A stretch of 64,000 nt of DNA from Eledone cirrhosa (Eukaryota). Of this stretch, positions 1 to 64,000 are shown piece after piece. The stretch lies in the NCBI GenBank assembly GCA_964016885.1, contig OZ024742.1, positions 364,002,001 to 364,066,000 on the forward strand. The letters run 5' to 3'. A program made the translations under genes and the position numbers. A model generated the notes under the pieces. The model was not told the origin of the DNA and ran no database searches. It saw nothing but the letters and a program-made list of their open reading frames with translations. Every line of letters begins with the position of its first letter. Within the stretch, counting starts at the first letter, position 1.

Positions 1-3000
1 GTGTGTAGGAAGGTAAGACACACGTGGATAGCAACACAACAGCCGTGTTATGTGTGTAGGATGGTAAGACACACGTGGACAGCAGCACAACAGCTGTGTT
101 ATGTGTGTAGGATGGTAAGACACACGTGGACAGCAGCACAACAGCTGTGTTATGTGTGTAGGATGGTAAGACACACGTGGACAGCAGCATAACAGCTATG
201 TTATGTGTGTAGGAAGGTAAGACACACGTGGACAGCAGCACAACAGCCGTGTTATGTGTGTAGGAAGGTAAGACACACGTGGACAGCAACACAACAACTT
301 TGTTATGTGTGTAGGAAGGTTGATACACGTGGACAGCAACACAACAGCCGTGTTATGTGTGTAGGATGGTAAGACACACGTGGACAGCAATACAACAGCC
401 GTGTTATGTGTGTAGGATGGTTTAGACACACGTGGACAGCAACACAACAGCCGTGTTATGTGTGTAGGAAGGTAAGACACACGTGGACAGCAGCACAACA
501 GCTGTGTTATGTGTGTAGGAAGATAAGACACACGTGGACAGCAGCACAACAGCCGTGTTATGTGTGTAGATTGGTTAGACATACGTGGACAGCATCACAA
601 CAGCTGTGTTATGTGTGTAGGATGGTAAGACACACGTGGACAGCAACACAACAGTTGTGTTATGTGTGTAGGATGGTAAGACACACGTGGACAGCAAAAC
701 AACAGCCGTGTTATGTGTGTAGGATGGTAAGATACACGTAGACAGCAGCACAACAGCCGTGTTATGTGTGTAGGATGGTAAGACACACGTGGACAGCGAC
801 ACAACAGCTGTGTTATGTGTGTAGATTTGTAAGACACACGTGGACAGCAGCACCACAGCCGTGTTATGTGTGTAGGATGGTAAGACACACGTGGACAGCA
901 ACACAACAGCTGTGTTATGTGTGTAGGATGGTAAGACACACGTGGACAGCAACACAACAGCCGTGTTATGTGTGTAGGAAGGTAAGACACACGTGGAAAG
1001 CAGCACAACAGCTGTGTTATGTGTGTAGGAAGGTAAGACTAACGTGGACAGCAATACAACAGCCGTGTTATGTGTGTAGGATGGTAAGACACACGTGGAC
1101 AGCAACACAACAGCCGTGTTATGTGTGTAGGATGGTAAGACACACGTGGACAGCAACACAACAGCCGTGTTATGTGTGTAGGAAGGTAATACACACGTGG
1201 ACAGCAGCACAACAGCTGTGTTATGTGTGTAGGATGGTAAGACACACGTGGACAGCAGCACAACAGCTGTGTTATGTGTATGGATTGGTAAGACACACGT
1301 GGACAGTAGCACAACAGCCGTGTTATGTGTGTAGATAGGTAAGACACACGTGGACAGCAGCACAACAGCTGTGTTATGTGTGTAGGATGGTAAGACACAC
1401 GTGGACAGCAGCACAACAGCCGTGTTATGTGTGTAGGATGGTAAGACACACGTGGACAGCAACACAATAGCTGTGTTATGTGTGTATGATGGTAAGACAC
1501 ACGTGGACAGCAACACAACAGCTGTGTTATGTGTGTAGGATGGTAAGACACACATGGAGAGCAGCACCACAGCTGTGTTATGTGTGTATGATGGAAATAC
1601 ACGTGGATAGCAGCACAACAGCTGTGTTATGTGTGTAGGTAGGTAAGACACACGTGGATAGCAACACAACAGCCGTGTTATGTGTGTAGGATGGTAAGAC
1701 ACACGTGGACAGCAGCACAACAGCTCTGTTATGTGTGTAGGATGGTAAGACACACGTGGACAGCAGCACAACAGCTGTGTTATGTGTGTAGGATGGTAAG
1801 ACACACGTGGACAGCAGTACAACAGCTGTGTTATGTGTGTAGGAAGGTAAGACACACGTGGACAGCAACACAACAGCTGTGTTATGTGTGTAGGAAGGTT
1901 GACACACGTGGAAAGCAGCACAACAGCTGTGTTATGTGTGTAGGAAGGTAAGAAACACGTGGACAGCAGGACAACAGCCGTGTTATGTGTGTAGATTGGT
2001 AAGACATACGTGGACAGCAACACAACAGCTGTGTTATGTGTGTAGGATGGTAAGACACACGTGGACAGCAACACAACAGCCGTGTATTGTGTGTAGGATG
2101 GTAAGACACACGTGGACAGCAGCACAACAGCCGTGTTATGTGTGTAGGATGGTAAGACACACGTGGACAGCAACACAACAGCTGTGATAAGTGTGTAGGA
2201 AGGTAAGACACACGTGGACAGCAGCACAACAGCCGTGTTATGTGTGTAGGATGGTAAGACACACGTGGACAGCAACACAACAGCTGTGTTATGTGTGTAG
2301 GATGGTAAGACACACGTGGACAGCAGCACAACAGCTGTGTTATGTGTGTAGGTAGGTAAGACACACGTGGACAGCAGCACAATAGCCGTGTTATGTGTGT
2401 GGATTGGTAAGACACACGTGGACAGTAGCACAACAGCCGTGTTATGTGTGTAGATTGGAAAGACACACGTGGACAGCAACACAACAGCTGTGTTATGTGT
2501 GTAGGATGGTAAGACACACATGGAGAGCAGCACCACAGCTGTGTTATGTGTGTATGATGGAAATACACGTGGATAGCAGCACAACAGCTGTGTTATGTGT
2601 GTAGGAAGGTAAGACACACGTGGATAGCAACACAACAGCCGTGTTATGTGTGTAGGATGGTAAGACACACGTGGACAGCAGCACAACAGCTCTGTTATGT
2701 GTGTAGGATGGTAAGACACACGTGGACAGCAGCACAACAGCTGTGTTATGTGTGTAGGATGGTAAGACACACGTGGACAGCAGCACAACAGCTGTGTTAT
2801 GTGTGTAGGAAGGTAAGACACACGTGGACAGCAACACAACAGCTGTGTTATGTGTGTAGGAAGGTTGACACACGTGGAAAGCAGCACAACAGCTGTGTTA
2901 TGTGTGTAGGAAGGTAAGAAACACGTGGACAGCAGGACAACAGCCGTGTTATGTGTGTAGATTGGTAAGACATACGTGGACAGCAACACAACAGCTGTGT

Positions 3001-4320
3001 TATGTGTGTAGGATGGTAAGACACACGTGGACAGCAACACAACAGCCGTGTTATGTGTGTAGGATGGTAAGACACACGTGGACAGCAGCACAACAGCCGT
3101 GTTATGTGTGTAGGATGGTAAGACACACGTGGACAGCAACACAACAGCTGTGATAAGTGTGTAGGAAGGTAAGACACACGTGGACAGCAGCACAACAGCC
3201 GTGTTATGTGTGTAGATTGGTAAGACACACGTGGACAGCAACACAACAGCTGTGTTATGTGTGTAGGATGGTAAGACACACGTGGACAGCAATACAACAG
3301 CCGTGTTATGTGTGTAGGATGGTAAGACACACGTGGACAGCAATACAACAGCCGTGTTATGTGTGTAGGATGGTAAGACACACGTGGACAGCAACACAAC
3401 AGCTGTGTTATGTGTGTAGGATGGTAAGACACACGTGGACAGCAATACAACAGCCGTGTTATGTGTGTAGGAAGGTAAGACACACGTGGACAGCAGCACA
3501 ACAGCTGTGTTATGTGTGTAGGATGGTTTAGACACACGTGGACAGCAACACAACAGCCGTGTTATGTGTGTAGGATGGTAAGACACACGTGGACAGCAAC
3601 ACAACAGCTGTGTTATGTGTGTAGGATGGTAAGACACACGTGGACAGCAGCACAACAGCTGTGTTATGTGTGTAGGTAGGTAAGACACACGTGGACAGCA
3701 GCACAATAGCCGTGTTATGTGTGTGGATTGGTAAGACACACGTGGACAGTAGCACAACAGCCGTGTTATGTGTGTAGATTGGTAAGACACACGTGGACAG
3801 CAACACAACAGCTGTGTTGTGTGTGTAGGATGGTAAGACACACATGGACAGCAGCACGACAGCTGTGTTATGTGTGTAGGATGATAAGACACACGTGGAC
3901 AGCAGTACAACAGCTGTGTTATGTGTGTAGGATGGTAAGACACACGTGGACAGCAGCACAACAGCTGTGTTATGTGTGTAGGATGGTAAAACACACGTGC
4001 ACAGCAGCACAACAGCTGTTTTATGTGTGTAGGAAGGTAATACACACGTGGACAGCAGCACTATAGCTGTGTTATGTGTGTAGGATGGTAAGACACACGT
4101 GGACAGCAGTACAATATCTGTGTTATGTGTGTAGGATGGTAAGATACACGTGGACAGCAGCACAACAGCTGTGTTATGTGTGTAGGATGGTAAGACACAC
4201 GTGGACAGCAGCACAACAGCTGTGTTATGTGTGTAGGACGGTAAGACACACGTAGACAGCAGCACAACAGCCGTGTTATGTGTGTAGGATGGTAAGACAC
4301 ACGAGGACATCGCACTACAC
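1..4320. repeat. 51-bp tandem satellite (~85 monomers in window, runs off left edge)
   Basis: Monomer GTGTGTAGGA(T/A)GGTAAGACACACGTGGACAGCA(G/A)CACAACAGC(T/C)GTGTTAT is repeated head-to-tail. It carries CACGTG in almost every unit and decays at ~4300-4325. Confidence 0.98.
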
Positions 4321-5230
4321 AGTTGCTACATGCGTAACTGAAGGACTTCAGTGTGATAATTGCAGTTTAACGTATCGAATGTTTTCTAAAAGTGGAAATG
4401 TTCTCATTGCGAACAAAATGATTTGTTGGGGCACTTATCTAATACTAATCAATACGTAATTACAAATATAATCACTACTAGTGTACAATTTAATCACTCA
4501 TACAAATGTTGAATAAATCAATTTCATTGAAAGAAAATTGAAAAAAGAAACGCAAATAACAATTAAAATTTATAGTAATTTAAATTATGTTCTCATTACT
4601 TTTCCCATCTTTTTCACTTCCATCGTATTTCGCTTCTTTCTCTCCTATTCCTCTTTTTCTGCTCTGCAACTATTTTTCTTTCTCCCACGTCTTTTGCTTT
4701 TGATTTTTTTTACCAACTCTTCTAACTGATCGTATAGGAGTTGTCTCTCTTTCTGTATTGGTTTTAAATGATAAATACACCAAGAAAAATATTTGTCTAG
4801 TATATAGCTCGTATAATTTGAGATGATCAACCGTATGCTAGAAGTTGAATAAATTCCTCAATTTTTAAGAATATTCTAACTTCATCGATTCAAATTTAGA
4901 TTTTTAAACATCCCAGTTAATAAACAATCTACTTAACTGATTTGTATAACGTCATCTCTAAACGTAATCACTTTACAACTACAACGAGAAGAGCAACATG
5001 ACAAAAAGTTAACTAAATGATCCACAAACGAAAGGCAGAAGATAATATTATCCCCAATGCCTTTATGTTTAATACAAAGTTGTATATCATTACAATGTAT
5101 ATCCTTTTTTAAACTGCATATTTCTGCAATTTCTACATCTGCAAGTATGTCTTTGTAAACTTATAGGAATTCTATTTATTTTAAGTTTATACGATATTTT
5201 ATATATTTTATTAATTGGAGTAATCGTATT

Positions 5231-5398
5231 CATGTAAGAGCTGTATGTTTAAGGAGTTTCGTTCCGAACCCCGTGGGTTACGGACAGTAGCAGTGCATTA
5301 CATCTCGGACATGTGTTGTCTAATATTGCCTCAGAAGTTCAATGTCACCTGACTGTAAATTGTGGGACGGAGACTAAGATAAATCTCGTCGTGTGTGT
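5231..5398 (+). mobile_element. Degenerate tRNA-derived SINE (cephalopod-type)
   Basis: Head 'gctgtatgtttaaggagtttcgttccgaacc..gggttacgg' and tail 'gacggagactaagataaatctcgtcgtgtgtgt' resemble a recalled octopus SINE consensus. Heavily diverged. Confidence 0.45.
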
Positions 5399-7065
5399 CT
5401 CATGATTGTCGTTAAAACAATGGAAAATGTCCGCAGTTAATGTAAGGAAATCAAAATCTCAAGAGGGGGTACTTAATTTTATTTCAAATTGGAGCGACAT
5501 CTACAGGATTAGTACAGTTTCATTATGCAGTGAAATCGTCAGGATATATAAACTCACACCAACACACACACACACCGTCATTTCCCATAATAAGAACAGA
5601 CACCAATCTATACGAAACTTATGCTATACACAACAGCAACAAACGTAATTGTCAATCCTGCAATCAGTCAATCCTATCCTCTATAGGTAAAATGCACCAG
5701 TTATAAATTAAAATCAATCACGCTCTAAAATATCTACCTCAGACTGAAGTAAAAATAAACAACCAGCCTGCTTCAATTCATAGTATGGGAGCGATGCACG
5801 TCATTGGGCTGCAGCCGTCACATTACGTAGTTTCTGTGTTACACTGCTGCGCCTAATGTTACATATGTTGCATTGCCCTCACAAATAAACTGTACAACCG
5901 ATATATATACATATTTATATAATTCATATATTTATAAGAACTGCGTGCACGTGTGTGTGTTTGTGTATGTGTGTATGGGTGTTGTAAGCAAAATACAAGA
6001 ATATATATCACTGTTCCTTATATCCGGTATACTGGTCGCTACTATTTTCTAATCCAGCATATTTCTATATGTATTTACGTAGTTGAAATATTTTATTTGG
6101 GTTATTCCCACATTCACTTTCAGGCAAACAAGGTCCACAATATGGTCACGTGACCTGGTATGAATAACAGATGAATCAGTTTAAAATCACATCTTATTCA
6201 TGGCGAAGGAGACATCGGTTTTTTGTGGTCCCAGGTGAACTTTGTCAGGGAAGAAAATACAAAATATTGGAATGTTACACAAGAAAATCAAATACCGGCT
6301 TTCGACGTTTTTATTGTGTATGAGCATCGATTGAAACTTGTGTACTTCTCACACAGAAATATGAATTATGAGGGCAACAGTTACAAAATCGAAATATCGG
6401 AAAAAAACTGATAACATCAAAACAGTGCTGCCATTTTGTTTTTATCTGTCACAGAATGTTCGAAGATGAGTTGTCTTTCTTCCGAAAATAAATTAGTTTA
6501 TGTTAGATATCTTTCGATGTCCTTTTCACAAATTCGGTAAACAGAATATACCTAACTCCTGTCTATCTTCCAGCTTTATCATCCCCCAGAAACTCTATTC
6601 TATAAAGAAGAAGGGACATTAATCTCTTGCTGTGGAATATTCATGAGTCTTGTACAATAAATTTCTAAATTATTTAATCTAATTATCTATTAAATTCTTC
6701 TGATCATATTCTATTACTATACCTATAGTATGATTACCATGTATTTAGAAAGTTCTCTCTGATTTGTTTATCACGAAATTAAACACTAAATGAACCATTA
6801 TTATAGATAATGCCAAACATATGGCATAATAGAAAGGAATATTCTCATAACATTTAGCATTAATTTATAAACTCTTCACATATATATATTTAGTAAATCA
6901 TTATGTGAACTATGATACACATTCGCGCACAAACACATACAACAATAAATATATATATATAAAAACAAATATAGTATTAAATATATAGTTCCAGGTAGAC
7001 CAAAGGACTGAGCAAGAAGGAAAGGTTAGAAGAGAGAGATTTATTTAGAGTTCTTTCCATAATAT

Positions 7066-7202
7066 ATCGGCCTGATTTGCATATTAGCAGACTATTGAAT
7101 GTGGCAAAGCCGACCATTGACCGCTGTCTGCTGATGTACAAATGTGCAGATCTGACTGATCAACCAGTCGGCTAATATGCAAATAAGGCCGATCAGTCAC
7201 TG
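7066..7202. mobile_element. Small TIR element (Tc1/mariner-like MITE relic)
   Basis: ATCGGCCTGATTTGCATATTAGC (7066-7088) is inverted at 7171-7193 with 1 mismatch. The right end reads ...CAGTCACTG-TA (reverse: TA-CAGTG). The left terminal ~9 bp are missing. Confidence 0.6.
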
Positions 7203-7419
7203 TATATTTTAGAAAATATATATTGTCGCTAGCTCTGACAGTTGGCAGTTGAACAGTGAGCTGTATTGATGAAGGGTGATACCCAGAACATTTAGTGTCT
7301 GCAGATCTGTCTACATGCCAACATAAGAGCAAGAAGGAAGGGTTCATTCTACTGACATGGCTATAAACATGAGCTTGTTAGCATAATTGCAAACGAATCG
7401 AATACTATTATTAATATTC

Positions 7420-7603
7420 AAATATGGTGAATTGGCAGTATTGGTAGAGGGTCAGACATGCTTTCCAGCGTAGTTACGTCCCTTTACGATTTGAGTTCAA
7501 AACCCGCCGAGATTAACTTTGTCTTTCATCCTTACAGGGTCGATAAAATAAAGTACCAGTAATACACTGGGTAATTGCTGGCCGTGTGCCAAAAGTAGAA
7601 ACA
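7420..7603 (+). mobile_element. tRNA-derived SINE with 13-bp target-site duplication
   Basis: B-box-like 'gagttcaaaacc' and body 'tttcatccttacagggtcgataaaataaagtaccagt'. Flanked by the direct repeat ATTATTAATATTC (7407-7419 and 7604-7616). Confidence 0.75.
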
Positions 7604-7626
7604 ATTATTAATATTCGAAAAACTCA

Positions 7627-7678
<52 letters not shown>

Positions 7679-7680
<2 letters not shown>

Positions 7681-9233
7681 CACCTCCACTCCACCCCTCA
7701 TCCGACCACCCTTCCCCAACTAACATACTAACATCCCTCCCTTCTTCTCCCCCCTCCTTATCACACGCACACACCCACCGGCACATATATACACGCGCTC
7801 ACACTAAATACACACCCTACTACCATCACTAACCCTTACCCCCACACCTCCATCCAACCACCCCGCAACTAACCTCACTAACACCCCCTGACCCCAAGCA
7901 CGCGAACACACGCACCCACTTACACCACCCACCCCACACGCAACTAACATCACTAACACCCCCCAACCCCACGCACACGTACCCACACACCCTCGTACAC
8001 CACCAACTCTACACACCCTACCACCACTAACCCCCACTCACACCTGCATTCAACCCTTTCCCCACCTCCCGTATACTAACACCCACTAACACCCCCTTCA
8101 TCAAACTACACACACACCAGTACACGACACTCCCTCCATAGAACTACACACACCCTTCTCTCCCGCTCCACCCACACCATCGCTCCACACTCACTCATCC
8201 CACTAACACCTCTACTAATACACACACACACCCTCCTCACTCCAACTTTCACACCTACCCATCCTCGCCCCTTTACCATTCCACCGACTGCTGCTATGCC
8301 CTCTGACCACGTTCCAGCACAAACAGACACACAGCACTCCCACCGGTTGACCACTTCCTGTTGCGCGCGCACCCCACATCTCTCCTCTTCCGACCATCTC
8401 TTCATGGAATACTCGTATGTGGAACTTGACCACCACGGAATCTACTAAACATCATAGGAATTTACCAACATTTCAACCATCCTCTTACGGAATCACCTAT
8501 ATAACTCACCCACACACACACCCAAAGAATGTTTTACTCCCACACGCCACCTACACCCACAACACGCTTAAACCCCACACACACGTGCTTTCCACCACAT
8601 ATTTACACCCTCAGCCTCCTGATTCCTCTCCCCCCAACCCTCTATCCACACACGCACAGACACTCCGACCTACAACCCCCCCACACTACACACACACGCC
8701 TCTTCCTGAACATGCAACCCCGTTCTTCCCCCAACCCTTACTTTCACATACACACACACACACACACACATACACCTACACACACACACCACCTTCAGCC
8801 CTCCCCGCTCGGACACCCTGTCTCCCTCTCCCCACTCCACCCGCCACCATCCCTACACCCCCCACACCCTTCCACCACCTGTTTTACCCCTTTTTAATTT
8901 CAGTTTTTTTTATCATGCTTTTATATTTATTTTTATTTCATTCCTTTTATTTTGATCATGCTTTTATATTTATTTTTATTTCGTTCCTTTTATTTTGATC
9001 ATGCTTTATTTTTATTTTTATTTTTAATTTCATTCGCACCGTTTCCTTTCGCTATATATCTCTCCACCACTCCCCTACACACCCTTTGAACTCTGTTCCC
9101 ACACACTTCTCACCTGAGGAAGGGCTTATGCCCGAAACGTCGTTCCCCACCACCACCCCACTCTCCAGAGCGTGAAATTAATAAACATTCGTTGTACTGC
9201 CTCTCTGTTTTGTTCCTGTTCACATTTTTCCAT
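7679..9233 (+). mobile_element. Non-coding C/A-rich Penelope-derived element ending in a hammerhead motif, between (TA)n tracts
   Basis: Bounded by (TA)n at 7633-7678 and 9234-9243. Has a 3' hammerhead core followed by AATAAA. No recognisable RT or endonuclease frame. Confidence 0.5.
9112..9143 (+). ncRNA. Minimal type I hammerhead ribozyme motif
   Basis: CTGAGGA-a-GGGC-ttat-GCCC-GAAA-cGTC. Palindromic stem III (ACGT) and only a 2-bp stem I. Confidence 0.65.
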
Positions 9234-9315
9234 TATATATATAAGTTATTCCGGGTTGAATCGTACGTAACCACAGTAAGTAAGGTACTCAATACATATC
9301 AGAGTATACAAGTTT

Positions 9316-9431
9316 TAATATAGATGAGATTCTACAGGACTAGAAACGTTTCATTCTTCAGAAATCATCAGATTCTTGATGATTTCTAAAGAATGAAACA
9401 GTTATAGTCCTGTAGAATCTCATCTATATTA
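9316..9431. repeat. Inverted duplication of a Penelope-type terminal repeat with hammerhead cores on both strands
   Basis: 55-bp arms around the loop GATTCT. Minus strand reads CTGATGA-tttctgaagaat-GAAAcgtttc; plus copy reads ttgatga...gaaacagtta. Confidence 0.75.
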
Positions 9432-10387
9432 TATAAAATCGGAGTTATCTTTCCTTTTTTCAATCATAAAAACTTTTTATACATAACTCCGTTAATTTAA
9501 TTTAAAACATTATCAATTTTAACTACCTATTTATTTACATAAAATGCAAAATGAACGTCCCTAGTAACTCATATTACGGACAACCACCTATAACTACCTA
9601 TTTATTTATTTTATAAACACAAAATCAGATCCCTCGTAACTCATATTATAAACAAACTATCCTTTTAATAAAAATACATATGCTACTATTAAAATATATA
9701 TAGATATTTATATATTATTATAATATGATATATACTTACAAACATAATTCTCCAAATATATACATAATATGGTCAAATATCTGAATATATTTCCCCCAAA
9801 TTAACATTTAAGTGGTCTTCCTTTTCCTTTTCTCTTATTTTTCCTTCTTCTTTAACGATATTTTGTTTGATAATCTATATAGCTTCGTTAAATTAACAAT
9901 ATTCTGAAAACACCCTCAATGTTGAACAACATTTTTGAATCCACAAATTCTTCTACTTTCACAATTTGAAAATACAATTTCAACTTCCTTCGTAACTCAT
10001 ATTTGATATATAAACAATCAATACATACGCAACTTATTAATATATAGATATTTATAACCATATAACCTATCCTAATGTAATAAGATAGAAATATTTACAA
10101 CCATAATTCTTCTTATAACTCATAATATAGGTAACAAACCTTTTCCCCCAAATTAACGTTATTCCTTTCTCTTCCTTCCTACGTATACAATAACTTATCA
10201 TAATTATTTAAATTTTCCATATCGTCTAAAATAACGTTTTTTTTCAGCCCTTTAACATAAACCTCATTTGCATACTCATATTAATAATTTTAAATATCTG
10301 GTTTCTCTTCCCTTCACTTTCCAGAGATAACTTGAACTATTAAGGTATATTATCCTTGGTTATGTCAAATATTTATAAAACATTTTG

Positions 10388-10448
10388 TATTTTATCTGAT
10401 GATAGCGTACCGACATTTTGGTACCCTTGAAATATATATAATAGAATA
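10388..10448 (+). ncRNA. Type I hammerhead ribozyme motif at the 3' end of an AT-rich PLE tail (~9432-10492)
   Basis: Stem I TATTTTAT/ATAGAATA, CTGATGA, stem II core GTACC/GGTAC, GAAA, palindromic TATATA, TA. Followed by AATAAA and (TA)n. Confidence 0.75.
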
Positions 10449-10487
10449 AATATGGTTTTATAAATATTGTTTCTATTCATTTAATAT

Positions 10488-10542
<55 letters not shown>

Positions 10543-10547
<5 letters not shown>

Positions 10548-10859
10548 AGGGTGAATATAAAATGAAAGTGCTTTTGTTAAAAAAGGAATTTATTAGGTAT
10601 TGACATATGTTTCTGTAACAGACCGAATACCTATGTATCGCTGCTTGCGTAATCATATAATGTTAGCAAGTATTCGATAGCAAATGTATAATCAGTGATT
10701 AAACAACTGATTATACATTTGCTATCGAATACTTGCTAACATTATATGATTACGCAAGCAGCGATACATAGGTATTCGGTCTGTTACAGAAACATATGTC
10801 AATACCTAATAAATTCCTTTTTTAACAAAAGCACTTTCATTTTATATTCATCCTTTCTA
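10543..10859. repeat. 154-bp near-perfect inverted repeat (PLE-type inverted terminal repeat)
   Basis: Arms 10543-10696 and 10706-10859 with one mismatch seen and a 9-nt loop. Contains the hammerhead 3' half GAAACATATGTC. Starts directly at (TA)n. Confidence 0.9.
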
Positions 10860-10960
10860 CATTTCTCCGGAATATAATTTATACTCGTTGAGCAAACCTG
10901 CACGTACGCTGTTCATCTCTAACGTAACGATATATTATCACTACATTATTGATAACCTGA

Positions 10961-10998
<38 letters not shown>

Positions 10999-12057
10999 AG
11001 AGTCAGGACACCGACGGCTGAACTCCGGCCATTTCAGCAGTTAGATCCGTCCGAACTATATATAGATATGAGGACGGAACTGAATGTAGTGAGATGAAAG
11101 TTAAGACGTGCGAAGTAGAAACAAAGGCGGAAAAAGAAAAAAGAATGAGTAAGATAAATATATACAATTGTTAGTGGGAGGAAAGAAAAAATAGAAACAT
11201 TTAGGAGGAATGTCAAATTTGCCAGAAAAGGAATTTGTCGAAAAAATTCCACTGCAATTTTCCACAGCAAGCGTTAGTAAATACTGGAAGGAAGAGGAGT
11301 GTGTTTATAGAATTTCCCAATAAACTAAGTAGCTGGGTTTGTTTTTTACATTTTGTCCGCTTTTTTCTACTTCAAACAAATCTAGAAATACTAAGAAGAA
11401 TTAAAGTAAAATTAGTAGGATACAATATATAAGTGAAACATGAGAGTGACCTAATACATTTGGTAATAAATCACTAGGTTATATGTATTAACTCTAATTG
11501 TTTTAGTAATAAATGACCTAAACTCTCAATCTATCTGTCATTATTGTTGCTGTTACTTCTTAAACACTATATTATCGTAAGACAATCTTTTTTTAGTATC
11601 GGCTTATTGATTCTAAGAGTAGGAATGTCTAGAAAGTGGATGGCAGCTGGGGTCTGATGATATCTATGAACTTGCAAGATTAACGTATATAAAGAATGAT
11701 GTACACATCCGCGAAAATACTATGAAATAGCTTCAAAAATAGATGCTATTAAATAGCTTCTAAAATAGTAACCCCTTTAAAAACAGCACTTGACAGCTAT
11801 GAAGATTCAAACTCCATATCTCCCACATACCGACTAGGCGCTTTAGTGAAGGTACAGAAATGAATCTTGCCGTCTTAAATTAGATAGATAGCTGCTGAGT
11901 CACAACTTTCAGGTGTCAAGAAGCATCGTAGTAAACAAACATCGTTTATACGTAACCGAGCTCTCACGAGCGGAGATGGTATAACACAGTTTAGAGACCG
12001 AGTGCGAATGCTCGAAGCAGGGAGAAAAGTGCTAAAGATAACCAATGACTAAGTTTT

Positions 12058-12560
12058 GTTAAACCAGTCGATAGATTCTACCAAGTATACATATAGTAAT
12101 GTCATCTGCTCCCTAGAAAACCCAGGGACCAGTGGGGTGTTAAAACTACCCATGGATTAATTGTCCCACCAAAACATTTGCAACAAGTCCCCTCTACTAA
12201 AGAAAACCTTGAAACCTTGCAATGGCGTTCAATCAGTCGATGAATTAATTCTACCATCGAATATGCATACATTAGTGCCATCTGCACCACCCTGGGGACA
12301 GGTAGGATGTTAAATAATTGCAACAAATTGCACTGTACCGAAGACACTCAGGAACGATGAAGTGGCTTTAAATCGGGTGATGGATTAATTATAACACCCC
12401 AAATATTTGCAACAGACATCGTTTATGACAGCCAATCATCATGTGATCGTGTTAAACCCGTTGATGGATTAAGTCACGTTGGAAAAGTGTGTCCAAACGT
12501 TATGACTACGTAAAACACACTGAAGGAGCAGTGGTATTATACTTAGTAACAGATTAAGTC
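12058..12560. repeat. Old degenerate ~85-bp tandem repeat
   Basis: Motif GTTAAAC.NGTYGATGGATTAA recurs at ~12058, 12139, 12227, 12366, 12451 and 12536. Confidence 0.6.
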
Positions 12561-12685
12561 TATTATCCATTAACACAGAATCCACACAAGCAGAACAAAT
12601 ACCACAACGAATCTCGGTCTACGTTTGAATTCTTTCGCCAATCCACCATGCTGGACAATTAATTGATATGGTGACCATCATTAAG

Positions 12686-12987
12686 GTACATAGCTTGATG
12701 GTTAGATTATTAGGCTACCAATCATAGTGGCGAAAGTTCAATGCCATGGATGCATTGTTTCCTTGAACAAAACACTTTATTTCACAATGTTCCTGTACAC
12801 TGAGCTAGCAAAAATAATTAAGAAAATCACCCTTGTCACATATTCTGTTACCCCGAATCTGCGTTGGAAATTCATTTAACGTACACATGTCTGCAGAATG
12901 CGCAGACACTTGCATCTTAATTTATGAATCAGGCTATTCTACTTCTCAAAGAAGTGAGATACTCGCCACCGGAACAGATAGCTGTCC
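12686..12987 (+). mobile_element. Degenerate tRNA-derived SINE
   Basis: A-box-like 'tagcttgatggttag', B-box-like 'agttcaatgcc' and body 'ttgtttccttgaacaaaacactttatttcac'. Homologous copies lie at ~38255-38546(-) and ~52578-52845(+). Confidence 0.6.
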
Positions 12988-13286
12988 AAAACACACATAT
13001 TAAGACCACGGAAATGGTCAAAGGTAAAATTAAGCCTCGTGAGTTTCGAAATTAGAGCGCAGAATGTTGAAATGAATAGCTCCAGTATGTTAGATTCCAG
13101 TTTGTATGTATGGTACCGTAACTCCTTATAGAGTCGTAGGGGCGCCGTATTGAAATACGGCGTTTGTTGAGCAGTTTAGTTTAAGACTGATGGAACCCAT
13201 CCCTCTCCAGGCCTGTTTAGAGTAGATTTCTTTCAGAGAAAGATAGAAAGTGAGTGAGAGGAGATGAGAAAGAGATATAGAGGAAG

Positions 13287-13454
13287 AATCTACCCCAGTA
13301 CTAAACTAGTACTTTTTTTTAGCCACCTTGAAACGATAAAAAGCAAAGTTGACCTCGGCGCTATTTGATCCCAGAGTGCAGAGAGCCGTGACGAATACCA
13401 TACAGCGTTCTACCTGATGTTCTAACGTTCTAACGACTTTGCTAATTCGCTGCC
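13287..13454 (-). mobile_element. tRNA-derived SINE, same family as 7420-7603
   Basis: The reverse complement contains 'ggcagcgaattagcaaagtcgttag...cgccgaggtcaactttgctttttatcg...aaaaaagtactagt'. Confidence 0.6.
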
Positions 13455-13685
13455 CAAGTGCACTATAACCTCTGTACTAAATCCGTTTCTCTTAATGCTC
13501 AGTATATGTCTAACAACATTAATTATTATTTTGACATTAACACAAGGCTAGAGAGCGTGATTGGGGGGGGGGGGAGTCCTTTAAATGTAATTCATTAACC
13601 AAATTAAACTTTTTTTTATCGACTTCGATATGATCAAAGGTAAGAAGACAAAATGAATTTTGAAATCAATACGAAATAATGATTT

Positions 13686-13687
<2 letters not shown>

Positions 13688-13735
<48 letters not shown>
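13688..13735. repeat. (AAT)16 microsatellite at the 3' junction of Tx1 copy A
   Basis: Perfect AAT run. Confidence 0.95.
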
Positions 13736-13736
<1 letters not shown>

Positions 13737-13990
13737 TTTTCTTTATTAACCACAAGGGTTTACATAAAGTAGACATTAAGGACAGTACAGGACAGTACAG
13801 GACAATACAGGACGGTACAAATGGGCATTTCTGCGTGTAAAAAAAGTAGAGGATGTAATAAAATAACAAAGAAAAAATTCCCCAATAGGGGGGAGACTTC
13901 CGAGGCACATTTGTGGAGAAAGCCCATTAAAAGACCACAGTGACCCTGACCACCAGGACAAGTGCCCTCTCCCAGTTTTCCACCTTTAAT

Positions 13991-16900
13991 TTACAGACAC
14001 ATACTCAGAGTAGGTCCATTCACTCGGGCCATACTTGCTTCTCTCACCCATCTTTCAACAACATGCTGGGAAGAAAGCACTTCCCTCTCTACCCTGATTT
14101 TCCTTTTCAAATGAAATTTGAAAAAGTTAATCAGGGCATCACCGAAGAGGTATGTGCTCATCTTCAGCCCTTTCAAACGTGTCCACCATACTATCTCTTT
14201 CGCCATGGCCACCAGACAGATAAAAACTTCCTGCCCTTCCCGGCTAAAGGAAGAGGGCGGGGCAATCCTCACGATGGACTCAGCTGGTAGCTGGATCCGT
14301 CCTACACGTGACAGCAGGTGTTCGACATAATCCCACAAGTCAGCAATGCTCGGACACTGGACGAGTGCGTGCAGGACGGTTTCCTTGCCCTGCACGCATC
14401 TCGCTCGGACATGCCCGTCTGACGGCACCTCCATGCCTATAGAGTTTATCCCGAACTGGCAAAGCTCCCCGGTAGCACTGCCAGGCCAGGGATTTCTGGA
14501 AGTTGTCCATAGGCCCCGGCCCGAAAGTCCGTCCGAAGAGATTGGCTAGTTGATTTTCGTCGACGCCTAGAGTTTCTCCCAGTACGTCGTCGCACTTCCC
14601 CTCCACTAATCCTCTATAGAACGCCAAGGTGAAGTTTGCACCGATCACATTGCCCGATTGGTCGAGGGCTGTGAGCGCTTGAAGACATTCGAGTCTCCAG
14701 GCGCTCCCTCTCGGTCTTCGCTTGACCCAGGACTGCAGCTCCGTCAAGGAGACGAGCTGGGGAATACGTGTCTAGCAAACGGCGCCCACTCCTGATCACC
14801 GTCGAGGAAGAAGTGGAGATGTCATAGCCTGAGCGTATGTCTGCGCATCATCAGCCACGGCATGCCCAGCCCTCCATGTAGCGGGTGTTGATAGCAGATG
14901 GACCGCCTGACCATCGGAGCGCGTCCCTTCCACAAAAAGAGAAAGAGCAAACGCTCCAGCGCAGTCAGGCGGGGCTTAGGACAAGGTACGACGGTCAGGC
15001 GGTAGTAGATGACGGATGCGATGTACGCGTTAATCACCCCCGCTCGACCTTTCAGGGATAGCTTCCTCTCCGCCCATTTCTGGGTGAGAGGAGCCACCCT
15101 GCTCGTCACCTCGTCCCAGTTTTTGTCCGTCTGGAGGTCCGGACCGAACCAGACCCCTAGCAATTTAACCGGTCCGTCCGTCCAGCGCCCAACGACGCTG
15201 TTGGATGGCATGGACCTGCCTCTCCAGGTGCCGAGCTGCAGGCCCACTGACTTTTCCTGGTTGATCATTGCTCCTGTCACCGCTTCGTATTCTCTTAGTG
15301 TAGTGCCGATCGCCTCGATGTGTTTGGTATTCGACATCACTACGGTGACATGGTCCGCATATGCTGACACGGATCTTCCGCATCCTAGTTCGCGCGGGAC
15401 CCCCCTCAACGTCTACAGTTTGTGCAGTAATGGCTCGAGAGTCAATACGTACAAGAGGGACGAGAGGGGACATCCTTGGCGAACCGAGCGCATGATGTTG
15501 AACGGTTCCGAAAGGTGACCGTTCACTCTCACCACAGAGCAGATGTCGCTGTGCATGGCAGCGATCCAGCCTCTGAAGACGGGCCCAAAGCCAGCCGCCC
15601 TCAGGACTGCTGCTAGGTAACGATGGTCGACCCTATCGAAAGCTTTCGACTGATCTAAATTGATTTAGGACCCACCAGTGCCAGATTCCCTAGCTACCCT
15701 CTCTACGATGTATCGCATGAGGTGGAGGTTGTCGTGGATGGATCTATCGGGAATGGCTCACGTCTGTGCCTCTCCCACCAGACCACCAACGACAAGCGCC
15801 AATCTCTTTGCTAGCACCTTGGCCAAAATCTTGAACTCTTTGTTTAGCAGAGTTATGGGCCTAAAATTATCTATGTTATCCCCCTTGTTCGGATCCTTTC
15901 TCAGCAGCGCCACCGCTCCTCGGCTCACAGAACTGGGAATTCTCCCGTTCTGTTGCCAGTTGCAGTAGACTTCCGCCAAGAGGCCTCCGAACAAGTCTGG
16001 CATCTGTACATAAAGTTCATAGGGCAGACCATCCAAACCATACGATTTACCCCTTGTGCAGCCAGTCATTGCCTCCCGTACTTCAACGGCTGTTATCGGC
16101 TTTTCGCAACACTCATCCTCAGTGGCCGAGAGCCGCAGCAGTCCGTTGAGGTAGACACTAAAGTCCATCCCTCGATTCGGCCCGCCGCTACCCCCGAACA
16201 TCTGTGCGAATTGTCGCTGAAAAGCTTCACACATTTTCCCGGGATCGTGCAGCATGCGCCCGTCGTGGTCCACCAAAGACCGGATCGTGGCTTTGTTGCC
16301 ACGACGCGCCTCCGCCACTCGCACCCTAGCTCTGACAACGCAGCCTTCGTGCTTTGTATTGAATAATTGGTAAAGGGCCAATTTCGCCGCAACTACGCCG
16401 GTCGCGATGCCTTTGCTAAGCGCCTCGTCTAATTTTCTAACTAATTCTCCCTCTGCTCTATTTTTCTCTATTGTTAAAGCCTTACTAAACCTAATGGACT
16501 CTATTCTTATTGCTCTTTTCAGAGCAAACCACCACTTGTTGTTGACGATGGCCCCCGTCAACGCCCGCTTAACTAGTTCGCTAATCCGGTCTCTGTAGGC
16601 CTTGCGCGCTGGTAAGGACGCGTTTAGCTTCCAGTAGCCGGGTCCTCGTCTATGAAGCCTATCTAAGTCAAGCACACAGATCACGAATTTGTGGTCCGTG
16701 TAGCTGACTATCTTGAATTGTGGACAGCCTATGCTAGACCTATCTATTTCCCTACAAAATACTCTATCTAGATATGATCTGGATGACGCTATGCGATTTG
16801 TACAAGTCCACATTGACACATTCCGGAAATCCAATCGGTACCTGTCAGACAGTTCAAAACTCCTGGGCAGGTTGGTGAGGCTCTTGCACCCTCCTCCCCT

Positions 16901-17325
16901 ATCCGCTAATCCCACACAGTCCCAGCGTGCATCTAAGATCTCTAGACGCCGGAAGAAATCATGCCGCCCTGCTCCTGTCGGGCCATAGACGGCCACTATC
17001 CTGAAAGCTTGCCCGTCTCCGCTGGTCAGGTCTAGCACCACCAACTTACCTTCTTGTTCTAGGAAGATGGCCCGTATGGCGAGATCAAAACCTCTCCGAA
17101 AAAGCACAGCAATTCCCCCCCCCCCCCCGATCCCGTACAGCTGGGAGATGCGTACACATCGTAGCCGCCGAAGATCGGTGCGAAGGCCCGTGCTTCGGAG
17201 ATTCTGGTCTCGCTGATGGCCACTACATGTATGTTTAATGACTTGAGGTCGTTGAGCAGGTGGCCCTGCTTCCATGACGACTCCAAGCCACGCGCATTTA
17301 TGCTGCCTATTTTGAGTGAGGTCAT
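13991..17325 (-). pseudogene. Tx1 copy A ORF2 (APE endonuclease-RT), disrupted
   Basis: Starts MTSLKIGSINARGL and is colinear with intact ORF2 19890-23309. Has frameshifts and stops, a 17-aa deletion removing GDWN, and YADD changed to YADH. Confidence 0.92.
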
Positions 17326-17359
17326 GTTGAAATGGAGTGGACAAGATGGGAAAGACCAC

Positions 17360-19307
17360 TTACCTTACTTCTCGTAGAAGAAGGGTCGTTTCTCCATCCT
17401 TTTCACGGCTTGTAGCCTCCTCCAGAAGGATGTCCTTATAAATCCCCCTGGAGAGTGTTTGTCGGAAGTCTCCGATGTCTTTGGGGAATTTTTGTTTTAG
17501 TGTCGTGTACGTTTTCTGTGTGATGCGAGTGATTTGTATGTGTGGAGGTGGTGTGAACTTTTGGGTTGTTGTGTAGTCTTTTTCTGTGATGCTGGTGTTG
17601 TGTTGGATGTAGTGTAATAATTGGTTGTTGTTCAAATTTAATGCTGTGTAGTGTGTAACGTTTTGGTTGTTTTGTTTTGTTTGCGTTTGTTGTTGCGTTT
17701 CTGTTTCGCTTTTTGGTGACTTTTGTGGTGTCGGTGATGGTGGTGTTGGGGTTAATGATGGTGATGGTGTGGGTGTTTGTGGTGGTGGGGTTGGTGATGT
17801 TAGTGTGGATGGTGGCATATCTGTCCTAACTTTTTTGTTTGATAGTTTATTTGTTTCCCTCTGTATTTTGTTTTTGGAGGGGGAGGGAAGAGAATTTTTT
17901 TCTTTTTTGGTTTCTTTTTTTCTTTTTTCCTAATACCGTTTCCCACTCCTCGTCGTCACAATCTGTCTCCAGTTGTGATAGGCCGGGGAGTGGAAAATCC
18001 TCCACAGGCGTTGGTTTTGGTTGTGGCGTGGTGGATGGTGTAGGCGCTGGTGCTAGTTCTGGCGCGTTGGGTGGTGGTGGTGTTGGTTTTGCTACTGTTG
18101 CTGGGGTTGTTGCTGTTACAGTTGCTTCTGTTGTTGCTGCCACAGTTGTTGCTGCCATCACTTCTGCTGGTGCTGTTGATGGTTGAGTCACTGGGGTGGG
18201 TAAGAGAGGTGGCCTCAACCTTTTAGCCTGAGGGCAGAAAGCCCTTAGGTGGGTTCCTTCACCACAAACGACACACCTAGGCCTTCTGCCCTCACCGATT
18301 ACGGTGAGGTGGCTGCCGTCAGTGAGGTCTATTACCTCTGGGATCTCCTCAATGCTTTTTTGGTCCGCTTGGATCAGGAGCTCCATCCCTGATCCGGACC
18401 AGATCTCCTGCTTTTCTTTCACTATTTCGATTAAGTTGGTGTTGGCTTTGATGCCGGCGAGGACGGCAGCTATTAGCCAGGGAATTTCGATGGCCGGTGG
18501 AACGTGGGTCACCCTGATCTTTACGAGTCTCTGGCCACAATAGCTTGGGACGAGTGTGAAGTCGTCACTTCTTAATGGGGCCATGGAGTGTTCTCTAGCA
18601 TCCTGTGGTGTTTCAAAGAACACGTACACGGTTCCATATTTCTGCCCACCTCTGATGTGGGTTTTTTTTGCCCACACATGTCCCAAAGCCTTTTGGATTT
18701 GGGACTCGGATGCCCGTTCCACTCGGCGCGATTTTATATTAATTGTTCGATGAGACACGGTGCATAGGCGCCGATGCTCCATTTTATTAGGTGTGTGTGT
18801 GTGGGGGGGTGGGGTGATACTGACCCTGTACCCATCTTTCTTTACCATTTTTTTGGCTTCTTCTAATTCCTCCTGAGTTACCTGAAATTCTCCGCACTAT
18901 TTTGCTACTCTGGCAAAACTCAGGGTGGTTTTCTTAATTTCATTGTTGCTGTTGTTGTTATCGTTATTTTTGTTAATATTAATTTTAGTTTCAGTTGTGG
19001 TGGTGGTGGCGTCAGTGGTGTTCGGTGTGGAAGAGTTGATTTTGGTTGAATTCATTTCGATATCACGAGTTAATTTATTTTTTTCTTTTGTTTCTGTTGT
19101 CGCGGTGGTGGTGGGTGTGGTGGTGGTGGTGGCGGCTTTAACACCTACAGTCATTGGTAATGGCGGGAAATGAATGTCTGCCTGAGACAAATTAAAAATA
19201 TTGCTACTGCTTATATTTTTAGTGTTGGCAAACGTAGTAATATTTACAATGGTGGTGTCGGTGTGATGTGTTAGTTTGTGAGGAAGGAGTGACCCTGAGT
19301 CATCCAT
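17360..19307 (-). pseudogene. Tx1 copy A ORF1 (CCHC knuckle), disrupted
   Basis: Fragments 18897-19307, 17847-18848 and 17360-17818. Carries the SFARVAK motif, CVVCGEGTHLRAFC and a Pro/Thr-rich tail. Confidence 0.85.
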
Positions 19308-19521
19308 GATTTTTCAAAGAAAAATTTTTGTTTGATAATTATAAAAGTTTAAATTTTGGGCTCAAGGCCCCAATCTTTTTGGGTGTCCTTTTCAGATAAC
19401 AATGTATGTGCACTTATATACAGTTAACAATAAAAAATTTCCATGAATAGTAATTTTAAACAACTGAAAATAACAAACATTTGCGGAGCTCACGATGATA
19501 CGATTTACTACGGAGGTCGCC

Positions 19522-19630
<109 letters not shown>

Positions 19631-19889
19631 TTTCTTTATTAACCACAAGGGTTTACATAAAGTAGACATTAAGGACAGTGCAGGACAATGCAGGACGGTA
19701 CAAATGGGCATTTCTGCGTGTAAAAAACAAAAACAGAGGATGTAACAAAAATAACAATGAAAATAACAATGAAAAATTCCCCAATAGGGGGGAGACTTCG
19801 GAGGGACATTTGTGGAGAAAGCCCAGTAAAAAGCCACAATGACCCTGACCACCAAGGCAAGTGCCCTCTCCCAGTTTTCCACCTTTAGT

Positions 19890-22800
19890 TTACAGATATA
19901 TACTCAGAGTCAGCCCATTCACTCGGGCCATTCTTGCTTCTCTCACCCATCTTTCAACAAAATGCTGGGAAGAGAGCACTTCCTTCTCTACTCTGATTTT
20001 CCTTTTCAAATGAAATTTGAAAAAGTCAATCAGAGCATCACCGAAGAGGTAAGTGCTCGTCTTCAGCCCTTTCAAACGTGTCCACCATACTATCTCTTTC
20101 GCCATGGCCACCAGACAGATAAAAACTGCCTGCCCTTCCCGGCTAAAGGAGGAGGGCGGGGCAATCCTCACGATAGACTCAGATGATAGCTGGATCCGTC
20201 CTAAACGCGACAGCAGGTGTTCGACATAAACCCACAAGTCAGCAATTTTCGGACACTGGACGAGTGCGTGCAGGACGGTTTCGTCGCCCTGCGCGCATCT
20301 CGGACATGCCCGGCTGACGGCACCTCCATGCCTGTAGAGTTTATCCCGAACTGGCAAGGCTCCTCGGTAGCACTGCCAGGCCAGAGATTTCTGGAAGTTG
20401 TCCATAGGCCCTGGCCCGAAAGTTCTTCCGAAGAGATTGGCTAGTTGATTTTCGTCGACGCCTAGAGTTTCCCCAAGTACGTCGTCGCTCTTCCCCTCCA
20501 CTAATCCTCTATAGAACGCCGAGGTGGAGTTTCCACCGATCACATTGCCCGATTGGTCGAGGGCTGTGAGCGCCTGAAGACATTCCAGTCTCCAGGCGCT
20601 CCCTCTCGGTCTTCGCTTGACCCAGGACTGCAGCTCCGTCAAGGAAACGAGCTGGGGAAAAACGCGTCTAGCAAACGGCGACCACACCTGATCACCGTCG
20701 AGGAAGAGGTGGAGATGTCGTAGCCTGAGCGCGTGCCTGCGCATCATCAGCCACGGCATGCCCAGCCCTCCACGTAGCGGGTGTTGACAACAGATGGACC
20801 GCCTGACCATCGGAGCACGTCCCTTCCACAAAAAGCGAAAGAGCAAACGCTCCAGCGCAGTCAGGCGAGGCTTAGGACAAGGTACGACGGTTAGGCGGTA
20901 GCAGATGACAGACGCGATGTACGCGTTAGCCACCTCCGCTCGACCTTTCAGGGATAGCTTCCTCTCGGCCCATTTCTGGGTGAGAGAAGCCACCCTGCTC
21001 GTCACCTCGTCCCAGTTTTTGTCCGTCTGGAGGTCCGGACCGAACCAGACCCCTAGCAATTTAACCGGTCCGTCCGTCCAGCGCCCGACGACGCTGTTGG
21101 ACGGCATGGACATGCCTCTCCAGGTGCCGAGCTGCAGGCCCACTGACTTTTCCTGGTTGATCATTGCTCCTGTCACCGCTTCGTATTCTCTTAGTGTAGT
21201 GCCGATCGCCTCGATGTGTTTGGCGTTCGACACCACTACGGTGACATCGTCCGCATATGCTGACACGGATCTTCCGCATCCTAGTTCGCGCGGGACTCCC
21301 CTCAACGTCTCCAGTTTGTGCAGTAATGGCTCGAGAGTCAATACGTACAAGAGGGACGAGAGGGGACATCCTTGGCGGACCGAGCGCATGATGTTGAACG
21401 GTTCCGACAGGTGACCGTTCACTCTCACCACAGAGCAGATGTCGCTGTGCATGGCAGCGATCCAGCCTCTGAAGACGGGCCCAAAGCCAGCCGCCCTCAG
21501 GACTGCCGCTAGGTAATGATGGTCGACCCTATCGAAAGCTTTCGACTGATCTAAATTGATCAAGGACCCACCCGTGCCAGGTTCCCTAGCTACCCTCTCT
21601 ACGATGTATCGCATGAGGTGGAGGTTGTCGTGGATGGATCTGTCGGGAATGGCGCATGTCTGCGCCTCTCCCACCAGACCACCAACGACAAGCGCCAACC
21701 TCTTTGCTAGCACCTTGGCCAAAATCTTAAACTCTGTGTTTAGCAGAGTTATGGGCCGGAAATTGTCTATGTTATCCCCCTTGTTCGGATCCTTTCTCAG
21801 CAGTGCCACCGCTCCTCGGCTCACAGAACTGGGAATTCTCCCGTTCTGTTGCCAGTTGCAGTAGACGTCCGCCAAGAGGCCTCCGAACAAGTCTGGCATC
21901 TGTACGTAAAGTTCATAGGGCAGACCATCCAAACCAGGCGATTTACCCCTTGTGCAGCCAGTCATTGCCTCCCGTACTTCAGCGGCTGTTATCGGCTTTT
22001 CGCAACACTTCGCCTCAGTGGCCGAGAGCCGCGGCAGTCCGTCGAGGTAGACACTAAAGTCCATCCCTCTACCCGGCCCCCCGCTGCCCCCGAACAGCTG
22101 AGCGAAGTGTCGCTGAAAAGCTTCACACATTTGCCCGGGATCGAGTAGCATGCGCCCGTCGTGGTCCACCAAAGACCGGATCGTGGCTTTGTTGCCACGA
22201 CGCGCCTCCGCCACTCGGGCCCATTGAACGGCTTTCGTCCCCTCGTGTCTGAGAGCACGCACCCTAGCTCTGACAACGCAGCCTTCGTGCTTTGCATTGA
22301 AGAATTGGTCAAGGGCCAATTTCGCCGCAAGCACGTCGGTCGCAATGCCTTTGCTAAGCGCCTCGTCTAATTTTCTAACTAGTTCTCCCTCTGCTCTATT
22401 TTTCTTTATTGCTAAAGCCTTACTAAACCTAATCGATTCTATTCTAATCGCTCTTTTCAGAGCAAACCACCACTTGTTGTTGACGATGGCCCCCGTCAAC
22501 GCCCGCTTAACTAGTTCGCTAATCCGGTCTCTGTAGGCCTTGCGCGCTGGTAAGGACGCGTTTAGCTTCCAGTAGCCGGGTCCTCGTCTATGAAGCCTAT
22601 CTAAGTCAAGCACACAGGTCACGAATTTGTGGTCCGTGTAGCTGACTATCTTGAATTGTGGACAGCCTATGCTAGACCTATCTATTTCCCTACAAAATAC
22701 TCTATCTAGATATGATCTGGATGACGCTATGCGGTTTGTCCAAGTCCACATTGGCACATTCGGGAAATCCAATCGGTACCTGTCAGACAGTTCAAAACGC

Positions 22801-23309
22801 CTGAGCAGGTTGGTGAGGCTCTTGCACCCTCCACCCCTATCCGCTAATCCCACACAGTCCCAGCGTGCATCTAAGATCCCGTTCCAGTCGCCCACTAACA
22901 CTAAAGAGCGCGACGTTCCAAGAAAGGTCTCCAGACGCCGGAAGAAATCAGGCCGCCCTGCTCCTGTCGGGGCATAGACGGCCACTAGCCTGAAAGCTTG
23001 CCCGTTTCCGCTGGTCACGTCCAGCACCACCAGCTTACCCTCTGGGTCCAGGAAGATGGCCCGTATGGCGAGATCCAAACCTCTCCGAAAAAGCACAGCA
23101 ACTCCTCCACCCGATCCAGGACGGCTGGGAGATGCGTACACATCGTAGCCGCCGAAGATCGGTGCGAAGGCCCGTGCTTCGGAGATTCTGGTCTCGCTGA
23201 TGGCCACTACATCTATGTTTAGTGACCTGAGGTCGTTGAGCAGGTGACCCTGCTTCCATGACGACCCCAAGCCACGCGCATTTATGCTGCCTATTCTGAG
23301 TGAGGTCAT
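19890..23309 (-). CDS. LINE ORF2: APE endonuclease + reverse transcriptase + C-terminal CCHC (1139 aa)
   Basis: APE motifs GSINARGL, SETR, VYAP, GDWN and TDH. RT motifs PGLDG, FRPITLLN, DQSKAFD, QGCPLS and YADD. C-terminal CPRC..ETVLHALVQC. Confidence 0.97.
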   Translation of the reverse strand: MTSLRIGSINARGLGSSWKQGHLLNDLRSLNIDVVAISETRISEARAFAPIFGGYDVYASPSRPGSGGGVAVLFRRGLDLAIRAIFLDPEGKLVVLDVTSGNGQAFRLVAVYAPTGAGRPDFFRRLETFLGTSRSLVLVGDWNGILDARWDCVGLADRGGGCKSLTNLLRRFELSDRYRLDFPNVPMWTWTNRIASSRSYLDRVFCREIDRSSIGCPQFKIVSYTDHKFVTCVLDLDRLHRRGPGYWKLNASLPARKAYRDRISELVKRALTGAIVNNKWWFALKRAIRIESIRFSKALAIKKNRAEGELVRKLDEALSKGIATDVLAAKLALDQFFNAKHEGCVVRARVRALRHEGTKAVQWARVAEARRGNKATIRSLVDHDGRMLLDPGQMCEAFQRHFAQLFGGSGGPGRGMDFSVYLDGLPRLSATEAKCCEKPITAAEVREAMTGCTRGKSPGLDGLPYELYVQMPDLFGGLLADVYCNWQQNGRIPSSVSRGAVALLRKDPNKGDNIDNFRPITLLNTEFKILAKVLAKRLALVVGGLVGEAQTCAIPDRSIHDNLHLMRYIVERVAREPGTGGSLINLDQSKAFDRVDHHYLAAVLRAAGFGPVFRGWIAAMHSDICSVVRVNGHLSEPFNIMRSVRQGCPLSSLLYVLTLEPLLHKLETLRGVPRELGCGRSVSAYADDVTVVVSNAKHIEAIGTTLREYEAVTGAMINQEKSVGLQLGTWRGMSMPSNSVVGRWTDGPVKLLGVWFGPDLQTDKNWDEVTSRVASLTQKWAERKLSLKGRAEVANAYIASVICYRLTVVPCPKPRLTALERLLFRFLWKGRAPMVRRSICCQHPLRGGLGMPWLMMRRHALRLRHLHLFLDGDQVWSPFARRVFPQLVSLTELQSWVKRRPRGSAWRLECLQALTALDQSGNVIGGNSTSAFYRGLVEGKSDDVLGETLGVDENQLANLFGRTFGPGPMDNFQKSLAWQCYRGALPVRDKLYRHGGAVSRACPRCAQGDETVLHALVQCPKIADLWVYVEHLLSRLGRIQLSSESIVRIAPPSSFSREGQAVFICLVAMAKEIVWWTRLKGLKTSTYLFGDALIDFFKFHLKRKIRVEKEVLSSQHFVERWVREARMARVNGLTLSIYL

Positions 23310-23344
23310 GTTTAAAATAGAGTGGAAAAGATGGGAAAGACCAC

Positions 23345-25441
23345 TTACCGTACTTTTGGTAGAGGAGGGATGGTTTTTACATCCCTTTTCACTTGATCGT
23401 CTGGTGAAGGGACCGTTGAATCGTCCCTTCGGCTGGTCGTCGGCTCTTCTAAGAGAATGTCTGAATATACTCTTCGATTGATGGTTCCTCCTAGGTCCCT
23501 GAAATCACCAACTGCGTTGGGGAATTTCGTTTTAATGTTTGTGTATTGTTTCTGTGCTATTTTTAGCAGTCTTATGTTAGTTGGCGTTTTGATTGGTGCT
23601 GGTATTATGTAGTCCTGTTGTGAAATGTCTGTGTGTTCAATTATGTAAGTCATTAGTTTCTTGTTGTGTGTGTTTATTGCCGTGCATTTGTTTTTCTGGG
23701 GGTGGGGTGTGGTTCTGCTATTTTCTTGTCGTTGTTGCTGGGTGTGTGTGTTTTGTTGTTGTGTTTGCGATGTTGGTGCTTGTGGTGGTGGTGTTGAAGG
23801 TGTTGTTGGCGGTGGGGTTGTCGCCGGTGGCGATGGTGGTGCTGGTGTGGGTGGTGATGCTGTTGGTGGTGTTGCTGCTGTGGTTCTCTTTGCAGTAGAC
23901 TTTACCCTTTTCTCATTTCTTTCCTCCCTTTTCAAAGGCGACGATTCGCTGCTTCTGCGTTTGTGCCTTCTTGCGACCTTTTGCCATCCCTCTCCCACCT
24001 CACACTCCATGTCTGATTCTGTAAGGTCGGGGAGGGGTACCAGCTCCACTCTTTCACTTGTTGTTGTTGGTGATGTTTGCACTGGAGTCTCTGTTGCAGC
24101 TGCATTTGGTATTGCTGTTGTTGTTGTTAATATTTCCACTGCTGCTGCTGTCTTTGATTTCCGTGGAGTGGGTATGGGTGCCACGGACCTATCGTTCCTG
24201 GTTGCCGCTTGTCCTGTTGCTGGTAGCCGTGGAGCCGGATTCGGAAGGAGGGGGGTTTTCTCCTTTCTCAGGGTCTTCTCGTTGCAGAAGGCCCTGAGGT
24301 GAGTCTTCGATCCACAGCGAAAGCATTTCGGGCGTTTGCCCTCAACACTTATGGGCAGTTGAGTGCCGTTATCGAAGTCTATCACATCCGGGATAGCTTC
24401 GATGCACTCCTGGTTGGTTTGGATTAGCATCTCAATGGAGGAGCCGACCCAATCTTCTCTTACTTTTTTCTGTACTTGCAGTACAGTTGTTTTGTCCTCG
24501 ATTCCGACGAGGACAGACGCGGCCAGCCAAGAAGGGGTCATTCCGGGGGGGACGTGGGTCAGTTTGACCCTCACAATTTTTTGCCCGCAGTAGGAGGGCA
24601 CCAACACCATTTCCTCGCTCCTTAGGGTCACTACTGATTGGGCCTTTGCCTCCTGGGGTGTGGCAAAAAGTACGTCTACGGTGGCGTATTTTTTGCCTCG
24701 GGTGATGTGCGTTTTCCTCTGCCACACAGACCCCAAGGCTTTTTGTATTTGGGCCTCTGTGGCTCTTTCCACCCTACGGGATTTTGTACTTACTGTACGG
24801 TACGTGACCGTACAGTGCTCTTGGGTCTCGAAAAACTTTTCCGCTGCCTTGCAGATTGCTCGGTGTCCGTTCTTTGTCACCATCTTCTTCGCTTCCTCTA
24901 ATTCCTCATTTGTTATGAGGATTGTTTCCAAGTTTTTCGCAATACCTGCAAATGAGATTGGTTTTTCTCTGCTGTTGTTGTTGTCGTCAGAGCTGCTGGT
25001 ACTTTTGTTGCTGCAGGTACTACGACTACTGCCTCCGCCGCTGTTGCTGTGGTTGTTGTTGGTGTTGCTGCTGCTAATGCTGTTGTTGTTTATGCTGCTG
25101 GTGATGCTGTTGCGGCTGCTACTGTTGTTTTCATTGTCACTGTTGCTGTTGTTATTACGGCTGCTACTGCTATTATTCCTGACGTCAGACGAATGAACTG
25201 GGTTTTCGTATTTCCCGCACACCTGTTTCGTCGCTGTCGTCGTCGTCGTGGAGAAACCTTGCACGCTTTGCACGAGACTTTTCTTTTCTTTCGTCGCTTG
25301 CGAAAGAGAAGGGAGGGAGAGAGACACATTTAAAGAAGGGAGGGAGAGAGACAATCTTCTCTCTGCTGTAGTGATGATTGAGGAAGAAGAAGACGGAATG
25401 AGTGGGAGTGACGTATGAAATTTTTTTTTTTTGGTAGCCAT
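23345..25441 (-). CDS. LINE ORF1 nucleic-acid-binding protein (698 aa from first ATG)
   Basis: First ATG (MATKKKK) at 25441. Ser/Asn-rich N-terminus, SFAGIAK, CFRCGSKTHLRAFC knuckle and Pro/Thr-rich region. Lies directly upstream of ORF2. Confidence 0.9.
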   Translation of the reverse strand: MATKKKKFHTSLPLIPSSSSSIITTAERRLSLSLPSLNVSLSLPSLSQATKEKKSLVQSVQGFSTTTTTATKQVCGKYENPVHSSDVRNNSSSSRNNNSNSDNENNSSSRNSITSSINNNSISSSNTNNNHSNSGGGSSRSTCSNKSTSSSDDNNNSREKPISFAGIAKNLETILITNEELEEAKKMVTKNGHRAICKAAEKFFETQEHCTVTYRTVSTKSRRVERATEAQIQKALGSVWQRKTHITRGKKYATVDVLFATPQEAKAQSVVTLRSEEMVLVPSYCGQKIVRVKLTHVPPGMTPSWLAASVLVGIEDKTTVLQVQKKVREDWVGSSIEMLIQTNQECIEAIPDVIDFDNGTQLPISVEGKRPKCFRCGSKTHLRAFCNEKTLRKEKTPLLPNPAPRLPATGQAATRNDRSVAPIPTPRKSKTAAAVEILTTTTAIPNAAATETPVQTSPTTTSERVELVPLPDLTESDMECEVGEGWQKVARRHKRRSSESSPLKREERNEKRVKSTAKRTTAATPPTASPPTPAPPSPPATTPPPTTPSTPPPQAPTSQTQQQNTHTQQQRQENSRTTPHPQKNKCTAINTHNKKLMTYIIEHTDISQQDYIIPAPIKTPTNIRLLKIAQKQYTNIKTKFPNAVGDFRDLGGTINRRVYSDILLEEPTTSRRDDSTVPSPDDQVKRDVKTIPPLPKVR

Positions 25442-26600
25442 GTTTTTTTGTTTAAAATGAAATTTTGGGTACAAAACCCCAATAACTGATTATTTAACCC
25501 CGAAGGGCCAAATAACGGACAGAAAGACCCCTCTCACGAGGAGGAGGGTGTCTTTATCAACAATTTGGTTCAAGTTTTAAACAATTTACAATTGTTTTAA
25601 GGGTTAAAAATTACTATACCTTACAGAGCCGAGCCTCCGTCAACCATGGCATTCAATAATAATAATAATAATAATAATAATAAGGGAAGAAGACGCACGA
25701 GGTGGTTGAACGTCACGAAATTGCTCCCGTAAGTTTTTTTGATTTTTAACATATTTAAATCAATTGTGAAAGAACAATTCTTAGCACAAATGTTGCATAA
25801 AGGCACCGAATGAGGTCCCATAAAGTTTCGGATCCATATTATATTGTTGTATCGCTCAAATATTCAATTTTGTATTATATATTTTGTATTCAAAAAAAGA
25901 AAATGGATATAAATGGAACAAAACACCCTCTGTCTACACTATATAGAACAGCGGCAATTTCAATTTCACCAACACCAGAAACTTGATACACTACCTATCC
26001 CATCACACTAAATATAACGGCAACTTCACCGGCATCATAATAATAATTACTATTATTATTGTCTCAAATTTAAAAAAATGTTTAATTCAAATTTTACGGG
26101 AATATGTCAACACAAAATATAATGAAAATATATATTAAACATACGAACACAAACTCATAGATACTATATCAGTAACCACAACACCACCGCTGCCACCTCC
26201 CCACCACATCCATCATCGCCGCCACCACTCATTCAATGCTACTGACACTATTCCCCTGTTAACTTGAGAGAGAAAAGGGAAGGTGGTGGTAGCACTAGAC
26301 AAGAGAGAGGCTAGCAAAAGATATAAATAGATTGACTTGGTGACCTTGCCACGGACAAACGTCTACATCAACAATTATGGGACTGCTGGCTCACCCCTTC
26401 CTCACCAACAATATAAAAAGCCCCGGCACCACCACCGACATAGCCAGCAGCAATAACAGCCAACTACAACAAAAAGTATATTATATTATTGTAATGCACT
26501 GGGTGATTGCTGGCCTTGTGCCTGGAGTGGAGACGATTATTAATAATTTCATTTTTAAGCCACGCAATGCTCACATTAAGGTACGACTCATGATAATAAC

Positions 26601-29600
26601 AATTTTAAAAAAACAACAAAAAGAAAACCCCGTGACCAAGAAATACCGGGATGGCGGCCGGCGGGGAATAGCCATGTCTCTAGGGGAGAACGACCCCTCT
26701 AGTCTTGGTTGACACTCGTTCTAGAAGTGGTAACACGAAAAGATTACCCCTTGGCGGTTAAGGATAAAACGCGACAAAATAAGGTAGATGTCTAATGATG
26801 AAATCTCATACCGGATCGGCCGTCACCCGGGTAAAAAAGGGCCGCGTCCCTCAGAGAGGAACCAGACTGGGGTCGAAAAATCAGCTAATGGTTCAAACCT
26901 TCCCATCACTTCGGAGCTGGAGACCTCCCATAACCGGAATACTCCTACTGTTGGCCCTCCATGCTCACCACCAAGAAATCCAAAGAAAAAGAGAGAAAAA
27001 TGGTCAAGGGAAGATAATAAAGAAGTCCTTGAGGCTTTCTACACTGCCATGTACTACCCATCAAATACATCGAATACAGAGCAAACATATATCAACTGGA
27101 AAAAGAAACATCCCGAAAACAGAGGCTATATTGACAGTAACAAACTAGCCAATATACGAAGAAATATTGTAAGAAAAAAGTTACTAACTGATATAGAAAT
27201 TGATCAGATCAAGCTAGTAGCACAAAGTCAGCGAAGGGAAAATGAAGCATGTGTCAGTGAAAACGAGGTAAACTGTAACACTTCGAATCCCAGAGTTGGG
27301 GCGGAATCACTGGCAACAGAACAAATTAAAGAAAGGAGCGAAAAAGTGGAGGGAGTGCATGCTCAGGATGAAACTCCAAATGAAAATAATGAGATCGTAA
27401 ATGATAAAGAAATGAATGAGAATGAACTTGCCAACTTGAAGGATGAAATTATGATCGAATGGATGAAAATGAAAGAATCTGACATGGGGGAACGAGACAC
27501 CCTCCCTAAGATCCAGAACTCCAAACAGAACCAAAAGATAATACACAAGACTAACATAATTCTCAAAAACATTATCATCACAAACAAAATAAACATTACT
27601 GACTTAAATCATCTCTATTATGCATCGGCTAAAGTCACCACTCACTTATGTGGAGTGAAGATGAAAAAACAAAGGAATTCCCACAAGAAATCTACTTGGC
27701 AAGATAACATCAATCGCCAAATAAACCTTCTCCGATCTGACATAGAAATTTTAACAAACTATAAAGTAGGTGAACATGTTAAACAAACTAAACTTAGAAA
27801 ATTGAAAAAAAAGTACAGTATAAGATCAACATGTGACATAGACATGCTGATAGAAACAATCAAGCAAAAAGTGTCGGCCAAAGCTGCTCGTATAAGGCGC
27901 TTTGAAAAACGATCTAGATTCTATAAGGACAATATGTTCAAAAACAACCAAAGAAACTTCTACAGAAAAATTGGTAAGTCAACAATAACTGCTAAATCAA
28001 TACCACCCAAGGAGGAAGTGCAAGAATTCTGGGAAAAGATCTGGGCCGAAGAAAAAGTTCATAACATACATGCCCCATGGATAGACAGACAAATGAAAGA
28101 AACAGCTCACCTTGAAGAACAAACATGGGAAAATATAACAGTTGAACAGCTGCGCTTGGCTCTAAGAAAAACCAGCAAATGGAAATCCCCAGGAAAAGAC
28201 AAAATACAAAACTTTTGGATAAATGCCTTCACAGAGTCTCATGAGCTGTTAGCCCAACTTTACAATGAAATAGTTAAGGAGCCAGAAAAGATACCATCAT
28301 GGCTAGTTAACGGCATTACATTCCTGCTACCGAAGAATGATGAGACAAACAATCCCAAAAATTACAGACCGATAACCTGCTTGACCACAATGTATAAAAT
28401 TTTAACATCAGTCCTAACTGAATACACATATGACCACCTGATAACAAATGACCTATTTCCCATTGAGCAGAAAGGGTGTAAACGAGGCTCATATGGCTGT
28501 AAGGATCAACTTCTGGTTAACAAAATGATACTGGAAGATTGTCATAATAGACACAAAAATCTATCGATTGCTTGGATAGATTATAAAAAAGCATTTGATA
28601 GTTTGCCACACAGTTGGATTGAAAAATGTTTAGAGATTTTCAAAATATCCCCCGTTGTCAGGGGGTTTTTGTCATTCAGTATGAGGACATGGAGAACGAC
28701 ACTCCTTTTGAATAGTGAAACAAAATCACTGGAAGCTGGAGAAGTTAACATTAATTGTGGAATTTTTCAGGGTGACTCTTTATCACCGCTTTTATTCTGC
28801 ATCGCACTTATACCATTAAGTAAAATGCTCAATGAAACAAAACATGGATATAGAGTCTATGACAAAACCATTAATCACCTGTTCTACATGGATGACCTGA
28901 AACTATTTGCAAAAAATGATGAACAATTGCAAGGGCTATTATCCACTGTGAAGCAGTTCAGTGATGACATTAAAATGGAGTTTGGACTGGATAAATGCGC
29001 CAAAGCAACGTTCACCAGAGGAAAGCTGCTGAAGAGTTCAGACATTAATCTTGATCGGGGGAACGTGATAAGAGAGCTTGATCAAGAAAAAACTTACAAA
29101 TATCTAGGTGTTTGTGAAGGAGACGGAATCAAGCACTCGACAATGAGGGAAAGGATAAGGAAGGAATGTTACCGCAGAGTCAGAGCAATCTTAAGAACGG
29201 AATTGAATGCAAGGAATAGGATCGATGCCATAAACACGCTTGCCATACCAGTAGTAACCTACAGTTACAATGTCATCAACTGGTCAAGCACAGAGATCCG
29301 TAGGCTCGATACAAAAATCCGAAAATTCTTAACCATGCACAGAATGCATCACCCTAAGGCAGACATAGATAGAATATATCTCCCTAGGAAAGAAGGAGGA
29401 CGTGGGTTAATCCAGTTAGACATTGCGTTGAAAACTGCAACAATTGGATTATCCACATATCTAAGGGAATCACATGATTGGATGATCAAACTCGTTTTGA
29501 AACACGAAAGCACCAAAAGATCATATTCCATTACAAAAGATGCACAAAGATACAGTAATGGACTACAAATTTCAGAAGTCCCATTTACTGCTGAAATGGA

Positions 29601-30576
29601 AAACACAGAAAAAGCAAAGCAGGTAAAAGTAACTGCAAAGAAAGAACTGCTACAGAAACTGGCTAAGAAATGGCAAGAAAAGCCTCTGTATGGAAAATAC
29701 CCAGAGCGAGCTAACAATCCTGATGTTGACAAAACTTTAACCCATCAGTGGTTGGCATCCTCTGGACTGAAATCGGAGACTGAAGGACTGATTATATCAG
29801 CACAAGATCAGTGTCTGCCAACAAAAAATTACCAAGCCAACATAATAAAAAATGGGTGCAGCCCACTATGCCGTGTATGCAAAAAACAACCAGAGACCAT
29901 TGACCATATAATTTCAATGTGCAGTCCTATAGCTCCAACCGAATACCTAAACAGGCATGACAGAGCTGCACAATACATACATTGGATAATGTGTAAGCAT
30001 TTTGACCTGCCCCATCAAAAGAATTGGTGGGAGCATCAACCACCTCCCATACTTGAAAAAGATCACATCTCAATCTTGTGGAACTTTAGCATCCAAACAG
30101 ACCGAAAAATAGATGCAAATAGACCTGATATAATATTGAAGGACTTTCAAAGGAGGGTATGCCTGCTAATTGATATGTCTGTTCCAATAGACAAGAATGT
30201 ATCTATAAAAACATTTGAAAAATTGAGCAAGTATAAGGACCTGGAGATAGAAATTGGAAAAATGTGGAAATTGAGAACTAAAACAATACCAGTGGTTGTA
30301 GGCGCTCTGGGAATGATACCTAAGGGGTCTAACGACTACTTATCGCAAATCCCAGGAAACCCGCGTATAGGAGAAATACAAAAGATAGTACTAATGGGAA
30401 CTGCCCATATACTAAGGAAGATCCTGTCAATATAAGTACATCACAAGTCTAAACACTAAGGATGCATGTGTGAATATGTGTGTTCTTTCTTGAACATGGC
30501 GGACCTTGTTGTCTCTTGAGGTCACTGGTTGTGACTTGGTGATAACTCGTATAAACATAAAGCAAGATAAATGCAA
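26601..30576 (+). mobile_element. R4/Dong-clade non-LTR retrotransposon, family 1 (full-length, intact)
   Basis: Single ORF, ~190-nt 5' UTR and 140-nt 3' UTR. Followed by (AAT)n at 30576-30601, with a degenerate TAA run at the 5' side. Confidence 0.92.
26788..30435 (+). CDS. RT + CCHC + restriction-like endonuclease polyprotein (1215 aa)
   Basis: WKSPGKD, NYRPITCL, DYKKAFD, QGDSLSP, YMDD; CRVC..ETIDHIISMC, RHD, RPDII..LID, K..KYKDL, VVGALG. No APE domain. Confidence 0.96.
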   Translation: MSNDEISYRIGRHPGKKGPRPSERNQTGVEKSANGSNLPITSELETSHNRNTPTVGPPCSPPRNPKKKREKWSREDNKEVLEAFYTAMYYPSNTSNTEQTYINWKKKHPENRGYIDSNKLANIRRNIVRKKLLTDIEIDQIKLVAQSQRRENEACVSENEVNCNTSNPRVGAESLATEQIKERSEKVEGVHAQDETPNENNEIVNDKEMNENELANLKDEIMIEWMKMKESDMGERDTLPKIQNSKQNQKIIHKTNIILKNIIITNKINITDLNHLYYASAKVTTHLCGVKMKKQRNSHKKSTWQDNINRQINLLRSDIEILTNYKVGEHVKQTKLRKLKKKYSIRSTCDIDMLIETIKQKVSAKAARIRRFEKRSRFYKDNMFKNNQRNFYRKIGKSTITAKSIPPKEEVQEFWEKIWAEEKVHNIHAPWIDRQMKETAHLEEQTWENITVEQLRLALRKTSKWKSPGKDKIQNFWINAFTESHELLAQLYNEIVKEPEKIPSWLVNGITFLLPKNDETNNPKNYRPITCLTTMYKILTSVLTEYTYDHLITNDLFPIEQKGCKRGSYGCKDQLLVNKMILEDCHNRHKNLSIAWIDYKKAFDSLPHSWIEKCLEIFKISPVVRGFLSFSMRTWRTTLLLNSETKSLEAGEVNINCGIFQGDSLSPLLFCIALIPLSKMLNETKHGYRVYDKTINHLFYMDDLKLFAKNDEQLQGLLSTVKQFSDDIKMEFGLDKCAKATFTRGKLLKSSDINLDRGNVIRELDQEKTYKYLGVCEGDGIKHSTMRERIRKECYRRVRAILRTELNARNRIDAINTLAIPVVTYSYNVINWSSTEIRRLDTKIRKFLTMHRMHHPKADIDRIYLPRKEGGRGLIQLDIALKTATIGLSTYLRESHDWMIKLVLKHESTKRSYSITKDAQRYSNGLQISEVPFTAEMENTEKAKQVKVTAKKELLQKLAKKWQEKPLYGKYPERANNPDVDKTLTHQWLASSGLKSETEGLIISAQDQCLPTKNYQANIIKNGCSPLCRVCKKQPETIDHIISMCSPIAPTEYLNRHDRAAQYIHWIMCKHFDLPHQKNWWEHQPPPILEKDHISILWNFSIQTDRKIDANRPDIILKDFQRRVCLLIDMSVPIDKNVSIKTFEKLSKYKDLEIEIGKMWKLRTKTIPVVVGALGMIPKGSNDYLSQIPGNPRIGEIQKIVLMGTAHILRKILSI

Positions 30577-30601
30577 ATAATAATAATAATAATAATAATA
30601 A

Positions 30602-33600
30602 AACAAAAACAAAAAAAGAAACCCCCAAAACGTAAAGAAAATAAGAATGAAGAGAGAAGCAAGCGGACGGACAGAGAAGAGGGGGGAAAAACTAAAACTT
30701 AAAAAACAAAAACTAAGTCAGATATTCGAACACTACATTACAATGAAACTTATGCTTATTCATTTTTGGGGCCCTTTCTGCCTGTGTGTTTGTTTGTTTA
30801 TGTGTGTTCGTATACAGCGTGGTGATAATGCCACACAAGGGCCAAGTGGGATGGCGGATCCACAGATGGCTATGTAACCATACATTCGCCAATCCTCGAT
30901 AAGAGTGTTTAAATATCGAACATAAACAGTTCGAATAACGGTGAAATGGAGACTAGAACGTTATGTGACAGACTCTCACCCAACAGGTGCCCCTGGCTCA
31001 GCAGCAGGAACCTGACTGTCAACCAAATACTGCTGATGTTGGAGGAAGAAGAAGAAGGAAAGGGGCCATAACCAACTGGACGAAAGAATTGAATAGAACT
31101 GTTATGCAATGCTACCTGAAAAGTAACCCCAAGGAGAGGGGCTACAGGAGACGGATGCATAACATCTGGAACAAGATTGGTTTATTTAAATTAGATGAAC
31201 AAAAATTGGCCGGGCAGGCTCGGGTAATAAGAACTAATGGGTGGATAAGCGAGCTGGAACTGGAGGAACTGAGCAGAGAGAATGGCTTGGAGATGGCGGG
31301 TGTAGTATGCCAGACAAGCGAGCCAGTGGGAAATGAAGGTGAAGAGGTCCTGAGAACGGAGGAACCACCCGAAGCAGACAATGATCTGAATACTGAGATA
31401 AATAATACCTGGAACAGAGATACGGCCACTGAGGAGATGAATGCTGACGGGCTAGGACAAGATTCGGTTGACATCCTAAATTTAGTGGTAGATGAATTGA
31501 ACAATGATAGTGGGAGACCTATGAACCTAAGATTTGTAGACAGGAAAAAGTTAAAAGAAACAACAGCTAAGGTAAACAAAGTCATCCCATACCTTGAGGC
31601 GAGGAGCCTTCACCAGTGCAACAATATCCTCAAAGCAACAGCAAATACGGTGAGGAAACTACTTGGTATAAAAGCGAGAGGAAACAACAGACAAGAAAGA
31701 GCAGAGCCGTGGTGGAAGAAGCGACTGAGTGGGCAAATCGGGGAAATGAGAAATGACATAGGAAAGCTTGAGTCACTACTGAATGGGACACTAAAAAACA
31801 TAGGCACTAAAAATAGACTGGAAATAAAATACAAAACTAGGAGTAAAAAGCTAAATATTATCATAGAGGAATTGAAGCAACGCATTGTAGCAAAGAGTGC
31901 AAAAATCAGGCGATACGAGAACAGAGTCAGTCAGTATAAACAGAACCGCATGTTCGACAACAACCAGAAGATGCTGTTTGGACAGCTTGAGGGGAAAGAA
32001 AGAGGCAACGACTTGATCCCTGGGGCGGAACAAACTAAAACATTCTGGAGAGGAATATGGGAGCAGGATGTTAGACATAATGCCCAGGCAGGGTGGATTG
32101 AGACAGTACAGAGGGAGATCGGTGAGCAGGCACAACAACAAACTGATTTGAGTATCACAGTTGAAACTCTTAAGGGGCAGGCCAAAAAACTAACCAACTG
32201 GAAATCACCAGGCCCAGATGGTGTGCAGGGGTATTGGATTAAACATTTAACATCCCTCCACCCGAAGCTGACGGCCATGTTCAATGACTGCTTGGTGTCG
32301 GGTGAGGTGCCAGAGTGGTTGACAAAAGGTACCACAGTTCTGATAATGAAAGACCGAATCAAGGGTAATGATGTTACCAACTATAGACCTATCACGTGTC
32401 TGTCCGTAATGTGGAAACTGTTGACGAGCATTGTTTCTGAGGAAATCTACCATAACCTCCACACAAACAACTTGTTACCGGACGAACAGAAAGGATGCCG
32501 AAAGAAGTCACGTGGTACAAAGGACCAGTTACTTATTGATAAGATGGTAATGGGGAATTGCAGGAGGAGACACACTGATCTTGCCATGGGATGAATAGAC
32601 TACAGAAAGGCATTTGACATGGTGCCTCATTCTTGGATCACCAAAAGCCTGGAGATCTTCAGGGTGGCAGATAACATCAGACAGTTGCTGGGCAGGAGTA
32701 TGGGGTCCTGGGAGACAGAGTTGACATCAACTGGTGTATCCTTGGGAAGCGTGAAGATCAAGAGAGGTATCTTCCAGGGAGATAGCCTGTCCCCTCTGTT
32801 GTTTGTCCTTGCCCTAATGCCCTTGACCATTATGCTGCGAAAAGTGAGAGCAGGATACAAGTTGGGAAGGGGAGAGCTTACCATCAATCACCTCCTCTTC
32901 ATGGACGATCTTAAGCTCTTCGGGAAAAGTGAGAAGGAGTTGGATGTGCTTGTTGACACTGTCCGTATTTTCAGCAGTGATATATGTATGCAGTTTGGTA
33001 TTGGTAAATGTGGAGTCATTGTGATGAGGAGGGGTAGGTTGAGCAGAAGTAGCGGGATCCAGATACCAACAGGTGAGATGATAAAGGAAATTGACTCTGA
33101 GGAAGGATACAAGTATTTGGGCGTTCTGGAGGCTGATGGCATAAAGAACAAAAACATGAAGGAATTGTTAAGAACTGAATACATTCGGAGAGTAAGGAGC
33201 GTATTAAAGTCACATCTGAACAGTAGGAATGCCATAAGCGCAGTAAATTCCAGAGCTGTGTCTATTATTAGGTACAGTGAGGGAATTCTGAGATGGAATG
33301 TTGCTGAACAAAAAGAAATGGATAGGAAGACTAGGAAGCTATTGACTATCTACAACATGTTCCACAAGAGGAGTGATGTCGATAGACTCTACCTAAGGAG
33401 ATCTGAGGGTGGAAGAGGTCTTATCAGCATAGAGGACTGTGTTCAGATGGAGAAAAACAACCTATACAAATACGTGACCTATAGTAAGGAGCCAATGCTC
33501 AAAACTGTACTGAAGGAGGGGACAGTAGGCCAGGGGATGTCCAAGGAGGAAATAACATCAAGGAGGAAGAGCAGCCTTAAGGGAAAATCCCTTCATAGTA

Positions 33601-34410
33601 CCTTCTTTGAGAAAACTGAATTTAGAGATCCACAGACATGGAACTGGTTGAGAAGAGGAGACCTCAAAAAGGCTACAGAAGGAATGATAATGGCTGCGCA
33701 GGAGCAGGCCCTCAAAACGAAGTGGTTGAAGCACCATATTTACAAGGAGGAGGCTAGCCCACTGTGCAGGATCTGTGGAGAGAGAGAGGAGACTGTGGCT
33801 CACATTGTGTCCGAGTGTAAACACCTAGCCCAGACCCACTATAAGGGCTGGAGACACGATGTGATGGGCAGGGTGATCCACTGGCATCTGTGCAAAGTAA
33901 ACAATTTACCACATTCTGAGAAATGGTATGAGCATAGGCCGGAGGCGGTGATGGAGAACAATCAGGTGAAGGTGCTGTGGGATTTTAGGATACAGACGGA
34001 CAAAAAACTGGAACACAATAGACCTGACCTGGTGGTTGTGGACAAAGAAAAAAGATCGTGTCTGATTGTGGATGTGGCCTGCCCGTTCGACACGAGAGTG
34101 CAAGAGAAGGAGAGGGAGAAAATTAACCGATACCAGGACCTAAAGTGGGAGGTGAAAAGGATTTGGAACTGCCATGAAGTCAAAGTGATCCCGATTGTCA
34201 TAGGCGCACTGGGGACTATCTCCAAAAGTTTCCAGGGATGGTTAAAGAAAATCGGCCCTTCACGCTTTTTGGAACGCTTCAAAAGGCATGCTTGCTTGGA
34301 ACAGCAAGAACCCTCCGATACGTCCTGAATATCTGAGGCTGCAGGTAGTGGCTTGATATTCAATCCAACGGACTTTCCAGTTAACCAACATCAATGACTG
34401 AGATTCAAGG
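30602..34410 (+). mobile_element. R4/Dong-clade element, family 2 (near full-length, few lesions)
   Basis: Same domain order as family 1 but a divergent sequence. Lies between (AAT)n 30576-30601 and (AAT)n 34411-34440. Confidence 0.9.
30946..34336 (+). pseudogene. Dong family 2 RT-RLE ORF with nonsense codon and frameshifts
   Basis: 30987-32594 and 32619-34328 are in one frame, split by TGA at a conserved Trp (AMG*IDYRKAFD). Has FMDD, CRIC..ETVAHIVSEC and RPDLVV. The expected C-terminus LQKACLLGTARTLRYVLNI* is in a shifted frame. Confidence 0.9.
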
Positions 34411-34442
34411 AATAACAACAATAATAATAATAATAATAATAT

Positions 34443-36765
34443 GTCTCATGAGCTGTTAGCCCAACTTTACAATGAAATAGTTAAGGAGCCAGAAAAGATA
34501 CCATCATGGCTAGTTAAAGGCATTACATTCCTGCTTCCGAAGAATGATGAGACAAACAATCCCAAAAATTACAGACCGATAACTTGCTTGACCACAATGT
34601 ATAAAATTTTAACATCAGTCCTAACTGAATACACATATGACCACCTGATAACAAATGACCTATTTCCCATTGAGCAGAAAGGGTGTAAACGAGGCTCATA
34701 TGGCTGTAAGGATCAGCTTCTGGTTAACAAAATGATACTGGAAGATTGTCATAATAGACACAAAAATCTATCGATTGCTTGGATAGATTATAAAAATGCA
34801 TTCGATAGTTTGCCACACAGTTGGATTGAAAAATGTTTAGATTTTCAAAATATCCCCCGTTGTCAGGAGGTTTTTGTCATTCAGTATGAAGACATGGAAA
34901 ACGACACTCCTTTTGAATAGTGAAACAAAATCACTGGAAGCTGGAGAAGTTAATATTAATTGTGGAATTTTTCAGGGTGACTCTTTATCACCGCTTTTAT
35001 TCTGCATCGCACTTATACCATTAAGTAAAATGCTCAATGAAACAAAACATGGATATAAAGTCTATGACAAAACCATTAATCACTTGTTCTACATGGATGA
35101 CCTGAAACTATTTGCAAAAAATGATGAACAATTGCAAGGGCTATTATCCACTGTGGAGCAGTTCAGTGATGACATTAAAATGGAGTTTGGACTAGATAAA
35201 TGCGCCAAAGTTGCTGAATTGTTCAGACATTAATCTTGATCGGGGGAATGTGATAAGAGAACTTGATCAAGAAAAAACTTACAAATATCTAGGTGTTTGT
35301 GAAGGAGACGGAATCAAGCACTCGACAATGAGGGCAAGGATAAGGAAGGAATGTTACCGCAGAGTAAGAACAATCTTAAGAACGGAATTGAATGCAAAGA
35401 ATAGGATCGATGCCATAAACACGCTTGCCATACCAGTAGTAACCTACAGTTACAATGTCATCAACTGGTCAAGCACAGAGATCCGTAGGCTCGATACAAA
35501 AATTCGAATATTCTTAACCATGCACAGAATGCATCACCCTAAGGCAGATATAGATAGAATATATCTCCCTAGGAAAGAAGGAGGACGTGGGTTAATCCAG
35601 TTAGACATTGCGTTGAAAACTGCAACAATTGGATTATCTACATATCTAAGGGAATCACATGATTGGATGATCAAACTCGTTTTGAAACACGAAAGCATCA
35701 AAAGATCATATTCTATTACAAAAGATGCACAAAGATACAGTAATGGACTACACATTTCAGAAGTCCCATTTACTGCTGAAATGGAAAACACAGAAAAAGC
35801 AAAGCAGGTGAAAGTAACTGCAAAGAAAGAACTGCAACAGAAACTGGCTAAGAAATAGCAAGAAAAGCCTCTGTATGGAAAATACCCAGAGCGAGCTAAC
35901 AATCCTTATGTTGACAAAACTTTAACCCATCAGTGGTTGGCATCCTCTGGACTGAAATCGGAGACTGAAGGACTGATTATATCAGCACAAGATCAGTGTC
36001 TGCCAACAAAAAATTACCAAGCCAACATAATAAAAAATGGATGCAGCCCATTATGCCGTGTATGCAAAAAACAACCAGAGACCAATGACCATATAATTTC
36101 AATGTGCAGTCCTATAGCTCCAACCGAATACCTAAACAGGCATGACAGAGCTGCACAATACATACATTGGATAATGTGTAAGCATTTTGACCTGCCCCAT
36201 CAACAGAATTGGTGGCAGCATCAACCACCTCCCATACTTGAAAAAGATCACATCTCAATCTTGTGGAACTTTAGCATCCAAACAGACCGAAAAATAGATG
36301 CAAATAGACCTGATATAATATTGAAGGACTTTAAAAAGAGGGTATGCCTGCTAATTGATATGTCAGTTCCAATAGACAAGAATGTATCTATAAAAATAAT
36401 TTGAAAAATTGAGCAAGTATAAGGACCTGGAGATAGAAATTGGAAAAATGTGGAAATTGAGAACTAAAACAATACCAGTGGTTGTAGGCGCTCTGGGAAT
36501 GATACCAAAGGGGTCTAATGATTACTTATCGCAAATCCCAGGAAATCCGCGTATAGGAGAAATACAAAAGATAGTACTAATGGGAACTGCCCATATACTA
36601 AGGAAGATTCTGTCAATATAAGTACATCACAAGTCTAAGCACTAAAGATGCATGTGTGAGTATGTATGTTCTTTCTTGAACATGGCGGACCTTGTTGTCT
36701 CTTGAGGTCACTGGTTGTGACTTGGTGATAACTCGTATGAACATAAAGCAAGATAAATGCAACTG
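34443..36765 (+). mobile_element. 5'-truncated, mutated copy of Dong family 1
   Basis: Colinear with 28236-30576, with frameshifts and stops. (AAT)n on both sides (34411-34440 and 36766-36790). Confidence 0.95.
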
Positions 36766-38254
36766 TAATAATAATAATAATAATAATAATAAAAATAACA
36801 ATGTGAATGTTTAAAAAAAAACTCAATATATTATTATTATTTTGGTTTTAGTAAGTTTGAAATTTTATATAACTTTAGACAAATATAATTTAAAGAGGAT
36901 TATTTATGCTGATAGGTTAATTTACACAAATATATAATTAGGTTAGATAATAAAGGTAATTGATTATCACAACATAATTAATAGATTAAGGTAGATGTTT
37001 ATTTCTCATATGAAATGGAAATGTAATGAATTGTCTCTGAGGTTTGTGTTCAAATCCTGCCGAGGTTCAAATAGTTTGTCTTTCATAATTTTCGGATCGA
37101 GGAAGTATGAAGGGGTCCAACCAGTTGGAAACGGTTGCTTCTGAGAGGACCCGCTGAAGGGAGTGTTTGAGGACTCTGCCCTACCCCTGATCCTCTCAGG
37201 AATATGTGGGCGAAGAAGAAAATGTCTAACATCTCAATATTCTATCCAAAAAGAGACAATTGATGGCCTTAAATATGGGTAAAGCTAGCTGTCAGACAAA
37301 ATCTGAGAGGAGGGACCCTTTACCACTCTTTCACGCAGAAGTCATTTACTGTAAACAAAAGGCGTATTAAATAGCATAAACATAAATGGGGTGGATGTGA
37401 TGTCCCAGACCTGCAGGTGTTTTAAGAGGTGTATGGGATGTTCCATTATGAAATGTGAATGGATGTGAGGGGAGGGTGACTCTCGTGTGTGTATGTGATA
37501 AATATGATAATTGAACGAGAGGGTTACATTTTCAATCTTGATTATATGTGTCCAGAAAATCAATTGAATCCAGCACAACACAGACTCCCAAGATTGAAAG
37601 TCATAAGGTGAGGGGTGACATAGAAAACCAGGCAGATTCGTGAAAACCTAGTTCGTGAGATCGGTAAATAAAGTATTTTGTATTTCTTCCATTGAAGGTC
37701 GATAAAAGAAAATTACCAGTGAAGCCCTGGGCTCTATTCTGCCTTAATATTATTTTCTCACATTCATTCTCTCCCTCTTTATCCTTCTCTTGTAGAAAGC
37801 TGCATTATTCAGACCTAGAGAGAAGATGGACTCCCCTAGATTTTAAAATGCAATAGAAACGCTGTATGTCAACATGGTACCCGCCGTACACCTTCCTCGT
37901 CAGTTATAGGACAAAAAGCTCAAACAAGTTCAAATATAAAACTTGTCAATTTCTTCCTCTATAAAACTTTCTTGTTGACAATCGTATGTGTCATGTCTGG
38001 AGGAGAATGAAGTCCACTATTTTTGAATGCTCGAGATATCCCGTCAGAACGGTGTCCCTATGGCTCGACCAAACGGGCCGTGTTAACCACACGATTCTGA
38101 GAATCCTCACCAATCCACACTCCCCAAACACTTACATATTCATTCATTCAAAATAATATCCTATTAATAATCATATGAGACAAGGCAATTTTGAAAAATA
38201 GAGTTTAGAATAGCCCGAAGCAATTCCTCATTTGATGCAGTTTGCCAACATTGT

Positions 38255-38546
38255 TAGGAAACTCCTCCATGGACCAAATAAATAATCAATGTTATATTTT
38301 TAGAATATGTATTTCTGAGCCCAATCTTGCAAATTATGACAAATAAGTGTGTTATTAAATGTGTAATGATATATATCCCTCGTTCCATAAGCCTTTCCAT
38401 TGCTGATACTATCTGATTGATGTAATTTGTGGCAGAAACAAAGTGAAAATGTTTATTTTGCTCAAGAATAAAACACACTGACGGGACACTGAATTGAATC
38501 CGCATTATGATTGTGATTCGAAACCCCGAACAACTATGGAACGTGC
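38255..38546 (-). mobile_element. Degenerate SINE (family of 12686-12987)
   Basis: The reverse strand reads 'gcacgttccatagttgttcgggg...gtgttttattcttgagcaaaataaacattttcac'. Confidence 0.45.
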
Positions 38547-38576
38547 TCTGTGCTCTCTCTGTGTCTGTCTGTTCCT

Positions 38577-38607
<31 letters not shown>

Positions 38608-40002
38608 CCCACGCTCTCTCTCTCTCTTTCTATCTCGCACCCTCCCTTTCTCTCCCCCCCTCTCTCTCTCACAGATACATACACACAAAGACGTGCACTA
38701 ACCTATACTTACATATATGAAGTATATTATAACGGAATTATATCATACTTCATATATACACTTTGCTATATAGTATTGAGTGCTCACATTGTGTCTACCT
38801 CCATTAATCAACACAATTCGCTACTCTCACATCCTAGATGACCTGCTAGATGAAGGGAGATAGGATCGGTATGGAGTATGTCTTCTCATGACTCTCACCA
38901 GGATACACAACCCACTGTGAAAGCATGATACATTCTTAGACATATTTGATTACTAGTGACGGCTGTAATATAGTTATTTTTATGACATAAACGCGTTAGT
39001 AGAGATGAGGTATAGAAAACTATATATCTTGTGAAAGTGTGTTATGCAACATTTTGTTTCTAGCTGATGACGTCATTAGTTGTTTTGACATATTTACTGC
39101 CTAATTTGATTTCATTAATACATTTCATGCAAATCTACCTAGGTTTTTTAATGAAACTATTATTGGCTATATATTTGTTTTTGGATTACATTAATATATA
39201 TTTCTATATATTTGTGTGCTTACAGTTATTGCATTTATAATTAATATATAGAAATATTCTATCATATCTTATTGTTATAGATGATAATATCCTTTTTGTA
39301 ATATGCAAATGTCACGTCTGAATATATGATATACTGATTAAAGATTTATATCTATTCATTATTGCAAGAATCATGACTTATTTAATAAGTAGTAGGTATC
39401 TAGCCGTTGATGTATCTGGCTGTGTCATTGTTCCAAGCTGATTCTCTATTAATGTTTAGAAAGATTATTAACAGAGTTCTTTTTTACGTTGAACATAATA
39501 TCATATAAACTAACTATAATGCAGCTACATATCAAATAGCTCTATACTTCTTTATAAAGAAGGATTTCATCCTTAATGTCTGGTGGAGTTGCATGGGTCC
39601 CGACATGACACACGGTATATCCCAGACATTGAAACATGGCCGGGCACATATGACATCACGTCTGAATACAACAGATGTCTTCGTCTTGTTCAAAGAGAGA
39701 GAGAGAGAGTGTGAGAGAGAGAGAGAGAGGCTAAGAAAGAGAGAAAGAGTGAGACTGAGGGACACAGAATAAGAGAGATAAAATCGACCAAGATGCTACA
39801 CTAATTTTTGGTTATCGATTTCGAAAGGATGAAATGCAAATAAGGCCTAAACGGGACATGGAATCGTAGAGCTGTGGCTTAGAACCAACAGAGAGGTATT
39901 TAATTCGATGCCATAAAGAAGACAGGGCGCCTGATTTCCAATTTTTGATGAAGTTCATTAGATGGTGTAATACATAAAACACACATACACACATTTCTAT
40001 CT

Positions 40003-42900
40003 ATGTACATGGGTGCCTATTCAGACCACAAATTAGTCACCTGCTTAGTCAACCATGATAGGATACATAGACAAGGACCCGGATACTGGAAGCTGAACAT
40101 GTTGTTACCGACGCATGAAGCCTACTGTAGACTGATAAGTAGATTAGTTAAGCAACAGTTGACTGGAGCCATCGTCAACAATAGATGGTAGTACTCTCTC
40201 AACAGAGCAATTAGAGTAGAGTTGATAGATTTTAGCAAAGAACTAGCATTAGAGAAAAACAAGACAGAAAGAGAACTAATAGCCAAGGTTGAGGAGGCGC
40301 TTAGCGGTGGCAACGCAGCTAGAGTGCTAGCAACGAGAACGGCACTAGACCATTTCTTCCATGCGAAACACGAAGGCTGCGTGGTCAGGAGTAGATCAAG
40401 TGCTCTAGGAAACGAGGGAGCAAAAGCTGTTAGCTGGGCCCGAGTGGCAGAGGCGAAAAGTGGCAACAAGTCCACGAATCGGTCTTTGAAAGACTAAAAC
40501 TGACACATGCTACTTGACTCCAAGCGGATGTGCGCGGCCTTCCAGCGGCAATTTGCGCAACTGTTCGAGCAGAGCGGCGGTGCGCCGAACGAGGCAATGG
40601 ACTTCGGTTCTTTCCTTACGGCCTGCCGTGTCTCTCAAGCATGGACGCTGAGTTCTGCGAAAGACCGATCACAGCTACTGAGATACGGGACGCTCTGAGT
40701 CGCAGCGGAAACGCAAATCACCCGGTCTAGATGGTCTACCCTATGAGTTTTACATAGGCATGGCGGACTTGTTGTCTGGCGTCCTCGAAGCAGTCTGCTG
40801 CAACTGACAGCAGAACGGGAGAATTCCCAGTTCTGCAGGCAGGGGCCTAGTAACGCTGATCAGGAAAGACAAGAACAAGGGGACGAACTAAGCAACGTTA
40901 GGCCCATAACTCTCCTAAACACAGAGTTAAAGATTTTGGCCAAGGTGTTAGCAACGAGGTTGGCGCTTGTCGTCGAGTACCTAGTGGGAACAGCTCAAAC
41001 GTGTGCAATTCCAACCAGGTCCATACACGACAACCTCCACCTCATGCGATACATCATAGAGAGGGTGGCGTTTAAAACCGGCTTCGGTGGGGCTCTGATC
41101 AATTTAGATCAGTCTAAGCCATTCGATAGGGTCGACCATCAATATTTGGAAGCAGTTCTCAAGGCGGCCGGTTTCGGAACTGTCTTCAGAGGCTGGATCA
41201 CAGCCATGCACACCAACATATGCTCGACAGTCAAGGGGAACCGCTACCTATCGGAGCCATTCGCAATCACGCGTTCCATCCGACATGGATGTCCTCTCTA
41301 CCCGATTCTGTACGTATTGAGTCTAGAGCCACTACTGCGGAAGTTGGAGCGTCTGCAGTGCATCCCGTTGGAACCAGGACTGCGGAAAGTGGCGTCGGCT
41401 CATGCCGACGACATGACGGTAATGTTGTTGAAAACCTCGGCAACTCACTCCAGGAATACAAAAGTTTCATAGGAGCAAAATTGAACCCGGACAAGTCTGT
41501 CAGTTTGGAACTCGGAACGTGGAGAGGCAAACCGATGCCGTTCGACAGCGTTGTCGGACGCTGGACGGAAGGACCGGTGAAATTGCTCGGGGTCTGGTTC
41601 GGTTCGGACCTCCAGGTGGAAACAAACAGGACCGAGGTTATGGCCAAGGTATTTGCTCTCATAGAGAAGTGGGCAGAGTGCAAACTATCCTTGAAAGGTC
41701 GAGTGGAGGTGGCGAACACTTTCATAGTGTCCGTCACCTACTACCGCTTGACCGTCGTGTATTGTCCCCGTGAATAACTAACCAAGATGGAACGCATGCT
41801 CTTCCAGTTCCTTTGGAAGAAGTAGGGTCCACTAGTGAGGAGATCCGTCTGCTGTCAGCACCCTTCCAACGTTGGGCTGGGATGCCGTGGCTGATGATGC
41901 GCAAACATGCGCTGAGGCTACGGCATCTCCAGGTATTCCTCACCGAACAACCGGTGTGGGCCCGTTTGTGAGACAGGCCTTCCCGCAACCTGTCTCGCTG
42001 ACGGAGCTGCAGTCCTGGGTCAAGCGGAGACCGAAGAAAATGAGCGCCCGGCACATTGAATGCGCTCAGGCGCTCACAGTCCTCTTTCAAACGGGCACAG
42101 CAGTCAGTGGAGACTCCACTTCGACATTCTGTAGAGTGTTAGTACGTTACAAGTGAGACGACGTGTTCGGAGAGACTCTGGGCGCCGAAGACAACGAGCT
42201 CACCAGTCTGTTTGGTAGGACTTTCCTCCCTGACCGATGGACAAGTTCCAGTATTCTCTGGCCTGGCAGTGCTACCGATGAGCTCTACCAGTTGGAGACA
42301 AGATCTACAGGCACGGACGCCTCGACAGGAATCCATCCAAGAGGACAAACCCAAGATGCGAGCAGGACATTTAAACCGTCTTGCACGCAATTTTACACTG
42401 CTCGGGCGTAACCGACCTGTGGAACTATGCAGAAAAACTGCTGTCACGTATGGAACAAATCAAGTTGACTGCCGATTCCATAGTAAGTATCAAACCGCCT
42501 TTCCCTCCAGACAACAACTCATTCCCTTCTTTAAGTACCACTTAAGAAGGAGAATCAGAGTGGAGAGAAAGGCACTGCACCCCAGTAAATTTACTGAATA
42601 GTGGGTGAATGTAGCAAAAATGGCCCGAGTGATTGGGCCTTCTCTGTATATAAACCTGCGGGTTGAATATGAGAGCAAAAGGAAGAAGGGAACACTTGCA
42701 CAACACGCTCCTGGAGTTGAGGGTTGTTCTATCGACGGGGTATTAAACAACCCATTTCTAACGCCTCCCCATTATTGGGAATTTCGATTGTTAAATTTAC
42801 TTGTTTTAATAAAATCTTTACACGACTGTATGTAAAATCCCCGACATGTGTCTTTGTATTATCCCACTTTCTTGTGCGCCCTTGTGGCAAATAAAGAAAT
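40003..42900 (+). mobile_element. Tx1-clade LINE copy C (5'-truncated, degenerate), (ATCT)n-tailed lineage
   Basis: Starts inside the APE domain (AYSDHKLV..GPGYWKLN) and has fragmented RT. 3' end CTTGTGGCAAATAAAGAAAT is followed by (ATCT)-like repeats, and TCTATCT lies at the 5' junction. Confidence 0.9.
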
Positions 42901-43180
42901 ATATCTATATGTCTGTCTATCTATCTATTTATCTACCTATGTATCTATCTGTCTGTTTTACTTGAGACGTGTGCCAGTTCGCTGGTAAGTTTTTGTTGAT
43001 TTTCTAAGTAAGAAATCAAAGATTTATTGTTAAATTTATTACTATTTTATAGCTTGACCCCACCTCTGGACTTTCAGATGGTGGGCCAAGTCATCTTCAC
43101 CCCTCCCTGGGGTGAAATTTTCGTTTTGAAAAAAAATTTCGCCGGTGAAATAAAAGTGTAAACAAACCCTGCATTCAGTC

Positions 43181-44954
43181 ATGAACGCTGCGTTCATAAC
43201 TGGAAGTGGTGGAGAGGCGGTAAGAGTGTTAAGCTCGCAGTCACCTCCTCTCACCACCTCATTGAAAGACATCGAAAATGTCGTCAGTTTTGAGAACACG
43301 ATGTCGGACGTTGATTGTAACATCAACACTAACACAAACACCAATAACATGCAAAATATAAACAACAACAACCAGAACAACAACAAGAAGAAGAACAACA
43401 ACAACAAGAACAACAACAGCAACAATGATAACAACAACACCACCACCAACAGCAACAACAATGATAACAACAACAATGATAACAACAACACCACTAACAA
43501 CAACAGCAACACGAACAACTCCACGAACAAGGAAAATATTTCTTTTGCTCAAACCGTCCAAAAGACGGAACTGTTCACATACGTTGACATTTCCAATGCT
43601 AGGGAAATGTTAAGCGATGCAAAACAGTACGTAACTTTTGGTGAGAGTGGTGCTTTCAGCATCACCTCTCCTCAACAGTTACGCAGAGAAACTGTTCTAA
43701 AAACAGTAATTTTTAGGACGGTTTCAAATGTGTCGAAAAAACCAGTTCAATTATCCCAAAACGATATTGAACTGGTTCTGAAGAATTCCATGAAGGATAT
43801 TGCCCTCATCCAAAAACGGAAACTTTTTGGAAGCATTTCAGTGTTGTTGAAAGACCAATTGACAGCACAAAAATATTCTGTATCGCCGATTGTGTCCCCC
43901 CTTTACACATTTTTCCCCCACATATATGGGAAAAAGAACACAAAAAATAAAAATGTTGAACATTGCACCAAATGTAAACGTCTGGTGGATTCAAACTGGC
44001 TTCATCGATTTCGACGAAGACACAATCATTTCGGTAGGAAAGTCCTCCAGAGCCACATTCAATGGTACAAGCATGGAAGTTCTGGTCCAAATGAGGCCAG
44101 AACGGATAGCTAAAGTACCCCAACGTGTGCCTCTGGACGGAATTTCACACATAAACATTTCTGAGGGTAGGCGGCCTTCATGTTACCACTGTTTAAGCAG
44201 TGGTCATCTGAAGGCTTACTGTCCTCAGTTAACTAAAAAAAAAAGAGGCACTACTGCCAACACCCAAAACAACAACACAACCACCACCACCACCACCACC
44301 ACCACAACAACAACAACAACAACACGCAAACACAACCAAAACAAGAACACAAACCAACCTGCAAGCACAGTCCCACACAACCTCACTCAACCTAAAACCA
44401 CTGCAAAAACACCCACAAACACAACAGCTCCCCAAAACATACCCCTTCCAAATAACACAGACACCACAACGGACGAGGCCCCCACATCATCACCAAGTGA
44501 TGATGAGGGAGAGCCTCTCCGTTCGAAAAGAAAGAAGAAAAGACACCACAAGAACAAAAAAACAACAAACATCACTACAAACATACAACCACCAACACAA
44601 ACAACACAAACATTACAAACAAAACCCCCCCTTCCCGAAAACAAAACCACGTCATCACTCCAAACACAAACACCTACAACAAAACGAAAGCTCCCAAAAG
44701 AACAACAGACAAAAACCACCGCAACACAACAAGAACATTACACATACATAAACAGTAAAAACAAAACTATAATGCAAGTCATCTCCAACGACCCTTCGGT
44801 GAAAACCGAAGGGAAAACTTTTTCGAACTGTGTAGACAAACCTAATTTAAAGTTGATTAGGGTCCCTACGGACACCTATAAATCTTTAAAGGAAAACTTT
44901 CCTAAGGACGTGAGTAATCCTTGTGTTAAACCCATTAACCGTGTCCTTTTTTAA
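43181..44954 (+). pseudogene. Tx1 copy D ORF1 (frameshifted near 43915)
   Basis: Asn-rich N-terminus, ISFAQTV, EGRRPSCYHCLSSGHLKAYC knuckle and a Thr/Pro-rich tail homologous to the A/B ORF1s. Confidence 0.85.
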
Positions 44955-45150
44955 AATGTCCTCACCCTCACCCCAGACACACCCACTCCAGACACCCCCA
45001 CCACACCAAACATCTTCGTCCCCACCCCGCCGGAAACCACCACCCACCCAGACAATCCCTCTAACACCCCCATGGAAACCGTGCGGCCTGATCCCCGGGA
45101 GACGAAGTGGTGACTGTTTTCTTCTCCTCTTTGAACTTTTCAGAACCAAC

Positions 45151-48100
45151 ATGGCCAATATAAGAGTTGGGTGTGTGAATGTACGCGGCCTGGTGATGCC
45201 CTGGAAACAGGGCAAACTCTTAAACGACCTCAGGTTGCACAGTATGGATGTAGTAGCCATTTGCGAGTCCAGGATCGACAGCTGGCCCCCATCTTCGATG
45301 ACTTTGAGATCTACGCATCTCTGTGTCGGCCGGGGGGTGGGGGCGGGGTTGCCGTTTTGCTGCGGAACACTAGGGCCTCGTAACACAGACGGTACATCTG
45401 GACCCGGAGGGTCGACTGGTGGTTCTATGCGTTTACGGTAGTGAAGGTGGAGCCTTCAGGCTGGTGGCCGCATATGCCCCATCCGGAACACCGCGGCCAG
45501 ACTTCTTCAAACGTCTAGAGACTTTTCTGGGAACGTCCCGCTCCTTGCTTTTAGTGGGGGACTGGAATGGAATCCTAGATGCACGTTGGGACTATGTAGG
45601 AGCATGTCCCGATAAAGGGGGTTGTAACATCCTCAAACAGTTAATCGGCCGATTTGACCTGGCCGATAGATATCGACTAGATTTTCCGACTGTGCCACTG
45701 TAGACGTGGACAAATCCAGCGGAACATCTAGATCGTATATAGATAGGGTTCTAGTTAGAAATAAGGAGAGGGACATGTTAAGCTGTCCACAAATGTTCAT
45801 GGTTGCCTATTCAGATCACAAACTAGTGACCTGCATGGTCAACCTTGATATAACCCATAGACAAGGACCCGGCTACTGGAAGCTGAACTTGTCGTTACCG
45901 ACATGCAAAGCCTACAGTAGACGGATTAGCACTTTAGTTAAACAGCACTTGGCAGGGGCCATTGTCAACAACATATTGTGGTACTCTCTCAAGAGGGCAG
46001 TTAGATTAGACTCGTTAGTTTTTAGTAAAGAATTAGCGTTAGATAGAAATAGAACCGAGAAAGAACTGGCAGATAAAGTAGAAGAGGCAATTAGAAGTGG
46101 CAACGTAGCCTGCGTGCTAGTAACGAGAACGGCCTTGGACCAGTTCTTCGACGCAAAGCATGAGGGCTGCGTTGTCAGAAGCAAAATACGTGCTCTGGAT
46201 AACGAGGGAGCCAAAGCTGTTAGCTGGGCCCGAGTGACGGAGGCAAACAGTGGCAACAGTCTACGATTCGGTCTTTGAAGGACCAAAACGGACGTGTGAT
46301 ACGTGAGCCGATACAGTGTGTGCGGCCTTTCAGCAGCACTTTGCTCACCTGTTCGGGCAGTGCGGCACGCCGGAAGGGGCTATGGATTTCGGTCCATACC
46401 TCGACGGCCTACCGCAACTCTCGGACATCGAGGCAAAGTTCTTCGAAAAGCCGATTTCAGCCGCTAAGATAGGCGACGCGCTGAGCCAATGCGGCAAACG
46501 CAAATCTCCAGATCTCGACGGTCTACCCTACGAATTTTACGTAGCAATGCCGGACTTATTCTCCGGTCTCCTGGAAGCGGTCTACTGCAACTCGCAACAG
46601 AACGGGAGAATTCCCAGTTCTGTGACCGGGGGCGTAGTCACACTAGTCAGGAAGGACGAGAATAAGGGGATGACATAGCAACATTCGGCCCATAACTCTG
46701 CTAAACACAGAGTTACAGATTTTGGCCAAGGTGTTGGCAAAGAGCTGGCGCTTGTCGTCGAGAACCTGGTGGGAGAAGCGCAGTCATGCGAAATCCCGAC
46801 CAGGTCCATACACGACAACCTCCACCTCATGCGATACACCATAGAGAGGGTAGGGTATAAACCCGGCTTCGGTGGCGCCCTGATCAACTTGGATCAGTCT
46901 AAGGCTTTCGATAGGGTTGACCATCGTTACCTGGTTGCGGTGCTCGAGGCGGCAGGCTTCGGACCTGTGTTCAGGGCCTGGATTGCTGCAATGCATATCA
47001 GCAACATCTGCTCAAGGGTTAAGGTGAACGGCTACCTCTCGGAGCGATTCCATATCACGCGATCCATTCGACAGGGATGCCCTCTCTCCTCCCTTCTGTA
47101 CGTATTGACTCTCGAGCCATTACTGCGGAAGTTGGAGCTATTGCAGGGCATCCCTCTGGAACCGGGACTGCGGAAAGCGGGGTCGGCCTACGCCGACGAC
47201 GTGACAGTAAGGGTGTCGAGCACCTCGCAAATCGAGGAAGTCGGAACCCTACTGAAGGAATACGAAAGGTTCAGAGGAGCGAAGCTGAATCGGGACAAGT
47301 CCATCGGTTTGCAACTCGTATCGTGGAGAGGCAAACCGATGCCTTCCGATGGCGTCGTCGGACGCTGGACGGAAGGACCAGTAAAGCTGCTCGGGGTCTG
47401 GTGTTGGTCCGGACCTCCAGGTGGAGAAGAACTGGAACGAAGTGTCGGCCAAGGTGTTTGCACTCACCCAGAAGTGGGCCGAGTGCAAACTATCCTTGAA
47501 AGATGGAGCGGAGGTGGCGAACACTTTAATAGCGTCCGCCATCTACTACCGCTTGACAGTCGTGCCTTGTCCAGCCAAAACCATCGCCAAAATGGAGCGC
47601 GCGCTCTTCCAATTCCTTTGGAAGAGGCGGGCTCCTTTGGTGAGAAGATCCATCTGCTGCAAACGCTCCTCCAACGGAGGGCTGGGGATGCCGTGGCTGA
47701 CGATACGCAAACACGCGCTGAGGCTACGGCATCTTTACGTATTCCTCACCGGACAACTGGTGTGAGCCCTGTTCGTGAGGCGAGCCTTCCCACGACTCGT
47801 CTCGCTGACCGATCTGCAGTCTTGGGTCAAGCAAAGACTGAGGAAAATGGGCGATTGGCACATCGAATCTGCTCAGGCGCTCACAGCCCTCTGGCAGGCG
47901 GACCCGGCAATCAGTGGAGACTCCACTTCGACATTCTATGGAGGATTGGTTCGACGACACGCTCGGAGAAACTCTGGGCGTAGAGGAAGATGAACTGGCC
48001 AGTCTGTTCGGTAGGACCTTCCGCCCGGGACCAATGGACAACTTCCAAAAGTCCCTGGCCTGAAAGTGCTACCGAGGAGCTCTACCAGTTCGAGACAAGC

Positions 48101-48561
48101 TCTACAGACACGGCCTCCTGGGTAGGGTCCCTTCGAAAAAGATCTGTCCGAGATGCGTGTGCGACGAGGAAACCGTCGCACACGCATTTGTACACTGTCC
48201 GGGCGTTACCGACCTGTGAGGCTATGTAGAACGACTATTGTCGCGGGTGGGACCAATCCAGTTGACCACCGAGTCTATTGTCATGATCAAACCGCCACCC
48301 TCCTTCAAAAACGAGGGAGAGGCGGTTTTCCTATGTGTTATGGCTATGGTGAAAGAGGTTATATGGTGGACGAGGTTAAAAGGGCTGAGGTCAGAGACCT
48401 TTCTCTCCGGCGAGCAACTGATTCGTTTTTTCAAATATCATTTTGGAAGAAGAATCAGGATGGAGAGAGAGGTACTCTATCCCAGCAAATTTGATAAAAG
48501 GTGGGTGAATGTGGTAAAGATGGCCCGAGTGGTTGGGCCTTCTCTCTATATAAGCCTGTAG
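45151..48561 (+). pseudogene. Tx1 copy D ORF2 (APE-RT), multiple frameshifts
   Basis: MANIRVGCVNVRGL, GDWN, SDH, QGCPLS, YADD and C-terminal ..ARVVGPSLYISL*. Confidence 0.9.
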
Positions 48562-48793
48562 GTTGAGGAAAAAGAGGAAGAGAGGAAGGGAGTACTCACT
48601 CTTGCTGCTCCTGGAGATGAGGGTTGTACATTTTTTCGGGGTGTGTACAATCCCTGTGTAACACCTCCCCCCTATTGGGGATTTCAATTGTTATTTGTTG
48701 TTTTATTAATTGTTTTATTTTCATATATCTGTATGTAAACTCCCCTTTTGTATTTGTCCCCTTCTTTTGTGCCCTTGTGGCTAATAAAGAAAT

Positions 48794-50415
<1,622 letters not shown>

Positions 50416-50640
50416 TTGATATATCGATAGGTGAGCACGAGGACAAATAGTTGCAAGTTCGATAATGTAGGTGTAAATTGATATATTTCTAGATTAATAT
50501 GTCACTTATTGGAGACATTGTGAGGGTTTGTAAGACTCGGAGGACATTTCTATTCCCAAAATATAGGAATACATCCTGTAAACGGTGGATTAATTAACGA
50601 ATTGGTGAACAGAAACGGGATATTTGGGGAAAAGTGTGTG

Positions 50641-50679
<39 letters not shown>

Positions 50680-51293
50680 GGTGGCTGCCAACTCGTTTTC
50701 GAGTACGGCCACTACTTTTATCCATGCAGGAGAACCACTACCCATGTGGTGAACAAGTGTGACATTTTAGTCCAGCCAGCGATTTGAAAACTCTGGTACA
50801 AACACTACACTTGTGACAATTATTGACACATAGTGCTGGGCCCATGGTACCATCTGACGACAAGTGCATAGAGATCAGAAATCAACAAATATAAAGCAAT
50901 GCCTGTGCCGTGAAGCTTTTATAGTGAGCAAAGGCATTGCACAAAGCCAGTCCCACTCTCTTAACCAAGATGATATTTACCAAAAAGAAGAACAAATCAA
51001 CATCATTGGATACCATCAGAGTTGCAGATGTTATATCAGAGTTTTCCTTCTCCTAGAAATCTGCCTTGACAAAGGCTAAGGGGTCATCTCTCCCGGTGCT
51101 TTTGGATGGCCATTGACTCTTAAAAGCTCCTTTGCCCCTTGACAGGTTTTGTTATTAGTCCTGCAGGATGTCCAAAGTCACTCTCCTCACCAAGAAACCT
51201 TGGTGGGGTTGCCAGTTTAGTCGCCAACGATCCGACCATGGGACAGGTTGTACTGTGATACATGTTACCAGTAGCACCAACTGGTGACCTGGC
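50680..51293 (-). mobile_element. Relic of an RTE-like retrotransposon 5' region between (TA)n tracts
   Basis: The minus strand has 'ggcgactaaactggcaacccc' and 'tctaggagaaggaaaactctga', motifs I recall from RTE-clade 5' UTRs. No intact ORF follows. Confidence 0.5.
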
Positions 51294-51337
51294 ATATATA
51301 TATATACATGCGTATCTACATACATACACACACTCAC

Positions 51338-51479
<142 letters not shown>

Positions 51480-51744
51480 TTATGTTTAGTGGTTTATCAC
51501 TGGATAGAACTGGTCATTCCGTTTTGTTATCCAAGATGTAGAAGTTGGTGAAGCACTCTATGTCCGCAACTCACCCCTCGTTGGTATTGAATCCAAGAAT
51601 ATGGTGAAGGAATGTGATGGTCTGTCACACCAATAATACACAGGTCGCAGCCCTTCTCTGAATCAAATAATTTTCTATATTTTTACTATACTTTCTCTGT
51701 TTCTGTTTGCTGTAATTTCTTTGTTGATTAACTAATTATACAAT

Positions 51745-51803
51745 CTCCACCTGATGATATCACCAGGATCTTACGTAAGCAGGTCATTGAAATATATACT
51801 GAG
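51745..51803 (+). ncRNA. Degenerate type I hammerhead motif in a PLE-like fragment (~51477-51865)
   Basis: CTGATGA at 51751, ~31-nt stem II, GAAA-TATATA-C. Stem I is weak. Confidence 0.5.
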
Positions 51804-51863
51804 TTTTGCAACAAAAACACTTTAAAGAAACGTCACCAGCCCGGACTCATTTTAATCAAACCA

Positions 51864-52014
<151 letters not shown>

Positions 52015-52077
52015 TTGCGTGTCTGAATGTTTGAATTAACGGTGTTCTATACATGCATACTTTCCTGTTCGTTTCCC

Positions 52078-52108
<31 letters not shown>

Positions 52109-52350
52109 TCTTACAGCAAGAGCAACCTTTGTGCTGCTGTCATTTCCTATTTAGATGTGGGCTATCAGTAACATTACGAAATATTTTGTGAAATAGATAC
52201 CGACAAAAACGCAACAAATTAATACATGATCTCCAGCTTTGAAGATCTAAAAACAAATTTCAAACACATTTTTTCAACGATTCCTCTCAACTTTTGTTCA
52301 TTGATTTTTACTGTGTATATGTACATCAATACGTTTAGATTCTAGTATGG

Positions 52351-52845
52351 ATGCGCGTGACCTTGTGGTAAGGGTGTTGGACTTCCGATCACAGTGTGGT
52401 GGGTTCAATTTTTCCAGTATACACAGCTGTTAATGAGTACCAGAAGTATCTATGGGGGTTTAACACTGATGGACGGACCTCCTGTCTAAGGTGGAGTCTT
52501 GTACTGTCACTTATTTCACGCCACGGGATAAGCACCAGCCTGATCTGCCTCTGGGTTTAAGACAGACGAGACCTGTCTTAGTAGTTAGGGTGACTGATTG
52601 ATGATCGCTTCTTTCATTTACAACAGCATGTTGTGTCATTGAGCAAGACACTTTACTTCACCTACCTGCGGTCGATTCACCTGGCAAAGATATCCAAAGC
52701 AAAACCTCCTAAGACATTGTGTCGTGTTAAATGTGTTTGAGAATTATATAAGGAGTGCTAAGCCACATGGACATTAGTTTTACAAGCAGCTTCTGCCATC
52801 ATTTGAACATCTAACTGAACAACTCACCGTCAGACATCAAACCCA
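52351..52845 (+). mobile_element. Two adjacent degenerate tRNA-SINEs
   Basis: 'gcgcgtgaccttgtggtaagggtgttggac..gggttcaatt' and 'ttagtagttaggg..gttgtgtcattgagcaagacactttacttcacc'. Confidence 0.5.
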
Positions 52846-54182
52846 ATATTTTACTGAAAAACTCGATAAATAATGATTATGTACATAATTATATATTTGT
52901 TGTTATTGTTGATAGTTATTGCTAGTTATGAATAGACGTCAGCGATGACATTAACATTACATCATTCATTTCTAGACAAGACATAATGTATACGTTAGGT
53001 TTGCTTTGGGGCAACTAAATTTGTCATAAGTTCATGTATTATTTAAAAGGCCACAGTCAACATAATGAGATAAGCATCAAGAAACATTATTCTAGAGTGT
53101 TACCTGTGATATTATATGGAGATTTACAGGTATTTATTAAGGAAAATGCATATAAATCTATGCAAAAATTGATACAGGTATATAGTTAAAACATTTCATT
53201 ATGATACTGATGATCACACACTACACATATAGTATTAAAGAGAGAAAAGAATAATTTTGATAAAGAATATGTATGGTCATATATAATTTGCAAGAAAGGT
53301 TGAAAATATTACATGGTATAGATGCTATAAATGTGCGTTAAGTGTGCATTTGTGGTCACTTCAGTGTTAACTTCTTTCGTTCATTAGTGGCCTGCCACGT
53401 CACTCACTAGGAAAAGTATACCTTCATCCCATATAGTAGTTCTCTCTCTCCCCTCTCTCTTTTCACCTTCACAATATATTCTTAAGCCTGACATCTCACA
53501 AACCAACCAATAAATCAGAAAATATATGTTAGAGATTGTTCATATAAAACAATAACGACCCGCAGCTCCACACTAAAGTAAAGCCTGTACACAATTGTTC
53601 TCAACTTCCACAATCAGTGATGGACGTTTAAATCAGTTCTGTATCACGTCCCCTTTGTTCGAACTACATTTTGACAACGTCATATATCTCCGGCTTACAC
53701 TATTGGATAGTTTTCCAGTTTGTTTAAAGGACATACTGAGAGTCTCCAACAAAATCGCTCATAATGTCGCGATAGTTTCCGCTCCATCGAACTGCGCGGG
53801 AAGTTTCTTCAGTGGAATCAGACAAATAAAAATATAACTCATCCAAACAGTAAGAAAAATGAGACGAAATAGAATATGGTATGAAACATGGCACGAAGCA
53901 CCTCCAAATAGTTGATAATATTCAGGAGATAAAGCCAGTTGAGAAATTGTTATGTCATGCTGTGTGATGGTGCAGACCGAGAATGATAAAAATGGCTATT
54001 AGAGAATGGGATTTATGAATTTATGTGTAAAGGTTCGGGATATGAAGACTTCTGTCTCCTTTAGACCCACATGTCATCAGGCACACGCCCCAGTATAAAC
54101 ACACGTACACACACACTCATCCGAATACATATATATATATATAATACATACATACTCACACACACACATATATATATATATA

Positions 54183-54319
54183 TAGAAGTAGTAAAACAAC
54201 AGTTAGTTCACCATATCGAGAACAATTGCTTCACCTTATGCGGATCTTCAGCTCGGACAGATCCGCTAAGGTAAAACAATCCTCGGTATGGTGAACTAAC
54301 TGTTGTGTCACCACTTCTA
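54183..54319. repeat. Inverted repeat containing a minus-strand hammerhead variant (54217-54255)
   Basis: Arms AACAGTTAGTTCACCATA../..TATGGTGAACTAACTGTT. Minus strand reads CGAG-CTGAAGA-tccgcataaggt-GAAG-CAATTG-TT-CTCG. Abuts (TA)n. Confidence 0.7.
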
Positions 54320-54416
54320 CCAAACTCGTCCCATGGACTGAGTGCTCTACTACTACGGATATTACCTTCCACTGTTCTACCCCCCTCTCTCTCTCACACT
54401 CTCTCTCTCTCTCTCT

Positions 54417-54522
<106 letters not shown>

Positions 54523-54909
54523 TAAGTCTCCAGCTTACGAATATCTTACTTCAGAAAGTCCCCAGATACGAGCAGTCTGACCAAGAAAAAATTGTAAACT
54601 AGACAAGATGTAAATCAGCCTGGACATCAACTATGTGAATATCTACAAGAGATTGAAATAATCTTTCTACTGAAAAATTGAAACATTGTAAGATAACATA
54701 AAGTGGAATGGATGTGATTGACAGGTAGAATTAGAGCAACACTTCATTGTCATACACAGATTCAGAAACAGTTTTTAATGAATTGTATTGTCTTGCATGG
54801 AAATCACATTTGTCATAATCCCCATTAATTCAAATCTATTCAAATTGTGTTTTGCATCACGTCTCTCCCTCTCTATGTCTGTCTATTTGTCGGTCCCTGT
54901 CTCTCTCTT

Positions 54910-54973
<64 letters not shown>

Positions 54974-55021
54974 TCTCTCTCTCTCTCTCGCTCTCTCTCT
55001 CTCTCTCACTTTCTATATAAA

Positions 55022-55107
<86 letters not shown>

Positions 55108-55141
55108 TGTGGGTGTATGTCTGTGTGTGGGTTTGTGTGAG

Positions 55142-55174
<33 letters not shown>

Positions 55175-55235
55175 TTCGTTTCTGAATTTGTTTAGCAAGA
55201 TTCTTTATCTGAAAACGTGTGTTGAAACCGATATT

Positions 55236-55810
55236 GTTATGCTTTGGGAGGGTTATGTTGCCAATAAGAAATACACAATAAAATAAAAATAGAATCTACA
55301 CACAGAAAAGACGCAATGTTTAGACAAATCACAGAGGCAATAAACATAAATGAACTCCAACCAAAATTAAATAGAAAATATGAATGGAATAGTAACATCA
55401 CAACTTACAATTAAGGACAAAATGAAAACACACACACACATATAACAAACAACCAACCAGTAACATGTAAATAAACAAATAAATAAACAAATATAAACAC
55501 ACACAGACACCCGGATGTAACACATGCGCAAACTAAGCACACAGCCACACAAAAACAAGATGGCGTAGGACAGAACAAAGGAGAGGCACAAACAACAAAG
55601 AAAAGAAAAGAATCCCCAGTCACTGAAGAGGTCACAGAATGTGTGACGAAAGAACTTTGACAATATAGGAACAAGCGACTGGTTGTGGAACCAACCAACC
55701 AACTGGAAATTTATAAATTCCTAAATTTATAAATTTAATTTATAATAAATTGAGGTGAAACAACTGGTGCGTGTGTTTCTTATTGGCAACATGACCCTCC
55801 CAAAGCATAA

Positions 55811-55811
<1 letters not shown>
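55236..55811 (+). mobile_element. 576-bp non-coding mini-element with 41-bp inverted ends and an internal hammerhead (55619-55661)
   Basis: 55236-55276 is inverted at 55771-55811 (2 mismatches). Internal GTCA-CTGAAGA-gGTCACA-gaatg-TGTGAC-GAAA-gaac-TT-TGAC. Right end at (TA)n. Confidence 0.7.
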
Positions 55812-55874
<63 letters not shown>

Positions 55875-55930
55875 CAAATAATAAGAACAATGAGATAAAA
55901 ACAAAGAACAAGTTCCTTATATAAAAAAAT

Positions 55931-56069
55931 TCATCATTTTACGATCGTTTCTGGGATGTATGTGTGTGTTGGTATGTATATCATATTTAAGATCTATGTA
56001 AAAATATTACAAATTATCAGAGGAAATATGCATACCTTCACATATACATGCCGTCCTCAGAAATGATGA
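55931..56069 (-). ncRNA. Type I hammerhead with ~100-nt stem II
   Basis: 9-bp stem I TCATCATTT/AAATGATGA, CTGAGGA, 102-nt insert closed by ATGTAT/ATACAT pairing, GAAA-CGATCG-TA. Confidence 0.75.
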
Positions 56070-56839
56070 GATGTGTTTATTGTAAAAAACAAAGAACTGA
56101 TATAAAGAGTCTGTTTGGGAACAGGCTTTCAATTGACCAATAGAAATGAGTTAGAGATCAAGTTGATAGAATAAGAGTAGTAGAAATTAATTCTAGGAGT
56201 GGAGGAGTGCAGATTTATGCATTGCATGAAAATAATAATATAGGGAGGAGAAATATGGGGGTTAAAATGAGGTCAAGTAAAGAAGATAATGAAGTGTACA
56301 CGAAAATTTGATGTTATTAAAGAATGTTGTTAAAAACGAAGGAAAACAAATTTTGGGATAAAGGTATTAGTGAGAAATATCAATCTTATTTAATCTACAA
56401 GGAATCTAGATACATTATAGGAAATTAAATAAATTGATAGGTATACTTACAGGGATAAAATTATATTAATTGATAGGAATGTGATAAATAAAGAAGTAAA
56501 AAATTAAAGCAATAAAAAAATATATATGTGGAACAACTGAGATAAAGAAAAATGTTTATAAAGAGTCTTGTATCTATACAGACATTGATGATATTAAAGA
56601 TATTAGTTATAATTAATAATCATAGGTATTAAATGTGAAAAATAGGGGATGCGATTAAATGAAGTAGTGAAGTTAAAAATAATTTTAGGAAAAGAGAGCT
56701 GTAAGAGGGAAATAAAATTATGAAATTCTCTGAATTAAAATACTAATTATAGGTTAATTAAATAAAAAAAATCAATTATAATAATTGTAAAATATAAGAG
56801 TAAGGTATATATTAATTAAGTTTATAATATTTGAAGGTT

Positions 56840-57352
56840 TTATCTAATTCTATGATTGCAAGATATAATTAAATCCTGTCGCTTATTTAATAGGATATCC
56901 TTAGATTTCATGATCTCAAAAAGTTCTTGGGAGCATAACCTACACTCGTATCTGCTATTTTGATGAGGGGTGGCCCTTTTAAGCACGCTCCAGGTCAGGT
57001 TATAATCAATGTGCTTCTTTATATAATTATTAATTGCTTCGGCCAAGGATGTTGTATTAGCTAATGCGGCATTTTAAAAACTATGTTTGTGGGTATAAAA
57101 TCTTACATTAAATTGGTTAGACCTAGCTCCTATATATGAATAAGTGGAGTCCTTAGTGCTAATTTTACATTTATAGACTATGTTATTAATAAGACAATTT
57201 CCCTTTAATGGGCAATTTCTTTTGATTCTACAGTTACAACCATTCGTAAATATTATATCAGGGGAGTTAGTCAAAATTGGTGTCGAGTTTACAGGACTTG
57301 TTATAGGTGAAGGAGATGGTGGTTTGTTATTGTTTATTTTAGTATTATTATG
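56840..57352 (-). pseudogene. PLE GIY-YIG endonuclease domain with one in-frame stop
   Basis: CNCR...CPLKGNC..NIVYKC..YIG..RF..H..SF*...W..L....CRLC..E....LLNKR..L..CNH. Confidence 0.85.
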
Positions 57353-58910
57353 GGGCTAAGCTGAACCGGGACAAGTCGATCGGTTTGCAACTCGGCACGT
57401 GGAGGGGCAGACCGATGCCCTCCGATGGCGTCGTCGGACGCTGGACGGAGGGCCCGGTGAAGTTGCTCGGGGTCTGGTTCGGACCGGACCTCCAGGTGGA
57501 GAAAAACTGGGCGGAGGTTACGAACAGGGTGTTTTCACTGACCCAGAAGTGGGCCAGTTGCAAACTATCCCTGAAAGTTCGGGCGGAGGTGGCGAACACC
57601 TACATAGCGTCCGTCATCTACTACCGCCTGACCGTAGTGCCCTGCCCAAGGGAAACCCTCACCAAGATGGAGCGCGCGCTCTTCCAATTCCTTTGGAAGA
57701 GGCGGGCTCCTATGGTGAGGAGATCCATCTGCTGTCAACACCCTTCGAAAGGAGGGCTGGGGATGCCGTGGCTAATGATGCGTAAACACGCATTAAGGCT
57801 ACGGCACCTCTACGTATTCCTCACCGGACAACCGGTGTGGGCCTCGTTTGTGAGACGAACCTTTCCCAGACTCGTCTCACTCACCGAGCTGCAATCCTGG
57901 GTCAAGCAAAGACCGAGAAAACTGGGCGCCTGGCACACTGAGTGTGCCCAGGCGCTCACCGCCCTCTGGCAGGCGGATCCGGTTATCAGTGGAGACTCCA
58001 CCGCAACATTCTATAGAGGGCTGGTACGTAGCAGGTGCGACGACGCCCTCGGAGAAGCCCTAGACATGGAGGAGGACGAACTGGCCAGCCTGTTCGGTAG
58101 GACATTCAGCCCGGGACCTATGGACAACTTCCAGAAGTCCCTGGCCTGGCAGTGCTACCGAGGGGCTTTACCCGTTCGAGAAAGGCTCTACAGACACGGG
58201 CGCCCGGGTAGGGACCCCGCCAAAAAGATCTGTCCCAAATGCGTGTGCGACGAGGAAACCGTTGCACACGCATGGGTACACTGCTCGGGCGTAGCCGATC
58301 TGTGGGGCTATGTCGAACAACTGCTGTCAAGGGTGGGACCGATCCGGTTGACCACCGAGTCTATTGTAATGATCAAGCCGCCTCCCCCCTTCAAAGATGA
58401 AGCAGAGGCGGTGTTTCTGTGCGTAATAGCCATGGCGAAAGAGGTTGTATGGTGGACGCGTCTGAAAGGACTGAGGTCAGGCACCTTTCTCTCTGGCCAA
58501 CAACTGGTCCGTTTCTTCCGAGATCATTTCGGAAGAAGGATCAGGATGGAAAGAGAGGTGCTGCACCCCAGCCGTTTCTATGAAAGATGGGTGAAAGTGG
58601 CGAGAATGGCCCGTGTGAATGGGCCTTCACTCTACATCAGACTATAGCTGAGGAAGATGAAAGACCAAGGGAGCACCCCTTCTCTGTGCTCCCGAGGAGA
58701 AGGGTTGCACACTTTTTTCGGGGGTGTGTGCGACCCCCCAAGGCGCCTCCTCTCTATTGAGGATTTTGTTATAAATTTTATTTTTTGTTATATCTTATTT
58801 TATTTTTATATTTTGTTATTGCCTCCTCCTTATTGAGGACGCCTTTTTGTGTAAACTCTCCCCTTTGTACTTGTCCCACTTTTGATGCCCTAGTGGCAAA
58901 TAAAAGAAAC
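57350..58910 (+). mobile_element. Tx1-clade LINE copy E (5'-truncated; open ORF2 C-terminal 420 aa, 57385-58647)
   Basis: Homologous to C/D, with CPKC..ETVAHAWVHC. 3' end AATAAAAGAAAC is followed by a near-perfect (ATCT)n at 58911-58970. Confidence 0.92.
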
Positions 58911-58911
58911 A

Positions 58912-58970
<59 letters not shown>

Positions 58971-59005
58971 ATATATCTATATATCTATATATATCTATAT
59001 ATCTA

Positions 59006-59074
<69 letters not shown>

Positions 59075-59192
59075 AATTATATGAGTTGATAATACAAAAA
59101 CATAAAGCATTCATATATTTAAACCTCTGATATGATTGTATATATATAGGGAGAAACAAAGCAGGCTTTGTTCAGAAACAGCTAGTGAATTT

Positions 59193-59480
59193 GAAAATGA
59201 GGTAGTAACATGTGCTTACGCCGTATTTGACTAAATAGAATTAGTCTGTTAGTTGGGATTTTAAAAAGCCCACTGAATGTAGAAAAGGATGAGTATTGAC
59301 GTACATGGGAGACGAACCTACATCTTTGGTTTTCCGGATCAATGTGTCACATGTAATGGTGACACATTGATCCGGCAAACCAAAGATGTGGGTTCGTGTG
59401 CCTTTTATCTAAAATTCCAACTAACAGACTAATTCTATTTAGTCAAATACGGCGTAAGCACATGTTACTACCTAATTTTC
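59193..59480. repeat. ~290-bp fold-back (two nested inverted arms)
   Basis: Outer arm GGTAGTAACATGTGCTTACGCCGTATTTGACTAAATAGAATTAGTCTGTTAGTTGG is mirrored at ~59417-59473. Inner arm ACGAACC..CCGGATCAATGTGTCAC is mirrored after the 8-nt loop at 59351-59358. Confidence 0.85.
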
Positions 59481-60047
59481 TGATATGATTGTACACATAC
59501 ATACATGTGTATATATATATGTGTGTATATATGTATGTATATATATATGTATATATATATATATATATATGTATATGTATCTCTATTTGTATGTGTATAT
59601 GTGTATATGTATATACCTTTTTCTTTGTATGTCTGAGTTGTGTGAGAGTGTAGTGGTGTTTGTATGTATATACCGATATATGGATGCGTAAGTATTTGTA
59701 TATATGCGTATATGTAAGTGCGTATGTGTGTGTGAATATATATCTATGTCTATGTATGAGTATGTATGTGTGTGTATGTATGTGTGTATGTGTGTATGTA
59801 TGTATGTATGTCTGTATGTATATGTGTGTATATATATGTATGTATGTGTATGTCTGTATGTATATAAGTATGTATGTGTATGTATATGTGCGTGTATGTG
59901 TATATATATGTGTGTGTATATATGTGTGTGTGTATATATGTGTATATATATATGTGTATATATATATATATATGTATGTGTGTATATGTGTGTATGTATA
60001 TATATGTATATGTTTATATATGTGTGTGTGTGTGAGTTGTATGTGTA

Positions 60048-60097
<50 letters not shown>

Positions 60098-60703
60098 CTT
60101 GATATATTTCTTTTTTCTTTTTTCTTTTTCTTTTCTTTTCTTTTTATTTCTAAGTTTATAGATACATCTATAAATAAGCAGTCTGCCCAAACCGTTGAAT
60201 ACTGACCTCTCCCCCCCTCCCACCTAATTTCTGTATCTTGATCTAAATGTGTGTGGCAGTGTTTGTATGCGTGAATTAATATCCATGTGCTTATGATATT
60301 ATATCCACATATATATGTGTGTGGGGGTGTGTGTATGTATGTATGTTCGTAATTATGTGTATGTTTATGCATATACGCGCGCGTGTGTGTGAGTGTACGG
60401 ATATGTGTGAGTATGAGAATATGTGTATACACTTATTTCATATTTATGTGTCTATACGCATTTTATCTGTGGATTATAAACTTACAGAGACATTAGCCTT
60501 GAATTTTTGTATTTGCATACATCTTTTTGGCATGCGTATGCATGTTGAGCATATATCTTTGTATAAATATGTGTACGAGGTTAGTTACATGTATATACAC
60601 ACACCAAACTGCATAAAATTTTTTGTGTTTTCATTGGTCAATTTGAACTCCGTTCCCAAACGGACCTGAAATTTTGAATTGTTGTTATTATCAATAAATA
60701 TAT

Positions 60704-60858
60704 TTCATTATTTCTGAAGACGGCATATATGTGTGTTTGGTAGGTATATTTAATCTTGATAGTTTGTATAATTTTGTATAATTTTGTACATAGATCTGTT
60801 GAATATGCATGCCAATTCTAACACATATATATCCTAGAAACGATCGTTAAATAATGAA
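60704..60858 (+). ncRNA. Type I hammerhead with ~115-nt stem II (paralog of 55931-56069)
   Basis: 10-bp stem I TTCATTATTT/AAATAATGAA, CTGAAGA-CGGCAT, ATATATGTGT/ACACATATAT, GAAA-CGATCG-TT. Downstream sequence is homologous to 55871-55930(-). Confidence 0.75.
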
Positions 60859-61052
60859 CTTTTTTTGTTTAATATAAGGAACTGTTTCATTGTTTTATTC
60901 ATTATTTGTTTAATATTTTATCTTGACTCTGTATTCCGTTTATCTTTCACCGAAAGTGATTTTTCATTACATCTCTTCTTTCCATGATATCCGGAATACA
61001 TTGAGTTCTTCATACGGATTGGACACTACCGTAAACTCTTGGTAGATTTATC

Positions 61053-61083
<31 letters not shown>

Positions 61084-64000
61084 CAAAGCTAACGACTGGT
61101 ATTATAGCTGAAAAACTACGAGAACTATGGATCGGAGATATCTCAAAAGAAGAAAACAAATCAAGAAAGGTATGGCAGCAAAAACAATTATTTCTCGATG
61201 AATATGCTGCAAATTACGGTAATGACTCTGGAACCCTGAGAAAAAGCATTAAAAGTGGACAATCTCATCAACACAACATACGCCAGAACACGTGCCAACA
61301 CAAACACTCACCTTACCTTGAATCAAAGAAGAAGTATGGTAATAACTCTTCGCTTTTTCTACAAAAACACCCTATCGCACACAACATGAACAAAAAGCAC
61401 AAACACGATAGGTATTCCTTTGACCAGACTATGAGAAGTAGTAAAACCAGGAGATCATTCTCAAGATCTCAACAGAGACTACCAACAAGGAATGTGGAAA
61501 CAAAACGTAGAATAACCAGATCACTCTCAAGATATCAACAGAGATTGCCCACAAGAAACTGGACGAAAAAACGATCTAAAACTGAAAGCAAACCTAGGCC
61601 ATTTTCCCAGATTGTTAAAAATAATGCTAACAGGAAGAAAAATAATATACAGAATACCAAAAATAGGACAAAATACATAACGAAACCAAATATAATATCA
61701 CGACCAAAAGTTCATCAAGCGAACACCAACAGGAATATAAATCCTGAACAGAGAAAAATTCATTTTTTAACGTCAGGACAACAAAAACCGGAAAAAGAAA
61801 AACTCCAGGAGGAAACATACCCAAAACAGCTGTACACGTAGATCCTAAAATAATTAATTTATCTAAAAGAGATCTTGACAATGATGAAATGCAAATTCTG
61901 TCAAAATGACTGAAATTCACACCGACTCCAACAGTCAACCACCAAGAACTGAAGGAGGATACCCAAGAATTCTGTCGAAAATAACAACTTGTAGAATTCT
62001 TCGCTGATAAAAGTAATGAGTGATGAATCACTAGTAAAGAATAAATCAAATTTCACTCCGCCAAAAGGAAGAAATATCTATCTCGACCAATATATTGACA
62101 TCCTGTCTAAATTTCCTCTTAGACGTAATACTAATGTTAAGCGAAACATTAACAAATCAGAAATGTCTGCACTTAAACGTATACAAAATGATAAAACAAT
62201 AATAATTCAACAAGCAGATAAAGGGGGTGCAGTTGTTATAATGGATACTGAATACTACAAGGATTTGGTTGAGGAACAACTGAAAGACACAACATTCTAT
62301 CATGAAATACCGTCAAATATAGACCACATCATCATGAAGAAGATCAGCAACCTGGCTTCAAAATACCACAACTCATTTACTGATAAGGAAAGAGACTACA
62401 TCACCAATTTTGAGCCGAAACCCAGCAACCTGTATGGCCTACCGAAAGTTCACAAATCAAAAGAAATACAACTGGCAGTAAGAGAACAAAACAGTGAGTA
62501 CATTAAATTATTACACCCAAAAGACTTAAAACTTAGACCTATTATAGCTGGTCCAACATGCCCCACTCACCGTCTAAGCAATTTTGTTGACATTATTTTG
62601 AAACCACTATGTATTCACATACCCAGTTTCATCCGGGATGATATCGACTTCCTGTCCCATCTTCCCAAAACCACGGAAACGAATTCACTTCTACTCAGTT
62701 TTGATGTGGTAAGCCTTTACACCAACATTACACATGATTTAGGAATAAAGGCGGTTAAATACTGGGTGGAAAAACATAGAGAAGTGATTCCCATTAGATT
62801 CACAGCGCCATTTATATTAGACGCAGTTAAACTTATTCTGGAAAACAACACTTTCTTCTTCAATGGAAAGAATTACATCCAAATTAGAGGCACAGCGATG
62901 GGAACGAAGTTTGCTCCCGTTTACGCGAACTCTGTAATGGGATACTTAGAACAACAACTCTACCAAGAAATAGAGGAAAAATATAGTACTGACTTTAGGA
63001 AGTACATTGAAAAATCTTGGAAGAGATACCTTGACGACTGTTTCATCATCTGGACAGAATCTCTAGATACTCTGGATGAGTTCAATATCCTCCTGAATAA
63101 CCTACACCCATCTCTCGAATTCACAAAAGAGATGAGTAGGACCAAATTACCATTCCTAGATATAATGATAATCAGAAACGACACCACCATTACCACGGAT
63201 ATATATTATAAACACACAGCCACCCAACAATATCTGAATTTTAAGTCGTGCCATCCACCTCATACAAAACGCAACATCCCATACTGCCTAGCCAGAAGAA
63301 TTTGTACCATTGTGGAAGATACGAATACCAGGTACAAACGCCTAACAGAACTAAGAGAATTTTTGCTCAAACAAAAATACCCATCTCTACTTATAGAAAA
63401 TGGCATACAGCGGGCTATAAAAATACCTATACAACAACTTAGAACAACCCAAGGAAGAAGAAACCAAGAACTGGTAATACCATTTATAATGACACACAAC
63501 CCATGTCACCAGAATATATTCAACACTGCCAAAGCAAACCTACCGATCATTGCTCAAAGTAATGAATTAAAAGGCTTAATCACAGATCGATCTTTGACTC
63601 TTATTAAAAGACAGCCAAAAAATTTGAAGCAATTGCTAACAAAAGCAAAGTTTGACCTTAACAACAAAGACCAATCATTCACTGTATCTAAATGCAATGA
63701 TAATCGATGCGGCACATGTCAATCCATACACGCCGGTCAATATATGAAAACAAAAACTGGAAAAATATTCCCAAATGCAAATATGAACTGCAAAAGCAGA
63801 AATCTAATTTACTGCATTAAATGCCCGAATTGTGAAGAACTATATGTCGGTCAAACTGGAAATGCACTATCGGAACGTGCACGGGTACACCGTCAACAAA
63901 TCAGAGACCCAAATGTCCGTCAGATACCCCTAAGCGGCCACCTGGCAATATGTGGTCAGGAAATATTTATAATATTCCCATTCTACAAATTACACAGCCC
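61084..64000 (+). mobile_element. Penelope-like retroelement (Neptune-type), runs off right edge
   Basis: Starts at (TA)n 61056-61083. The N-terminal part has stops and a frameshift (INLS..., LKFTPTP), then a long open RT-EN frame. Confidence 0.92.
62016..64000 (+). CDS. PLE reverse transcriptase + Zn-linker + GIY-YIG (open to window end; absent from ORF track)
   Basis: Manual translation shows no stop: ADKGGAVVI, YGLPKVHK, LRPII, FDVVSLYTNI, GTAMG..FAP..AN, RYLDD, LPFLD, SCHP, C-x4-C-x2-C, NLIYCIKC..C..LYVGQT, R..HR. Confidence 0.9.
   Translation, partial: MSDESLVKNKSNFTPPKGRNIYLDQYIDILSKFPLRRNTNVKRNINKSEMSALKRIQNDKTIIIQQADKGGAVVIMDTEYYKDLVEEQLKDTTFYHEIPSNIDHIIMKKISNLASKYHNSFTDKERDYITNFEPKPSNLYGLPKVHKSKEIQLAVREQNSEYIKLLHPKDLKLRPIIAGPTCPTHRLSNFVDIILKPLCIHIPSFIRDDIDFLSHLPKTTETNSLLLSFDVVSLYTNITHDLGIKAVKYWVEKHREVIPIRFTAPFILDAVKLILENNTFFFNGKNYIQIRGTAMGTKFAPVYANSVMGYLEQQLYQEIEEKYSTDFRKYIEKSWKRYLDDCFIIWTESLDTLDEFNILLNNLHPSLEFTKEMSRTKLPFLDIMIIRNDTTITTDIYYKHTATQQYLNFKSCHPPHTKRNIPYCLARRICTIVEDTNTRYKRLTELREFLLKQKYPSLLIENGIQRAIKIPIQQLRTTQGRRNQELVIPFIMTHNPCHQNIFNTAKANLPIIAQSNELKGLITDRSLTLIKRQPKNLKQLLTKAKFDLNNKDQSFTVSKCNDNRCGTCQSIHAGQYMKTKTGKIFPNANMNCKSRNLIYCIKCPNCEELYVGQTGNALSERARVHRQQIRDPNVRQIPLSGHLAICGQEIFIIFPFYKLHS

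Follow-up and report, generated by a model that had tools for sequence, protein, structure and literature searches.

LINE family B is a hybrid that joins the 5′ UTR and ORF1 of one family, P, to the remainder of another, A, and it arose once. We propose that B was founded where a GT splice donor of P met a CAG of A, likely (probability about 0.6) by splicing of a read-through RNA in a P-then-A tandem followed by retrotransposition. At roughly even odds we place a broader reading of the same sequences: that the LINEs targeted to (TTA)n here maintain a functional donor where ORF1 ends, that stacking would let the spliceosome hand promoter and ORF1 to the next ORF2, and that one such splice may have founded the most active family of the genome.

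A and B are two large families of L1-group LINEs that insert into (TTA)n repeats. The B-type ORF2 matched the Pfam families Exo_endo_phos, RVT_1 and zf-RVT, all above cut-off, and its best solved relative was human L1 ORF2p (E 2e-52). ORF1 is predicted to be a separate upstream reading frame with one or more RNA-binding domains: its structure model (pLDDT 83) matched tandem-RRM proteins (E 2e-4), zf-CCHC matches were weak (5 of 12 members), and a homologue search over 940 candidates returned none at E ≤ 0.001. Self-comparison revealed no terminal repeats (LTRs). Copies with ≤ 3000 aligned nt were left out (9 of 102). (TTA)n was found behind the 3′ end in 89 of 93 mapped copies and before the 5′ end in 85 of 90, i.e. 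the flanks display target-specific insertion, a trait of the Tx1 clade. The Tx group of L1 likewise has specific insertion targets (PMC3747384), the likeness being one of target specificity. Position sampling of a single contig, requiring an exact 24-nt word, yielded 100 copies (57 A and 43 B), and extrapolation from this contig puts family B at ∼2,000 copies (43% of 4,658). Both ORFs were open in 16 sampled B copies, and the youngest sampled copies belonged to B.

In the window, i.e. the whole stretch of 64,000 nt analysed here, one copy of each family lies head-to-tail on the minus strand, as do all features listed below except the (TTA)n repeats, to which no strand is assigned. Element A (13687..19521) is an old, decayed full-length copy with an ancestral-type ORF2 haplotype and a (TTA)n tail (13687-13735). 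Its ORF2 (EN-RT-zf; 13991..17325) carries stops, frameshifts and two short deletions; its ORF1 (17360..19307) is broken by one stop and one frameshift and, by alignment to B, has a core with a CCHC knuckle and two predicted RRMs. A donor-like word, AAG|GTAAGT, overlaps the ORF1 stop (17356..17366). The site in the ORF1 tail at which P became joined (17394..17408) reads YAG|TG in 53 of 56 matched A copies and has an altered letter in the window copy. Element B (19522..25654) is young and intact with both ORFs open; the (TTA)n array at 19522..19628 forms its tail as well as the 5′ flank of A, and a further (TTA)n target repeat lies at its own 5′ flank (25655..25683). The P-derived module of B (23392..25654) comprises the 5′ UTR and ORF1 as far as the parent's donor, and the A-derived module (19629..23391) the final ORF1 codons, donor word, pyrimidine spacer, ORF2 and 3′ UTR. 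ORF1 of B (23345..25441; 698 aa) has predicted tandem RRMs and one CCHC knuckle, and ORF2 (19890..23309; 1139 aa) an AP-type endonuclease, RT and zf-RVT. The join itself (23383..23397) reads CAAG|TGAAAAGG, followed by one G gained later. Because the A copy is old, decayed and of the ancestral ORF2 haplotype while the B copy is young, this pair is not the exchange site. The first-pass annotation had suggested that stacking in the same microsatellite could promote exchange; stacking probably does matter, but as the putative source of read-through RNA.

The same annotation had described A and B as near-identical in ORF2 and 3′ UTR with different upstream modules, and this description held. Measured in 150-column windows, A/B identity was 0.90-0.99 across ORF2 and 3′ UTR, 0.49-0.68 across ORF1 and 0.43-0.59 across the 5′ UTRs, which is alignment noise and agrees with their being called unalignable. 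ORF2 proteins were 0.93 identical in the window pair and 0.96 identical between young A and B. The ORF1 core proteins did match at about half of their residues (identity 0.50), and both quoted zinc-knuckle words were found in A and B. Of 47 knuckle matches, 40 were retrieved. One detail required correction, namely that high identity begins not at the ORF1 stop but ∼45 nt upstream of it (A 17405, B 23391). Fast protein evolution alone had been expected to leave equal synonymous divergence in the two ORFs; instead, all four A/B pairs exhibited a saturated ORF1 pS of 0.76-0.79 versus an ORF2 dS of 0.09-0.11. Nor was the A-type join, as an assembly chimera would have it, confined to one copy: all 40 places scored for it matched from end to end at ≥ 96%, and all 40 scored for the B join matched at 100%. 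The A and B ORF2 lineages are separated by 86 fixed coding differences. In AU tests on 12 of 20 rows (the frameshifted cores L119, L122, L167, L173 and L197 being left out), the ORF2 data rejected the ORF1 topology (p = 6e-12), and the ORF1 core alone failed to reject the ORF2 topology (p = 0.31). Branch lengths gave an ambiguous polarity, in a tree that included frameshifted cores, and polarity was taken from parent P instead. The suggestion that one RT/EN module runs with alternative 5′ UTR and ORF1 cassettes was right in that there are two modules exchanged near the ORF1/ORF2 boundary, but not in implying free alternation, given the single origin of B; a third ORF1 type on an A/B ORF2 was seen in 0 of 100 copies (one contig, exact 24-nt word sample).

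Family P, with 83 exact matches, is the source of the 5′ module. Among the P copies examined, 22 of 30 had > 1000 nt of B-like ORF1, their own donor and spacer, and an ORF2 79-84% like that of A/B; the P ORF2 thus differs from the A/B ORF2 (∼82% identical). The 5′-module distance between P and old B was equal to that between P copies (0.07 and 0.08 respectively). All 47 mapped B copies share the B join, and A/B mosaics are only scattered after the divergence of the ORF2 lineages. Three copies (L289, L295 and L297) have the exact join without an indel; of all B copies they most resemble P (0.12-0.20 derived alleles), and their ORF2 haplotype is the ancestral one. The order of events was P, the exact join, the addition of one G and, finally, young B.

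The join lies ∼45 nt before the ORF1 stop and fuses the P end, CAAG|GTAAGT, to CAG|TG in the A ORF1 tail. It is out of register, with a duplicated 42-nt block that is extra in B relative to A. Compared with P and A, the donor side of the join in the three early copies has GT and the acceptor side AG, with zero added letters. In the representatives of nine families (A, B, P, D, E, I, F, H and C), the donor word G|GTRAGT precedes the ORF2 ATG by 37-41 nt; the ORF1-end word occurs in two reading frames, with one to three such words per element. Read by eye, the context of both acceptors looks weak, and that of A purine-rich. The second donor-to-CAG join, L251, ends in a TTA tail; it was found by a donor-conditioned search, and its 3′ partner family lies outside the sample. 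The first-pass annotation had proposed recombination or template switching at the boundary. The exchange is real, but neither its lack of register nor its position on a splice-donor word is predicted by ordinary homologous recombination.

We favour splicing of read-through RNA. (TTA)n targeting would yield tandem arrays, in which transcription from an upstream promoter could continue into the next element; the spliceosome would then pair the ORF1-end donor of P with a weak cryptic acceptor ∼5.3-5.8 kb downstream. Such a product would retain its promoter and an entire ORF2, with ORF1 closed; it was probably copied back by its own ORF2 and, in contrast to most spliced copies of LINEs, could go on multiplying. 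Trans-splicing is expected to produce an identical footprint. Suitable substrates exist: the 3′ end of a relative lay directly upstream on the same strand in 37 of 100 copies (opposite strand, 0), and P-then-A pairs are present, an A copy coming next after a P copy on the same strand for 3 of 20 P copies.

A possible but clearly less probable course is that reverse transcriptase switched from A RNA to P RNA, or that DNA ends were joined with loss of the stretch inside a P-A tandem, through the 2-nt microhomology AG, the donor match then being chance. The AG at the acceptor side is not independent evidence against this, since the donor side itself ends in AG and a 2-nt microhomology switch would give AG too. 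Long deletions here usually have 0-3 nt of microhomology, in-register mosaics are common, the acceptors are poor, and mouse L1 mosaics are conventionally explained by strand switching (PMC3600994). There is also a non-splice break at a donor, L277, a 436-nt deletion whose start coincides with the B donor and which shows 3-nt microhomology but lacks AG; the chance expectation of such breaks is ∼0.6 (a hand estimate from the deletion rate). However, the single founding break would have to fall exactly on the most conserved donor word, and 2 of 3 long joins found at donor words end in CAG, as compared with GT-AG ends in 1 of 36 long background deletions in the 100 copies (a count that retains two apparent cross-element artefacts). 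Improbable, in our estimation, is a spliceosome that cut at the donor without finishing, so that the freed ORF1-only 5′ exon RNA was ligated to A RNA or received a reverse transcriptase jumping from it; this would account for the exact donor side, the poor acceptors and the absence of a frequent spliced retrocopy, but gives no reason to expect CAG on both acceptor sides. That no exchange took place, and that fast ORF1 evolution, ORF2 gene conversion or an assembly chimera produced the pattern, we regard as highly improbable. The C-terminal part of B ORF1 does change fast: since P, 25 non-synonymous changes have become fixed in it, versus 17 synonymous ones; against this stand the saturated ORF1 pS beside an ORF2 dS of ∼0.1, the multicopy state of both joins, the discovery of parent P and a single contig from another study that crosses the B join.

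The origin of new LINE 5′ ends and ORF1s is an old question, mostly argued from consensus sequences without parents. For the non-autonomous SVA_F1/MAST2, a splice of a retroelement with other sequence has been proposed as the start of the family. In B, both parents, a base-exact join, early intermediates and a tandem substrate occur in one genome, which makes splicing versus template switching directly testable. The donor word kept across nine families suggests that RNA is processed at the ORF1/ORF2 boundary in a step so far undescribed. Exchange of ORF1 and 5′ ends between L1 families is already known; the literature searched yielded no splice-type join of two autonomous LINEs that founded a thriving family. 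Like B, the active mouse Tf/Gf families combine the ORF1 and 5′ end of one L1 family with the ORF2 of a second; the mechanisms discussed for them are DNA recombination, heteroduplex formation and strand switching, and their breakpoints lie inside ORF2, whereas the B join is out of register and on a donor word (PMC3600994). ORF1 also moves between ORF2 lineages in CR1/L2, but these transfers are ancient and described without mapped joins, while that of B is mapped (PMC4120745). Closest to our proposal are mRNA/LINE-1 chimeras made by cis- or trans-splicing, in which an upstream donor exon is joined to a LINE acceptor and then retrotransposed, and which their authors propose as a path to new promoters (PMC13174262); in those cases a host gene serves as partner, and insertions are single or paired, whereas B has an autonomous LINE partner and forms a large family. 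SpIREs, too, are spliced LINE RNAs fixed in the genome, but intra-element and described as dead ends (PMC5860796); B is inter-element, includes the youngest sampled copies and falls outside the strict SpIRE definition, as two families rather than one are joined and B copies have both ORFs open. Gibbon LAVA was likewise proposed to begin with a splice between a retroelement and other sequence, but is non-autonomous, with an acceptor reported as not found in the assembly, while B is autonomous (PMC5174737).

Repeats of the join from A to A and from B to A were absent among 17 and 15 donor-departing matches respectively, though such tandems are common, and no departures from the donor were found in F/H. 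A mini-intron of 52-53 nt fusing ORF1 to ORF2 was discarded: it had 0 genomic copies, was absent among the contig joints listed, and loses the frame in D and P (by reading). Routine ORF1-only spliced copies using the CAG at ORF2 +2959 were likewise dismissed, L251 being the sole match; by alignment, the AG at this position is found in A/B and one C copy only. Within the same clade, P and D differ by a swap. Placing its crossover on the second donor word (+271) was rejected, as differences run on to +348. This swap is in register near ORF2 +350, away from any donor, and indicates that ordinary recombination is also active in the clade.

The sequence concerned, on contig C3 in a genome of 3.0 Gb, is ORF1 of element A and the whole of element B. 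Both are minus-strand LINEs, arranged head to tail within (TTA)n (A, 13687–19521; B, 19522–25654). The A copy is of an old type and decayed; the B copy is young and intact. Identity between them steps from ∼0.55 to ∼0.95 at A 17405/B 23391. The first-pass annotation had let high identity begin at the ORF1 stop; a step near this boundary is confirmed, but it lies ∼45 nt before the stop. Its estimate that the ORF1 core matches at about half of the residues agrees with the measured protein identity of 50%. Fast protein evolution, which it had named as the competing explanation, was not borne out, as ORF1 pS is saturated (0.76–0.79) versus an ORF2 dS of 0.09–0.11. Nor is either join an assembly chimera, both being multicopy (40/40 scored places each). 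We regard the swap of the ORF1/5′ module between A and B as practically beyond doubt. For 23312–23349, contigs from runs X1, X3 and X5 with the same ORF2 start carry other spacers or ORF1 ends, a hint of further related families beyond those sampled.

A 24-nt word from the ORF2 start gave 4,658 exact matches, the first 100 of which on one contig (C1) formed our copy sample. Counting ORF1 types per ORF2, as the annotation had proposed, yielded 57 A and 43 B, and no third ORF1 type on the A/B ORF2 among these 100 copies from one contig. The 5′ end was reached in 90 of the 100 copies with the ORF2 start (L033–L132), suggesting that 5′ truncation within ORF1 is uncommon in this sample. B also forms arrays of its own, with ∼6.05-kb spacing. 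Between young A and young B, divergence is ∼3.5% (110 diagnostic sites, spacer included), with 60 synonymous and 26 non-synonymous differences within ORF2. Old copies of both types have an ancestral ORF2 haplotype in common, from which the A and B lineages then climb separate ladders; a few copies are mosaic, e.g. L088 and L106, with A ORF1 on B-lineage ORF2.

A knuckle pattern search (7,598 matches) added the related families C–I; the nearest named ORF2 relative, from Argonauta hians, is 74% identical over the RT region, which makes an octopod host likely. In the separate trees that the annotation had called for, B groups with D/E/I in ORF1 (bootstrap 75) and with A in ORF2 (bootstrap 100). 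By AU test, the ORF1 topology is rejected by the ORF2 data (P = 6e-12), and the ORF2 topology is not rejected by the short ORF1 core (P = 0.31). Family C, a distant relative, is represented in the window by three decayed or partial plus-strand copies (40024–42650, 43000–48600 and 57343–58647; ∼71% to B ORF2).

Alignment of the B ORF1 end revealed a D-like terminal block followed by the terminal block of A, a 42-nt duplication. Searching for a parent with the B block followed by GT returned 83 matches, which define a third family, P; of 30 examined, more than 1,000 nt of B-like ORF1 was present in 22, a further one belongs to D and the others are truncated. Past the B-like block, P copies read GTAAGT; beyond it they have a spacer of their own and an ORF2 that is D-like and only 79–84% like A/B. 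Full-length P copies include the B 5′ UTR. Because P has the ORF1 and 5′ UTR of B but its own spacer and ORF2, B is P up to CAAG and then A from TGAAAAGG. We assign a probability of roughly 0.95 to B being a P × A hybrid with this mapped join. Of 56 matched A copies, 53 have YAG directly before the site. A single extra G just after the join is common to all 47 mapped B copies; searching without it gave 21 matches, of which four are P/A joins and 17 are A copies altered by a letter change or a deletion close by. Three of the four (L289, L295 and L297) rank with the most P-like of the B copies, at the foot of the P-to-B ladder (61 sites), the fourth, L305, being later; thus, the founding join was exact and lacked the extra G. 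Since P, the last 890 nt of B ORF1 before the join have fixed 25 non-synonymous versus 17 synonymous changes, and the examined part of the core 3 versus 16.

Judged from sequence, we lean towards a splice origin for this join, i.e. splicing of read-through RNA from a P-then-A tandem followed by retrotransposition. Representatives of nine families have a donor word, G/GTRAGT, 37–41 nt 5′ of the ORF2 ATG; it falls in two reading frames, and the terminal residues differ. Counted per copy, the word occurs in A 60/64, B 46/47, D 6/6, F 7/7 and H 3/3, and in the small families in E 1/1, I 1/2, C 1/2 and G 0/2. Among 36 ordinary long deletions, only one has GT-AG ends, and a second donor-word-to-CAG join was found in L251, a copy that combines I-type ORF1 with a 3′ part 80–82% like A/B (72% like I) and ends in a TTA tail. 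In this old copy (L251:1500–2240), the I-type donor is joined to CAG ∼2.96 kb into A-like ORF2, and the frame of the ORF2 C-terminus is kept. Tandem substrate for read-through splicing is common: (TTA)n stands at 85 of 90 5′ ends, and the 3′ end of a relative lies just upstream on the same strand in 37/100 copies and on the opposite strand in 0/100. An A copy follows in 3 of 20 P copies; the site was located in two of these, at donor-to-site spans of 5.3 and 5.8 kb. With frames read across the exact join, ORF1 is still closed by a stop beside the A donor and ORF2 is whole, so that the spliced P-A product would be competent.

Against splicing, both acceptors are weak, the acceptor-side AG also serves as microhomology, and copy L277 has a deletion that begins at the B donor and is not of splice type; a search among A/B tandems found no repeat of the P/A-type join. 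Ordinary recombination also moves 5′ modules, as P and D differ by a second such exchange, in register near ORF2 +350. P (L252–L271) and D (L165/L168/L171/L173/L190/L198) have ORF2 in common beyond ∼+350 and diverge in ORF1 (27%) and at the start of EN; hence the P/B 5′ module has changed its ORF2 partner at least twice. As to the job of the donor word, our best guess is a putative U1 site that may give ORF1-rich RNA or keep the long transcript from being cleaved early. Two other roles, mini-intron fusion and the routine making of ORF1-only copies, were tested and not found.

The A/B elements are L1-group LINEs whose ORF1 protein is predicted to have two RRMs and a CCHC knuckle; their (TTA)n targeting is Tx-like. 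Previous work describes exchange of the 5′ end and ORF1 in mouse L1 (PMC3600994), of the 5′ UTR in vertebrate L1 (PMC5381506) and of 5′/ORF1 in CR1/L2 (PMC4120745). The nearest mechanisms are chimeras of L1 and host exons made by splicing (PMC13174262), SpIREs (PMC5860796) and the splice model for LAVA (PMC5174737); for TART, introns are described in antisense RNA only (PMC1636488). Neither LINE-to-LINE splicing founding an autonomous family nor a conserved ORF1-end donor was found in the mainly open-access literature covered.

Elsewhere in the window, a 51-bp satellite (85 copies) occupies 1–4309, and a second RT family at 30969–36404 (minus strand) adjoins a decayed copy of the element at 26.8 kb. 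The latter, at 26788–30435 on the plus strand, is a single-ORF RT element (RVT_1) with an open frame of 1215 aa, which we take to be RTE-like. An (AAT)n run at 30576 goes with it, and tails of this kind could be a source of (TTA)n targets on the opposite strand.

Follow-up and report, generated by a model that had tools for sequence, protein, structure and literature searches.

The window, a 64,000-nt stretch of Eledone cirrhosa DNA, contains Dong1, a non-LTR element of R4/Dong type whose leader, as the homology evidence supports, holds at 26683-26722 a copy of the conserved leader domain of RTEs. The fold predicted for this segment is a compact RNA pseudoknot, a model that is very probably right and that we infer to hold in cells. 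Because many short copies of related elements begin exactly at the front edge of the knot, the best explanation of its function is a roadblock to 5′-to-3′ RNA decay, to which we give a probability of roughly 0.4. What analysis of the sequence delivers directly is the homology, the covariation, the internal position of the module, its retention in Dong1 and in a third Dong family, Dong3, and the way in which the 5′ ends of non-autonomous RTE elements pile up at the base of the first stem (S1). The element that hosts the module comprises:

25684..26787, + strand: Dong1 5′-UTR, 1104 nt, with 14 upstream ATGs; a (TAA)n tract precedes its start
26788..30435, + strand: Dong1 ORF, 1215 aa, with RT, CCHC knuckle and PD..D nuclease motif

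Dong1 shows the R4/Dong features of a single ORF with RT, CCHC and RLE and of a (TAA)n target; we take the clade name from these features rather than from a tree against named references. R2 proteins are the closest solved structures to the ORF product, and the family is young and abundant (1521 candidates, with 99-100% identity in the best 40 of the 1521). Dong2 begins with the same terminus and shares about 320 nt of leader at 75%, and the two proteins are 35% identical. The motif flagged by an earlier, sequence-only reading of this DNA is internal to both leaders: the element start lies 964 nt ahead of it in Dong1 and about 980 nt ahead of it in Dong2; since Dong1 starts at 25684, the motif does not lie at its 5′ end. 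A rearranged leader with breaks at -823 and -833 recurs in six of 30 position-ordered Dong copies (L264, L268, L271, L276, L280 and L286). Dong1 and a minus-strand APE element stand head to head with a TAA tract between them, and the Dong 5′ terminus (25684-25990, + strand) aligns with the leader of this adjoining element (25350-25660, - strand; 0 of 500 shuffles). Elsewhere, the window contains a tandem array of 51-nt units at 16-4300, in which about 79 matches overlap and the minus strand stays open over 1161 codons, and a near-perfect inverted repeat at 10540-10862, with arms of 157 nt and a spacer of 9 nt.

The sequence-only reading had proposed one structured RNA motif common to Dong1, Dong2 and an RTE-like relic, and the segments that it quoted are indeed found where it placed them. 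The alignment of Dong1 (26664-26745) with the RTE segment (51113-51036, - strand) clearly beats shuffled controls (its local score of 45 compares with a mean of 27.3 for shuffles and is reached by 2 of 2000 of them, p 0.001), and this segment is the top non-self tile for Dong1 within the 64-kb window. Dong1 and Dong2 do have in common the words GGGATGGCGG...GCYATGT, but their similarity alone stays within chance (p 0.42; in a retest, 166/1000 and 74/1000 shuffles were as good), and a shuffle test found no similarity above chance between Dong2 and the RTE segment (p 0.94). Thus, one motif spanning the three segments does not exist as written: it is 26683-26734 of Dong1 that matches the RTE segment, and 26646-26677 that matches Dong2. 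The pairings proposed in that reading mostly lack support, and two of them were dropped because paired changes are absent from both. The GACCAAGA/TCTTGGTT complementarity is present and mostly recurs in Dong3, and it competes with a hairpin, P3, that does covary; the CCCCG/CGGGG pseudoknot has no support from covariation. The fold is other than the one proposed, and what stands is that a structured RNA module is shared by R4/Dong-type and RTE-type elements, as covariation, a model built from foreign sequences and Dong3 indicate. Its predicted parts in Dong1 are:

26683..26697, + strand: predicted stem S1, GGGG (26683-86) with CCCC (26694-97), enclosing the S2 5′ strand AGAACGA (26687-93)
26702..26713, + strand: predicted hairpin P3 in loop 3, GUC/GAC (GCC/GGC in RTEs, AUC/GAU in Dong3)
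26716..26722, + strand: S2 3′ strand, UCGUUCU, 7/7 pairs
26723..26734, + strand: purine-rich 3′ box of RTEs, here in degenerate form

The topology predicted from homologs is that of an H-type pseudoknot, with an S1 of 4 bp, an S2 of 7 bp and a hairpin in loop 3, and Dong1 forms 14 of its 14 pairs. Homologs were collected with a pattern that specified only the 3′ box and put no constraint on what lies upstream, which gave 120 metagenome loci; many of them carry tandem 71-nt units, and two precede long APE-RT ORFs. There were 54 non-redundant units, 22 of which were omitted from alignment A1 (10 first-unit variants whose 5′ half differs, together with partial units, units with insertions or deletions and duplicates of the two window elements); A2 comprises 24 metagenome units and A4 has 25 rows. 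In the 24 units, which come from other animals, 93.7% of the cells of the full pseudoknot pair and 10 of 18 pairs have changed on both sides (0/500 shuffles); once Dong1 and Dong3 are added, double changes affect 11 of 14 pairs (again 0/500 shuffles, in a control that takes no account of relatedness), and controls slid out of register are at most 44% paired. Alignments of 34 and 25 rows give covariation similar to that of the 24-unit set. RNAalifold, run on a sequence-only alignment of the 24 units, recovers S2 and P3 unaided. In A4, the five variable S2 pairs rank 4, 6, 10, 12 and 20 of 2865 column pairs and the S1 and P3 pairs rank 43-935; in A2, S1 ranks 607-2139 and only one predicted pair falls within the top 15. 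Since column-pair ranks are high for S2 and low for S1, we regard S2 as firm and S1 as probable.

A covariance model built from the 24 foreign units gave two significant matches out of the four window hits listed, the short RTE element (3e-10) and Dong1 (6e-4), whereas a sequence-only profile found the former (E 3.7e-9) and missed the latter. In 664 kb of the 3-Gb Eledone cirrhosa genome, a pairing descriptor matches only Dong1, and nothing in three shuffles. Contigs of run X1 list only two variants within the module, A26689G and T26720C, which together make up one base pair. By inspection of the published text available, S2 pairs 7/7 in AviRTE, OegopSINE, RTE-1_NV and Ingi-3_AC. The 3′ box is conserved in sequence and weakly paired (helix 4, 85.5% paired). 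Minimum-energy folding of single strands, with a tool that cannot form pseudoknots, gave neither Dong1 (z -0.16) nor the RTE segment (z +0.94) a better energy than shuffles. Rfam has no match for the module, and viral contigs returned three pattern matches devoid of the upstream fold and no Dong relative. In the leaders of autonomous RTEs (L148, L147, L124, L136), the tandem modules are preceded by what may be another set of knot and hairpin, about 60-130 nt ahead of the first box.

Does the module extend to other Dong families? Dong3, an older family with about 50% protein identity, carries it at the matching place in both leaders available (2 among 20 loci), and its base changes are compensatory, preserving S1, S2 and P3. 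For Dong2 the case is less well supported, and two segments come into consideration:

30846..30891, + strand: Dong2 candidate knot, GUGGG/UCCAC, UGGCGGA/UUCGCCA and AUGG/CCAU; same topology, divergent
26646..26677, + strand: weakly supported upstream Dong hairpin or small knot, CCGG/CCGG and AUGGC/GCCAU, which resembles the start of the Dong2/Dong4 knot

The candidate knot begins at GGGATGGCGG, the word flagged by the sequence-only reading, and would make Dong2 the bearer of a divergent knot of the module topology. However, 36 of 2000 shuffles also yield pairing of this kind, 16 of 42 Dong2 copies have a broken P3 and the relative L361 has no S2 partner; the 24-unit covariance model misses the Dong2 knot as well as eight Dong4 leaders (8 among 20 loci). 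Dong4, a relative of Dong2, has S1 changed to CCGG/CCGG and S2 to GGUGA/UCACC, has a competing hairpin, and matches the start of the module of the short RTE element in 18 of 20 bases (E 5e-4). Compared with Dong4 and with contigs of runs X1 and X4, Dong2 of this genome is one base short near 30990, which puts the ATG at 30946 in another frame than the long ORF; the window copy also bears an in-frame stop at 32592-32594; the family nonetheless has about 1000 young copies.

The second module of the window lies in the short RTE element:

50680..51293, - strand: bipartite RTE non-autonomous element of about 610 nt (RTE leader, C-terminal zinc-finger remnant and tail), young, within (TATG)n/(TA)n
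51036..51096, - strand: module copy, in which 51096-51092 (CCGGG) is the 5′-end pile-up site of other copies

Described earlier as an RTE-like relic, 50680-51293 is, judged by its sequence matches, a bipartite RTE non-autonomous element, RTE-derived and not Dong-derived. Its 5′ part matches the leader of the APE-RT element L226 (E 7e-17) and its 3′ part the zinc-finger end and tail of the same element, with no Dong1 or Dong2 sequence at E 0.05, which bears out the origin that the sequence-only reading had given it. The RTE label comes from PMC5786205 and from end features, not from a tree. The family is young and high-copy, and 30 of 30 fetched best copies cover one interval. Its majority S2 carries mismatches, and Dong1 pairs better. 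Other short RTE families of the same genome (L035, L056, L091, L060) have a longer S1 loop and possibly an extra stem, UCAC/GUGA, before S1.

The strongest clue to function is where copies of this element end. Among the first 100 matches listed there are 39 distinct loci with a flanking microsatellite at most 30 nt from the module, and 37 of these 39 start inside CCGGG, the five bases at the front edge of the knot (CCGGG 14, CGGG 6, GGG 6, GG 3, G 8, further upstream 2). Removal of near-tandem duplicates leaves 34 of 36 loci among the matches listed starting there. Reverse-strand rows, one per locus, number 1226 for the knot edge against 347 in downstream and 390 in upstream control windows, an excess of about 20-fold per base that is to be read knowing that ends close to the anchor are somewhat easier to catch. 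Among 27 unselected copies of the short RTE element whose 3′ end is present, 8 span the full length, and of the 19 truncated ones 3 start at -3..0. A second family has 6 of 13 rows starting at the knot edge, the remainder being internal matches, and a short family from metagenome contigs starts at the first G, with 24 of 28 loci preceded only by (GT)n, unshared DNA or the contig end and the other four sharing the tail of another repeat before the module. The published consensus of RTE-5_PSi, in the text available, likewise starts at the knot edge (PMC5786205). Several metagenome RTE copies (L102, L107, L116, L137, L145, L208 and others) instead begin where the purine box follows the knot on its 3′ side, and a 13-nt duplication accompanies some of them; in this set, biased by the search pattern, the starts possibly mark a reverse-transcriptase stall.

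Might these starts be inherited rather than made anew? About half of the 14 CCGGG starts among the matches listed have a common TAT junction and could come from a single truncated master. It is very unlikely, in our view, that the fold is real but the pile-up reflects a few such masters or an internal start of transcription, with the module serving otherwise, for instance as a promoter element. The common TAT junctions would fit, as would a 3′ box that is conserved in sequence and weakly paired, and Kojima has suggested that the domain binds a regulator (PMC5786205, text available in part). However, there are at least five junction classes at the 5′ ends, with varied extra bases; the paired changes indicate RNA; and the short element has a run of five Ts (T5) further downstream, which speaks against Pol III. 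A tRNA-like or Pol III promoter reading was rejected for its poor B box and T runs. In a tree of 20 short and 40 long copies the two kinds interleave (14 changes against a shuffled mean of 16.9) with no separate short clade, although the family is star-like and the tree weakly resolved, leaving the comparison little power.

On the roadblock reading, a 5′-to-3′ exonuclease would stall at the base of S1 and so make ends there, while the downstream coding region and the 3′ end would survive the loss of the leader. DNA copies agree in part: ends gather at the base of the first stem in non-autonomous families and not in Dong. Dong1 has no pile-up at S1 (2 of 13 loci within 3 nt), Dong2 has no clear one (6 of 17 loci within 8 positions), and autonomous metagenome RTEs show no clear excess of starts at the knot edge. 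The absence of a Dong pile-up means that the reading needs the extra assumption of a cis preference: the protein of an autonomous element would take its own intact mRNA, leaving no pile-up, and non-autonomous RNAs would be picked up later, some already trimmed.

A pile-up confined to RTEs could instead mean that the LINE protein binds the module and that this binding sets the timing of the second-strand steps, with insertion sometimes ending once the knot is copied. A precedent is the 5′ RNA of R2, to which the R2 protein binds and which controls cleavage of the second strand (bioRxiv 2023.04.07.536001, available text), and such a site would account for retention in bipartite RTE elements (PMC5786205, in the available text). 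Yet Dong proteins are RLE-type, with a nuclease unrelated to that of RTE, and the fold is kept with compensatory changes; nor do autonomous RTEs show a clear pile-up. We consider this improbable. A function independent of the protein, such as a decay roadblock, fits because both APE and RLE elements retain the module.

The same retention by elements with unrelated proteins would suit a knot that aids internal ribosome start, or re-start behind a long leader, non-coding copies keeping it so as to stay near ribosomes making LINE protein. In Dong1 the S2 3′ strand ends 66 nt before the ATG, behind a leader of 1104 nt with 14 ATGs, none of them between the module and the ORF; the spacing is similar in Dong3 and Dong2/4, and RTE modules precede APE-RT ORFs. 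Retention in non-coding elements and tRNA-headed SINEs argues the other way, and the pile-up of 5′ ends would be left unexplained. A role in translation is rather unlikely as the explanation, and it and a roadblock can both act.

The edge is sharp, as a slow self-cleaving ribozyme of a new class cutting just before S1 would produce: of the 39 loci among the matches listed, 14 begin at the first C and not one begins at the base preceding it. The helix order of the module resembles HDV without P3, and silkmoth Dong and R4 have 5′ HDV-like ribozymes, that of silkmoth Dong being terminal (PMC3774820, available text). Against it, of 30 position-ordered Dong copies 16 reach full length and a single one begins within 30 nt of the motif, 8 of 27 short elements are full length, and SINE heads survive upstream of the module in the published descriptions available; we judge it most unlikely. 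Efficient self-cleavage is excluded because full-length copies exist, and no known core is present. A terminal HDV-like ribozyme was rejected because the module lies about 1 kb inside the Dong leader. The HDV core (P3/L3, P1.1 and the catalytic C of J4/2) is absent from Dong1 and the short RTE element, and a descriptor run without a positive control had no matches in the window; the core words of hammerhead, twister and pistol were not found, and Rfam offered none. The sequence-only reading had likewise failed to fit HDV, twister or hammerhead; its suggested 5′ processing ribozyme is unlikely for a module that is internal and that most copies run through.

How much of this was known? Contrary to the label of uncharacterised, the sequence domain had been published: Kojima (2018) described a conserved domain in the middle of the 5′-UTR of RTE LINEs, also found in one R4 element, and the available text proposes no structure (PMC5786205). 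It reports the domain in R4-1_ADi and Ingi-3_AC, also as tandem copies, and its retention in non-coding elements and tRNA-headed SINEs whose heads survive upstream. The short RTE segment matches the published OegopSINE/RTE text, in the part available, by inspection; Dong1 joins this domain (RTE 5′UTR, or Ceph 3′ half) through the structural model only (E 6e-4), and it too lies in mid-5′-UTR ahead of an ORF. No pseudoknot in the RTE leader domain was found in the openly accessible papers searched, and the available text of PMC13708176 and PMC7245038 gives no structure for it. The module is thus partly known: the sequence is, and the predicted fold, its retention across Dong families and the end pile-up are new.

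Why do RTE-derived SINEs, from squid to birds, retain one piece of the RTE leader? This question, open in the available text of PMC5786205, becomes testable with a 40-nt fold that has a defined edge. A broader proposal, which we hold doubtful, is that one mobile pseudoknot able to block nucleases is common to the non-LTR clades RTE, R4/Dong and Ingi and to many SINEs, is swapped between clades, and does on chromosomes what exonuclease-resistant RNAs (xrRNAs) do in viruses; it would set the 5′ boundary of promoter-less elements and explain why RTE-derived SINEs keep the leader. If decay is blocked, this would be an xrRNA outside viruses, a kind not found in the literature searched, and a candidate 5′ module for RTE- or R2-based gene insertion, where 5′ stability of the template limits yield (PMC11331408, PMC13708176, in the text available).

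Set against the published RTE 5′-UTR domain, the module has the same sequence family, mid-UTR position and tandem copies, and adds a covarying pseudoknot, retention across Dong families and the 5′-end pile-up (PMC5786205, available text). The xrRNAs of plant viruses, in the text available, stop Xrn1 at the base of P1 and can precede ORFs (PMC6299227), and viral xrRNAs occur in tandem, as RTE modules do. Like those of dianthoviruses and poleroviruses, the module is a pseudoknot of about 40 nt with little sequence conservation, which can lie before an ORF and at the first-stem base of which ends gather, here those of DNA copies of non-autonomous families; it also has the covariation-supported pseudoknot expected of an xrRNA, strong in S2 and thin in S1. 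It differs from them in secondary structure (here with a hairpin in loop 3), in having a retrotransposon as host, and in a resistance that is here only predicted (PMC6299227). With the HDV-like ribozymes of R2, R4 and silkmoth Dong it shares being a pseudoknotted leader RNA of non-LTR elements, with S1/S2/P3 in the order of P1/P2/P4 (PMC3774820, in part); unlike them, it lacks P3/L3, P1.1 and the J4/2 cytosine, is internal rather than terminal, and leaves most copies uncut. R2 templates are used more when they carry a stable 5′ fold, an effect that needs no catalysis and that suits the roadblock reading (PMC11331408, available text). The R2 5′ regulatory RNA resembles the module in position and kind, since both are structured 5′ RNAs that lie close to where the ORF of an RLE element begins (bioRxiv 2023.04.07.536001, available text); the module also occurs in APE elements.
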